A stretch of DNA of 49,842 nucleotides from Cytophagales bacterium. Its GTDB lineage: Bacteria > Bacteroidota > Bacteroidia > Cytophagales > UBA9547. This document shows, piece by piece, positions 1 to 49,842 of the stretch. The stretch spans positions 1 to 49,842 of the forward strand of contig JAYVIX010000200.1 in NCBI GenBank assembly GCA_043769845.1, given 5' to 3'. How positions within the stretch are numbered: position 1 is the first letter of the stretch; the number at the start of each line of letters is the position of its first letter. The notes beneath the pieces are model-generated. The model was not told the DNA's origin, did not search any database, and was given only the letters and a program-made list of their open reading frames with translations. The position numbers and the translations under genes are program-made.

Positions 1-602
1 TCATTAAACTGAAAAAAATAAACTTCTTTAACCCCTATTTCGTTGGCTAAAAAATTTCTAATCACACTAAAACGATAACCTTTAAATTCAATTTCGTCAC
101 CAAATTTATACGTTTTCTTAGGGAATAAAAAATCATCATTCGCTTTGAGAGTAATCGAAAACTCATTAGAACTAATGATTTTTAATCTAAAAGCAACATT
201 ATAGGGTCTGTTATAATCACTCGAATCAAACACTACTTTAATAGGCGAATTCGGATATAATTCAGAATTTTTAATATTCCCTTCTAAAAAGTAAGAAACA
301 TCTAAATTCATTTGATCTACCACTTTTTTTATAGTAGACACCGATTTTATTATATTAATTTCATTATTAAGATTCTTTTGAGCCAATTTGCTCGAAAAAT
401 AAGCCCCTTGAGCCATTGGCGCCATCGCATTCATCTTCACTAAAATGGAAGATTTTACATTATAAATATTGAGCGCATATCTCTTATAGATAAGTGATGC
501 AGAAAATGTAATTCCCAGAATGATCACATACCAATACCAGTTCTGCGCAATTAGAAACAACCACTTCTTATAGTCTATCGACTCTTCGCTATTAGATTCC
601 AT
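1..602 (-). CDS. Polysaccharide chain-length determinant (Wzz/Wzc, GumC-like) protein, N-terminal part; the gene runs off the left edge of the window
   Basis: My own minus-strand translation from the ATG at 602-600 gives MESNSEESIDYKKWLFLIAQNWYWYVIILGITFSASLIYKRYALNIYNVKSS... and stays open to position 1. It has an N-terminal TM helix followed by a Wzz-like segment. The start abuts the stop of the upstream wza-like gene (TAAATG). Confidence 0.55.
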   Translation of the reverse strand, partial: MESNSEESIDYKKWLFLIAQNWYWYVIILGITFSASLIYKRYALNIYNVKSSILVKMNAMAPMAQGAYFSSKLAQKNLNNEINIIKSVSTIKKVVDQMNLDVSYFLEGNIKNSELYPNSPIKVVFDSSDYNRPYNVAFRLKIISSNEFSITLKANDDFLFPKKTYKFGDEIEFKGYRFSVIRNFLANEIGVKEVYFFQFN

Positions 603-1391
603 TTATAAACTTATTCTATTTCTAATTGTTAAAAACAAAAATAGTGCTGAAACTGTACCTGTTACAATTCCAAGGATTTGCCTGTATTTTAAAGCATTCT
701 TCGCATTACTAGGCTCTAAAACTAATATGTCTTTCGGCATCAAAAAATATTCAGGGCGATTTATAATCCCAATATCCGAAATATCAACGTAAAAAACATG
801 AATTTTACGCCCACCATCAACCTGTCTAATAATTTTTATTTTGGTGTAATTAGTAAACTCACCTAAATTACCAACTAGAGCCATCGCTTGAATAATAGAC
901 AATTTTCCATCTGGGGAACTGATATGAGCTGTCTTTTCGCCAAATATATCCACTGTAAAATTCAATAAACGCACACTTACCGTTACATTGTTTAAATAAT
1001 CAGATGCGATAGTTTTAATTCTATTTCTAGCTTGTTCGACAGTTTGACCTGACACTTTCACCATGCCTATAATTGGAACGTCTACATAACCTGAGTCATT
1101 CACCAAATATCCGTTGGGAACATCGCCACCTGCTTTTGCGGCACTCGACATATTATACTCGCCAGGAGTAATACTTACTATTTCGACCGAAAGAATATCG
1201 CCATTCCGCACTTTATATTCATAAGGTGTGACACTTACAATAGTATCCAGCTTTTGCTTCTCTTTTAAAGAATATTTTGCTTTGTCTGTAAGAACTAACT
1301 GCTTACGAATAGGCACACAACTGGAAAAAAAGAGGATAAAAGCACTAACAAATAAAAATGAAGTACTTAATTTTAATGAAGAATTATTCAT
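603..1391 (-). CDS. Polysaccharide export outer-membrane lipoprotein (Wza-like, Poly_export + SLBB)
   Basis: 262 aa. Lipoprotein-type signal peptide (...FFSSC). The segment YKVRNGDILSVEI...PVIGMVKVSGQTVEQARNRI is typical of Poly_export/SLBB proteins. It lies directly upstream of the Wzc-like gene. Confidence 0.7.
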   Translation of the reverse strand: MNNSSLKLSTSFLFVSAFILFFSSCVPIRKQLVLTDKAKYSLKEKQKLDTIVSVTPYEYKVRNGDILSVEIVSITPGEYNMSSAAKAGGDVPNGYLVNDSGYVDVPIIGMVKVSGQTVEQARNRIKTIASDYLNNVTVSVRLLNFTVDIFGEKTAHISSPDGKLSIIQAMALVGNLGEFTNYTKIKIIRQVDGGRKIHVFYVDISDIGIINRPEYFLMPKDILVLEPSNAKNALKYRQILGIVTGTVSALFLFLTIRNRISL

Positions 1392-1760
1392 TTATTTTTT
1401 TCTTACTAATTTTATGAAATCACTTTCCACATTCCAATCACGTGCCAATTTTATCATGGCCAAGGCTTCCATTTCTGTAATGTGCCCTTTGAAATTGGTG
1501 GCCAGCCAAACATCGTACAGATAGGATACTTTTCTATCAGAGGCCTCGTTTTGTAAGGCTTTTTTTAGATAATCTCTTGTGCGATCGTAGGCGGTATAAA
1601 CATCTTCGTTCACAAAATCCATTGCCCACTTGAGCTCTTCTTGCGCGTCAAAATCATCGGCTGTTACTTGCAAAAGCCTTATTTCCTCCTCCGTAAAATC
1701 ATGGTAGAGGAAAATGATTGCTTTTAAAAGTAATAATGCTTTTTTGTGGGAAGAGTCCAT
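1392..1760 (-). CDS. Hypothetical small cytoplasmic protein
   Basis: 122-aa ORF packed against the wza start (stop at 1392-1394, wza ATG at 1391). I recognised no family. Confidence 0.45.
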   Translation of the reverse strand: MDSSHKKALLLLKAIIFLYHDFTEEEIRLLQVTADDFDAQEELKWAMDFVNEDVYTAYDRTRDYLKKALQNEASDRKVSYLYDVWLATNFKGHITEMEALAMIKLARDWNVESDFIKLVRKK

Positions 1761-1805
1761 CGTTTTTCTAGCCGCGCAAATATAGTAGAGATTGAAGGAA
1801 ATTAA

Positions 1806-2201
1806 CTAATCAACTAATTCCACTTCGTCAACTATATAATGACTATCTCCTCGCCAAGGTAGTTTCACAAACATTTCTTTATAGTGCAATTTGACTCTTT
1901 TATTGGTCAAAATAGCTTGATCTAACTTTTCAATTAGTGCCTTATCGCCCTTAACTGAAAAATCCCAAATAGGAGATAATGGTTTATTAACTCCATTATC
2001 CAAGAATGTTCCTACATTCAACTGTCCTTCTATCGTCTTGAAAATGATGCCTTTATTGGATATTTTGATCAGAGAACCACCTCGATATCCATCACTATAA
2101 TGACCAAAAAAAATATAACTGAAGACGGCAATTACAATGACTACGATGACCAAAAGCACAATCCTCAGCTTTTTCCAAATACTTATCAAACCTTCTTTCA
2201 T
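1806..2201 (-). CDS. Hypothetical membrane-anchored protein
   Basis: 131 aa with a single N-terminal TM helix (LRIVLLVIVVIVIAVFSYIFF) and a small soluble domain. The type is conserved in Bacteroidota but the function is unknown. Confidence 0.5.
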   Translation of the reverse strand: MKEGLISIWKKLRIVLLVIVVIVIAVFSYIFFGHYSDGYRGGSLIKISNKGIIFKTIEGQLNVGTFLDNGVNKPLSPIWDFSVKGDKALIEKLDQAILTNKRVKLHYKEMFVKLPWRGDSHYIVDEVELVD

Positions 2202-2220
2202 TTGCTTCTAAAATTTTTGA

Positions 2221-3159
2221 CTAATTTTCTTCGTCCTCATATGCTTTTATAATTTTAGCGACCAATGGATGACGACAAACATCTGTCCCTTTCATTTCAA
2301 TTACAGCAATCCCAGAAACTTTTCCAAGACGATGTACCGCATCTGCAAGACCGGACAATTGCTTCCGAGGCAAATCTATCTGACTCATATCGCCCGTCAC
2401 GATTGCTCTTGAACCTTGCCCTAAACGCGTCAAAAACATTTTCAGCTGTACATTTGTCGCATTTTGGGCTTCGTCTAAAATAATAAAAGCCTGACTTAAT
2501 GTACGACCTCGCATGTAGGCAAGCGGAGCTATTTCGATGATATTATTTTCCTGATAAAATTTCAATTTTTCAGGAGTCACCATTTCTTCGAACGCATCAA
2601 AAACAGGACGAAGGTAAGGAGCTATTTTTTCGTTCAAATCGCCAGGAAGAAACCCAAGATTTTCGCCTGCTTCAACTGCTGGACGAGTAATAATTATTTT
2701 CCTTATTTCCTTGTTTTTAAGAGCTTGCAGAGCCAAGGCTACAGCCATATAGGTTTTACCAGTTCCTGCAGGTCCAACAGCAAAAACGATGTCGTTCTTC
2801 AAAACCAAATCGGCAAATTTCTGCTGATTTTTAGTTTTGGGCTTTATAGCCGAACCTTTGGCCGAATGAATAATGGCATCTTTCGCAGGTTTTTCTTCTA
2901 TAGATACTCGATCGATTAGATAGCTTTGCACTTGTTCGGGTTTTAAATATCCAAATCTATTAAAATGGTTGATGAGAGAAGAAATTATTTCGTTGATCCT
3001 ATTTACGTCCTTCTGTTTTCCTTGAATTCGTATCTCATTGCCTCTAGAGATTATTTTCGAAGTAGGAAACGCCAACGCAATTTCGTCAAAATTGGCATTA
3101 TTAGTGCCTAAGAAATCGACTAATGAAATGTTTTCGAGATAAATAACAGACTCGTGCAA
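2221..3159 (-). CDS. phoH: PhoH family ATPase
   Basis: 312 aa. Walker A is AVGPAGTGKTYMAVA and Walker B-like is FIILDEAQN. The PhoH signature YLRPVFDAF...MRGRT is present. Confidence 0.9.
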   Translation of the reverse strand: MHESVIYLENISLVDFLGTNNANFDEIALAFPTSKIISRGNEIRIQGKQKDVNRINEIISSLINHFNRFGYLKPEQVQSYLIDRVSIEEKPAKDAIIHSAKGSAIKPKTKNQQKFADLVLKNDIVFAVGPAGTGKTYMAVALALQALKNKEIRKIIITRPAVEAGENLGFLPGDLNEKIAPYLRPVFDAFEEMVTPEKLKFYQENNIIEIAPLAYMRGRTLSQAFIILDEAQNATNVQLKMFLTRLGQGSRAIVTGDMSQIDLPRKQLSGLADAVHRLGKVSGIAVIEMKGTDVCRHPLVAKIIKAYEDEEN

Positions 3160-3234
3160 AAGCTTAGTTGGTGTTTAGGTCCGAATATATTTTCTTTGTT
3201 AATTAAAAAGTTAAAGGTATATTTTTTTCCTCAC

Positions 3235-4017
3235 ATGGCAATCATCACTTTCTTGTCCGACTTTGGCTGGCGCGACCATTATGTGGCTGCTGTCAAGGCG
3301 AAGATATTAAGTGTGATTCCTAATATTAATATATTAGATATTTCTCACGAAATAGAACCTTTCAACATTGCCCATGCGGCATTTGTGTTAGGGGCTGTTT
3401 TTCGTGATTTTCCGCAAGGAACGGTACATCTAGTTGCTGTTAGTTCTCAAAGCAAATCGGAAGAAAAATACATCGCAATGAAACTGGAGGAGCATTATTT
3501 TGTAGGACCAGACAATGGCATTTTTTCGTTGCTTTCTGAAAAAAATCCTTCAGTGATTGTAGAGTTGCAAAACGATCCATTGATTGCAGCCAATTTTCCC
3601 GAAAAAAACGTACTCGCAAATGCCGCTGTAGCGCTGGCAAGTGGTAGGGCTTTATATGACATTGGCAAACAATTGATGTCACTTCATCGCTTGATAAGCC
3701 GCCAGATAAAAACAACCAAAAACGAAATTGAAGGAAGAATTTCGCATATTGATACGTACGGAAACTTGATTTCAAATATCAAACTAATGGATTATACATT
3801 GGTCGCAAAATCGCGCCAGGCACGTATTCAAGTTGGAAGTACTATGATAGATGGGCTTAGTGATTCTTACTTTAAGAAGGACGGAGGAGATTGTATTTGC
3901 CTTTTTAACAGTTTAGGTCTTCTTGAGATTTCGATCATCCATGGTAATGCTTCAAAATTATTAAATATGCGACACGACAGCCTTATTAAAGTAGTCTTCT
4001 CTTCTACGTTGGATTAG
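3235..4017 (+). CDS. SAM hydrolase / SAM-dependent halogenase family protein (S-adenosyl-L-methionine hydroxide adenosyltransferase, DUF62)
   Basis: MAIITFLSDFGWRDHYVAAVKAKIL is the canonical N-terminus of this family. I moved the start from the track's 3154 to the in-frame ATG at 3235. Confidence 0.75.
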   Translation: MAIITFLSDFGWRDHYVAAVKAKILSVIPNINILDISHEIEPFNIAHAAFVLGAVFRDFPQGTVHLVAVSSQSKSEEKYIAMKLEEHYFVGPDNGIFSLLSEKNPSVIVELQNDPLIAANFPEKNVLANAAVALASGRALYDIGKQLMSLHRLISRQIKTTKNEIEGRISHIDTYGNLISNIKLMDYTLVAKSRQARIQVGSTMIDGLSDSYFKKDGGDCICLFNSLGLLEISIIHGNASKLLNMRHDSLIKVVFSSTLD

Positions 4018-4261
4018 TTATTTAGTCTAAAAATGGAGTATACTTTTTGACAAGGCGAAATAATTTCTTTTTTGATCAACCTACGTTCTACCAAATCAAT
4101 GTGTTTGACTCAGATAAAACACCAACGAATTCTCTACAGTGTTCCTTCATGCGAATTAAGAGTCGAATCAAAGTAATACAAGTTCGAAAAAGTGAGTAAA
4201 ATACAGGTTAATATACTGGAAATCAGTATATTTATATTGTTACGAAGCAGTGTAAACGCCC

Positions 4262-4984
4262 ATGATTAATCAGGATACTTCTGAGTTTACCAATCAGAAA
4301 ATCATGACTATCTACTTGTTTTCCATCCATCTAGAAAAGCAATTCAGAATAAAACAGATGTATAATTTCATCAAAAACTACTTTTTCATCTGGTTTCCAA
4401 AATTACCTTGCTATGTAGCCTTCAATACCGTATAAACAACCTTTGTGATGCGTTCAGGATTCTTTCGGACTCTTTGTTGAAAGAATTCGTACCTATCAAT
4501 ATTGGCAAACAAAACAGCCTTTTGAACTCCATGCCAATGATTACTTGCTCGGCCAAAAAAAACGCAAAAGTAGCGAGCGAAATAACGGACAAGGGCTATT
4601 GTTCTACAAAAGTATGTTCTACTATGGCTTGAAATTACGCACTTGGATTTGATGTAACCAGTCAAATACCTCATCTTGAAAGTATTGTAATCAGCAAGCC
4701 CACTGCAAACGACCTAGCTGTATTTAAGGAAAACTGGGGAGCAATAAAAAACAGGACGTTTTTTGATGATAAAATCTATGTCGACAAACCCTTTTTTTGA
4801 AGATTTATCAAAGACAAATAATTCGCACAATCTCACGCCCATCAAAGCTATAAAAGAAAAAAACAGCGTGCTAGTACATATGAAAAAAGCCTATAATGAT
4901 TTACTTTCGAAAGCAGTATCAACTGTCCGACAACCAATAGAATCACTCTTTAACCCAACTTGCAGTCCTCCCGTAAGTACCTAA
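4262..4984 (+). pseudogene. Degraded IS982-like (DDE) transposase remnant
   Basis: The pieces lie in different frames. They are ...TIYLFSIHLEKQFRIKQMYNFIKNYFFIWFPKLPCYVAFNTV*, then RINNLCDAFRIL...MPMITCSAKKNAKVASEITDKGYCSTK...*, then ...ALGFD...ESIVISKPTANDLAVFKENWGAIKNRTFFDDKIYVDKPFF*, then ...LTPIKAIKEKN...KAVSTVRQPIESLFN. This follows the order of IS982-type transposases but has stops, frameshifts and a truncated 3' end. Confidence 0.6.
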
Positions 4985-5110
4985 TTTTCGCGTATTTTAG
5001 CATTTCGAGGATCTATTCTCAGGACTACTGAACAAGTATTTGGGCAATCTTTATTCTACATTATTACTTATCTGGAACAACTAATAGTACCTTGCAAAAC
5101 AAATCAAACC

Positions 5111-5431
5111 ATGGTACCACGTTCCTCCGAAAAACCCACTTCTCGCTCGTCCAAAGCCATCAGCGTGGGCGATGCGATCAAGGAACTTTTGAAATTTTAC
5201 CAACTCGAAGGCAAATACAACGAAACCTATGTAGTGGCCAATTGGGAGCGGATTATGGGCAAAACCATTGCGAGCCGCACCGAAAAAGTCTATTTTAAGA
5301 ACAAACTCATGTTTGTAAAAATAGCGTCTTCTACTTTGAAAAAAGATTTGATGCTTTCAAAACAAAACATCATTAATTTAGTAAATAAGGAAATTGGAGA
5401 AAACGTGGTCGAAGATGTTGTCTTCTTATAA
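5111..5431 (+). CDS. DUF721 (DciA-like) domain protein
   Basis: 106 aa. The region AISVGDAIKELLKFYQLEGKYNETYVVANWERIMGKTIASRTEKVYFKNKLMFVKIASSTLKKDL matches the DUF721 pattern. Confidence 0.7.
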   Translation: MVPRSSEKPTSRSSKAISVGDAIKELLKFYQLEGKYNETYVVANWERIMGKTIASRTEKVYFKNKLMFVKIASSTLKKDLMLSKQNIINLVNKEIGENVVEDVVFL

Positions 5432-5466
5432 AGCTTAAATCTTTTCAGCATACAATTTAAAATACT

Positions 5467-7044
5467 ATGATTCAAGAAATTAATTCTTATCTGGGCAATC
5501 TTTATTGGTGGGAAATTGCATTGTTCTTTTTTGCGTTTCTACTGATGGTGGCATTTCATGATATTTTTATTAACAAAAAACACACCATTAAACACAATTT
5601 TCCAGTAGTAGGTCATTTGCGCTATTTGCTCGAAAAAATTGGACCCGAATTACGCCAATACATCGTGGCAAACAATCGTGAAGAATTGCCTTTCAACCGA
5701 AGCCAACGTTCGTGGGTGTATGCTTCATCAAAGCGAGAGAACAATCTTTCGGGTTTTGGAACCGATCAAGATATATACCGTGCGGGACATGTTTTTATCA
5801 ATCCAGCTTTGTTTCCATATGTGCCAGCCAAAGATCATGTAACCAAAAATGACCCCTATTTTGTGCCCTGTGCCAAAGTAATTGGTCTTTATAACAAGCG
5901 CAGAAAACCATTTCGTCCCTATTCTATTGCCAACATTTCGGGTATGAGTTATGGCTCACTTTCGGCCAAGGCGGTGGAATCGCTCAATAAAGGAGCGTTG
6001 AAAGTGGGTTGTTATCAGAATACAGGAGAAGGCGGTTTGTCGCCTTACCACAGTTATGGTGCCGATATTGTGTTTCACTTCGGAACGGGATATTTTGGTG
6101 TAAGAGATGAAAATGGCAATTTCTCCATGTCGAAATTGGTCGATTTGGTCAATGCCAACCCATTTATCAGAGCGATTGACGTGAAACTTTCGCAAGGTGC
6201 AAAACCAGGAAAAGGCGGAATGTTGCCAGGCAAAAAAATCACACAAGAAATTGCCGACATTCGTAATGTGCCAATGGGCAAAGACGTGTTTTCGCCCCCA
6301 AGCCACTCGGCTTTTTCAAACGTTCCCGAAATGCTTGATTTTTTCGAAGACATTGCAAAAAAAACGGGATTACCTGTGGGTTTCAAAGCAGCAGTTGGAA
6401 AACTAGACGATTGGTATTTATTGGCTGACGAAATGGTAAAACGCGGTACTGGGCCCGATTTTATCACCATTGATGGTGGCGAAGGCGGAACAGGAGCAGC
6501 TCCTCCAGCATTTGCAGACAGTGTTTCGTTGCCCTTTATTTTTGCGTTCTCGTCTGTCTACAAAATATTTGCCGATCGTGGCTTGACAGATCGCATTGTA
6601 TTTATGGCTTCTGGAAAACTGGGGTTCCCTGCTAGTGCACTCATGGCCATGTCGATGGGCGCAGACGTGATCAACGTGGCGCGCGAAGCGATGATGTCGA
6701 TTGGCTGTATTCAGGCGCAAGTTTGCCACAAAAACACCTGCCCATCGGGAGTAGCAACTTCAAACAAATGGTTGCAAAACGGAATTGATCCGACCTTGAA
6801 ATCGGAACGTTTGTACAACTACATCAAAACCTTGCGCAAAGAAATGCTCGAAATTACACACGCATGTGGCTACGAACATCCAAGTCAAATGAAAATGATA
6901 GACGTGGAAGTGAGTATGGGCGACAATAATTTGACCAAAAAACTAAACGATATCTATGGCTACGACAAAGTACCAGTGCCGTTCAATGGAATGCAAAGTT
7001 TACTTGACTGTCAATATCTTGGCGGATTAGGAAAGAAAGCATAA
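5467..7044 (+). CDS. FMN-binding glutamate synthase family protein (GltB domain-2-like), membrane anchored
   Basis: 525 aa with an N-terminal TM helix. Motifs are KLSQGAKPGKGGMLPG and IDGGEGGTGAAP, plus the Cys cluster CIQAQVCHKNTCPSGVAT. Confidence 0.85.
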   Translation: MIQEINSYLGNLYWWEIALFFFAFLLMVAFHDIFINKKHTIKHNFPVVGHLRYLLEKIGPELRQYIVANNREELPFNRSQRSWVYASSKRENNLSGFGTDQDIYRAGHVFINPALFPYVPAKDHVTKNDPYFVPCAKVIGLYNKRRKPFRPYSIANISGMSYGSLSAKAVESLNKGALKVGCYQNTGEGGLSPYHSYGADIVFHFGTGYFGVRDENGNFSMSKLVDLVNANPFIRAIDVKLSQGAKPGKGGMLPGKKITQEIADIRNVPMGKDVFSPPSHSAFSNVPEMLDFFEDIAKKTGLPVGFKAAVGKLDDWYLLADEMVKRGTGPDFITIDGGEGGTGAAPPAFADSVSLPFIFAFSSVYKIFADRGLTDRIVFMASGKLGFPASALMAMSMGADVINVAREAMMSIGCIQAQVCHKNTCPSGVATSNKWLQNGIDPTLKSERLYNYIKTLRKEMLEITHACGYEHPSQMKMIDVEVSMGDNNLTKKLNDIYGYDKVPVPFNGMQSLLDCQYLGGLGKKA

Positions 7045-7108
7045 TCTGGTTTTAATTTTTCAAACGTATATTCCAAGAGTCAATAGTCCACATTTACACT
7101 ATTTTACG

Positions 7109-7158
7109 AAACCCGAACACCCATCGACTAGTACATTGTCGATAGGTGTTCGGGTTTT
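7109..7158 (+). terminator. Rho-independent terminator between convergent genes
   Basis: AAACCCGAACACC (7109-7121) pairs with GGTGTTCGGGTTT (7145-7157). An inner ATCGAC/GTCGAT pairing extends the stem. A T-run follows. Confidence 0.7.
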
Positions 7159-7165
7159 ATACTAA

Positions 7166-8026
7166 TCAACAAAATCCCAAACTAATCACCCCTGCCAGCA
7201 TGAGCCATTTGCAAAAAGCACTCAAATTCGAAAAGTCTTTTTGTTTATCCGCTTTCACAATCTGAACGCCCAAATACAAAAGCAGAAATACAATACCCCA
7301 GTATATGACAGCTTCTTGAGGTTGTTGAATAGCTTGATAAATGACAAGAGCGATAAAAACAACTAGAATCACAATCAGCAAAATCTTGGTTTTTCGCATT
7401 CCCCACACGATCGGAAAAGTCTTGCAGCCATATGCAGCATCGCCTTTGGTATCTTCCAAGTCTTTTATAATCTCGCGCAACAAACTGATACAGAACGCAA
7501 AAATGGAATACGAGTACACTAGCCGATTGTATTGACCAAGATAAACACCCACCGCCCACACCACCGCAGCTGATAGTGCCGAGATCAGAATATTGCCCAA
7601 AAGTGGCGTGCGTTTTAGAATATTAGAATAAAACCAAAGTAAAAAAGCGCAAACACCAAAGAGCAATGCCACACGCCAACTGAGCGTAAAACCAATCGCG
7701 ATGGCCAAAAAATTAAGTGCAGAATGAAAAATAATGGCTTGCCTGCGCGAAACTACTCGACCGATCACGATACGTTCGGGCTTGTTGACTAGGTCGATTT
7801 TGATGTCGTAATAATCATTGATCACATAACCAGCAGCTGCAATCAGGATCGTACCTAGCGACAATACCAAAAGGCCAAAAGGAGGAATGAGGAGCGAATA
7901 ATCAGACCATTTATTTTTCGCCAGAAAAAAATAGACCGCATATTGGGTAAAAAATACAATGACAAGATTTGGCCATCGCACCAATTTAATCATCGATCGC
8001 ATCCATTCTTGCTTATTTTTATTCAT
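7166..8026 (-). CDS. UbiA family prenyltransferase
   Basis: Multi-TM protein with the motif NDYYDIKIDLVNKP (NDxxDxxxD) and a second Asp-rich patch KDLEDTKGD. The track start at 8047 is TTG. I chose the first ATG (8026), but the start remains uncertain. Confidence 0.75.
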   Translation of the reverse strand: MNKNKQEWMRSMIKLVRWPNLVIVFFTQYAVYFFLAKNKWSDYSLLIPPFGLLVLSLGTILIAAAGYVINDYYDIKIDLVNKPERIVIGRVVSRRQAIIFHSALNFLAIAIGFTLSWRVALLFGVCAFLLWFYSNILKRTPLLGNILISALSAAVVWAVGVYLGQYNRLVYSYSIFAFCISLLREIIKDLEDTKGDAAYGCKTFPIVWGMRKTKILLIVILVVFIALVIYQAIQQPQEAVIYWGIVFLLLYLGVQIVKADKQKDFSNLSAFCKWLMLAGVISLGFC

Positions 8027-8114
8027 GTAAATAATCAAATATTGCAATCAAATATACAAAAAGACACTAGGCGTTTCGGCTTTAAGACACATTTCCTACC
8101 TTCACCACAAAGTA

Positions 8115-8951
8115 GTGGATTTGGCTAGAGTTTGGAAAATTGCAGGAATTTGTGTGCTGATTTATAGCAGTATTCTAATCGCTTTGGGCGCAATTTGGTA
8201 TCAAGGGATTTTTAAAGGACATTTTACTTTTTTTGACGATTCGCTCGAATGGCTCCAAATGGACAAGGTGGGGCATTTTTTTGCGGCTTTTCAGATCAGT
8301 CGTTGGTTTATTCAAATCCTACGCTGGCAAAAAGTAAGCGCAGCTGAAGCACAAAAAGTAGGCATCTGGGGAGGAATAATTTACCTGTGCCCGGTCGAAA
8401 TCTTAGATGGTTTTTCGGAGGCTTATGGTTTTTCGTGGACGGACATTTTGGCCAATTGTCTCGGAACGGGTTTTCTATGGCTTCAATTACAGGCTTTCAA
8501 AAAAATGAATTTTTTGCCAAAATTTTCCTTTCAACTAAGTCCGTTTGCTGTCATGCGCAAGGAAATGCTCGGGAGTCATCTTTTTTCCCAATTAATCAAA
8601 GATTACAATGGACAAACGTATTGGCTCAGTTTCAGTCCAAATGTATTTTTTAAGAAAAAATATTTCCCTGAATGGCTCCAGATTTCCATCGGTTACGGAG
8701 CCGATAATTTACTTGGCGGTCACGACAATGTATGGAAAATTGATGGACAAAATAATGTATTAGCTGATTATTCGCATCTCGCTCGAACACGTCAATTCTT
8801 TATTTCCTTTGACATTAGCCTTCAGTACAAAGAATATTCCAACCCTTTTATGAAGTTTGTACGCCTCGCACTTTCTTGTCTGAAATTTCCATTCCCTGCA
8901 ATCGGATTCAGTGCCAACAAAGGGTTCGAATTCAAATGGTTGGGAATTTAG
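8115..8951 (+). CDS. Membrane protein, possibly DUF2279 family
   Basis: 278 aa with a GTG start, an N-terminal TM helix and a DKVGHFF motif. The family assignment is from memory only. Confidence 0.45.
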   Translation: MDLARVWKIAGICVLIYSSILIALGAIWYQGIFKGHFTFFDDSLEWLQMDKVGHFFAAFQISRWFIQILRWQKVSAAEAQKVGIWGGIIYLCPVEILDGFSEAYGFSWTDILANCLGTGFLWLQLQAFKKMNFLPKFSFQLSPFAVMRKEMLGSHLFSQLIKDYNGQTYWLSFSPNVFFKKKYFPEWLQISIGYGADNLLGGHDNVWKIDGQNNVLADYSHLARTRQFFISFDISLQYKEYSNPFMKFVRLALSCLKFPFPAIGFSANKGFEFKWLGI

Positions 8952-8952
8952 A

Positions 8953-8990
8953 TAGTTGTTAGTAGCTAGTTAACTAACTACTAACAACTA
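8953..8990. repeat. 38-bp near-perfect palindrome between convergent genes; likely a bidirectional terminator
   Basis: TAGTTGTTAGTAG (8953-8965) is the reverse complement of CTACTAACAACTA (8978-8990). The inner TAGTTAACTA is self-complementary. The last 3 nt are the stop codon of the minus-strand gene. Confidence 0.75.
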
Positions 8991-9842
8991 ATCTTGTTTT
9001 TGCTCAGGAGTTTCTTCGGAAAGAGTCGGTTTTTGTTCTGTTTTTTTGCCTGTGGTATCTTTTGATTTTGAACCTTCGCCATTTGCAGAACCAAAGACTA
9101 ATGGCGGACCTTCGTATTTGGCTCTACGTTTTCGGATTGGGTGAAAAGTGTATTGCAACTTCAGATTGACATTGATATATCTGTCGTTCCCTTTGGTTTT
9201 CAATTTATTAACTCCATCAAGGTGGTCGGTGAACGTAAATCGGGCAGCCAATTCACCTAAAACGGAAAAATATTTATTGAGATAAAGTTCTATACCCAAT
9301 GCAGCTGGTATTACTGGCGTGACTTGTGCAGAAGTCTTTTTTTCGTAATTATATTTGAAATAGGTGTAAGTATAATCAAGCGTTGGCACCACATAGGCCA
9401 TTCCTAGGCCAAGTACCAAATAAGGGCGAATACGTTGTGGCTTTTGTTTCAGGTCATGTTTATAAAAAATCTTACGATCAACCAAGTTGAAACGCCCAAA
9501 TGCCATCACTTCATAGGCTTTGGATGTGAATGAAATAGATCCTGTTTTTCCAAATCCAGCCGTTTGTTTAAATGCCAAATAGCTCACTTCGCCACCAAAA
9601 TAAATCCTAGTCCACACTTTATAACTCACCGTGAGGCTTAGTCCAGGACTCAGTTTAGGACCAGGCAAACGATCCAAATCGCCCGAATAGCCACAGTTTA
9701 TCCCGCCCACTGCCACACTCACTGGCCCACGGTAATAATACGAACCAAAAAGAGTAGAATATTCGATTTGCTTTTTCTTCTGAGCCAAGGCGAAAGTTCC
9801 TAACAAAAGCCCAATCGAAAGAATGATTATTTTTCTAAACAC
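8988..9842 (-). CDS. Outer-membrane beta-barrel protein, paralogue of 10610..11677
   Basis: The track ORF (to 10058) overlaps comF and lacks a signal peptide at its start. The in-frame GTG at 9842 gives (M)FRKIIILSIGLLLGTFALAQKKKQIEYS..., which aligns with the paralogue's N-terminus. Shared blocks include YYYRGP, RIRPYL/RIRPFL and KLQYTFHPIRKRRAKY. Confidence 0.7.
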   Translation of the reverse strand: MFRKIIILSIGLLLGTFALAQKKKQIEYSTLFGSYYYRGPVSVAVGGINCGYSGDLDRLPGPKLSPGLSLTVSYKVWTRIYFGGEVSYLAFKQTAGFGKTGSISFTSKAYEVMAFGRFNLVDRKIFYKHDLKQKPQRIRPYLVLGLGMAYVVPTLDYTYTYFKYNYEKKTSAQVTPVIPAALGIELYLNKYFSVLGELAARFTFTDHLDGVNKLKTKGNDRYINVNLKLQYTFHPIRKRRAKYEGPPLVFGSANGEGSKSKDTTGKKTEQKPTLSEETPEQKQD

Positions 9843-9901
9843 CTCTAAAAGATTTAAAAATGAACACTTTATTTCTCTTACGCACAAAAAAAAGAGTTGG
9901 A

Positions 9902-10576
9902 TTAAGCCACTGCCAAACTCAGCACAGTAATTTGTTCCACACCAGCATTTAGCAAACATTGACAACAAGCCTCTAGTGTTGCACCTGTCGTGACTACATC
10001 GTCTACAATGGCTACATGCTTGCCACGCAAATCCGTGCCAGATGCTAAAGTGAAACAATCTTGCATGTTTTCCAAACGAGCAAAACGTCCTTTTTTAGTT
10101 TGCGAAATTGCTTCTTTTGATTTGACGAGCAAAGTAGCATCCAGTTTGATTTCTAATTGTTTGGCCAAACCAATAGCAATGGCTTCTGCCTGATTATAAC
10201 CTCTTGATTTCAAACGTTTTGAATGCAATGGAACGGGCAAAATGAGATCAATTTTATTTATTAATAATTTTTCATTTACAAAAATGCCAAATATTTCGCC
10301 CATATAAACTCCCAATTCCTGATTGTCTTTATATTTCAGTTCGTGCAGGATTTTTTGCGCTTTTCCTAATTTATTGAATTTCAAATACCCATAAGCCTTT
10401 TCAATTTTCACCCTGCCTACAAGTTTTCGAAGTGCCGATTCGTCATTCGTTTCCAATACAGGTAGTTCCAAACAACAAGAGCCACAAATATGTGGCTCTT
10501 GTTCATTCAATGCTTTTTCGCAACAAACGCATGTTTTCGGAAAAAGTAAATCAATTAAATAGTTGAGCATCAGCAT
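9902..10576 (-). CDS. comF: ComF family phosphoribosyltransferase-domain protein
   Basis: 224 aa. N-terminal Cys pairs (CVCC...CGSCC) and the PRTase motif VAIVDDVVTTGATL. Confidence 0.85.
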   Translation of the reverse strand: MLMLNYLIDLLFPKTCVCCEKALNEQEPHICGSCCLELPVLETNDESALRKLVGRVKIEKAYGYLKFNKLGKAQKILHELKYKDNQELGVYMGEIFGIFVNEKLLINKIDLILPVPLHSKRLKSRGYNQAEAIAIGLAKQLEIKLDATLLVKSKEAISQTKKGRFARLENMQDCFTLASGTDLRGKHVAIVDDVVTTGATLEACCQCLLNAGVEQITVLSLAVA

Positions 10577-10609
10577 TTTGTTCCCTAAAACCTAATACCC
10601 CAAACCTCG

Positions 10610-11677
10610 TTACCAACCGCTAGGAACTTCTTCTTCCTTTTTCTTTTTGGCTGGTTGTGTTTCCTTTTTCTTTGGTTTAGAGCTTTCTTCCCATTCTTTT
10701 TGCTCTTTTTCTTCTTGAAGTTTTTTCTTCTCTTCGTCAGTCAACTCTTTTGGTTTATTGTCGACAGGAGGCGCAGTTATTTGTCCAGAACCATCACCCG
10801 CTGGAGCTGCAGAAGAATCAGATGGCGCTGCTGGAGGGGCAATTTCGCCTGGAGGAAGTATTGGAGCGTTCAATGTGCTGTCTTTAGGAGCAGAGCTACC
10901 ACCGTCACCATTGGTCGGAGCGCCATATCCGGCTGGTGGTGCCACATATTTCGCTCTTCTCTTTCTTAATGGATGAAAGGTGTATTGCAATTTGAACGTG
11001 CCAGTGAAATAAGAATCTTTGCCAGAAGTATTCAATTTGTTGATTCCATCAAATGCATCGGTCAAGGCAAAACGATAGCCAAATTCGGTAATCAATGAAA
11101 AACGTTTATTGAGGTAAAAAGCCAAGCCTAATGAAGCAGGAAGTACAATGGCGATATTGGTCGTTTTGGCTACTTCGTATTTTTTGAAAAAATTAGAATC
11201 GCTCACTGCCACTTTGGGGTCAAAATAAGCAGCCCCAATTCCAAGTGTCAAGAATGGACGAATACGATGTGGGCGTTTGTTGATATCGTTTTTGAAATGG
11301 ATTCTTCTATCTAAGAAGTCGAAACGACCATAGCCGATCAATTCATAAATATTGGTAGAGAAGGAAATTTTACCGCTCGTATCTCTCACTTCGCTACCGA
11401 TGGTGTAGCTATTCAGTTCGGCACCAAAATAGGTTTTAGGCCAAACTTTGTAGTTGACTCCAAGATTGAATCCAGGAGCTAGTTTTGGATTAGGCATAAA
11501 ACCCAGATCACCCATATAACCGGCAGCATTCACCCCCAATGTCAGGTTGATTGGCCCGCGGTAATAGTACGAATCAAAAAAGCCTGAATATTCTACTTTC
11601 TTTTGTTTTTGAGCCAAACCTAGCACATTCAATAAAAGCAAAAATGCAATCGAAACGAAAATTGATTTTTTCAACAC
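10610..11677 (-). CDS. Outer-membrane beta-barrel protein with a long low-complexity C-terminal tail
   Basis: 355 aa. Signal peptide, a barrel region homologous to 8988..9842, then about 115 aa rich in Pro/Ala/Ser/Gly followed by Lys/Glu (…EEKKKLQEEKEQKEWEESSKPKKKETQPAKKKKEEE…). Confidence 0.75.
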   Translation of the reverse strand: MLKKSIFVSIAFLLLLNVLGLAQKQKKVEYSGFFDSYYYRGPINLTLGVNAAGYMGDLGFMPNPKLAPGFNLGVNYKVWPKTYFGAELNSYTIGSEVRDTSGKISFSTNIYELIGYGRFDFLDRRIHFKNDINKRPHRIRPFLTLGIGAAYFDPKVAVSDSNFFKKYEVAKTTNIAIVLPASLGLAFYLNKRFSLITEFGYRFALTDAFDGINKLNTSGKDSYFTGTFKLQYTFHPLRKRRAKYVAPPAGYGAPTNGDGGSSAPKDSTLNAPILPPGEIAPPAAPSDSSAAPAGDGSGQITAPPVDNKPKELTDEEKKKLQEEKEQKEWEESSKPKKKETQPAKKKKEEEVPSGW

Positions 11678-11800
11678 CTTAAATTGTATTTATAAAAAAC
11701 AAAATTAGCTTTTTTCCTGATTTAGTTCTTCTAGAATGTGATTTTTAGTGAGACGATTAACATTAATAATCTTAAAAAGAGCATTCTGAACTATTTTTAT

Positions 11801-12118
11801 TTACTGAATATGAGAAATAAGTTGAATAAGCTCATTTTCTGAAATTGTTTCTTCTTCTGATTTGTCAAAAATAGAAAGCAAGTAGACCGTCTCTTGAACT
11901 ACTTTTACACATGTTATAATTCTTCCACCACCTCGTTTGCCTTTTCCTTTCGAGGTAATTGAAAGTCTTATTTTGAAACAATTATTTCCTAAAAGCGTGC
12001 CTGACAATGGGTTATTGCTTAAATCAGTAGCAAGTTGTGCGATTTCTGATTTTTAAAGAGGGATATTTTTTACTAATCTTTTGAATTTCGAATCAAAAGG
12101 GGGCAATCGTGAGAACAC
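11801..12118 (-). pseudogene. RelE/HigB-like (GKGKxGG type) type II toxin, reading frame interrupted
   Basis: Reading from the GTG at 12118, which overlaps the antitoxin stop (TAGTG), gives VFSRLPPFDSKFKRLVKNIPL*KSEIAQLATDLSNNPLSGTLLGNNCFKIRLSITSKGKGKRGGGRIITCVKVVQETVYLLSIFDKSEEETISENEL... The in-frame TAA is at 12055-12053. An alternative frame across the break reads KKYPSLK. Confidence 0.65.
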
Positions 12119-12324
12119 TATAATTCATCCAATAACTCTTGAATAGGCCTTGCTTTACTTTTGCCCGAAAGCACCAAATTCATTTCTTTTACCGAATTGG
12201 CTATTTCGTTGGTTAATTCTGAGTTTGTATTTTGAAGCGGAGTGGCTTTTACAAACGTGAAATTCTTCAACAATTCCAAAACGAAATCTACTTTATGGTC
12301 TTTTATGTCAAGAAGTATTTTCAT
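12118..12324 (-). CDS. Putative antitoxin of the adjacent RelE/HigB-like toxin
   Basis: 68-aa ORF immediately upstream of the toxin, with a 1-nt stop/start overlap. The locus is AT-rich and I recognised no named domain. Confidence 0.5.
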   Translation of the reverse strand: MKILLDIKDHKVDFVLELLKNFTFVKATPLQNTNSELTNEIANSVKEMNLVLSGKSKARPIQELLDEL

Positions 12325-12342
12325 GTTTTCTTAGTTTTAAAA

Positions 12343-12380
12343 AGTTCAACGTTCAAAGAAATCCCTTTGAACGTTGAACT
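12343..12380 (-). terminator. Rho-independent terminator of the aminotransferase gene
   Basis: Perfect 16-bp stem AGTTCAACGTTCAAAG / CTTTGAACGTTGAACT with a 6-nt loop. On the minus strand a TTTTT run follows. Confidence 0.8.
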
Positions 12381-12387
12381 TGAGACT

Positions 12388-13605
12388 TTAAACCAATTTA
12401 GCCAAAGCAGCTTTGATATTTGTCATCGCTTTAACTAGGCTTTCGTCCGAAGCTGCAAAGGATATACGGATATAACCCGGAACTCCAAACGCATCGCCAG
12501 GAACTGTAGAAACGTGTGCTTCGCTCAAGATATACAGACACAAATCCATCGCTTCCTTGATTTTAGCGCCTTCGGCTGTTGTTTTACCAAGGTAAGCCGA
12601 AATGTCTGGGAAGAAATAAAATGCACCCATTGGAAGATTTGTCTTGATACCTGGGATGTCTTTCAACAAACCAAAAACCAAATCTCTTCTGCGAAGGAAT
12701 GCTTTGTTCATTTCGTTGGTTGTATCCATTGTGCCGCTAATTGCAGCCACTGCCGCCCATTGTGCGATCGAGCAAGTAGCCGAAGTTACTTGGCCTTGCA
12801 ATTTGTCGCAAGCATCGGCTAGCCATTTCGGAGCGGCCATATAGCCAATTCTCCAACCTGTCATGGCATATCCTTTTGAAACACCATTTACAAGCACTGT
12901 ACGCTCTTGCATTCCTGCAAACGAAGCGATACTCACATGTTTTTCGCCAAAGTTGATAAATTCGTAGATTTCATCTGCCAAAGCGTAGATGTTGTCATGT
13001 TTCACCAATTCGTCTGCGATTTCTTTCAATTCTTTCTCGCTGAAAACTGAACCAGTTGGGTTGCAAGGCGAAGAGAACATCACCACTTTAGTACGTGGCG
13101 TGATTGCTGCACGCAATTGCTCAATAGTAGCTTTGAAATTATTTTCAATGCTTCCTTCGATCAAAACAGCTTTTCCTTCAGCCAATTTTACCAATTCAGA
13201 ATAACTCACCCAATATGGCGAGTAGATAATTACTTCATCACCAGGGTTAAGCAAACAAAGCAAAGCATTTGCAATTGATTGTTTGGCACCAGTTGAAACT
13301 ACAATATTTTCAGGCTTGTATTCCAGGCCGTTGTCGCGTTTTAATTTGGCTACTACCGCATTTTTCAATTCAGGAATACCTGCTACTGGTGTGTAGAACG
13401 TTTTTCCGTCATCAATTGCTCTCTTGGCAGCGTCTTTGATGTGTTGTGGAGTTTGGAAATCGGGCTCGCCAAAACTTAGGTTAACTACCGATACACCTTG
13501 TGCGCTTAGTTCGCGCGCCTTCTTAGCCATTCCGATAGTGGCCGATTCTTCTAAGGCATTGATACGGTCGGAGAGTACTTTCAACGATTCTGCTACTGCG
13601 CTCAT
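12388..13605 (-). CDS. Pyridoxal-phosphate-dependent class I aminotransferase (aspartate aminotransferase-like)
   Basis: 405 aa with the PLP-lysine motif SKGYAMTGWRIGY, plus NPTG and ADEIYE blocks. Confidence 0.85.
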   Translation of the reverse strand: MSAVAESLKVLSDRINALEESATIGMAKKARELSAQGVSVVNLSFGEPDFQTPQHIKDAAKRAIDDGKTFYTPVAGIPELKNAVVAKLKRDNGLEYKPENIVVSTGAKQSIANALLCLLNPGDEVIIYSPYWVSYSELVKLAEGKAVLIEGSIENNFKATIEQLRAAITPRTKVVMFSSPCNPTGSVFSEKELKEIADELVKHDNIYALADEIYEFINFGEKHVSIASFAGMQERTVLVNGVSKGYAMTGWRIGYMAAPKWLADACDKLQGQVTSATCSIAQWAAVAAISGTMDTTNEMNKAFLRRRDLVFGLLKDIPGIKTNLPMGAFYFFPDISAYLGKTTAEGAKIKEAMDLCLYILSEAHVSTVPGDAFGVPGYIRISFAASDESLVKAMTNIKAALAKLV

Positions 13606-13754
13606 CTGGGGTTATTTTTAGAAACTTGCAAAACTACTAATTAACTGAGAAGTGTACGCTTGAATTTCCTCATTTTTCTGCGAAATATAAATCATTCAGC
13701 CCAAAGAGGTTTAAATGTTACCTTTGTATTGGGTTATTTCAAATCTATTTTTCG

Positions 13755-14282
13755 ATGCATTTTTTGAAAGTCATTTTCAGCAACAAAGCCTTGTCGCTTG
13801 CCTTGTTGCTCGGTAGCGTGCAAGTAGTGTGCGATTTGGCAGGAAGCGTCACTTTTTTTCCAATCGTACATTATGGGATGTATTCGCAAATCGAACCAAG
13901 ACAGAAAAGCTATGTAACGTACGAATTGGAGATAAATGGCCAAAAACTGGATGCGCTTGATTATAGAATACACCTTTGGGAGGCTCTTTTTAATCCGCTC
14001 AGAATTCGTGAAAAAAACAGGCATTGCAATGATTTCGAAGAAGATAAAAATCTGATGAAAAAGGGATTTAATAGCCTGAATTTTAACCACCTATATCCGT
14101 TTTTAGAACCTGCGATTACAAATAAAATAGAAAAAAACAGTACTTTTTCTCATCGTTACAAAATCTATTTGGCGCATATTTTGAAGGAGCCAATTTTCAG
14201 CATGAAAGTGTACGAAAGCGAATATGGCTACGACTATGCCCGCTATTTTTTGATCCGTAAAACCTTGCTAGTTCATGAATAG
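13755..14282 (+). CDS. Hypothetical protein
   Basis: 175-aa ORF with a hydrophobic N-terminus. Its stop overlaps the start of the next ORF (ATGAATAG). I recognised no family. Confidence 0.45.
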   Translation: MHFLKVIFSNKALSLALLLGSVQVVCDLAGSVTFFPIVHYGMYSQIEPRQKSYVTYELEINGQKLDALDYRIHLWEALFNPLRIREKNRHCNDFEEDKNLMKKGFNSLNFNHLYPFLEPAITNKIEKNSTFSHRYKIYLAHILKEPIFSMKVYESEYGYDYARYFLIRKTLLVHE

Positions 14283-15114
14283 ACTGCGAAATATGAGTTT
14301 GAAGCATGTTTATATGCTCAATTTTTTGGTGTTCTATTATGTGGTGTTTGCATTTGGGTACGCCAATCATTTTTTCTTGACACAGTTCCAGCCCGTTTCG
14401 ATTAGTCACAATCGCGACCTTGTAGAACTGGCTCTAATCGCAACACATTTGCCTCATTTTCTGATTTCACATCCAAGTTCGTTTTTGATATTGGATAGTT
14501 TGGTTTTGATATTCCCGATTGGAATTACGATTATTTACATGAAACATAATTCATTTAATAAAGCGTTAGGAATATCGTTCATGCTCCTTCTAAGTCTTTA
14601 TTTTTTACTTCAGAGCATTCTGAAACAAGTGAGTTTGCAGCCGTATGTGCCGTATGTGATTTTGTCAGCGATGTTTTTTGCGAATAAGAAGGTGCATTTT
14701 CAATGGGTGATAAAAATGGCTCGTTGGTCGTTCGTTTATGCACTTGGCACCGCTGGCGTATGGAAAGTAGCGCGAGGTGCGGTTTTTGTGCCCGATGAAT
14801 TCAGTAATATTCTGATCGCACAGCATTCCAATTATCTGACCAATAATTGCAACGCATTTTTGTGTCAAGTTCATTTTTACTTGATCGAACATACGGCTTT
14901 TTCGCAGACTTTATATGTATTGGCTACTTTGTTGGAATTGGCTTTTTTAGTGAGCTTTTTTACTAAAAAATACGACAAATGGCTAGTCGTTTTGGTAATC
15001 ACATTTGTTTTCTTCGACCAATTGGTCATGCGGATTCCTTATTGGACAATTTTGGTTTCGGCTATTCCACTTTGGTTCTCGGCCGAAATGGAACGTTCGC
15101 ATTCCGACAGATAG
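14275..15114 (+). CDS. Hypothetical polytopic membrane protein
   Basis: 279 aa with about 7-8 hydrophobic segments. It is translationally coupled to 13755..14282. Confidence 0.5.
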   Translation: MNRLRNMSLKHVYMLNFLVFYYVVFAFGYANHFFLTQFQPVSISHNRDLVELALIATHLPHFLISHPSSFLILDSLVLIFPIGITIIYMKHNSFNKALGISFMLLLSLYFLLQSILKQVSLQPYVPYVILSAMFFANKKVHFQWVIKMARWSFVYALGTAGVWKVARGAVFVPDEFSNILIAQHSNYLTNNCNAFLCQVHFYLIEHTAFSQTLYVLATLLELAFLVSFFTKKYDKWLVVLVITFVFFDQLVMRIPYWTILVSAIPLWFSAEMERSHSDR

Positions 15115-15343
15115 CCAATAGTCGTTTTCTAACAAAGAGAATAATTCAAGTGGAAATTTGTATTTTAAAATACGAAGGCCTATTATTGTCCTACAATTGC
15201 GGATGATTTTTAAGGAATCACGTTCCCGCACTCCTTTTCAGTAAAATTCTTGTTTGCCAATCTTTTTTATATTTTAGGCTGAACCTGAACACATAATCGT
15301 TTTCTACTGCTCTCATTCATCATACAATCCCGTACCATAACAC

Positions 15344-17023
15344 ATGTACAACATTACCGATTTGGATCTTCTACTCACCTCTGAGTTGAGAGAAATTGCT
15401 GAAAAACTTGTTATCAAAAATGCAAAAAGACTTTCAAAAGAAGAGTTGATTTACAAGATCTTAGACAAACAAGCCGTCACCCCAGACAGCGAATTACCAG
15501 CACTACCCATTCCAACTCAAGCTAAAACCGAAGTTCCTGTTCAAGAAATCACAGAAGAGGAAGAGCCCAAAGAGGTTGTAAAACGCGAGCCAATCCGAGT
15601 GCGCAAAAGAGAAAACGTGCGTGCAGCCGAACCAGATGTATTGGTGGATACGGCTATAGAAGATTCAAAACCAGAACCTCAAGTCATTCAGCAAGCTATT
15701 CAAGAGCAAGAGGAAGTAGAATTCAAGCCGAAACCTGAAATCAGAATGCGTACGCGCACTGAGCAGCCTGTAGCGGCCGAAATATCTCAGAATCAAGAAT
15801 ATACTCAAGAAGCACCTGTTGTAGTGGCCGAAACGGCAGCTCCAAAACCAGAAAAAGAAATCATTCAACTTCCTCGCAGAGCCGTACCGATTGTTCAGCA
15901 ACGCGAGTTTGAAGGCGTCATTGTAAGCCAAGGTGTGTTGGAAATGATGCAAGATGGATACGGATTCTTGCGTTCGTCTGACTATAACTATTTGGCCAGT
16001 CCAGATGATATTTATGTTTCGCCTTCGCAAATAAAATTGTTTGGTCTGAAAACGGGCGATACCGTAAAAGGAAGCGTTCGTCCGCCCAAAGACGGAGAGA
16101 AATATTTTGCTCTTTTGAAAGTAGAAACCATCAATGGCAAAACGACCGAGGAAATCAGAGATCGTATTCCGTTTGAATTTTTGACCCCGATTCACCCAAA
16201 TGAACGATTAAAACTGACCACTAAAGCCGATAATTATTCTTCAAGAATTTTGGACCTTTTCGCCCCTATCGGAAAAGGACAAAGAGGAATGATTGTGGCA
16301 CAACCCAAAACTGGTAAAACGGTATTACTCAAAAATATCGCCAATGCCATTGCCGAGAATCATCCAGAAGTATATCTGATCGTATTGCTAATAGACGAAA
16401 GACCAGAAGAAGTAACCGACATGGCACGTAGTGTACGTGGCGAAGTGATTTCTTCGACTTTTGATGAGCAAGCCGATCGCCATGTAAAAGTGGCAAGTAT
16501 TGTGCTCGAAAAAGCAAAAAGAATGGTAGAATGTGGTCACGATGTAGTGATTCTTCTCGATTCGATCACTCGTCTGGCTAGAGCCTATAATACGGTATCG
16601 CCACCGTCTGGCAAAATTCTTTCTGGAGGTGTGGATGCCAATGCACTTCACAAACCAAAGCGTTTCTTTGGTGCGGCTCGTAATGTCGAAAATGGCGGTT
16701 CATTGACCATTTTGGCCACTGCATTGATCGAAACCGGCTCAAAAATGGATGAAGTAATCTTTGAAGAATTCAAAGGAACAGGAAACATGGAACTCCAGTT
16801 GGATCGTAAGCTTTCGAACAAACGCGTTTATCCAGCGATAGATGTACCTGCTTCTGGTACTCGTATGGAAGAGCTTTTGATGACTAAAGAAGAACTCCAA
16901 AGAATCTGGATCTTGCGCAAATACATGAACGACATGAATTCGGCAGAAGCAATGGAATTCTTGCTCAACAGCATGAAAGGCACCAGAAACAACGAAGAAT
17001 TCTTGGTTTCGATGAACAACTAA
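15344..17023 (+). CDS. rho: Transcription termination factor Rho with a large N-terminal insertion
   Basis: 559 aa. The N-terminal helical domain begins [12 protein letters not shown]. An acidic/Pro/Gln-rich insert of about 145 aa follows. The CSD-like segment is [14 protein letters not shown], Walker A is AQPKTGKT, and the Rho motif [14 protein letters not shown] is present. Confidence 0.95.
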
Positions 17024-17129
17024 TTTAGTCTTTAGTTGTCAGTCGCTAGTCGTCAGTTTTTGTGGCATTAAAGCGTCTTGTCAAAATACTAAATACTTGA
17101 TACTTACTACCTAATACTTGATACTAAAA

Positions 17130-17444
17130 ATGGAAGAGCCACAAGATAATAACGCAATAAATATTGAGCTTTCGGAAGAGATGGCAGAAGGTATTTATTC
17201 TAACCTTGCCATGATTGCACATAGTCATAGCGAGTTTGTGATTGATTTTATCCGATTGATGCCTGGCGTGCCAAAGGCAAAAGTGAAAGCGCGAATCGTG
17301 CTTACGCCCGAACATGCCAAAAGACTATTATTCGCGTTAGGCGACAATATCAAAAAATTCGAAGAAAGCTTTGGTCACATCAAACAGATAGAAGAAGCGC
17401 CAAGATTCCCGATGCACTTTGGTGGAAAAATGGGTGAGGCTTAG
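17130..17444 (+). CDS. DUF3467 domain protein
   Basis: The region MEEPQDNNAINIELSEEMAEGIYSNLAMIAHSHSEFVIDFI is typical of DUF3467. I moved the start to the ATG at 17130 (the track start at 17118 is TTG). Confidence 0.7.
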   Translation: MEEPQDNNAINIELSEEMAEGIYSNLAMIAHSHSEFVIDFIRLMPGVPKAKVKARIVLTPEHAKRLLFALGDNIKKFEESFGHIKQIEEAPRFPMHFGGKMGEA

Positions 17445-17475
17445 TAATTGCACCAATTCTTGCCCATTCTAAAAA

Positions 17476-17506
17476 GGCTTACAAAATCATTTTTGTAAGC
17501 CTTTTT
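17476..17506. terminator. Bidirectional rho-independent terminator
   Basis: GGCTTACAAAA / TTTTGTAAGCC stem flanked by an A-run and a T-run, between convergent genes. Confidence 0.8.
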
Positions 17507-17590
17507 AGTTTTAAACCAATTGATTTTGTGATAGATGCAGGACTGTTAATTGTCGACTATCAACTACTTACAAAGCCATACTGCTGGATC

Positions 17591-18574
17591 TTACCAAAAA
17601 TCAGATGGACTTCTGAGTTCTGCGGCTGGTTTTAGGCGAAGACCTAACATTACTTCGTGCGAACCATTGCTGAGTTTTGAAAGTGCCGAAAAGCCATAAT
17701 CGTACGAATAACCAACATCAATTAGGTGATTAATCGTTACGCCAGCAAGAATCACCACCGCATCTTCTCTGCGGAATGATAAACCTCCCCAAACCATGTT
17801 TTTATAGCGCACTTTCAGGTTCACATCGAACGTGACGGGTGCTGGGCTTACAAATTTCACGAGAATCGAAGGAATAAAATGTAAATCGGTATTGTGGCCA
17901 AAATTGTAACCAGCTGTTACAAAATAGTGGTTATTCAGTTTGTTGGTACCATTTTCGGAGATTCCTGTAAACTTGAGTTTGTTCTGGAAAATCTGATTGA
18001 TTGATGCTCCGAAATAATATTTTTCGTGGTATAACCAATAGCCCAAGTTCATGTCCGGAGCCCAATCTACCGAAGTGCCTAGTGCACCAGTGCTTTGGTC
18101 GCTTAGTATGAGTTTGCTTCCGTCCAGTTTGTATTGCTGAAAACCAATCGCAGCACCTACCGAAATGGTGAGTTTTTTGGAAATTTTAGTATTGTAAGAG
18201 TATGAGCCATAAGCCGATGTGCGACTGGTAGGCCCAGTAACATCATGAATAACTAGCCCGCCAAAACCATGATGCCAATCAGATTCATTTTTGTGCCTGC
18301 GTGCATTCGGGCCAATATGCCTACCCAGATGCGCATGACCCGAGAGATATGAAGTTTGTGGTGCGATGTTGTCGCCAGTAGTTGGATTTTTGATCCCATA
18401 CCATTGCGAACGATGCCCCAAACGAAAGTCATAATGATCAGAAGTACCGCCCACCGCAGGGTTTAGCAAATACTGGTTCATCATATATTGACTATAATGT
18501 GGTCTTTGCTGCGCCTGAGAAACAAAAGCTGTCATTGAAAGACCTGCAATCAAATATTTATAAGCGAAATTCAA
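17591..18574 (-). CDS. Type IX secretion system membrane protein, PorP/SprF family
   Basis: 327 aa. Signal peptide, then QQRPHYSQYMMNQYLLNPAVGG, the hallmark N-terminus of PorP/SprF proteins. Confidence 0.85.
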   Translation of the reverse strand: MNFAYKYLIAGLSMTAFVSQAQQRPHYSQYMMNQYLLNPAVGGTSDHYDFRLGHRSQWYGIKNPTTGDNIAPQTSYLSGHAHLGRHIGPNARRHKNESDWHHGFGGLVIHDVTGPTSRTSAYGSYSYNTKISKKLTISVGAAIGFQQYKLDGSKLILSDQSTGALGTSVDWAPDMNLGYWLYHEKYYFGASINQIFQNKLKFTGISENGTNKLNNHYFVTAGYNFGHNTDLHFIPSILVKFVSPAPVTFDVNLKVRYKNMVWGGLSFRREDAVVILAGVTINHLIDVGYSYDYGFSALSKLSNGSHEVMLGLRLKPAAELRSPSDFW

Positions 18575-18779
18575 TTCTTTACTTCGTTTAATTTATTACA
18601 AAAATAATACAATCAGTTTGTTTTCTGACATACTAGCTCTTAATAATATAGAAGCGCAGAAGGTAAGCGAAAACCTTGCAATGGAATTCAGATTTAGAAA
18701 ATCCATCTACAACTGTTTACTTTGCAAATTCATTCTGCAAAAATTGCAATACGAAATAGGTTCTACTCAATACTAAAAA

Positions 18780-20246
18780 ATGGCACTTCCTAAACGTTCC
18801 GAAGATTATTCGGCTTGGTACAATGAATTAGTAAAAAATGCAGACTTGGCCGAAAACTCGGCAGTACGTGGTTGCATGGTGATCAAACCTTATGGTTATT
18901 CGATCTGGGAAAAAATGCAGGCCGATTTGGACAGACGTTTTAAAGAAACTGGCCATTCAAATGCCTATTTTCCTCTTTTTATCCCCAAATCGTTTCTTAG
19001 CAAAGAAGCTCAACATGTCGAGGGTTTTGCGAAAGAATGTGCCGTTGTAACGCATTATCGTCTAAAAAATGCGGAAGATGGAAGTGGAGTAGTAGTAGAC
19101 CCTGCTGCGAAATTGGAAGAAGAATTAATCGTGCGTCCGACTTCTGAAACCGTTATTTGGAGTACTTACAAAAACTGGATCCAGTCGTACCGTGACCTTC
19201 CATTATTGGTCAACCAATGGGCCAACGTGGTGCGTTGGGAAATGCGTACACGTTTGTTTTTGCGCACTACTGAGTTTCTTTGGCAAGAAGGCCATACTGC
19301 CCACGCTACCAAAATGGAAGCGATCGAAGAAACCGAGCAAATGCTAAATGTCTATGCTGATTTTGCTGAAAATATATTGGCACTTCCAGTTGTAAAAGGG
19401 ATAAAAACAGCCAATGAACGTTTTGCAGGTGCTGAAGAAACGTATTGCATCGAAGCCATGATGCAAGACGGAAAAGCCTTACAAGCAGGGACCTCCCACT
19501 TTTTGGGACAAAATTTTGCGAAAGCTTTCGAAGTAAAATACGCCAAAAAAGAAGGCGGATTGGAATATGTGTGGGGAACTTCATGGGGTGTAAGTACGCG
19601 TTTGATGGGCGCACTCATTATGGCACACTCTGACGATCAAGGACTTGTGTTGCCTCCAAGATTGGCTCCAATTCAAGTTGTGATTGTTCCAATTTTTAAA
19701 AAGGACGAAGAACTCGCAGCAATTAGCGAATTAGCTAAAAAATTAGTACAAGAACTTAGGGCAAAAGGCATCTCAGTGAAATTTGACGATACTGATAAGT
19801 ATACGCCTGGCTACAAGTTTGCTGAATATGAGTTGAAAGGTGTTCCTGTACGTATTGCTATTGGTCCGCGTGATATGCAAAACGGAACGGCAGAAATTGC
19901 ACGAAGAGACACAAGAGAGAAGTTCACAGTTGACAGTTCACAGTTGATAGTTAGAATTCCAGAGTTGCTTGAGGAAATTCAGCAGAATATTTATAACAAA
20001 GCCCTGAAATTCAGAGAAGAAAGTACACACAAGGTCGATACCCTGGAAGAATTCAAAGCGGTGATGAACAAAGGCGGTTTTGCACTGGCGCATTGGGACG
20101 GAACTTCTGAAACAGAAGAAAAAATCAAACAAGAAACTAAAGCCACTATTCGTTGTATTCCTTTGGATGCGGTTGAAGAAATTGGAAAATGTATTTTTAC
20201 TGGCAAAGATTCGAACAAGCGCGTATTGTTTGCAGTGGCCTATTAA
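18780..20246 (+). CDS. proS: Proline--tRNA ligase
   Basis: 488 aa. N-terminus [41 protein letters not shown] and the class II motif [16 protein letters not shown]. Confidence 0.95.
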
Positions 20247-20285
20247 TTTGAATTTACCTAGTTTTTGAAAATTCATTTAAATAGC

Positions 20286-20327
20286 AAATCGACCGATTTC
20301 TCCACAAAGAAATCGGTCGATTTTGTA
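20286..20327 (+). terminator. Rho-independent terminator of proS
   Basis: Perfect 15-bp stem AAATCGACCGATTTC / GAAATCGGTCGATTT followed by TTTT. Confidence 0.85.
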
Positions 20328-20491
20328 ATAGGCTTTTCTGATAATGTGTAGCTCATTTGGCTATTTTTCGACTGCTTCCTGCGGGGGTTCAGATTCAATT
20401 CAGTAAGAAGATCTGACTGACATTTGATCGAACTCAGATTGACGTTCTTACCTAAATAGTAAAATTATATTTCACTTATAAAACAGGACAT

Positions 20492-20529
20492 AAAAAAGTG
20501 GCTGTCCTAAAAGAACAGCCACTTTTTTT
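20492..20529. terminator. Bidirectional terminator hairpin
   Basis: AAAAAAGTGGCTGT ... ACAGCCACTTTTTTT: an 8-bp GC-containing stem flanked by an A-run and a T-run, between convergent proS and the UXS gene. Confidence 0.75.
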
Positions 20530-20687
20530 AGTGCAATAAATCAGCTTATTTTAAAGCTATTTGCTTGAAATATTACAACGAAAATTTCAAGCATTCACCA
20601 TTTAGTACAGCCTCTTTTTTTCGGTGGAAGATAAACTCCACCAATTCGTGGTTTTTATCTAACCAAATCCAGCGAGGTAGTTTAAGC

Positions 20688-21662
20688 CTATTTATTTTGA
20701 AACTCCTTAGGTACAATATTGTATTCAGGCAGGTTCTTGAAATAATCATAAGTAATTTTCAACCCTTCCGCACGGTCGATCTTAGGCTCCCAACCTAGTA
20801 ATTCTTTTGCACGCGTAATATCTGGCTTGCGTTGTTTCGGGTCGTCAGTAGGAAGTGGCTTGTAGATCACTTTTGTGCCAGAACCTGTCAACTTGATAAT
20901 TTCCTCCGCAAACTCCTTCATCGTGATTTCCACTGGGTTGCCACAGTTTACAGGCAAATGATAATCGCTGAAAAGCAAACGGTAAATTCCGTCCACCAAA
21001 TCAGAAACATAACAGAACGCACGAGTTTGTGTTCCATCACCAAAAGCGGTAAGGTCTTCACCTCTAATTGCTTGTCCAATAAAAGTAGGCAATACACGAC
21101 CATCGTTCAGTCGCATTCTTGGGCCATAGGTGTTGAAAATACGAACAATTCTAGTTTCCAAACCATGCACATTGTTGTATGCCATTGTGATCGCTTCTTG
21201 GAAACGCTTAGCCTCGTCATAGCAACCTCTTGGTCCAACTGGGTTTACATTTCCCCAATAATCTTCTGTTTGTGGGTGAACTAATGGATCGCCATATACT
21301 TCAGAAGTAGAAGCCACCAATACTCTCGCACCTTTTGCGCGAGCCAAACCAAGCACGTTGTGTGTTCCTAATGAACTCACTTTCAATGTTTGGATCGGGA
21401 TTTTTAAATAATCAATCGGACTAGCTGGCGATGCAAAATGCAGGATGTAATCCAACTCGCCAGGTACGTGGATGTATTTACTCACGTCTTGGTGGTAAAA
21501 CTCGAAGTCAGGCAGTTTAAACAAATGTTCAATATTTCTTAACTCGCCCGTAATTAGGTTATCCATTCCGATCACATAGTAACCTTCTTTGATAAACCTG
21601 TCGCAAAGATGCGAGCCCAAAAAGCCTGCCGCACCCGTTATCAATACTCTTTTCTTAGCCAT
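20688..21662 (-). CDS. UDP-glucuronate decarboxylase (UDP-xylose synthase), SDR family
   Basis: 324 aa. Motifs are [48 protein letters not shown] and [10 protein letters not shown]. Confidence 0.85.
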
Positions 21663-21740
21663 TTCTTTTTGAGGTTTTAAGTTAGGTTTTAGGTTTTAAG
21701 GTAAAAGCAAAAGCCTAATACCCAAACCTAATGCCTTAAA

Positions 21741-23063
21741 TTATACTGTTTTAATACCAATGCAATGATAGTCGAAGCCTAATTCTTTCACTTCGGCAAG
21801 GTCGAATACGTTTCTTCCATCAAAAATCACTTTGCTTTTCATCAATTTGCTCATCACAGTGAAGTTTGGCGAACGGAATTCAGGCCATTCTGTCACTACC
21901 AAAAGCGCATCAATATCAATTAAAGTCTCGTTTTCGTCTTTGCAATAGGTAATCGTGTCACCGAGTGTTTTCTCCGCTTCGTGCATCGCTACTGGATCGT
22001 AAGCTTTCACTTGTCCACCTGCTTTTAATATGCTTTCGATAATCACCAATGAAGGTGCCTCGCGCATGTCGTCCGTTTTTGGTTTAAAAGACAATCCCCA
22101 CATTCCGAAGGTTTTACCTTTTAAATCGGTACCGAATTTCGTTGTGATTTTGTTGAAAAGTACTTCTTTCTGTGAATCGTTTACGTCTTCTACTGCGTTT
22201 AAAACACGCATGTCGTAGCCGTATTGTTTGGCAGTTTTGATCAATGCTTTTACGTCTTTCGGGAAGCAAGATCCTCCGTAACCAACGCCTGGGTAGATAA
22301 AACGGGTTCCTATACGAGCATCAGAACCGATTCCTTTACGTACCATGTTCACGTCTGCACCAACCAATTCACAAAGATTGGCTACATCGTTCATGAAACT
22401 GATTTTAGTTGCCAGCATAGAATTGGCCGCATATTTGGTCATTTCCGAAGAACGAATATCCATGAACAAAAGTGGGTGACCATTCATCAAAAATGGTTTG
22501 TACAATTTTTTCATTACATCTTCCGCCCTCTTGCTTTCGATACCTACCACGATACGGTCTGGTTTTCCAAAGTCGTCAATAGCCGCACCTTCTTTCAAGA
22601 ATTCAGGATTCGAAGCCACATCATATTCTTGTGTGCTTCCTCGAGCATCCAATGCTTTTTTTACTTCTGCTTTTACTTTTTCAGAAGTTCCTACTGGCAC
22701 CGTACTTTTGGTAACTACTACTGTATAATTCTGCAAGTTTTCACCAATTGCTTTTGCAACTGCCAGTACATATTTCAGATCTGCACTTCCATCTTCGCCA
22801 GGAGGGGTTCCTACCGCGATGAAAATTGTTTCTGCATCTTTGATTCCTTCTGCGATAGAAGTAGAAAAATGCAAACGACCTTTTTCCATGTTCTTGAGAA
22901 CTAATTCTTCAAGACCTGGCTCATAAATAGGCATAATGCCTTTATGAAGGTTGTCGATTTTCTTTTGGTCGATGTCAATACATGTAACATCAATTCCCGT
23001 TTCTGCAAAACATGTACCCGACACTAGGCCTACATAACCAGTACCAACAACAGCTATCTTCAT
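21741..23063 (-). CDS. ugd: UDP-glucose 6-dehydrogenase
   Basis: 440 aa. N-terminus MKIAVVGTGYVGLVSG, catalytic region GGSCFPKDV, and the C-terminal UDP-binding region. Confidence 0.9.
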   Translation of the reverse strand: MKIAVVGTGYVGLVSGTCFAETGIDVTCIDIDQKKIDNLHKGIMPIYEPGLEELVLKNMEKGRLHFSTSIAEGIKDAETIFIAVGTPPGEDGSADLKYVLAVAKAIGENLQNYTVVVTKSTVPVGTSEKVKAEVKKALDARGSTQEYDVASNPEFLKEGAAIDDFGKPDRIVVGIESKRAEDVMKKLYKPFLMNGHPLLFMDIRSSEMTKYAANSMLATKISFMNDVANLCELVGADVNMVRKGIGSDARIGTRFIYPGVGYGGSCFPKDVKALIKTAKQYGYDMRVLNAVEDVNDSQKEVLFNKITTKFGTDLKGKTFGMWGLSFKPKTDDMREAPSLVIIESILKAGGQVKAYDPVAMHEAEKTLGDTITYCKDENETLIDIDALLVVTEWPEFRSPNFTVMSKLMKSKVIFDGRNVFDLAEVKELGFDYHCIGIKTV

Positions 23064-23352
23064 TTCTAGTTTTTAATTATTTATGGATTTCAAATATAAG
23101 ACCTAAATACCTTTGTGATGGTTGTCTGCTATTACAGGCAATGTCAATGCAACATTAGTCGCTGTTTGTGCAAAAAGAAGCCAACACAATCCTTATTCTC
23201 ATTTATTACAAGTTTACAGAGTTCAAATATAAAACTAATACAACACGAAAACATAAAACTATTAAATGTCGTAAAAACATTTGCCTAAGATTTTTTTTGC
23301 AAATTGCAAATTCTGAATATATTGAAATTATTGATATTAAATCATATTGATT

Positions 23353-26300
23353 ATGCGTTTTTGTTTTCCCATTCTTTTATGTTCATTTTTTGCAACAGTT
23401 GCCTTTGGACAAAAAGCAGAGCTTGATTCCTTGGTGGATAAAAAATTGTACCTGAAAAATATCAAAATCTATAGAACGATTTTGAAAGATGGGCCAAACA
23501 AAGATGTAAGTCTAAAACTAGCTGAAGCTTTGCGAGCGGTGGAAAATAATCAAGAAGCGGTAATGGAATATGCCAGCGTGATTGATCGGCCAGATATCAA
23601 CCCCATTTACTACAAACATTATAGTGATGTACTATGTAAAACTGGCGATTTAGAAGAATGCAAAAGATGGGAATTGCGCTACAAAGAATCAGCTAAAAGA
23701 GCCGATAAGACTTCTGATGCCGTAATTGATATTGATACTTCGAAACATTTTTTAAGTCGCGTACCTTTCAATTCGCCTGAAACTGATTTTGGTCCAGCAT
23801 TTTATAAAGGAGGGATTTTATATGTATCTGCCTATTCTTTAAACAGCAAAAACACGGTCCATCAAGGTACTGGCGAGTCGTTCTATCATTTTTATTATGC
23901 TGAAAAGAAAAAAGAAGACGGTTTTCAGCCCCCTATGGAAGTATTTAAATCAATCAATTCGGCAACCTACGAAGGCCCTATGAGTCTCAGTGCAGACAAT
24001 TCTACCATTTTCTTTAATAAAAATAATTTTAGTGATCTAAAGGCGAAATCAAAAGATAAAAAACTCATACTTCAAATAGTACAAGGCGTGATTGAAAACG
24101 ATGAGATTACAAATATATCAGATTTTCCATATAATAATGAGTATCATACCTGCACCCATCCGACTATTTCGGCAGATGGCAAAGAATTGTATTTTGCCTC
24201 TACCATGGATTCTACCCAAGGCGGCTCTGATATTTTTGTTTCGAAACTTATAAACGGCAAATGGGCGGCTCCCGAAAACCTTGGAGTCAATGTGAATAGT
24301 GCGGAAGATGAAGTGTATCCATTTATTTCATCAGATGGAAAATTATATTTTTCCTCCGCTGGCAATGGCAGCATGGGAGGTTACGATGTGTTTGTGACTG
24401 AAAAAAAGAATGGTGTTTGGCAAAAGGCATTAAACCTAGGACTTCCATTTAATACCATTTTTGATGATTTTTCATTAATCAAAAACGAAAGTCAAGGCGT
24501 TGGGTATCTATCATCAAACCGAGCAAGCAGTATAGGTAGTGATGACATTTTTACGTTTTCCAATGCTTATACTACTTCTGATGATGAAAAGAAGTATCAC
24601 CCTCTTTTGATAAGCCTTATCAATAAAGACAATTTTTCTAAACAAAAAGGAAATAAAATCAGAGGAGTTTTGAAACCCAATAATTCTAGTGTTTCATTCG
24701 AAAGAATTATAATTAATTTATTAGACAAGAACAAAACAGTTGTAAAACGCAGTTTCGTAACGAAAGACGGACATTTTTCATTTTCAAACGTCAATCCTGA
24801 TAATTATTTGGTCAATTATCAATCGGTTAAATTAAATGCAGCGGCTGAGTTGAGCATGATTAATAAGGTTGAAGGCTTTGTAGATGCCGAAGAATTGGTG
24901 GATTTCAGAATTGGTGAAATAAAGAAAGATTCTTTGCTGATCGTTAAAAATAATTTTGTGGTAGGCAAGCTCAATATTTTAAATAAATCTCAAGAGACTG
25001 GAGAGCAAGTGAGCCTTATTTTGGCGGATTCTGTCGGAAAAATCATCAAACGGGTAGAAGTTGGCCGCAATGGCTACTTTGTATTTCGAAACTTGCCAAT
25101 TGGAAATTACTTTATCCTGACCGAAGATTTTGATCCAAACTACATTTGTGAAATGTATTATCATAACCCTGAAAAAACCAAATCTATCAATCGGGCAGAC
25201 ATGCTGACGTTCCATTATCGTCATCTGCATCCTGATTCGTTACGCGACAAGAATATAATTTTGCATGGTCGAGTAAAACAGGCTGAGCCAGAAGGGGAAA
25301 TTGTTTTACTATTGGACGGTAGCGACAATGTGATAGATAGAACCATCACAAACAAAGATGGATATTTTGTGTTCCGCGAATTGGATGGTGAAAACATGCA
25401 TGTATTGGTCATGAACGATCACCCTCTTTTAGATTTTATCCACAATACGATTTATCAACTTGAAGATTCGGTGTACCATGTTACCGAAAAAATGATTTAT
25501 AAACGATTACCCTACGACACGTCCGTTATCGCCCAAAAAGTGGTTATAAACGGACGTTTGACTAGCGGAAACAAACCATTGGAAAACAAGCTGGTCTTGC
25601 TTGTTGATAAATACGAAATGGTGGTAAGTGGTGTAATAACGAATGCTGATGGATTTTTTGCCTTTCATCATCTAAATCCTGACGATTATTACATAGTGGT
25701 CGATTCCAAAGAACCCGATTATTTACTTGAAAGAAACATTAACCGAGAAGACAGTGAAATGATGGTTTCAGAAGGCGATTTTAGCAAGTTTAACTACAAA
25801 AAATTGACTAATGATCAGGTTGTTTCGCTTCAAGGAGAGGCGTTCAGCAAATCTACCCAAAAACCAATTGCAGATCAGTTATTGTTATTGCTCGATGAAA
25901 ATGGAAAAATAATAAGACATACGGTTCTAGGTAAAAACGGAAAGTTCACGTTCGTAAATTTAAAGCCAGATAATTATTTGATGCTTTTTCAAAACTATGA
26001 CCACGATCAGAAAATCAAATTTAGACTTGTAAAAGACGAAAAAATGAAAGATATGGAGGTAGATGAAAAGAAAGAACGCGTTTCTGTGCCAATCGTTCAA
26101 ACAGAAAGTAAACTAATTGTTTTCTTTGATTATAACAGCGATAAACTGAAAGCAAAAGATGCCCAAAAAGTACTGAATTTTTACAAATCAGTGCATGGAA
26201 AAGAGATCGAATTGCATGGTTTTACAGACATGTCAGGTTCAGATAGTTTCAATTTGGCTTTGGCTAAAAAACGAATTTTGGCCTGCGAGCAAATATTAAA

Positions 26301-26415
26301 AACGGCAAACCTCGATTTGAAAACAAATGAAGTGCCAGAAGGAAGAACAAATAAATTTGGCGAGCGAGCCCCTGCATTAAACAGGCGTGTGGAATTGAAG
26401 CTAAAAGAAAACTAA
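23353..26415 (+). CDS. Large OmpA-family outer-membrane/periplasmic protein: TPR-like, TolB-like beta-propeller, five CarboxypepD_reg-like repeats, OmpA_C
   Basis: About 1020 aa. Signal peptide MRFCFPILLCSFFATVAFGQ. PD40-like repeats (HPTISADGKELYFAS, PFISSDGKLYFSS). Five modules each end in DGHFSFSNVNPDNYLV / NGYFVFRNLPIGNYFIL / DGYFVFRELDGENMHVLV / DGFFAFHHLNPDDYYIVV / NGKFTFVNLKPDNYLMLF. The C-terminus is OmpA-like (FDYNSDKL...NRRVELKL). The track start at 23347 is TTG and the ATG is at 23353. Confidence 0.8.
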   Translation: MRFCFPILLCSFFATVAFGQKAELDSLVDKKLYLKNIKIYRTILKDGPNKDVSLKLAEALRAVENNQEAVMEYASVIDRPDINPIYYKHYSDVLCKTGDLEECKRWELRYKESAKRADKTSDAVIDIDTSKHFLSRVPFNSPETDFGPAFYKGGILYVSAYSLNSKNTVHQGTGESFYHFYYAEKKKEDGFQPPMEVFKSINSATYEGPMSLSADNSTIFFNKNNFSDLKAKSKDKKLILQIVQGVIENDEITNISDFPYNNEYHTCTHPTISADGKELYFASTMDSTQGGSDIFVSKLINGKWAAPENLGVNVNSAEDEVYPFISSDGKLYFSSAGNGSMGGYDVFVTEKKNGVWQKALNLGLPFNTIFDDFSLIKNESQGVGYLSSNRASSIGSDDIFTFSNAYTTSDDEKKYHPLLISLINKDNFSKQKGNKIRGVLKPNNSSVSFERIIINLLDKNKTVVKRSFVTKDGHFSFSNVNPDNYLVNYQSVKLNAAAELSMINKVEGFVDAEELVDFRIGEIKKDSLLIVKNNFVVGKLNILNKSQETGEQVSLILADSVGKIIKRVEVGRNGYFVFRNLPIGNYFILTEDFDPNYICEMYYHNPEKTKSINRADMLTFHYRHLHPDSLRDKNIILHGRVKQAEPEGEIVLLLDGSDNVIDRTITNKDGYFVFRELDGENMHVLVMNDHPLLDFIHNTIYQLEDSVYHVTEKMIYKRLPYDTSVIAQKVVINGRLTSGNKPLENKLVLLVDKYEMVVSGVITNADGFFAFHHLNPDDYYIVVDSKEPDYLLERNINREDSEMMVSEGDFSKFNYKKLTNDQVVSLQGEAFSKSTQKPIADQLLLLLDENGKIIRHTVLGKNGKFTFVNLKPDNYLMLFQNYDHDQKIKFRLVKDEKMKDMEVDEKKERVSVPIVQTESKLIVFFDYNSDKLKAKDAQKVLNFYKSVHGKEIELHGFTDMSGSDSFNLALAKKRILACEQILKTANLDLKTNEVPEGRTNKFGERAPALNRRVELKLKEN

Positions 26416-26565
26416 GACTATTTTTCTTTTAGTAATTGATTTCTAAAGACCACTCCATTACTTTTCTTGAAACAACACTGGCATAATCTCTTATTTCGAT
26501 TGTCGTTGTAGGTGCATAAAATAAAGACCTAAAGGTAAATGATCACCTTTTATTATTTGAATATT

Positions 26566-27411
26566 TTATCCTGTAACTAAAAAGTTAGAAACTCCATTTG
26601 CCACTACATTGCCAAGTGCATTTCGCAATATCCAAGTGATATTTTCGGGTTTGACGAGTATGGAAGAAAGTTGAATTTGGTTTGTCGCAGGATTTGGGAA
26701 AACCGAAAAGCTGGCAGAAATATCGTTTTCAGTTATTCCCAAAGCGGCATTTAGTGGATCAATTTCTCTGGTTATAAACTGAGCACTCGGAATAGTCGAA
26801 TGGGTGGTTTTGAGGGTTTTTACTGCTCCTTGGTACCAATATTTCAAATTTTGACGAACTCCAATGCTAGTTTTTCCAGAAGTTTGGGGCGCAAAAGTGA
26901 CAGCTCCTGACAGTTCCTGGATTCCATTGACGTAATCGGTCATGAGGCCATTTTTTTAGACCAAAGCCACATGACACCATTCACCAACTGGATGCAAAAT
27001 ACCAGTCGAGAGCAATGTTTTTTTCGGAAGTTCCAGATTTGATGTACGTATCCAAATACCAAAATGCACCCACGAGTCGAAGCTCGACTGTGATTCGGTT
27101 GTTATTGTCTTGTTCGATGTGTACAAAACGTGGTTCTACCGAACTTGCTGGATTCGGGTTTAAAAATCACCTCAATGGTAAATTCCGTTGCATTTGCAAC
27201 AGGATTGGCATCGACCACGATTCCGTCAGTTGTACCATTGAAAAATACCGCATTGCCCGAAACAGTTTCAATTAGTTTAAGAGTACCTAAAAGAGTGGTT
27301 TTCTTGCCTGACAAAGTATCCATTCTATTCAATTCCCAACGACTGGTTTGCGCAATCAAACCGCTGGAAATGAAGAGAAAGTATATTGAGCCTCAATAGG
27401 AGCTTTTTCAT
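26566..27411 (-). pseudogene. Decayed gene for a LamG-domain protein with a T9SS C-terminal sorting domain
   Basis: The signal peptide is split over two frames (MKKLLLRLN / IYFLFISSGLIAQTS). The LamG-like body is split over further frames (…NAVFFNGTTDGIVVDANP…EFTIEVIFKPE / RFVHIEQDNNNRITVELR… / LHPVGEWCHVALV*KNGLMTDYVNG). An in-frame TAA lies near 26956-26958. The Por_Secre_tail-like end is FSVFPNPATNQIQL…. Confidence 0.7.
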
Positions 27412-27470
27412 TTGCAAAACTGAACCATTTTTAAATCATTTTTGGTCATTCTGAATGTTTTTCCGCAGAA

Positions 27471-27511
27471 AAAGCGAGAGACCACTCTTTTCAGAACGGC
27501 CTCTCGCTTTT
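27471..27511 (-). terminator. Rho-independent terminator of the CHASE2 operon
   Basis: GCGAGAG(A)CC ... GG(C)CTCTCGC stem immediately downstream of the stop at 27529. A T-run follows on the minus strand. Confidence 0.7.
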
Positions 27512-27528
27512 CAAACAAATATTAAACC

Positions 27529-28443
27529 CTATTTTTTGATATGTCCCAAATCTACTCTTTCCAAAAAGTTGTTATAGGCGATTTTGTATTCGTCTACACT
27601 TGGTTCTAGCAAAATCGCTTGCTCATAGTAGCTGATTGCTTCCAAGTACAATTTGTTTTGTTCGCAAAACGAGGCCAAAATAATCTTGCTCATAGCCGAT
27701 TCTTCGCCAGCTTCTTCTTTGATCAATTTTAACTCTTTATGCAAATCGTCTGCCTTTTTGCCATCCAACACTTTTACCAATTTTCCTTCGCCAACAGCTG
27801 TTTTTCCTTCTACCAATTTTGGCTCTACCGTTACGATAAACGATTTGTGTTGTTTCAGATCCAAGTCAGCCACGCTCACCGTTACGAAGGTATCCAAGGT
27901 TTCGTAGTTTTTTAAAGGCTCATCAAACATGTCCTTTACTTTTACTACATAGCCATTGGTCGCTTCTTTTTCTTTCAACCATTGTATTTTGACAAAATGC
28001 GAAAGCAATTCACTGTTTTTGGGCAAGAATAGCGTTAATCCATCTTCAATTCCTCTTTCTACCGATCCTGTCACGCCCATTTTCTTTTTCCTGTTTTCTG
28101 TCAAATCTTCTGAATTCTTCGTCATTTCATTCATGACTAAGTCTGCATATTTTTTAGAAAAGGAAGCGGAAGTAGCTAAAACGTTCTTTTCCAAATCGTT
28201 GACTGCATATACTCCAGGCTTTTTCAATTCTACCGACTTGCCCGTTTTGTAAATCATTCCTAAATAACCACCATCTACCATGCGGATTGATTGGCCTTTC
28301 AAGATTTTTGTACCTGTCAGAATAGCTTTGCCATTTTCGAGTGTATTCGCTCCTTTGCTGAATAATACTTTGAATGCAATATCGTCCTGCGCCATCGCGA
28401 TGGTCGAAACGAAAAGAAATGTGATGTAAAAGATCTTTTTCAT
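27529..28443 (-). CDS. Secreted protein with a FecR-like N-terminal beta domain and a TPR-like C-terminus
   Basis: 304 aa. Signal peptide MKKIFYITFLFVSTIAMAQ. The N-terminal part FKVLFSKGANTLENGKAILTGTKILKGQSIRMVDGGYLGMIYKTGKSVELKKPGVY resembles the FecR (PF04773-type) fold pattern. The C-terminal LYLEAISYYEQAILLEPSVDEYKIAYNNFL is TPR-like. Its start overlaps the CHASE2 gene stop (ATGA). Confidence 0.55.
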   Translation of the reverse strand: MKKIFYITFLFVSTIAMAQDDIAFKVLFSKGANTLENGKAILTGTKILKGQSIRMVDGGYLGMIYKTGKSVELKKPGVYAVNDLEKNVLATSASFSKKYADLVMNEMTKNSEDLTENRKKKMGVTGSVERGIEDGLTLFLPKNSELLSHFVKIQWLKEKEATNGYVVKVKDMFDEPLKNYETLDTFVTVSVADLDLKQHKSFIVTVEPKLVEGKTAVGEGKLVKVLDGKKADDLHKELKLIKEEAGEESAMSKIILASFCEQNKLYLEAISYYEQAILLEPSVDEYKIAYNNFLERVDLGHIKK

Positions 28444-29690
28444 TGAGTTTTTGATTGCTCTGTTTTACGAATATATACTTTTTTGAAAAGAAAAGTAAAG
28501 CCTTTTTTTACTAATTGCAAATATATCTCTAGCAAGTCGGGAGCTAATGCAATGGCTACCAGAGCAATACCGAAATCTATCTTGTAGTTTTTGACCAAAA
28601 ACAAATAGGCAACTATAAAATTGAGCACCACGATAATGACCAATTGAAATGCTTTGGTGACAGGGTCGAAAAGCTGCGGAATGAATTCTAGTGTAAGATG
28701 AAACAAGGCGATAGTGAAAAAACAGATCAGAAAACCAATTCCAAATTCGAACAGATTGTTCGATTCATTGATATAATCCTGATGAAGGATCATGGAAATA
28801 ATATTGGCATGTACCACCACTCCAAACATGTCTTGAAAGGCTTTTCCTACATATTTGTTATTCAGTGGCGTAAAAAATTTATCATTATCCCAAGTGTTTT
28901 TTGTGTCGGGCACTCGCTCGCCCATGTAGCCCATTAGAACAATTTTGTTTTTGACAAGGTTGGGTTCAAAGTTTTCAGAAAACAAGTCGTCAATATCTAT
29001 GACATAAAACTTTCTGCGTCCTCCAAAAATATTGCCTCGGTATCGTATTAATTCTATCTCGTTTTTTCGTTCTGCCAATGTTTTATACGCATTTGGATCG
29101 AATATTTCTACGATTTTGCTGGCAAAAGCGGGTACTGCTACTTGTTTTTTCTCTTTTTGAAGAGTATCAAATGGTACGAAAGTACGTGCAGTTCGGAACA
29201 TTTCGTCTCCTTCAGTTATAAAGTTGGCATGGCCTGTGGTGGCAAATTGGGTGAATTTTGTATTAGAAGTTTCGAGAGAATCAAAGTTCTCTATTGCTTC
29301 GTTGTAGTGGAGTTTGCTCACCAGTACCAGATTTTTGACTCGACTCATCGCCTTCATCAATGTGTCGTCCATGTCTTTTGGCTTGCGAAAAAAAACGTCC
29401 ATCCCGATTATTTTAGGATCGTATTTGTTGATAATGTCTATTTCGGCCGCAATTTCTTCTCTTGAAAGATTTCCAATATTGATCATCACAATATTAGTAT
29501 CCTCGGGCGTGTCTTCTTCGATTTTGGAAGAAACTAAATCTGTAATCTCAAAATCGCCAAACATGTCCGATACGGGATTGAATATTTCGGATTGAATTGT
29601 GATGTTGGAGAGTAAATAAAGAAAGAAAAACAGGAAACCCGTGGCCAAAAAATTATCCCACGAAAAGATCTTTTTCAAGATGGATTTCAT
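28440..29690 (-). CDS. CHASE2 domain membrane protein with no cytoplasmic output domain
   Basis: 416 aa. N-terminal TM helix, then an extracytoplasmic region with NIVMINIGNLSREEIAAEIDIINKYDPKIIGMDVFF (the CHASE2 N-terminal pattern). Three C-terminal TM helices are followed by a tail of about 20 aa. Confidence 0.65.
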   Translation of the reverse strand: MKSILKKIFSWDNFLATGFLFFFLYLLSNITIQSEIFNPVSDMFGDFEITDLVSSKIEEDTPEDTNIVMINIGNLSREEIAAEIDIINKYDPKIIGMDVFFRKPKDMDDTLMKAMSRVKNLVLVSKLHYNEAIENFDSLETSNTKFTQFATTGHANFITEGDEMFRTARTFVPFDTLQKEKKQVAVPAFASKIVEIFDPNAYKTLAERKNEIELIRYRGNIFGGRRKFYVIDIDDLFSENFEPNLVKNKIVLMGYMGERVPDTKNTWDNDKFFTPLNNKYVGKAFQDMFGVVVHANIISMILHQDYINESNNLFEFGIGFLICFFTIALFHLTLEFIPQLFDPVTKAFQLVIIVVLNFIVAYLFLVKNYKIDFGIALVAIALAPDLLEIYLQLVKKGFTFLFKKVYIRKTEQSKTQ

Positions 29691-29771
29691 ACTAAAAGTA
29701 GTTAAAAGTGAATATTCCTATATTTAACACAAAGTCAAAATCATCCTCTTTGAAATAATGTATAAAAGGAT

Positions 29772-29811
29772 GAAAAAATAAAACGCTTACAAAAATAATT
29801 TGAAAGCGTTT
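29772..29811 (-). terminator. Probable terminator downstream of truA
   Basis: AAACGCTT / AAGCGTTT 8-bp stem. On the minus strand TATTTTTT follows. Confidence 0.5.
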
Positions 29812-30010
29812 CAAAAATAAGCAAGAATTAGAGTATAGACTAGGCCTAAAGCAGATAAAAATCAGCTTTAGGTATTTTATTGCTCGCTAAATGCCATTCT
29901 CTACATTTTTCTACCGCAGCTAATTATAAGTGAAAAATAATTCATAAATTATTCTTGCTTCTAGTATTCTTGAACATGTGCATTGGTTTGTTGGTGCCAA
30001 ATGACGTGGC

Positions 30011-30763
30011 CTATCTGAAAACCTCTTCAGGATATTCTACTTTGGCCAAATACAAGCCATAAGGAGCCACCGCATGACCTGCTTTTTTGCGGTTGCGATC
30101 GAGGATGATTTGTTCAAACTGTACCAAACTCGTTTTGCCCGAACCCACATCTATGAGCGTGCCAACTATTGTGCGCACCATTCCGCGTAGGAATCGATTG
30201 GCCGAAATAGTAAAAATCAACAAATCATCTTCTTGTTGCCAATGCGCCTCGGTAATGGTGCAGTTGAAATGGTTGACATCGGTATGTACTTTGCTGAACG
30301 ATTCAAAATCTGCGTGTTTGAAAAGAATCTGCGCAGCTTGGTTCATCTTTTCAAGATCTAAAGGTTTGAAAACCAACAGTACCCGTTCTACTAAAAACGG
30401 ATTTCTGACCGCAGAAACCTTGTAATGGTAGGTGCGCGAAAAGGCATCGAAACGAGCATTAGCTTCTTGCTTTACAGGGCGCACCCAATTTGCCACCACA
30501 TCGTTAGGCAAAAGTGAATTCAGTCGAATAATCCAACGCGACAAATCCTGTTCTTTTTCAATATCGAAATGCACTACTTGATGCGTAGCATGTACCCCCG
30601 TGTCGGTTCGGCCACTCGCAAGGCATTCGATTGGTACACGAAGCATGGTACTAAGTGCTTGGTTAACCATTTGTTGCACCGTTGTCACGTCCTGATTATT
30701 GTTCTGAACTTGCCAACCAGCAAAACGAGTGCCCACGTACGATATGTCAAGAAAGTATCTCAA
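30011..30763 (-). CDS. truA: tRNA pseudouridine(38-40) synthase
   Basis: 250 aa with N-terminus MRYFLDISYVGTRFAGWQVQ and the catalytic motif GRTDTGVHA. Confidence 0.9.
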   Translation of the reverse strand: MRYFLDISYVGTRFAGWQVQNNNQDVTTVQQMVNQALSTMLRVPIECLASGRTDTGVHATHQVVHFDIEKEQDLSRWIIRLNSLLPNDVVANWVRPVKQEANARFDAFSRTYHYKVSAVRNPFLVERVLLVFKPLDLEKMNQAAQILFKHADFESFSKVHTDVNHFNCTITEAHWQQEDDLLIFTISANRFLRGMVRTIVGTLIDVGSGKTSLVQFEQIILDRNRKKAGHAVAPYGLYLAKVEYPEEVFR

Positions 30764-30972
30764 TGCTTAAATATTTCTATAATTCTACTCATTTGGATTG
30801 AAATGCCTGCTTGTTTTTAGAAAATTTACATCCTCACAAGGTGGATTTAAAACAAAATCTCAAAATCCTCCCATTTTCTTTCGCAAATTGCACCTCTTTT
30901 CATAACCAATAGAAAGTAGAGTGGTTTTATTACTTAAAACGTCTGCTTTCTTTCGTAAAATAGCACTTTAAA

Positions 30973-33477
30973 ATGGTTCATTTAGCAATCGGTAATTGTG
31001 GACATCTTAGTATAATTGTCTCATTTGTGGCCTCATTAGTAGCGTCTTATGCATTTTTAAAAGCTAGTAACGAAGATGCTTTCTCAAATTCTTGGCAGAA
31101 ATTTGCCCAATCTTTTTTTTACCTACATGCCATTGCGGTGCTTGGAGTGATTGTTTCGCTTTTTGGCATTATTTACAACCATTATTACGAATACCATTAT
31201 GCTTGGGAGCATTCGTCCAACCATTTGCCAGCTCATTACATGATTTCGTGTTTTTGGGAAGGACAAGAAGGAAGTTTCTTACTTTGGATTTTCTGGCACG
31301 CTGTTTTGGGATTTTTTGTACTTAGAAGTCCTAAAAATTGGTCGATGCCAGCCATGGCCATTTTCATGTTGGTACAAGCCTTTCTTTGCTCTATGATTTT
31401 GGGTGTAGTCATTGGCGATTTAAAATTGGGCAGTTCTCCTTTCATTCTTCTGAAAGACTATATGCAAGATGCGCCTGTCTTCAAGATGAAACCCGATTAT
31501 GTGCCTGAGGATGGCACAGGACTCAATCCTCTTTTACAAAATTATTGGATGGTCATTCATCCCCCGACCTTGTTTTTGGGTTTTGCACTTTGTCTCGTTC
31601 CGTTTAGTTATTGTATGGCAGGTCTTTGGAAAAAAGAATACCGCGAATGGATCGAATATGCATTGCCTTGGTCGCATGTGGCGGCACTTGTTCTGGGTTT
31701 AGGCGTGATGATGGGAGCGTATTGGGCTTACGAAACGCTCAATTTTGGCGGCTATTGGAATTGGGATCCTGTCGAAAATGCGGTCTATGTTCCTTGGTTG
31801 ATTTTAGTAGCAGCCATTCACGCCATGATTATTTACAAACAAAAAGGCGCATCCTTGCACACCGCCATGCTTTTAGTCATTGGCACTTTCTTGCTCATTC
31901 TATATTCAACCTTCCTGACACGAAGCGGAATTTTGGGAAATGCATCTGTTCACTCTTTTACCGACCTTGGTCTTTCTGGTCAATTGCTGCTTTATTTGCT
32001 TGTGTTTGTGATACTTTCTGTGTTTTTGTTGATGTGGCGTTGGAAAGAAGTACCCGCTTCACCTCAAGATATTTCTACTTATTCCAAAGAGTTTTGGTTA
32101 TTTTTGGGAATCGTGACTTTGTGTCTTACGGGTTTTCAAGTCTTGGCCATGACTTCTATTCCGGTGTACAACGCCATTTTTAAAGCCTTTGGAGTGGCAT
32201 CTAAAATGGCTCCTCCTGCTGATCAGATTCAATATTATGGCAACTGGCAGCTTTGGTTTGGCTTGGGCATTTGTCTGCTGTCTGGCGTGGCGCAACATTT
32301 TTTCTGGAACAAAATGGATAAGACCAAATTGAGCCAAGAACTGTATATCCCAGTGGTATTCACCTCTATTTTATCGGCCATCATTATTACAGTGACCGAT
32401 GTGGTCGATTGGAAATACATTTTATTATTGGTGGGTGGCTGTTTTACGATCGTTTCAAACATCAAAATTCTTCTAAAACTCTGGAACCCAAATTTGAAAT
32501 TAGCTGGTGGTGCAGTGGCGCATATTGGAGTTGGCCTGATGTTGATCGGAATTCTATATTCGGCTGGTTATTCAAAAGTGGTTTCGCTAAATACTTCAGG
32601 GTTAGTCTATTCCAAAGATTTCTCGACTGACATGAACAAAGAAAACGTTCTTCTTTTCTACAAACAACCTGTAAAAATGGGCGGTTACGAACTTTTGTAC
32701 AAAGGGGCTTGTGTAGAAGCCGAGGGATTTCCTGGATATATCGCCAAATCGAAACTAAGCCCAACGCACGATCAATACAAACAATTGGCTGCCGATTCTA
32801 TCAGTTACGAAAGCAAATTGTATTTCAAAAAAGGCGATACCGTGGCTGTTTCGCCTGAAAATACGTTTTACGAAATCGAATTCAAAGACACCACTTCGGG
32901 CAAAAGTTTCATGTTGTATCCTCGCGCTCAGGTAAATCCGCAAATGGGATTGATCGCTTCGCCAGATATATTAAAGAAATGGAATGCCGATTTGTACACC
33001 CACGTATCATCCGTTCCCGACCCCAAAGAAGGCAAAGAATGGAGCGAGCCTCAAGAACAAAAGCTATCAATAGGTGATACATTTTTCCTGAATGATTATA
33101 TAGCCGTTTTTGATGGAATTGAAAAATTGGACGAATTAGAAGGCACAAAATTCACAGAAAACGAAGTAGCGATTCAAACCAACGTTCGCATTATTACCAA
33201 AGAAAGTAATTTGGCTGTAAAACCTATCTTGCTGATAAAGAACAACATGCTAGGTCGTATTGCAGACGAACAACAAGAATTGGGTATCCGACTGACCTTG
33301 AACAATGTATTTCCACAGGAAAATAAGTTTATATTCTCAGTTCAAACTTCCCAAAAAGAATGGGTGATACTAAAAGCCCTACGCAAACCACACATTAATT
33401 TGCTTTGGCTAGGCACATTATTGGTGCTAGTTGGTTTTGGGTTGGCTATTTGGAGGCGGACAGGAAGTACTACTTAA
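30973..33477 (+). CDS. Cytochrome c biogenesis heme lyase, CcmF/NrfE-like
   Basis: 834-aa polytopic membrane protein. The Trp-rich motif is YWAYETLNFGGYWNWDPVENAVYVPWL (WDPVEN is the CcmF type, not the CcsA WDPKE type). Confidence 0.75.
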   Translation: MVHLAIGNCGHLSIIVSFVASLVASYAFLKASNEDAFSNSWQKFAQSFFYLHAIAVLGVIVSLFGIIYNHYYEYHYAWEHSSNHLPAHYMISCFWEGQEGSFLLWIFWHAVLGFFVLRSPKNWSMPAMAIFMLVQAFLCSMILGVVIGDLKLGSSPFILLKDYMQDAPVFKMKPDYVPEDGTGLNPLLQNYWMVIHPPTLFLGFALCLVPFSYCMAGLWKKEYREWIEYALPWSHVAALVLGLGVMMGAYWAYETLNFGGYWNWDPVENAVYVPWLILVAAIHAMIIYKQKGASLHTAMLLVIGTFLLILYSTFLTRSGILGNASVHSFTDLGLSGQLLLYLLVFVILSVFLLMWRWKEVPASPQDISTYSKEFWLFLGIVTLCLTGFQVLAMTSIPVYNAIFKAFGVASKMAPPADQIQYYGNWQLWFGLGICLLSGVAQHFFWNKMDKTKLSQELYIPVVFTSILSAIIITVTDVVDWKYILLLVGGCFTIVSNIKILLKLWNPNLKLAGGAVAHIGVGLMLIGILYSAGYSKVVSLNTSGLVYSKDFSTDMNKENVLLFYKQPVKMGGYELLYKGACVEAEGFPGYIAKSKLSPTHDQYKQLAADSISYESKLYFKKGDTVAVSPENTFYEIEFKDTTSGKSFMLYPRAQVNPQMGLIASPDILKKWNADLYTHVSSVPDPKEGKEWSEPQEQKLSIGDTFFLNDYIAVFDGIEKLDELEGTKFTENEVAIQTNVRIITKESNLAVKPILLIKNNMLGRIADEQQELGIRLTLNNVFPQENKFIFSVQTSQKEWVILKALRKPHINLLWLGTLLVLVGFGLAIWRRTGSTT

Positions 33478-33556
33478 TTAGTTAATAGTTATTTATCACT
33501 AGATCAGTCACTTAAAAATTATTCTAGCGATAAATAGTTAAGCCAATGATTCCTGT

Positions 33557-35512
33557 TTAGTTTCCTAGTGAAGGATAGTTTTTTAGAATAATTAAAAAGT
33601 CATCCATTGTTTTGTATTCTTTGGCATACAACAAATCGAGTCGTTTGGTGGTGGCTTCGTCAAGCAAATGCAAATCAAGGCCGCTTGTAGGGTTTAATAC
33701 GCTTGAGCCTATTTTGGCAATTTGTATCGAAGATGCAACGCTAAATCCTACCCACGTTTTGTAGCCAAATAGTACCGAAAAGGCATTTTTTAGTGCGCCC
33801 AATTTGTTTTTGACAAAAACGAGCTGAATCGGAAACGTCAGCAGAAAATAAGTCGAAAACGTAATGTCTAACAAACGTTTGCTACGAACACTTTCTGGCT
33901 TGGCAATGTCTAATTCCACGTCAAAAGTATACAGTTCGCCTACCGATTCTTTCGAATTGCTACCAATGATATAGTTCGATTCGTCAGGAACGATTTTGAA
34001 ATCGACACCAGTTGTGCGCACTTTCGTCATCCATTCGATAATATCAGTCGATGCCATGTTTTTAGAACAAAAAATGACTTCATCCGCATCGTAAATCATG
34101 ATTGCCTCGTTCAACTGACGGATGTGGCCAAGGCACCACAAATCTTTACAAACAGTTTCGATCGTTTGCAAATACCCAATTACATTCACTTTGGCTTTTA
34201 CTTGGTCGAGCATCACACGCACTCTTTCGCATTCTTCTTTATCGCCCACCAGTAGCGTTCGTTTGGTTTTGGCCTCGCCTATTCGGATGTCGCGGTGTGT
34301 AATAAAATGCCCAATTAGCCGAATGAGAAATATCGAAAATGTGGAAACTAAAAATCCAATCAGCATCAAAGCCCTTGAAAACCGATAATCTTCCAGAAAA
34401 TTGCTCGCACCCGAAATGAGTAAGGTTCCCCAAGCAGCACCTCGAATGATTTTGTAAAACCGAAAATCTTTGTCGTATCCTCCGCTGAAATAAATAAGGG
34501 ATTGCCAACAAATGATGTAAATCGGAATAATGACCGAAAGATAAATTTCGGGATAAAATCCAGCGTAAAATTTCACATTGATTTCCCAAAAACGAGTTAT
34601 CAGCCTCATTATAAGGTAAATAACAGAAAAATCGAGCGCAGGCAACCACATTTTTTGAACAAAACGGGTCACCACGGCAATGCTCGCTCTCAGATAAATA
34701 GCCAGATTGATGAAAAAACTAAATAGGCCAGCACTTTTGTGCGAAAAATGTTTTTCGGCAAAAATGATCATTGCACGATAAAACACAAATACATAATTGA
34801 CGCTCGTGCGCTTTGTGCTTTCGCCTTTGTAGTGGATAATGCGCGTTTCGGGGAAATAATAATTTTTGTAACCTCCTTTTATGATTCGGTACGAAAGATC
34901 AATATCTTCTCCGTACATGAAATAATCCTCGTCTAATAGTCCTATTTTATCTAAAACCGAACTGCGCATGAACATATAGGCTCCAGCCAAAACTTCTACC
35001 TCATTGGTATCATCTTCGCCAAGGAAACCCATGTGATAACGGCCAAACTTTTTAGTTTTGGGAAAAATCGCAGCCAGACCAAATACTTTATAAAAAGCGA
35101 CTTCGGGCGTAGGAAGTCCTCGTTTCGATTCGGGAAGAAAATTTCCCTTTCCGTCCAGCATTTTCACACCTAGTCCGCCAGCTTCGGGATGTGCGTCCAT
35201 GAAATCACAGCATTTTCGCAGACAGTCTTCTTCCAAAACAGTGTCTGGGTTTAGAAGCAAAATATATTCAGCATTCGAAAGTCTGATTGCCTGATTGTTG
35301 GCTTTCGAGAAACCAACATTGTCTTTATTGGCGATCAGTTTTACGTCTGGAAAGCGGCTTTGAACCATTTGCACGGATCCGTCCACCGAATCGTTGTCGA
35401 CCACAAATACTTCCACATTCAAACCTTCGGACGCCTTTTGCACCGAAAGCAATGCTTGTTCTAAAAAGTAACTAACATTGTAGTTAACAATAATGATGGA
35501 GAGTTTCTTCAC
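33557..35512 (-). CDS. Family 2 glycosyltransferase fused to a membrane region and a partial sugar-transferase-like C-terminus
   Basis: 651 aa. The N-terminal GT2 domain shows LSIIIVNYNVSYFLEQALLSV...VVDNDSVDGS...LLLNPDT. Several TM helices follow, then a Rossmann-like KRTLLVGDKEECERV...VIGYL. The segment RSKRLLDITFSTYFLLTFPIQL resembles the entry of a Bac_transf domain, but I could not find the catalytic core. Confidence 0.65.
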   Translation of the reverse strand: MKKLSIIIVNYNVSYFLEQALLSVQKASEGLNVEVFVVDNDSVDGSVQMVQSRFPDVKLIANKDNVGFSKANNQAIRLSNAEYILLLNPDTVLEEDCLRKCCDFMDAHPEAGGLGVKMLDGKGNFLPESKRGLPTPEVAFYKVFGLAAIFPKTKKFGRYHMGFLGEDDTNEVEVLAGAYMFMRSSVLDKIGLLDEDYFMYGEDIDLSYRIIKGGYKNYYFPETRIIHYKGESTKRTSVNYVFVFYRAMIIFAEKHFSHKSAGLFSFFINLAIYLRASIAVVTRFVQKMWLPALDFSVIYLIMRLITRFWEINVKFYAGFYPEIYLSVIIPIYIICWQSLIYFSGGYDKDFRFYKIIRGAAWGTLLISGASNFLEDYRFSRALMLIGFLVSTFSIFLIRLIGHFITHRDIRIGEAKTKRTLLVGDKEECERVRVMLDQVKAKVNVIGYLQTIETVCKDLWCLGHIRQLNEAIMIYDADEVIFCSKNMASTDIIEWMTKVRTTGVDFKIVPDESNYIIGSNSKESVGELYTFDVELDIAKPESVRSKRLLDITFSTYFLLTFPIQLVFVKNKLGALKNAFSVLFGYKTWVGFSVASSIQIAKIGSSVLNPTSGLDLHLLDEATTKRLDLLYAKEYKTMDDFLIILKNYPSLGN

Positions 35513-35676
35513 AAAGAAAAATGGATTTCAGCGGAAAAGTAGGCGATAGGCTGTTTCTTTGGTTTTTGCAAATGTAACCATTTCAGCTCCTTTTTCAAGT
35601 CAAAATCAGTGTGTGGCGCAAAGTCGGGTCTTCCATTTTAATTTTAATAGTTAAGTTTGGGGAAAATAACAGCATC

Positions 35677-36636
35677 ATGGGGCTCATTCTTGATTTGGCG
35701 ACTCGGTTTAAGCCATTTTTTTCTCTTTACAATTTATTTCAATACTCGAAACTGAAGCATAATATTCCGCTTTTTAAAAAATGGAAGATTCGCAAAAGCT
35801 ATTTCAGTAGTATTTCTAGCAAAGATTTTAGTCACATTACAAATCCTGAAATTCCTTGGCTCGACTCTCAGGATTCGTCCATTGTATTGCCTACGAATTC
35901 GCTATTCAATTCATTATCAGAAAGTTTTCAAAAATCCTTAACCAACTGGTCCAAAGATGGATATGCGATTTTGCCTGAATTTTTCAGCCAAGACGAGGTC
36001 GAATTTATCAACGTTGAAGTGGATAGATTATTGAAAGAGAAAAAAATCGAATGGAAGTATCGTAATAAATTGATGTTTGCCATAAACAAATCGGACAAAC
36101 TGAGAGCAATTGTCAACAAACCTGAAATAAAGGATATTTTATCAATGCTTTTGGGGCGCGAAACAAAGCTTTTTCAGAGTATCAATTTTTACAACGGAAG
36201 TCAACAGGCGGCACATTCGGATATTGTGCACATGACCACTTTCCCTCAAGGATATTTGATTGCGATTTGGATTGCTTTGGAAGATGTCGAAGAGGAACAA
36301 GGGCCGCTTTTCTATTATCCAGGGAGTCACCGATTGCCTTATTTTTTGAATGACGACTATGCACACGGGGGCAATGCATTTTTTATTGGCGAGAATGCGT
36401 ACCGAAATTATGAGGCCGCTCTTCAAAAAGAAATTGTTGCTAGACAATTAGAAAAAAGGATTTTTAAAGCGAAGAAAGGAGATCTTCTAATTTGGCATGC
36501 GAATCTGCTACACGGAGGCAGTCCCATTACAAATCCAAAACTGACTCGAAAAAGCATGGTTTTACATTATTTTGCCGAAGGAGTGATTTGTTATCATGAA
36601 ATTAGCCAAAGACCAGCTCTGATAAATAGTTTGTAG
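35677..36636 (+). CDS. Phytanoyl-CoA dioxygenase (PhyH) family Fe(II)/2-oxoglutarate oxygenase
   Basis: AAHSD...IWIALEDVEEEQGPLFYYPGSHRLPY...WHANLLHGGSP fits the HxD...H facial triad of PhyH-type enzymes. I moved the start to the ATG at 35677 (the track start is GTG at 35611). Confidence 0.7.
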   Translation: MGLILDLATRFKPFFSLYNLFQYSKLKHNIPLFKKWKIRKSYFSSISSKDFSHITNPEIPWLDSQDSSIVLPTNSLFNSLSESFQKSLTNWSKDGYAILPEFFSQDEVEFINVEVDRLLKEKKIEWKYRNKLMFAINKSDKLRAIVNKPEIKDILSMLLGRETKLFQSINFYNGSQQAAHSDIVHMTTFPQGYLIAIWIALEDVEEEQGPLFYYPGSHRLPYFLNDDYAHGGNAFFIGENAYRNYEAALQKEIVARQLEKRIFKAKKGDLLIWHANLLHGGSPITNPKLTRKSMVLHYFAEGVICYHEISQRPALINSL

Positions 36637-36726
36637 TCGGCAGCTAAGGGCGTTATTTTATTTGTTTGATGAGGAAATTGAATACGAATAGATTCATTAA
36701 ATCATCAAAACGTTCGTAGGCCAAAT

Positions 36727-37794
36727 ATGTTTGCCGATATTTGCGCCATGATGGAAGATGAGGAACTGAATCTGGAAGGTTCAGAAGAAAAAGAAGACGA
36801 ACTGTACGAACATTACCGCTTTGTGGCCGATAAAGGACAAACTCCAATTCGGCTTGATAAGTTTTTGATGGATCGGATTCAAAATTCGACTCGATCGCGC
36901 ATTCAAGCGGCTATCGAGGCAGGCTCGGTACAGCTGAACGATGTAGAGACTAAAAATAGCTATAAAATAAAACCAGGTGATGTTGTGCGGGTGTTACTCA
37001 GTCAACCGCCAAGGATTGGGGTGGTTTTGCCCGAAAATATTCCGCTAGATATTGTGTACGAGGATGATGATTTGCTTGTCGTCAACAAAGCAGCAGGCAT
37101 GGTGGTGCATCCTGCATTTGCCAACTATTCGGGCACGTTGGTCAATGCGCTTACCTACCATTTTCAGAATTTGCCAACTGGTCGCAACGGAACTGGTCGC
37201 CCAGGTTTAGTCCATCGGATCGACAAAGACACCTCTGGCTTACTCGTTATAGCCAAAACCGAATATGCGATGGCGCATTTGGCCAAGCAATTTTTCGACC
37301 ATTCGATCGAGCGTACATACATTGCCATCGTTTGGGGCGAACCCGACAAAATGGAGGGAACGGTAAACGTGCATCTTGGACGAAGCATGCGCGATCGTAG
37401 AATAGTAGATCCGTATCCCGATAAAAGCCAAGGGAAACATGCGATTACGCATTACAAGGTGCTGAAGCCGATGTATTATATTTCACAAATTCAATGTAAT
37501 TTGGAAACAGGGCGTACGCATCAGATTCGCGCACACATGAAATACATTGGACACCCGTTATTCAATGACGAAACCTATGGAGGGGCCAAAATTGTAAAAG
37601 GCACCACATTTGCCAAGTATGCACAGTTTGTTGAGAATTGTTTCAAAGTATTGCCTCGCCAAGCACTGCACGCCAAATCGTTAGGATTTATTCATCCTAC
37701 AACGAAAGAAAAGATGCAGTTCGAAACGCCACTTCCAGATGAGTTTACCCAATTGCTCGACAAATGGGAACGCTATATCGAAGCAAACGGATAA
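36727..37794 (+). CDS. rluD: RluA-family 23S rRNA pseudouridine synthase (RluD-like)
   Basis: 355 aa. S4-like N-terminus (IRLDKFLMDRI), catalytic HRIDKDTSGLLVIAKT, and GRTHQIRAH. Confidence 0.9.
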   Translation: MFADICAMMEDEELNLEGSEEKEDELYEHYRFVADKGQTPIRLDKFLMDRIQNSTRSRIQAAIEAGSVQLNDVETKNSYKIKPGDVVRVLLSQPPRIGVVLPENIPLDIVYEDDDLLVVNKAAGMVVHPAFANYSGTLVNALTYHFQNLPTGRNGTGRPGLVHRIDKDTSGLLVIAKTEYAMAHLAKQFFDHSIERTYIAIVWGEPDKMEGTVNVHLGRSMRDRRIVDPYPDKSQGKHAITHYKVLKPMYYISQIQCNLETGRTHQIRAHMKYIGHPLFNDETYGGAKIVKGTTFAKYAQFVENCFKVLPRQALHAKSLGFIHPTTKEKMQFETPLPDEFTQLLDKWERYIEANG

Positions 37795-37840
37795 AACGAA
37801 TTGAGTTCTTAATTTGATATGAATCAAGAACTTACCTCTT

Positions 37841-39094
37841 TTGAGTGACCGAAATCTTTTTAAACCAATGCCTACCGACCAAATCCAACACATCGTTTCG
37901 AAAGACAATCTTTCAGCATCCGAGCCGAACAAGACTCGAGTTGAAGATTTACGTACCGAGGAAATGATTCTGAGCATTGGGCCTCAGCATCCTTCTACGC
38001 ATGGTGTGCTTCGCTTGGAAGTCATTACAGATGGCGAGATTGTGAAAGATGTTATACCACACATGGGATATCTGCACCGCTGTTTTGAGAAACATGCGGA
38101 GGCTTTGCCTTACAACCAAATCATCCCTTATGTGGATCGGATGGATTATGTGGCGGCCATGAATTCAGAACATGCCTATGTGATGGGCGTGGAAAAAATG
38201 CTGGGCATAGAAGGAACGCTTCCAAAACGTATCGAATACATTCGTGTGCTTGTTGCCGAGTTGAATCGTTTGGCTTCGCACTTTGTTGCTATTGGTACCT
38301 ATGCAATGGATATTGGGGCATTCACACCTTTTCTTTGGCTGATGCGTGACAGAGAGCATATTTTACGAATGCTCGAATGGACGTGTGGAGCACGCATGTT
38401 GTACAATTATATGTGGATTGGTGGTTTGTTTTATGACCTCCCTCTTGGCTTTGAAGAACGTTGTGTTGAATTTGTACGCTATCTGAAACCAAAATTGGTC
38501 GAATTAGAACAAGTTGTAATTGATAATAAAATTTTCATGCAACGCACGGCAGGTGTAGGCCAGTTGCCTTTGGCGTTGGCAATTAATCATGGATGTACTG
38601 GGCCTGTGCTGCGTGGTTCTGGTTTACGATACGATTTGCGAAAAGTAGATGCGTATTCTGTTTATTCTGAAATAGAATTTGAGGTGCCAATTGGCGAAGG
38701 CAAAATGGGCAAAATAGGCGATTGCTGGGATAGAAACTATGTGCGTGTGCGTGAATGTTGGGAATCGTTGCATATTATCGAACAATGTGTAACGCAGCTC
38801 ACAGGCAACCATAAACGTACTCGTGAGTTTAACCCACAAGAATTTGTGCCAAAGAAAATCCGTCCCAAAGCAATGGATTTTTACGTGCGTGCCGAAAACC
38901 CCAAAGGCGAATTAGGTTTCTTTTTCAGAACCGATCCTGAGGGAAAAACCGACATTCCATTTCGATTGAAAGCGAGAGCTTGTTCGTTTGTTAATCTATC
39001 TGTCTTGCCTGAAATTGCGAGAGGTGGTATGATTGCAGATTTAATTGCCATTATTGGTTCAATTGATGTGGTGATGGGCGAGGTGGATAGGTAG
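37841..39094 (+). CDS. nuoD: NADH-quinone oxidoreductase subunit D
   Basis: 417 aa with [27 protein letters not shown] and the C-terminal [14 protein letters not shown]. The track start is TTG and an alternative ATG lies at 37868. Confidence 0.9.
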
Positions 39095-39360
39095 AAACAT
39101 TTTAATAGATCAGTACTTTAATGGTTAAGGCAAATTGCATCACGAAGACAAAATTGCAATAAGCCGTTTAAGACTACTTTACGCATAATTATTTTATACT
39201 ACAAATTACACGCCAACTGTTTTCGTGGGATCGCTGCTTGGTAGCCAATTTGTATCGTACCTTACGGTTTCTTCTTAGAAAATAAACATTTCAAGATTCG
39301 GCTCATCTGCTACTTATCTTGAGTATTCGGTTAAAATTAAAGAATTCGTTTCTTTGCACC

Positions 39361-40953
39361 ATGGAACAAAACTTCTCGCGCACCAACAAAAAACAAGGCT
39401 CAAAAACCTCTTCAGTTGCCGACATGGCTTTGTCGTTTGGCAAATTGCCCCCTCAAAACCTCGAGGCCGAAGAAGCTGTGCTTGGTGCGCTGATGATAGA
39501 AAAAGGCTCAATGCCAATTGTGCAAGAAATCTTGCGTCCGGTGAGTTTCTACAAAGAAGCGCATAGAATAATATATGAAATAATTATCACTTTGGATAGC
39601 CGTGGCGATCCGGTCGATTTGCTAACGGTAACGAATGAATTGCGTAAAAACTCTCAGCTCGATTTTGTGGGGGGGCCTTATTATTTGGTTGAACTGACGC
39701 AACGTGTGAGTTCGGCTGCCAACTTAGAATTTCACTCAAGGATCGTTTCTGAAAATTTCATCAAGAGAGAGTTGATAAAAATTTCATCAGAAATAACCAA
39801 AAATTCTTTTGATTACACTACAGATGTTTTTGAACTTTTGGATCATGCACAACAGCAAATCTTCGAAATTGTAGAATCGAACCTGAAAAAGAAATATGCA
39901 AGTATTCGTGACATTTTGCATCAAGCGATTCAGGAATTAGAAATAAAGAAAAACAATGATGGCGGGCTGACTGGTGTACCAAGTGGCTTTACCGATTTGG
40001 ACAGAATTACTTCGGGTTGGCAAAAGTCTGATTTAGTGATTATTGCAGCAAGACCCGGAATGGGAAAAACGGCCTTTGTTGTATCGGCCATGCGAAATGC
40101 TGCAGTGCAATTTGGCAAAGGTGTGGCTTTGTTTTCGCTTGAAATGTCATCGGTACAGTTGATTAATCGTCTTATTTCGGCCGAAGCAGAACTTGCAAGT
40201 GAAAAAATCACGAAAGGAAAATTGGAACCATACGAATGGGAGCGTTTGCACGAACGAATCAGCAAACTGAGCGATGCTCCTATTTATGTAGACGATACGC
40301 CTGCACTGAGTATCATGGAGTTGCGTGCCAAATGCCGTCAATTGAAAACGCAGTATGACATCCAAATGATTATTGTCGACTATTTGCAGTTGATGCGAGG
40401 AAACGATACAGGTAAGGGAGGAATGACCAATCGTGAACAAGAAATTGGTCAGATTTCACGTGGATTAAAAGGATTGGCAAAGGAATTAAGCGTGCCTGTG
40501 ATTGCACTTTCGCAGCTAAGTCGTGCGACCGAAACACGTGGTGGCGACAAACGACCAATGCTCTCCGATTTGCGTGAATCTGGATCTATCGAGCAAGATG
40601 CCGACATGGTAATATTCCTTTATCGTCCTGAATACTATGGCATTGAGGTGGACGAAGACAATAATCCGACTAAAGGCACAGGCGAAGTAATCATTGCCAA
40701 ACACAGAAATGGCTCACTCGATACAGTCAAACTTCGTTTCATTGGGCAGTTTACCAAGTTTGCCGATTTGGACAGTGGCTATGGCGAACCGATGGGCGAA
40801 TCGACCAATTCGTGGAGCAGCTTCCCCGCCTCGGCTGGTGGACAAGAATTTATCACCCTTCCCAGCAAAGGAAATATTGATACTAGCAAAGACGATGGCT
40901 TCGGGATCGAAGACCGATTTAAAGGAAGCGGGGAAGATGAAGTACCTTTTTAA
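39361..40953 (+). CDS. dnaB: Replicative DNA helicase DnaB with an acidic/Gly-rich C-terminal extension
   Basis: The N-terminus is PPQNLEAEEAVLGALM. Walker A is ARPGMGKTAF, with IVDYLQLM and ALSQLSR motifs. I moved the start to the ATG at 39361. Confidence 0.95.
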   Translation: MEQNFSRTNKKQGSKTSSVADMALSFGKLPPQNLEAEEAVLGALMIEKGSMPIVQEILRPVSFYKEAHRIIYEIIITLDSRGDPVDLLTVTNELRKNSQLDFVGGPYYLVELTQRVSSAANLEFHSRIVSENFIKRELIKISSEITKNSFDYTTDVFELLDHAQQQIFEIVESNLKKKYASIRDILHQAIQELEIKKNNDGGLTGVPSGFTDLDRITSGWQKSDLVIIAARPGMGKTAFVVSAMRNAAVQFGKGVALFSLEMSSVQLINRLISAEAELASEKITKGKLEPYEWERLHERISKLSDAPIYVDDTPALSIMELRAKCRQLKTQYDIQMIIVDYLQLMRGNDTGKGGMTNREQEIGQISRGLKGLAKELSVPVIALSQLSRATETRGGDKRPMLSDLRESGSIEQDADMVIFLYRPEYYGIEVDEDNNPTKGTGEVIIAKHRNGSLDTVKLRFIGQFTKFADLDSGYGEPMGESTNSWSSFPASAGGQEFITLPSKGNIDTSKDDGFGIEDRFKGSGEDEVPF

Positions 40954-40994
40954 ACATTGATTTTCAATCAGTTAATCTACATTATTTTTACACC

Positions 40995-41582
40995 ATGGAT
41001 TCTTCTTTGATTTCCACCGTACTTTTGCCACTTGCTCTGGCTATTATCATGTTGGGGCTCGGACTTGCGCTCACACTCAATGATTTCAAACGAATTATCA
41101 TTTCACCTAAAGCCGTTTTTGTAGGTTCGATCACACAATTGGTCGTATTGCCTGCGCTTGGGATGTTGATAAAATCGAAATTTGAAAGTTTTGCCAACAA
41201 AGCACAATCGCCTGTAAAAATCCTGTCGGCTGTATTTTTGGTCTTAATTATAGTAACCGCTATTCTGAAAGAGAAATCAAACATTGCTGAATTCTTTGCA
41301 GTAGCAGGCCCAGCGGTACTATTGCTCAATTTGTCGGGAATGACCATCGGCTATTTTCTGCCTTTGATTTTCAAACTAAATTCAAGCCAACAACTCACAA
41401 TCAGTATCGAAACGAGCATCCAAAACGGCACACTGGCCATCGGGATTGCAAGCAGCCCGATGATGCTAAACAATTCGACCATGGCCATTCCGGCAGCCGT
41501 TTATAGTATTATCATGTTTGTCACGGCAGGCATATTTATTTCAATCCTGAATAAAAGACGAAAAAACAATGCATCGGTTTAA
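40995..41582 (+). pseudogene. Bile acid:sodium symporter (BASS) family gene with an apparent in-frame internal deletion
   Basis: Only 195 aa, versus about 290-320 aa for the family. The N-terminus (LPLALAIIMLGLGLALTLNDFKRIIISPKAV…QLVVLPALG) and C-terminus (…TISIETSIQNGTLAIGIA…AIPAAVYSIIM) look BASS-like. The central CPGG…SN…GD.ALS core is missing. Confidence 0.5.
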
Positions 41583-41600
41583 TGATTCAATTAGCAATAA

Positions 41601-42098
41601 ATTGATTTCTCGAAGTCACCAAAAATCCTAATCAATGGCGCAACTGGTTCAATTGGTACTGCATGTGTGCAGTTGGCACACTTTTATGGCGCAGAAATTA
41701 CGGCCATATGCGATACTCAAGTTGTGCAATTGGTAAAATTGTTGGGTGCTGACGTTGTGATTGATTATACCAAAGAAGATTTCACCAAGATTGCAAAAGA
41801 GTATGATTTTGTGCTGGATACGGTCGGGAAAAGTTCGTTCTTCAAATGCAAACACCTGCTGAAACGGAAAGGAGTTTATATTTCGACTGAACTTGGCTAC
41901 TTGTCGCAAAACATATTTCTGGCATTGTTCACTCCCCTATTTTGTGGCAAAAAAGTAAAGTTTCCTATTCCTCCAGACAGTAAAGAAGACATTATTCGAT
42001 TCAAAGAATTGATTGAATCAGGAAACTACAAAGCCGTGATAGACAAAACATATCCTCTGGAGTAAATTGTGGAAGCAACAAAGTATGTAATTAAGTAA
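41601..42098 (+). pseudogene. Fragment of an MDR-superfamily NAD(P)-dependent oxidoreductase (quinone oxidoreductase/ADH-like)
   Basis: The frame opens right after a stop at 41598-41600 with …KILINGATGSIGTACVQLAHFYGAEITAIC…, a Rossmann GxGxxG fold with no catalytic N-domain. An in-frame TAA at 42063 is followed by IVEATKYVIK*, the expected continuation. The fragment is therefore 5'-truncated, nonsense-interrupted and 3'-truncated. Confidence 0.65.
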
Positions 42099-42449
42099 CT
42101 GCGAACCAACCCGTTCTATCGACATGGAAATGATTCTTTTATTCAATTCTGTTTTATGTTGAAGGTAAAAATTCGTTTCTTCAACATTAAAATGCCCACA
42201 TAATAAACCAATTGTGAAGGAACGAAAACTGATTTCTTTTTGAAAGGTTGCATGAATCACTTCTCTCCTTTTGTTTGATTCCAATTTCTCCCAATGTATT
42301 TTTTTATCAATAAGTTGAATTTGAAAAAAACTGATTAACAACTCATTTTGCATTTTCAGAATAGGTCGCAGCGTTAGGTTTTGAAACTTCTCCATATCGG
42401 TATCAGCTTCTTTTTCAAAAGCGATAATTGGTCTTGTGGTATCTTTCAT
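42018..42449 (-). CDS. Hypothetical protein; its 3' end reads into the antisense strand of the dehydrogenase fragment
   Basis: Likely start is MKDTTRPIIAFEKEADTDMEKFQNLTLRPILKMQNELL… (ATG at 42449). The last roughly 27 codons overlap 42018-42098 antisense to the ADH remnant, which suggests a chimeric or truncated C-terminus. Confidence 0.4.
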   Translation of the reverse strand: MKDTTRPIIAFEKEADTDMEKFQNLTLRPILKMQNELLISFFQIQLIDKKIHWEKLESNKRREVIHATFQKEISFRSFTIGLLCGHFNVEETNFYLQHKTELNKRIISMSIERVGSQLLNYILCCFHNLLQRICFVYHGFVVS

Positions 42450-42509
42450 CTCTTCACAACCGAGCAAGTGGTATATTTGTTGCAGACAAACAAGGTTTAT
42501 CCTACCATC

Positions 42510-42728
42510 ATGGAACTCATCACCTTTAGAACCTTCAACAATCCGATTGAGGCACATCTGCTCAGAACCAAACTGGAAAGTGAAGGCATTCCATCTTTCT
42601 TGTTTGACGAGAATATGATGGCATTTAATCCCTTCTATAATTCGGCCTTGGGTGGCGTAAAACTAAAAATCAACAAGTTGGATTTGGAGAAAGTGGAGGA
42701 GATATTGAGGGATACGGAAAGCGAATAG
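42510..42728 (+). CDS. DUF2007 (putative signal-transducing) domain protein
   Basis: MELITFRTFNNPIEAHLLRTKLESEGIPSFLFDENMMAFNPFYNSALGGVKLKI is the typical DUF2007 pattern. I moved the start to the ATG at 42510. Confidence 0.65.
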   Translation: MELITFRTFNNPIEAHLLRTKLESEGIPSFLFDENMMAFNPFYNSALGGVKLKINKLDLEKVEEILRDTESE

Positions 42729-42813
42729 TTTTTTGGATAAACATTACCATCTACCTTTAAAATTTTGGTAACTATTCCACTAAAATTTCAACTGTAATAA
42801 CAAATAGATTTTG

Positions 42814-44574
42814 TCACAGGGAGTCTATTATTTCTTTTAGCTTGTTAATATAGTTATCGTATTCTGTCTTAATTGATTCTTTTGTTAGTGTTTCTGCAAG
42901 ATGATTTTTAAATGACTGTTTCTTTTCTTTGTCTTTATTAACTGCTAACTCGATATTGCTTATTGCACTTTTGGTTATATCATATTTATAATTTTGATTA
43001 CCTGTTTTTTTTATTTGAGTTTCAATATGTTCTGGATTGACAAAATCTTCCATAGTTAGCATTCCGTCACATACATCGGCATAAGAGACCCAGATATCTT
43101 TGTATTCAGGATAGTTTTTGCAAAAATCAGCTTTCTTATTTTTGGACGTTTCATCAGAATCTGCCACTATTACAAATTTCTTATTAGCTAATAAGAGTAT
43201 TTGAACCAGAGTTTCTGCCCCTGAAATGCCTCCTAAATAAACCATACCATATTCTTTGAATAATTTATCCTTGTTTTGAAAAGTACAGTATTTGTTAAAA
43301 AGTAACTTATCAAGATACCCTTCAAAAATAATATTTTTAGGTTGCAAACATTCAAATATACTTGAACCAACAGCTCTTCTCAATAATTCATCTGTACTAA
43401 AAGGTGCATTTTTATTTTCTTTTCTTATTGTGGTTATATCATCTACTTTCTCTACTATGTAATGCCTTTCTAAATTGGAAGTGTCAATCATATATTGACA
43501 GTGGGTAGAGTAGATTATTTTTGATTTCTTACTCATTTCCAATAACTCGTCACGTAAATACTGTGCACTTGTAGGATATAAGCTTTGGTCAGGTTCGTCT
43601 ATCAGAATAATATCCTTTTCATGAATCCTATTGGCTCTTGACTGAGTTGAAAGCATCAATAAAATACTAATAAACTTTTTGAATCCTTCACTTCGGTCTT
43701 CAAATGAATACTTAGCCTTATTTGCTACTTTTATCAATATTTCATCTCCGTTTGGTTGTAATTGAATAGATGTATTTTTAAAATCCTTCCAAATTTTATG
43801 AAAAGTTGATGTTAAAGTTTTTGATACTTGTTCAAGCAAATTTGCATAATCACCATCTTGAGAAAGTGCATCTGCAAATTCTTTTTTAATGTTGTCCCTT
43901 TTGCAAAGGAAAAAGATATTTTCTAACCCTTTTATACTTTCTGGCTCAGAAATAAAACTTGCAATGTTTACACTACTTGGCAACAAGTAATTGTCACTGT
44001 ATTCCCAGTAGTGGCAATTGTACTTGTTTTCGCTGAAAAGTTCTTTTACAATTTCAAATATTGATAAGCTTAAATTAAATTCAGTTGCATTCGCTAAAGG
44101 TTCTAATGATAAAACATTACCATTTAAATAAAGAGGAATAACTATTTTAAAATCATCTTTATTATATCTCCAATAAGAAAAATGGGCGTTTTTTTCATCA
44201 GCAATATCAATTTGAATTATAAGATTATAAAAAACAGCTTTGATATACGATCCAATATTTTGGCTATTCTTAAATTTAATTAGATTGGTGTTGCTATATT
44301 TTTTTTGAAATCTTTGGAGAATTTGCTTAAAATCATCTTCACTTAGCTTGTAAATTGCCCTTACGAAATATTCATCGATTTTTTCATTGTCAATTCGTTT
44401 TCTTTTGTCTTTGTTACTAACAGTATACTTTCCGAACACAGCAGCTATTGCCTTTAGTACGTTGCTTTTTCCTGCCTCATTTTTCCCTAACAGGACAATA
44501 CAATTATGTTCAAAATGTATATTTTCATCTTTTATTGATCTAAAGTTTTTAATAGCTACTCTTATTAATTCCAT
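42814..44574 (-). CDS. OLD-family nuclease (ABC-type ATPase + TOPRIM), stand-alone
   Basis: 586 aa. N-terminus IKNFRSIKD…; Walker A LLGKNEAGKSNVL; signature-like RSEGFKKFISILLML; Walker B DIILIDEPDQSLYP; H-loop IYSTHCQ. The TOPRIM Glu is in NIIFEGYLDKLLF and the DxD in FVIVADSDETS. The gene is very AT-rich compared with its neighbours. Confidence 0.75.
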   Translation of the reverse strand: MELIRVAIKNFRSIKDENIHFEHNCIVLLGKNEAGKSNVLKAIAAVFGKYTVSNKDKRKRIDNEKIDEYFVRAIYKLSEDDFKQILQRFQKKYSNTNLIKFKNSQNIGSYIKAVFYNLIIQIDIADEKNAHFSYWRYNKDDFKIVIPLYLNGNVLSLEPLANATEFNLSLSIFEIVKELFSENKYNCHYWEYSDNYLLPSSVNIASFISEPESIKGLENIFFLCKRDNIKKEFADALSQDGDYANLLEQVSKTLTSTFHKIWKDFKNTSIQLQPNGDEILIKVANKAKYSFEDRSEGFKKFISILLMLSTQSRANRIHEKDIILIDEPDQSLYPTSAQYLRDELLEMSKKSKIIYSTHCQYMIDTSNLERHYIVEKVDDITTIRKENKNAPFSTDELLRRAVGSSIFECLQPKNIIFEGYLDKLLFNKYCTFQNKDKLFKEYGMVYLGGISGAETLVQILLLANKKFVIVADSDETSKNKKADFCKNYPEYKDIWVSYADVCDGMLTMEDFVNPEHIETQIKKTGNQNYKYDITKSAISNIELAVNKDKEKKQSFKNHLAETLTKESIKTEYDNYINKLKEIIDSL

Positions 44575-44601
44575 TTCGATTTTATTTGTAATGTCCTATT
44601 T

Positions 44602-44609
44602 CAAACCTA
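44602..44609 (-). promoter_or_regulatory. Candidate Bacteroidota sigma-A -7 box (TAnnTTTG) upstream of the OLD-like gene
   Basis: The minus strand reads TAGGTTTG about 28-35 nt upstream of the ATG at 44574. I found no clean -33 TTTG element. Confidence 0.25.
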
Positions 44610-44734
44610 CAAATAAATTCTTTAAAACTAATTAATACATTCACGTGTACTTTAATAAATAACCCAGTTAGCCGCAAGGCATCCGTGAATAGGCAATGAT
44701 TGGTCAGTCAAACTTTAAATGAAGGTCGTGAAAT

Positions 44735-44767
44735 ACCGCTGACAGGACTCAAAACCCTGTCAGCGGT
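44735..44767 (-). terminator. Hairpin downstream of the TonB-dependent receptor gene
   Basis: Perfect 12-bp stem ACCGCTGACAGG / CCTGTCAGCGGT with a 9-nt loop, 6 nt after the stop. Only a weak T-run follows on the minus strand. Confidence 0.6.
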
Positions 44768-44772
44768 AAGCT

Positions 44773-47163
44773 TTAAAACTGCACCCTATACCCCAAGTAA
44801 GGATACAAGCCCATTTGGTAATAGGTTCTTATTTCTTGCTTGTCGTTGTCCCAACTTCTGTCCATGATGTTTTGGGTGTTCAGCAAGTTGTCGGCTGCGA
44901 TGAAGATGTTGTGCGTGCTTTTGGCTTTGTTGATATTGTACGACACCTTCAAGTCGGTACGGAAGTAGCTGGGTAACTGCTTCTCGTAGGCACGGGCAAA
45001 ATCGTACACCGCCTTGTCTTGTTTGATAGATTCTTTGGTATCAATCTCGATGTACCTGCGTCCACCTGAATGCGTCAACTTCATGTCTACCGAAATCACT
45101 CTTCGGTTCTTGTCGTCCAAGTGGAACTCTTTGCCAGCCAATACATTGAATACGTGCCCAATATTGAAAGCAGTGTTGCGTTCCTTGCCGTCAGGTGTTT
45201 TGTAGCGCGAATTGAGTAGCGAGAGGTTGGCAAGGAAATAGAAGTTGTGGGCAAAGCTTTTTTCCAAGCTCAATTCTACCCCATAGTTCTGTCCCGTCCC
45301 CGTGTTTTTCAAGCTATCCGCCACATAGAAACCAAAGTCGCCCCCAGTATTCAATGGCGAATACACAGTAGCAAAGTCACGCCTCGACTGGCTCAACGGA
45401 ACATTGTATAAGTGTTGGTAATAGGCTTCCGCTTTCAGTCTCACGTTTTGCGAAAGGCTGCGATGGTAGCCCGCTACCACATGCAAGGCACGAGTCAAAT
45501 CCACGTTCTTGTTCGACTGTTTGTATCGCGCGGTGGTGCTGTCGTAAAATTGGTAGTCGTAAATAAAGAGCGACTGCGTTTGGCTATGCAAGCCGGAAGC
45601 CAAAGTAAACCGTTGACGTTCGCCCAATTCATAGGCCATCGAGATACGTGGTTCTAGGGCTTGGGTATTGTTCAGGAGAAAGCGTTGGTAGTACAAACCA
45701 GCATTGGCAATGATGCGGTCGCTGATGCGGTATTGCCAGTGGGTAAACGTTTGTAGCAATCCTGCATTGGCCTTGTTGTTCAGTCCTTCCACACGAGCGC
45801 TATCGTATTCATCGTAATAATTCTCAAATATTTTATAGTAGATGTTGCGATAGGTTCCGCCCACTTTCACCATATGACGCGAGTTGAAACGGTGCGTAAG
45901 CGTATAGTTACCAATGTGTTGCCCTTCGGTATTGGTGTGGTCGTAATCTTCGATTTTAGAATCGTCTTTGTAAATGGTGGCACTTTTTATACCCACTCTG
46001 TTGGCCGAAGTAGAAAGCACCAGTTTGCCAGTAGTGTTCTTCGAAAATTGGTAGGTATGCGAAGCTCCTGTGGCAAACATTTCAGATTTGAAGTCATCGT
46101 CCTCGTAAGCAATGTTTCGTTTATTGTTCTCGTTTGGATATTTCTCGTGGATAAAAATCTTGCTCGTTCCGCCTATTCCCCAAAGGGTAAATGTTCCAGC
46201 TTTGTCGGTAGGAAGATTGATCTTGAAAGTGGCATCGTGAAAAGAAGGAATGCCCGACACGCCAAAGTTCACGCCCAATTTATTCATCACCTCAAATGAG
46301 AGGAAACGATAGCTCACCAAATACGAGCTTCCTTTTTTCTTCGAAATAGGACCTTCTGTTCCAAATTCGATGCCGTTTAGTCCTGCTTGGAAAATATTTT
46401 CACGTTTTTGGTTGTTTCCGTTGCGCAATTTCACATCAAACACGGCAGCCGTTTTGTTTCCATACTCGGCAGGAAATGCGCCTGTGATGAAGTCGGAATT
46501 AGCTAAAAGGTTGTTGTTCAAAATACTGAAAACACCGCCTGTAGCACCCGTAGATGTGAAATGGTTGGGATTGGGAATATCTACTCCTTCCAATCGCCAG
46601 AGCACACCAGTAGGCGAATTGCCTCGCACGATGATGTCGTTGCGCGAATCGCCCGCACTGGCCACACCCGCATAGTTGGCCGCCATGCGACTAGGGTCTT
46701 GCCTCGAACCCGCAAAACGGTTGATGTCTTCCGTCCGCAAGTTAGTGACACTGGACTGGATGAGATTGTTGTTCGCCTGAGAAGAGTTTTTCTTCGCCAC
46801 CACCACTACTTCATCGCTCGTGATTATTTCTTCTTCCATGCTGATGTTGAGAATGGTTTCTTTTCCCGAATTGACCGTCACATTGGGAATCAGAATTTCC
46901 TTGTAGCCCATGAACGAAATCTTGATAGTATGTCGACCTACAGGAACTTTTCGCAGGGTGTAATTGCCGTTGGTATCGGCCATGGTGGCGATAACAGGAT
47001 CCACATCTACCACCTGTACCACAGCACCGGGCATGGAAGTTTGTACCACTTTGTCCAACACCGTACCACGCACGGTTTGGGTCAGCGGCTCAGAATTGTG
47101 TTGCGCTTTTGCGCTGAAAAAAAGGCATGGCAATGCCAGGAGAAGGAAAATGTGCTTCTTCAT
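44773..47163 (-). CDS. TonB-dependent receptor with an N-terminal CarboxypepD_reg domain and no STN domain
   Basis: 796 aa. Signal peptide, then TVRGTVLD…TNGNYTLRKVPVGRHTIKISFMGY (CarboxypepD_reg). The plug region shows RFAGSRQDPSRMAANYAGV…IIVRGNSP. The barrel ends in …LGYRVQF. Confidence 0.85.
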   Translation of the reverse strand: MKKHIFLLLALPCLFFSAKAQHNSEPLTQTVRGTVLDKVVQTSMPGAVVQVVDVDPVIATMADTNGNYTLRKVPVGRHTIKISFMGYKEILIPNVTVNSGKETILNISMEEEIITSDEVVVVAKKNSSQANNNLIQSSVTNLRTEDINRFAGSRQDPSRMAANYAGVASAGDSRNDIIVRGNSPTGVLWRLEGVDIPNPNHFTSTGATGGVFSILNNNLLANSDFITGAFPAEYGNKTAAVFDVKLRNGNNQKRENIFQAGLNGIEFGTEGPISKKKGSSYLVSYRFLSFEVMNKLGVNFGVSGIPSFHDATFKINLPTDKAGTFTLWGIGGTSKIFIHEKYPNENNKRNIAYEDDDFKSEMFATGASHTYQFSKNTTGKLVLSTSANRVGIKSATIYKDDSKIEDYDHTNTEGQHIGNYTLTHRFNSRHMVKVGGTYRNIYYKIFENYYDEYDSARVEGLNNKANAGLLQTFTHWQYRISDRIIANAGLYYQRFLLNNTQALEPRISMAYELGERQRFTLASGLHSQTQSLFIYDYQFYDSTTARYKQSNKNVDLTRALHVVAGYHRSLSQNVRLKAEAYYQHLYNVPLSQSRRDFATVYSPLNTGGDFGFYVADSLKNTGTGQNYGVELSLEKSFAHNFYFLANLSLLNSRYKTPDGKERNTAFNIGHVFNVLAGKEFHLDDKNRRVISVDMKLTHSGGRRYIEIDTKESIKQDKAVYDFARAYEKQLPSYFRTDLKVSYNINKAKSTHNIFIAADNLLNTQNIMDRSWDNDKQEIRTYYQMGLYPYLGYRVQF

Positions 47164-47168
47164 GAGTT

Positions 47169-47319
47169 ATGAATTATGAGTTATGAATTATGAATATTTT
47201 TGTTCTGTGTGCCACAGAACATGGTAAGGAAATATTGAATTGAGAATAAGAGTTATGAGAGTTTAAAGAATTGAAGCGTAGCAAATCGCCCCATTCATCA
47301 TTCATAACTCATCATTCAT
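47169..47319. repeat. 27-bp inverted repeat pair (2 mismatches) bracketing the intergenic region between the STN protein and the receptor
   Basis: ATGAATTATGAGTTATGAATTATGAAT (47169-47195) compares with the reverse complement of 47293-47319, ATGAATGATGAGTTATGAATGATGAAT. An internal 8-bp hairpin GTTCTGTG/CACAGAAC lies at 47202-47220. Confidence 0.85.
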
Positions 47320-47321
47320 CA

Positions 47322-49169
47322 TTAAAACCGAATCCCCGCATTAAACCCAATCCAACCTTTCACATTGGTGGGGAAATTTTCTTCTTCCCGATGAATGACG
47401 GGCGTTTCGTCAAACAAGACATTGGGCATCAGTTGCGAACCGTACTCGCCACGGGCTTTGTCGTAATGTTGCGACACCATCACGTTGAAAGTAGGGCCGG
47501 CAAAGGCATAGAGTTTGCCGCTGAGTTTGGTGGCAAACATCACTTTGAACTGGCTCAGTAGGTTGAGCTTGGTATAATCCTTCGTTCCTTCTTGAATATG
47601 CATAGCAATCAGATCGAAATTGACGGACGATCTCGGTGAAACATCCAACACTGAACCAAAGCCACCGCCATAACCAAAACGCATGTCCGTGCTTTTGCTG
47701 GAAGGTTGAACACCAATAGCCGCAATCGTATGGAACTTCTGACTTCCGAACCGAAAAGCCACATTGCCATACAAAGCTTCCGAACCGTATACTTCGAGTT
47801 TGTTATAGCCGTTTTTCACAATGTTGATCAAACCCAACGTAACACCCGTTACGGTATCGGCAATATTGATAAGGCCAATTTGCGAACCACGCACCCTTTT
47901 TGCTTTGTTTAGAATACCCGCCATTTGCACTCCGTTGTGTTCTTCTTTGGTGAAATTCACGATACCAGCTATTTCAGTTCCACGAGAAGGACCGTTGTTC
48001 ACATTGGCGATGCCAGCTGCTTGGAAACCCGCCCCACTGCCATTGTTCACGTTGGCAATACCGGCCAACTGCGCACCCAAGAAGCTGCCGTTGTTGGTGT
48101 TGACGATACCAGCCGCCTGAATTCCTATCGCATTGTCGCCATTTATGTTGCTAATGCCTGCAAACTGTGCGCCATTTGCCATGCCACCTGTCACGTTGGT
48201 GATGCCCGCAAACTGGGCACCGTTCACATCCGTTCCCACAATGTTGGCAATGCCTGCAAACTGCGCACCTTTCACATAGGCTTTCTCCGTATTCACCAAC
48301 CCTGCAAACTCTGCTCCGTCTAGCGCATAGGCATAGCCTGTCAATATATTGATGGACACATTATTAACCACTCTATTAGCCTTCGAGCCATTCGTGCCAA
48401 TCGGGTGAACAAAAGTCAACTGGGCAGGAGCTTTGATAAGAGCCGTGTCTTTATTGTCCCTGAAGAGAGGGATGGATTTCACTTTCAAAGAATCAGCTAT
48501 GGCTTTTACTTTCGTTTTCAGTTTGTGCATGGCCGAGCCGAATTTCTCCTTCAATTCTTCCATTCCACCCACGTCACCAATTTTACCCAAACTGTCCATC
48601 TTCGCCATGTAGCGTTTCAGTAAGCGGTTCTTTTGTTTGGTGAAGTTTTCTTCGTTTCGGATAGAAGTGTCTTGCAGTTCCTCCAACTGTTCCAGATTAA
48701 ACGTGTTGGCATCTACAACTGGCACGCTTTGTACTTCCGTCAGCGTGAAAGCGGGCATCAGACTTTGCAGGTCAACCGAAGCCACCAAGGTATTTTCCTC
48801 GGCCTTCGCTGGAATCTGTTGCGACTGTTTCCTCGCTTGCTTCTGCTTCTTGGGTTTGGTGGCGTCTTTGCGAAGCACAATTTTTTCGTCTGCCATCACA
48901 TACGAGATGTCGGTGTTCTCAAAAACAGTCTCCAGCACCACACGCAAGGGTTGGTTTTTCAAGTTCACGCTCACACGGTTTTGAAGCGGCACCATGTTGT
49001 TGGCATAGTAAAACTTGACTCCGTATTTGCTTTCCAAACCCAGCAACACGTCTTTTATTTTAGCGTCACGGTAGTTGACCGAGACGGTTTTGTCCAACAC
49101 TTTGTCTTGCGCAATGGCGTTCAAACCAAGACATAGGAATAGCGATACAAGGATTTTGAGATGCCTCAT
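47322..49169 (-). CDS. Outer-membrane protein: STN domain + Lys/Gln-rich linker + about 11 sixteen-residue GxQxAGxxN repeats + C-terminal beta-barrel
   Basis: 615 aa. Signal peptide, then STN-like VSVNYRDAKIKDVLLGLESKYGVKFYYANNMVPLQNRVSVNLKNQPLRVVLETVFENTDISYVMADEKIVL. The repeats run GAQFAGIANIVGTDVN / GAQFAGITNVTGGMAN / GAQFAGISNINGDNAI and so on. The C-terminus is …GFNAGIRF with a terminal Phe. Confidence 0.75.
   Translation of the reverse strand: MRHLKILVSLFLCLGLNAIAQDKVLDKTVSVNYRDAKIKDVLLGLESKYGVKFYYANNMVPLQNRVSVNLKNQPLRVVLETVFENTDISYVMADEKIVLRKDATKPKKQKQARKQSQQIPAKAEENTLVASVDLQSLMPAFTLTEVQSVPVVDANTFNLEQLEELQDTSIRNEENFTKQKNRLLKRYMAKMDSLGKIGDVGGMEELKEKFGSAMHKLKTKVKAIADSLKVKSIPLFRDNKDTALIKAPAQLTFVHPIGTNGSKANRVVNNVSINILTGYAYALDGAEFAGLVNTEKAYVKGAQFAGIANIVGTDVNGAQFAGITNVTGGMANGAQFAGISNINGDNAIGIQAAGIVNTNNGSFLGAQLAGIANVNNGSGAGFQAAGIANVNNGPSRGTEIAGIVNFTKEEHNGVQMAGILNKAKRVRGSQIGLINIADTVTGVTLGLINIVKNGYNKLEVYGSEALYGNVAFRFGSQKFHTIAAIGVQPSSKSTDMRFGYGGGFGSVLDVSPRSSVNFDLIAMHIQEGTKDYTKLNLLSQFKVMFATKLSGKLYAFAGPTFNVMVSQHYDKARGEYGSQLMPNVLFDETPVIHREEENFPTNVKGWIGFNAGIRF
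47805..48317 (-). repeat. Coding tandem repeat (48-nt / 16-aa period) inside 47322..49169
   Basis: About eleven consecutive units share the consensus G-x-Q-x-A-G-I-x-N-(x7), at aa 285-455. Coordinates are derived from residue numbering. Confidence 0.75.
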
Positions 49170-49208
49170 TTTGGTTAAATTAATAATTTTGAATTAATAA
49201 TTAATAGG

Positions 49209-49842
49209 TCAGTTGCAGCCTAGGCCGAGTAGTGTATACTCGTTGGCTTGCTTTTGATAAGTTGAGTTGACAGAGATGGAAACGATTTGCAGCACACCTT
49301 CGATAGTTGGGTTTTCAAACACACCGGTAAACCGACAGTTGAGTATGGCCTCGTTCTCTACTTTCACTTGGATTCCGAAGTAACGTTCCACATCGGCCAA
49401 CACGTCTTTGAGAGAGGTATTGTCGAAAGCGAGTCGTTTCGTTTTCCAAGCAGACGCATTTTGGGTCACTTCCTTCTTCACTTCCAACGGACGACTAGGT
49501 GTAAAAACGGCTTCGTCTCCAGCAGTCAGAACACAGGTGTTTTTCGAGTCGCTTTTGTCGGTAAACTGTACTTTGCCTGTCGCTACTTCTACAAACTCGC
49601 GTTCGTCACCACCTTTAGAATGCACCAAGAACGAAGTTCCCAGCACCTGCACTCTGGTATTCTGCCCAAGCACCACAAAAGGCTTCGCTTCGTTACGCTT
49701 TATGTCGAAAAAAGCTTCCCCGTTTAATTTCACTTCACGCACATCTCCTTCAAACCCTTCGACATACGAAAGCTGCGTGTTCGGATTCAACCAAACTTGG
49801 CTGCTATCGGGCAACACAAATCGTGTGCGTTCGTTGAGAGCC
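49209..49842 (-). CDS. FecR family anti-sigma/sensor protein, C-terminal part; the N-terminus lies beyond the right edge of the window
   Basis: The frame is open to the window end. The FecR domain shows LPDSSQVWLNPNTQLSY…VKLNGEAFFDI…VQVLGTSFLV. The DUF4974-like C-terminus shows LAFDNTSLKDVLADVERYFGIQVKV…. Confidence 0.8.
   Translation of the reverse strand, partial: ALNERTRFVLPDSSQVWLNPNTQLSYVEGFEGDVREVKLNGEAFFDIKRNEAKPFVVLGQNTRVQVLGTSFLVHSKGGDEREFVEVATGKVQFTDKSDSKNTCVLTAGDEAVFTPSRPLEVKKEVTQNASAWKTKRLAFDNTSLKDVLADVERYFGIQVKVENEAILNCRFTGVFENPTIEGVLQIVSISVNSTYQKQANEYTLLGLGCN

Follow-up and report, generated by a model that had tools for sequence, protein, structure and literature searches.

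The window analyzed here is a stretch of 49,842 nucleotides from a Cytophagales bacterium. It carries an OLD-family gene on the minus strand at 42814..44574, with the stop codon at 42814-42816 and a translated product of 586 amino acids. On one side of it is a TonB-dependent receptor gene, on the same strand and with a terminator hairpin of its own; on the other side is DUF2007, in convergent orientation. Both flanking genes are core genes. A first-pass annotation had assigned the OLD gene an intergenic upstream region of its own, and this was found at 44575-44772. The hairpin of the receptor gene (44734-44768) is located inside it, and the part at 44575..44737 (minus strand) is specific to the islet, having no counterpart in the closest relative genome, L056. 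A candidate Bacteroidetes-type -7 box, TAGGTTTG, occupies 44602-44609, which places it 35 nt upstream of the ATG, and may act as a promoter element for the OLD gene; the background of the motif search was 0.71 per kb per strand. A sigma-70 promoter scan was uninformative, with 14 sites compared to 11.6 expected. Downstream, an islet-specific spacer of 85 bp (42729..42813, minus strand) separates the OLD stop codon from that of DUF2007, and no intrinsic terminator was detected in this spacer.

An ORF of 179 aa at 42018-42557 was rejected as a downstream partner, as DUF2007, on the opposite strand, lies between it and the OLD gene. The actual gene at this site is probably the 144-aa ORF 42018-42452, which diverges from DUF2007 and is 67% identical to a gene in L056. 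Both DUF2007 and the 144-aa ORF are host genes, and both are present in L056, which has no OLD gene. The OLD gene had also been described as sitting next to decayed genes. Two gene remnants do occur nearby, one of SBF (40995-41582) and the other from the 3' end of a zinc-ADH gene (41667-42065), but they lie about 0.7 kb away with DUF2007 and the 144-aa ORF intervening. No other defence gene was found in the window, and the locus itself therefore gives no support for a "defence island".

Every motif named in the first-pass annotation was present in the translation. The N-terminal ABC-type ATPase region (residues 1-385; 43420..44574, minus strand), delimited by Pfam AAA_15 and SMC_N, fold matches and conservation, contains GKNEAGKS (30-37), RSEGFKKF (294-301), IILIDEPDQ (322-330) and YSTHCQ (355-360). 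These provide the Walker A K36, a signature-like R294-S295-x-G297, the Walker B D326-E327 and the H-loop H358, respectively. The D-loop position is occupied by Tyr333, which was invariant in 50 of 50 homologues. The TOPRIM core (residues 410-506; 43057..43347, minus strand) was delimited by alignment to Thermus scotoductus (Ts) OLD, conservation and the AF2 model, where beta strands (E) and alpha helices (H) follow the order E413-417, H420-432, E443-446, H450-462, E466-471, H475-487 and E495-497. It contains IIFEGYLDK (415-423) and VIVADSDETS (468-477), and the alignment to Ts OLD identifies E418, D472 and D474 as metal A ligands and D422 as a metal B ligand. A helical tail (residues 507-586; 42817..43056, minus strand) follows, as judged from the C-terminal model, fold matches and conservation. 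T507-x-E509, with which this tail starts, may bind metal B, and K556, carried by its penultimate helix, is a candidate catalytic lysine.

In addition to Tyr333, K36, R294, S295, G297, D326, E327, H358, E418, D422, D472 and D474 were invariant in all 50 homologues compared, as were T507, E509 and K556, and all of them are present in the window copy. Mutation of certain residues of Ts and P2 OLD abolishes activity (PMC7049728); K36, D326, E327, H358, E418, D422, D472 and D474 map onto these, with T507, E509 and K556 as candidate equivalents, which argues for the integrity of the window protein. With a full-length ORF and every invariant residue kept, the gene is predicted to encode an intact single-polypeptide OLD-family enzyme.

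The proposed architecture of an ABC ATPase with a C-terminal TOPRIM was borne out by both sequence and fold. Pfam AAA_15 matched residues 1-363 (E=3.6e-24) and SMC_N residues 3-374 (E=4.3e-12), and the N-terminus resembles Rad50, RecF and SMC. The PADLOC Old model matched with E=2e-23, while the GajA models covered mostly the N-terminus and scored below Old. The best PDB sequence match was Ts OLD 6p74 (phmmer E=2e-10; profile E=7.8e-13), with both alignments spanning Walker B, the H-loop, the TOPRIM Glu and the DxD. K36, D326-E327 and H358 were paired with Ts K34, E276-E277 and H310, and residue by residue E418/D422/D472/D474 were paired with Ts E377/D381/D431/D433. Comparison to P2 Old by hhalign gave a probability of 88% (E=2.7e-6), with EG..D and DxD paired with VEGKTE and ADCD of P2. 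The isolated C-terminus matched PF24395 (E=0.0026) and PF20469 (E=0.0056), both under threshold, and PF20469 was matched by 14 of 50 family members. Thus, while Pfam alone was sub-threshold for the C-terminal third, the 6p74 alignments and the C-terminal fold matches support an OLD-type TOPRIM there. The top full-length Foldseek matches of the predicted structure were GajA 8sm3 (4.7e-16), Ts OLD 6p74 (7.8e-16) and the retron-Eco8 OLD, with Rad50, SMC and PtuA also among the matches; whole-chain TM-scores of the model to solved OLDs were only about 0.33. At E<=0.001 the C-terminal model (pLDDT 89.3) matched only C-terminal regions of Class 2 OLDs, namely 6nk8 and 6njw/6njv/6njx (TM 0.45-0.50); of these, 6nk8 is from B. 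pseudomallei (Bp) and 6njw from X. campestris. The window protein is an OLD-family ABC-ATPase and TOPRIM nuclease. It is a further member of a known family, which is already labelled "OLD family endonuclease" in public databases.

By the context definition the window OLD is Class 1 (stand-alone), in keeping with the resemblance pointed out in the first-pass annotation. It is a single isolated gene that neither a UvrD-like helicase gene nor a retron RT/ncRNA nor a separate TOPRIM gene adjoins, and its 586 aa fall within the range of about 500-600 aa used as the Class 1 length cut-off (PMC12392090). Gabija (Class 2) was rejected, since the gene is followed by the spacer and convergent DUF2007 and not by GajB. 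Retron Eco8-type (Class 3) membership was rejected for lack of an adjacent RT or msr/msd ncRNA: no RT domain was found in the flanking ORFs, an Rfam search gave no match at threshold and no retron RNA family in 41500-45500, and NCBIfam retron_eff_Eco8 scored 31 bits compared to its 250-bit cut-off. Class 4 (PARIS, AriAB) was rejected as no DUF4435 or AriB signal was found in the C-terminus. The claim that GajB, RT and DUF4435 partners are missing also held among the homologues, where UvrD, RT and DUF4435 families were absent from the 25 families listed for 123 homologue neighbours, a list that comprises every family matched by at least two of these neighbours.

The Class 1 proteins Ts OLD (6P74), P2 Old, V. 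cholerae OLD and E. coli YbjD have the same layout, a single gene for an ABC ATPase and a TOPRIM that lacks a helicase, an RT or a split partner. P2 Old has the same length, 586 aa, and about 25% identity to the window protein over the aligned part. However, Ts OLD and P2 Old have a D-loop His where the window clade has Tyr333, and a Lys/Arg seven residues after the metal B Glu where the window OLD has none; Ts OLD also lacks the helical tail of about 80 aa. GajA (B. cereus 8SM3) was the top full-length fold match, and the Class 2 layout of Bp OLD (E400/E404, D455/D457, T506/E508, K562) parallels E418/D422, D472/D474 and the candidates T507-x-E509 and K556. The spacing from DxD to TxE is 33 residues, shorter than the 49 in Class 2 OLD/GajA, so the window protein probably lacks Class 2 Insert 3. 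In the models, the C-terminal region (TOPRIM and helical tail with K556) resembles the solved Class 2 C-terminal regions more closely than the Class 1 structure. Class 2/Gabija genes have an adjacent UvrD/PcrA/Rep-like GajB, whereas none adjoins the window OLD and none recurs in the families listed for neighbours of its homologues.

The gene is located on an AT-rich islet, as had been reported for 42729-44772. In a blastn comparison of the window to L056, homology stopped at 44738 and resumed at 42720, which defines an insert of about 2.0 kb (42721..44737) with a GC content of 0.291. L056 has the same receptor and DUF2007 genes, with a Peptidase_M43 gene in the OLD slot. The sigma/FecR/receptor cluster was kept in four relatives and OLD was downstream of it in none of them (0/4), so OLD is not a conserved gene here. 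In windows of 400 nt, GC was 0.26-0.31 across 42600-44599 compared to 0.42-0.51 on the receptor side; the adjacent receptor gene has about 45-50% GC and the islet about 29%. The OLD gene had a GC of 0.291 and a GC3 of 0.237, compared to a GC of 0.399 for the rest of the window; GC3 was 0.565 for the receptor gene and 0.417 for dnaB. The reading of low GC as a sign of horizontal acquisition stands in that the gene is foreign in composition. However, low GC is a family-wide property (36 of 36 loci) and does not reflect recent arrival solely.

No target-site duplication and no terminal direct or inverted repeats were found at 42721/44737, and the non-coding flanks of the islet gave no match to the homologous loci. 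The window was found to have no tRNA gene and no integrase among its annotated ORFs. A search of 50,697 phage records gave no close homologue and a single match, of 24% identity over 48% of the query, and all matches in plasmid records were at most 25% identical. The viral relatives were remote and comprised phrog_4747 (full-length match, E=1.9e-23) and folds of giant-virus proteins named "ATP-dependent endonuclease". Since the phage, plasmid and viral relatives are all distant, a phage or plasmid origin was rejected. Horizontal acquisition is indicated by the absence of the insert from four relatives, the GC content of 0.29 compared to 0.40, and the GC content and patchy distribution of the family. 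The best explanation is that the gene was transferred horizontally as one-gene cargo, and the finding in the window is mainly a clean one-gene insertion into a variable slot of a Cytophagaceae-like chromosome.

We identified 422 homologues of the window OLD, the top ones being 55-68% identical and about 585 aa long; the mean length of the family is 584 aa. Its distribution is patchy and takes in Bacteroidota, Campylobacterota, Spirochaetota, Proteobacteria, Elusimicrobia and Firmicutes, with a GC content of 0.24-0.34 in hosts of 0.30-0.55. Relatives sharing the C-terminal domain had "Old" as their best PADLOC model. Proteins of about 240 aa that consist of the C-terminal domain alone also exist; they could be split versions or gene fragments. 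Neighbours of the homologues include genes for Type I R-M subunits, GmrSD, MmeI, AbiEi-like, Schlafen/AlbA and Cap4 nuclease proteins, and are heterogeneous with no fixed partner. Type I R-M genes were found within five genes of the homologue at 12-14 of 40 other loci, and the closest genome homologues lie inside hsd operons or beside hsd genes, and the gaps are often just 3-15 nt. The gene order was hsdM-hsdS-OLD at L006 (69% identity), hsdS-OLD-hsdR at L005 (64%) and GmrSD-OLD-..-hsdR at L007 (63%). About two thirds of the homologous loci have no hsd gene within five genes; at seven such loci from Campylobacter the OLD homologue follows nrdA. Class 1 OLD genes have been described in a review as not near other defence genes, and the recurrent R-M embedding disagrees with this statement. 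We found no literature linking OLD genes to embedding in Type I R-M systems. If functional, the pattern would connect OLD nucleases with the monitoring of restriction systems.

A setting of this kind has a model in the anticodon nuclease PrrC, which guards or works with EcoprrI. PrrC is encoded between the hsd genes of the Type Ic R-M operon EcoprrI, and like many homologues of the window gene it is flanked by hsd. Its ABC-ATPase-like N-terminus is fused to a nuclease domain that is not a TOPRIM and is unrelated to that of the window OLD, and the window copy differs from PrrC in having no R-M genes nearby. The window OLD could be what is left of a module linked to Type I R-M, in whose ancestral form the OLD protein would guard or work with the R-M enzyme; the copy here, having moved without hsdM/S/R, would be inactive, mis-regulated or decaying. 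The hsd-embedded close homologues, the R-M genes at a part of the other loci and the decayed genes near the window OLD would all fit, but we consider this unlikely, as the ORF is not truncated and retains every invariant residue, the majority of homologous loci manage without a nearby hsd gene, and the neighbours do not include a fixed partner. It is a tentative and rather improbable suggestion that the AT-rich clade of about 585 aa may be an unrecognised OLD subclass with a stand-alone or R-M-embedded context and a Class 2-type catalytic C-terminal region, in which a helical domain beside the TOPRIM would supply the catalytic Lys. The subclass may have evolved as a second-line guard within Type I R-M operons, and it could also function as a one-gene cassette that is portable, as the window copy would be. 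The loss of restriction to anti-restriction proteins of a phage would set off this guard, by a PrrC- or PARIS-like logic.

Anti-restriction sensing would also suit a fused PARIS system, i.e., an AriA ATPase joined to an AriB nuclease that cuts tRNA, and the R-M association of the homologues would fit such a sensor. The best PADLOC match of the window protein is in fact AriA (E=3.7e-26), covering the whole 373-position profile. This match is confined to the generic AAA_15-type ATPase (residues 1-363), whereas for the C-terminal 198 aa Pfam gave no DUF4435 match at E<=10, and no PADLOC model matched, AriB included. As the C-terminal fold matches OLD C-terminal regions and relatives sharing this domain score best with "Old", we regard a fused PARIS as extremely improbable. 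A housekeeping ATPase-nuclease for genome maintenance or the cell cycle, RecF/Rad50-like or Cran1-like, is very unlikely too. The N-terminus has the corresponding resemblance, core genes flank the locus, and Cran1 shows cellular roles to be possible for the OLD family (PMC12796447); on the other hand the gene is missing at this locus in all four relatives, is foreign in composition and patchy in its phyletic spread, and has homologues lying among restriction and Abi-type genes.

Taken as a whole, the locus is likely explained by an intact OLD enzyme, Class 1 by context, that was acquired as one-gene horizontal cargo and acts in defence. For the window OLD we infer the defence role, the trigger and the substrate; the most likely role would be against phages or mobile elements. 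A Rad50/SMC-like ABC ATPase is fused to a predicted two-metal TOPRIM nuclease with a helical tail. By binding and hydrolysing nucleotide, the ATPase would control access to the TOPRIM site, which would cut double-stranded nucleic acid after an infection cue is sensed. As to the substrate, the Class 2/GajA-like character of the C-terminal region makes us lean slightly toward nicking or cleavage of DNA. P2 OLD cleaves tRNA (PMC12445682), and by analogy cleavage of a tRNA anticodon stem would be nearly as likely. Single-gene OLD defence has precedents in Vc OLD (PMC12392090), P2 OLD (PMC12445682) and YbjD (PMC13261556), and with these the first-pass statement that targets and triggers of class-1 OLD proteins are poorly defined is partly outdated. 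The architecture is no guarantee of nuclease-based defence, since the archaeal OLD Cran1 has a non-defence role (PMC12796447) and the phenotypes of YbjD are independent of its TOPRIM domain (PMC13261556). Experimental work on stand-alone OLDs covers only a few proteins (P2, V. cholerae and E. coli YbjD), none of them from Bacteroidota. The clade described here is compact, highly conserved and easily cloned as a single gene, and would be a convenient model of how a single OLD polypeptide detects an infection and selects DNA or tRNA.

The OLD-family gene is an open reading frame on the minus strand (42814..44574) encoding 586 aa. All six ATPase and TOPRIM motifs quoted in the first-pass annotation were found in its translation, at residues 30-37, 294-301, 322-330, 355-360, 415-423 and 468-477. 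The N-terminal two thirds form a Rad50/SMC-type ABC ATPase, with Pfam AAA_15 spanning residues 1-363 (E=3.6e-24) and SMC_N, AAA_21 and AAA_23 likewise significant. The isolated C-terminal third scored under the Pfam thresholds (OLD-like_TOPRIM_1, E=0.0026; OLD-like_TOPRIM, E=0.0056), and PF20469 was matched by 14 of 50 family members at E<0.01. The best solved structure by sequence was Thermus scotoductus (Ts) OLD, 6p74 (E=2e-10; with the family profile E=7.8e-13), and the aligned region takes in Walker B, the H-loop, and the Glu and DxD of the TOPRIM. When residues 388-586 were modelled on their own (pLDDT 89.3), crystal structures of OLD C-terminal regions were the sole matches at E<=0.001. 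Together with the 6p74 alignment this bears out the proposal of an OLD-type TOPRIM.

The full-length AlphaFold2 model, built from 50 homologues, was confident (pLDDT 89.3, pTM 0.78), and its top full-length Foldseek matches were all OLD-family proteins, namely GajA (8sm3), Ts OLD (6p74) and the retron-Eco8 OLD. Whole-chain TM-scores were just ~0.33, which we attribute to differing domain orientations. The founding member, phage P2 Old, also of 586 aa, is distantly related (hhalign probability 88%, E=2.7e-6); its EG..E and DxD motifs are paired with those of the window family.

In Ts OLD, metal A is bound at E377/D431/D433 and metal B at D381/S478/E480, the Class 1 Lys/Arg is R487 (K550 in P2), and the ATPase residues are K34, E276, H283 and H310 (Schiltz et al., PMC7049728). 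The equivalents in the window protein, according to the 6p74 alignment, are K36, D326-E327, H358, E418, D422, D472 and D474. These were invariant in 50/50 homologues, as were T507-x-E509 and K556. At the D-loop an invariant tyrosine (Tyr333) stands in place of the His present in Ts and P2 OLD, and no basic residue is found in the window protein seven positions past the metal-B Glu. The TOPRIM core is followed by a helical tail of ~80 residues (42817-43056, aa 507-586), with T507/E509 at its start and K556 in its penultimate helix. This mirrors the layout of the Class 2 OLD of Burkholderia pseudomallei (Bp), whose helical domain begins with T506/E508 and carries K562 on alpha5H (PMC6755086). 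By analogy, T507/E509 and K556 are candidate active-site residues, K556 being the candidate equivalent of Bp K562. The arrangement agrees with the fold search, in which Class 2 C-terminal regions (E=7.5e-5 to 1e-3, TM 0.45-0.50) scored better than Ts OLD (E=0.11), a protein without the helical domain. As modelled, the C-terminal region thus resembles those of Class 2 (6nk8, 6njw) more than that of the Class 1 Ts OLD.

By the context-based definition and by length the window gene is a Class 1 OLD, as its resemblance to stand-alone proteins had implied; its product departs from Ts OLD, the Class 1 protein of known structure, at the D-loop and through a Class 2-like helical tail bearing the probable catalytic Lys. 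Membership of Classes 2 (Gabija), 3 (retron Eco8-type) and 4 (PARIS) was ruled out because the defining partners are absent.

No UvrD-like helicase, reverse transcriptase or DUF4435 gene was found among the genes around OLD in the window. Upstream and on the same strand lies a TonB-dependent receptor gene, whose hairpin (perfect 13-bp stem, 44734-44768) is between the two genes. An 85-bp spacer directly downstream is followed by a convergent 72-aa DUF2007 gene (42510-42728) and, divergent from that, a 144-aa ORF on the minus strand (42018-42452). Both have orthologues in an OLD-less relative and are therefore host genes rather than partners, so that the earlier claim of a partnerless gene stands. 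No Rfam family reached threshold in 41500-45500, and the remaining window genes are housekeeping genes (Rho, ProRS, glutamate synthase, NuoD, DnaB, CcmF and others).

The 144-aa ORF had no Pfam, PHROG or PADLOC match. Its orthologue in L056, the closest relative, is a 124-aa gene with 67% identity; the window copy extends ~25 aa beyond the end of this orthologue and overlaps an alcohol dehydrogenase fragment, so its original stop codon has probably been lost. Decayed genes had been noted nearby, and we located two in 40995-42065, between dnaB and the 144-aa ORF: a 195-aa SBF-family fragment matching only profile positions 1-47, and the 3' fragment of a zinc-type alcohol dehydrogenase/quinone reductase gene without its N-terminal domain. 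The frame of the latter is open only from 41601.

The host is near Cytophagaceae judged by its receptor protein (60% identity to Sporocytophaga). Four uncultured relatives (receptor identity 69-83%) retain the sigma factor/FecR/615-aa/receptor cluster, and each has different content downstream of the receptor, with OLD in 0/4; the gene is thus not conserved at the locus. Compared with L056 DNA, the window is homologous across the receptor gene as far as 44738 and then again from 42720, at the DUF2007 3' end; this delimits an islet of ~2.0 kb (42721-44737) with OLD as its only gene. The L056 slot instead holds a Peptidase_M43 gene and, between this and the receptor gene, a 70-bp duplicate (12588-12657) of the DUF2007 3' coding part (window 42622-42691, 88.6% identity). 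The same slot therefore took other cargo there, and it is a variable region that has taken up cargo differing from lineage to lineage. Three genes further on, L056 has a tyrosine recombinase gene (15789-16604). No terminal repeats were found at the islet ends, and the non-coding flanks of the islet matched no other locus. Another relative, L057, carries a different AAA_21/AAA_15-type ATPase gene (134-1519, 461 aa, no TOPRIM noted) just 5' of the FecR/receptor cluster, which suggests that the neighbourhood attracts ATPase-type accessory genes.

The AT-rich islet was confirmed, sliding-window GC being 0.26-0.31 over OLD against 0.42-0.51 in the adjoining receptor gene. The OLD gene has a GC of 0.291 (0.399 in the window outside it) and a GC3 of 0.237, compared to 0.565 for the receptor gene and 0.417 for dnaB. 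The AT-richness had been read as a sign of horizontal acquisition. It is real, but does not point only to recent arrival, since the OLD gene was more AT-rich than its flanks in 36/36 loci (GC 0.24-0.34 vs 0.30-0.55, mean difference -0.10). Low GC therefore characterises the family as a whole, as is typical of genes in a mobile pool. A putative -7 box, TAGGTTTG (44602-44609, minus strand), fits the Bacteroidetes consensus TAnnTTTG and sits 35 nt 5' of the OLD start codon; with a background of 0.71 such motifs per kb per strand, it is a tentative promoter candidate.

Searches at E<1e-5 gave 422 homologues; the top ones share 55-68% identity with the window protein and measure 582-587 aa. With one genome sampled per species, members were seen in Bacteroidota, Campylobacterota, Spirochaetota, Alpha- and Gammaproteobacteria, Elusimicrobia, Fibrobacterota and Firmicutes. 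The phage and plasmid collections searched held no close homologue; remote viral relatives exist. In NCBI or JGI records, several homologues already bear the title 'ATP-dependent endonuclease of the OLD family'. The family is thus abundant and annotated, and the window gene adds one member.

The homologue neighbourhoods have no constant partner and show defence-island behaviour. Type I R-M subunits were the commonest neighbours within two genes (HsdS 10/123, HsdR N-terminal domain 7/123), and hsdM, hsdS or hsdR lay within five genes either side in 12-14 of 40 other loci. The homologue is often inside the R-M operon with gaps of 3-15 nt, as hsdM-hsdS-OLD, hsdS-OLD-hsdR or hsdR-OLD-hsdS-x-hsdM (L006 6939-11584; L015 7301-16033; L005 389-4266; L035/L037/L038/L041 about 7260-15250). 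Further neighbours were GmrSD, MmeI, N4/N6 methylase, DUF6088/AbiEi, Schlafen/AlbA_2, RelA/SpoT, DUF4238 and Cap4 nuclease. In contrast, a review states that Class 1 OLD genes have no other candidate defence genes close by (PMC10568477), and our literature search found no paper tying OLD genes to Type I R-M operons. The clade may form an OLD subclass of its own, linked to R-M and guarding restriction systems, but we consider this improbable. At seven Campylobacter loci (L028-L032, L040, L043) the homologue always comes ~20 nt after nrdA, which encodes the large subunit of ribonucleotide reductase. The L040 homologue is broken into two ORFs (316 + 277 aa) and is probably a pseudogene.

Ts OLD (PMC7049728) and Bp OLD (PMC6755086) are two-metal nucleases. 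The OLD of V. cholerae nicks DNA and requires its ATPase for defence, which a phage inhibitor counters (PMC12392090), and P2 OLD cuts both strands of tRNA anticodon stems once RecBCD is inhibited, with ATP hydrolysis required (PMC12445682). The anti-phage phenotypes of YbjD are independent of its TOPRIM domain (PMC13261556). The window protein would respond to an infection cue, with ATP binding and hydrolysis gating a TOPRIM nuclease that may then cut double-stranded nucleic acid. The Class 2-like C-terminal region slightly favours DNA as the substrate.

Among 1.84 billion representative clusters, a profile of the C-terminal region matched only 427, including a sister group of ~620-650 aa, called 'Old' and not GajA by PADLOC. 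Recurrent proteins of ~230-250 aa (P0262, P0270, P0278, P0303, P0315-P0321, P0338, P0342, P0353) consist almost wholly of the OLD C-terminal region, TOPRIM and helical tail, starting near residue 28. PADLOC matched essentially nothing in them; they may represent either split OLD systems or fragments of genes.
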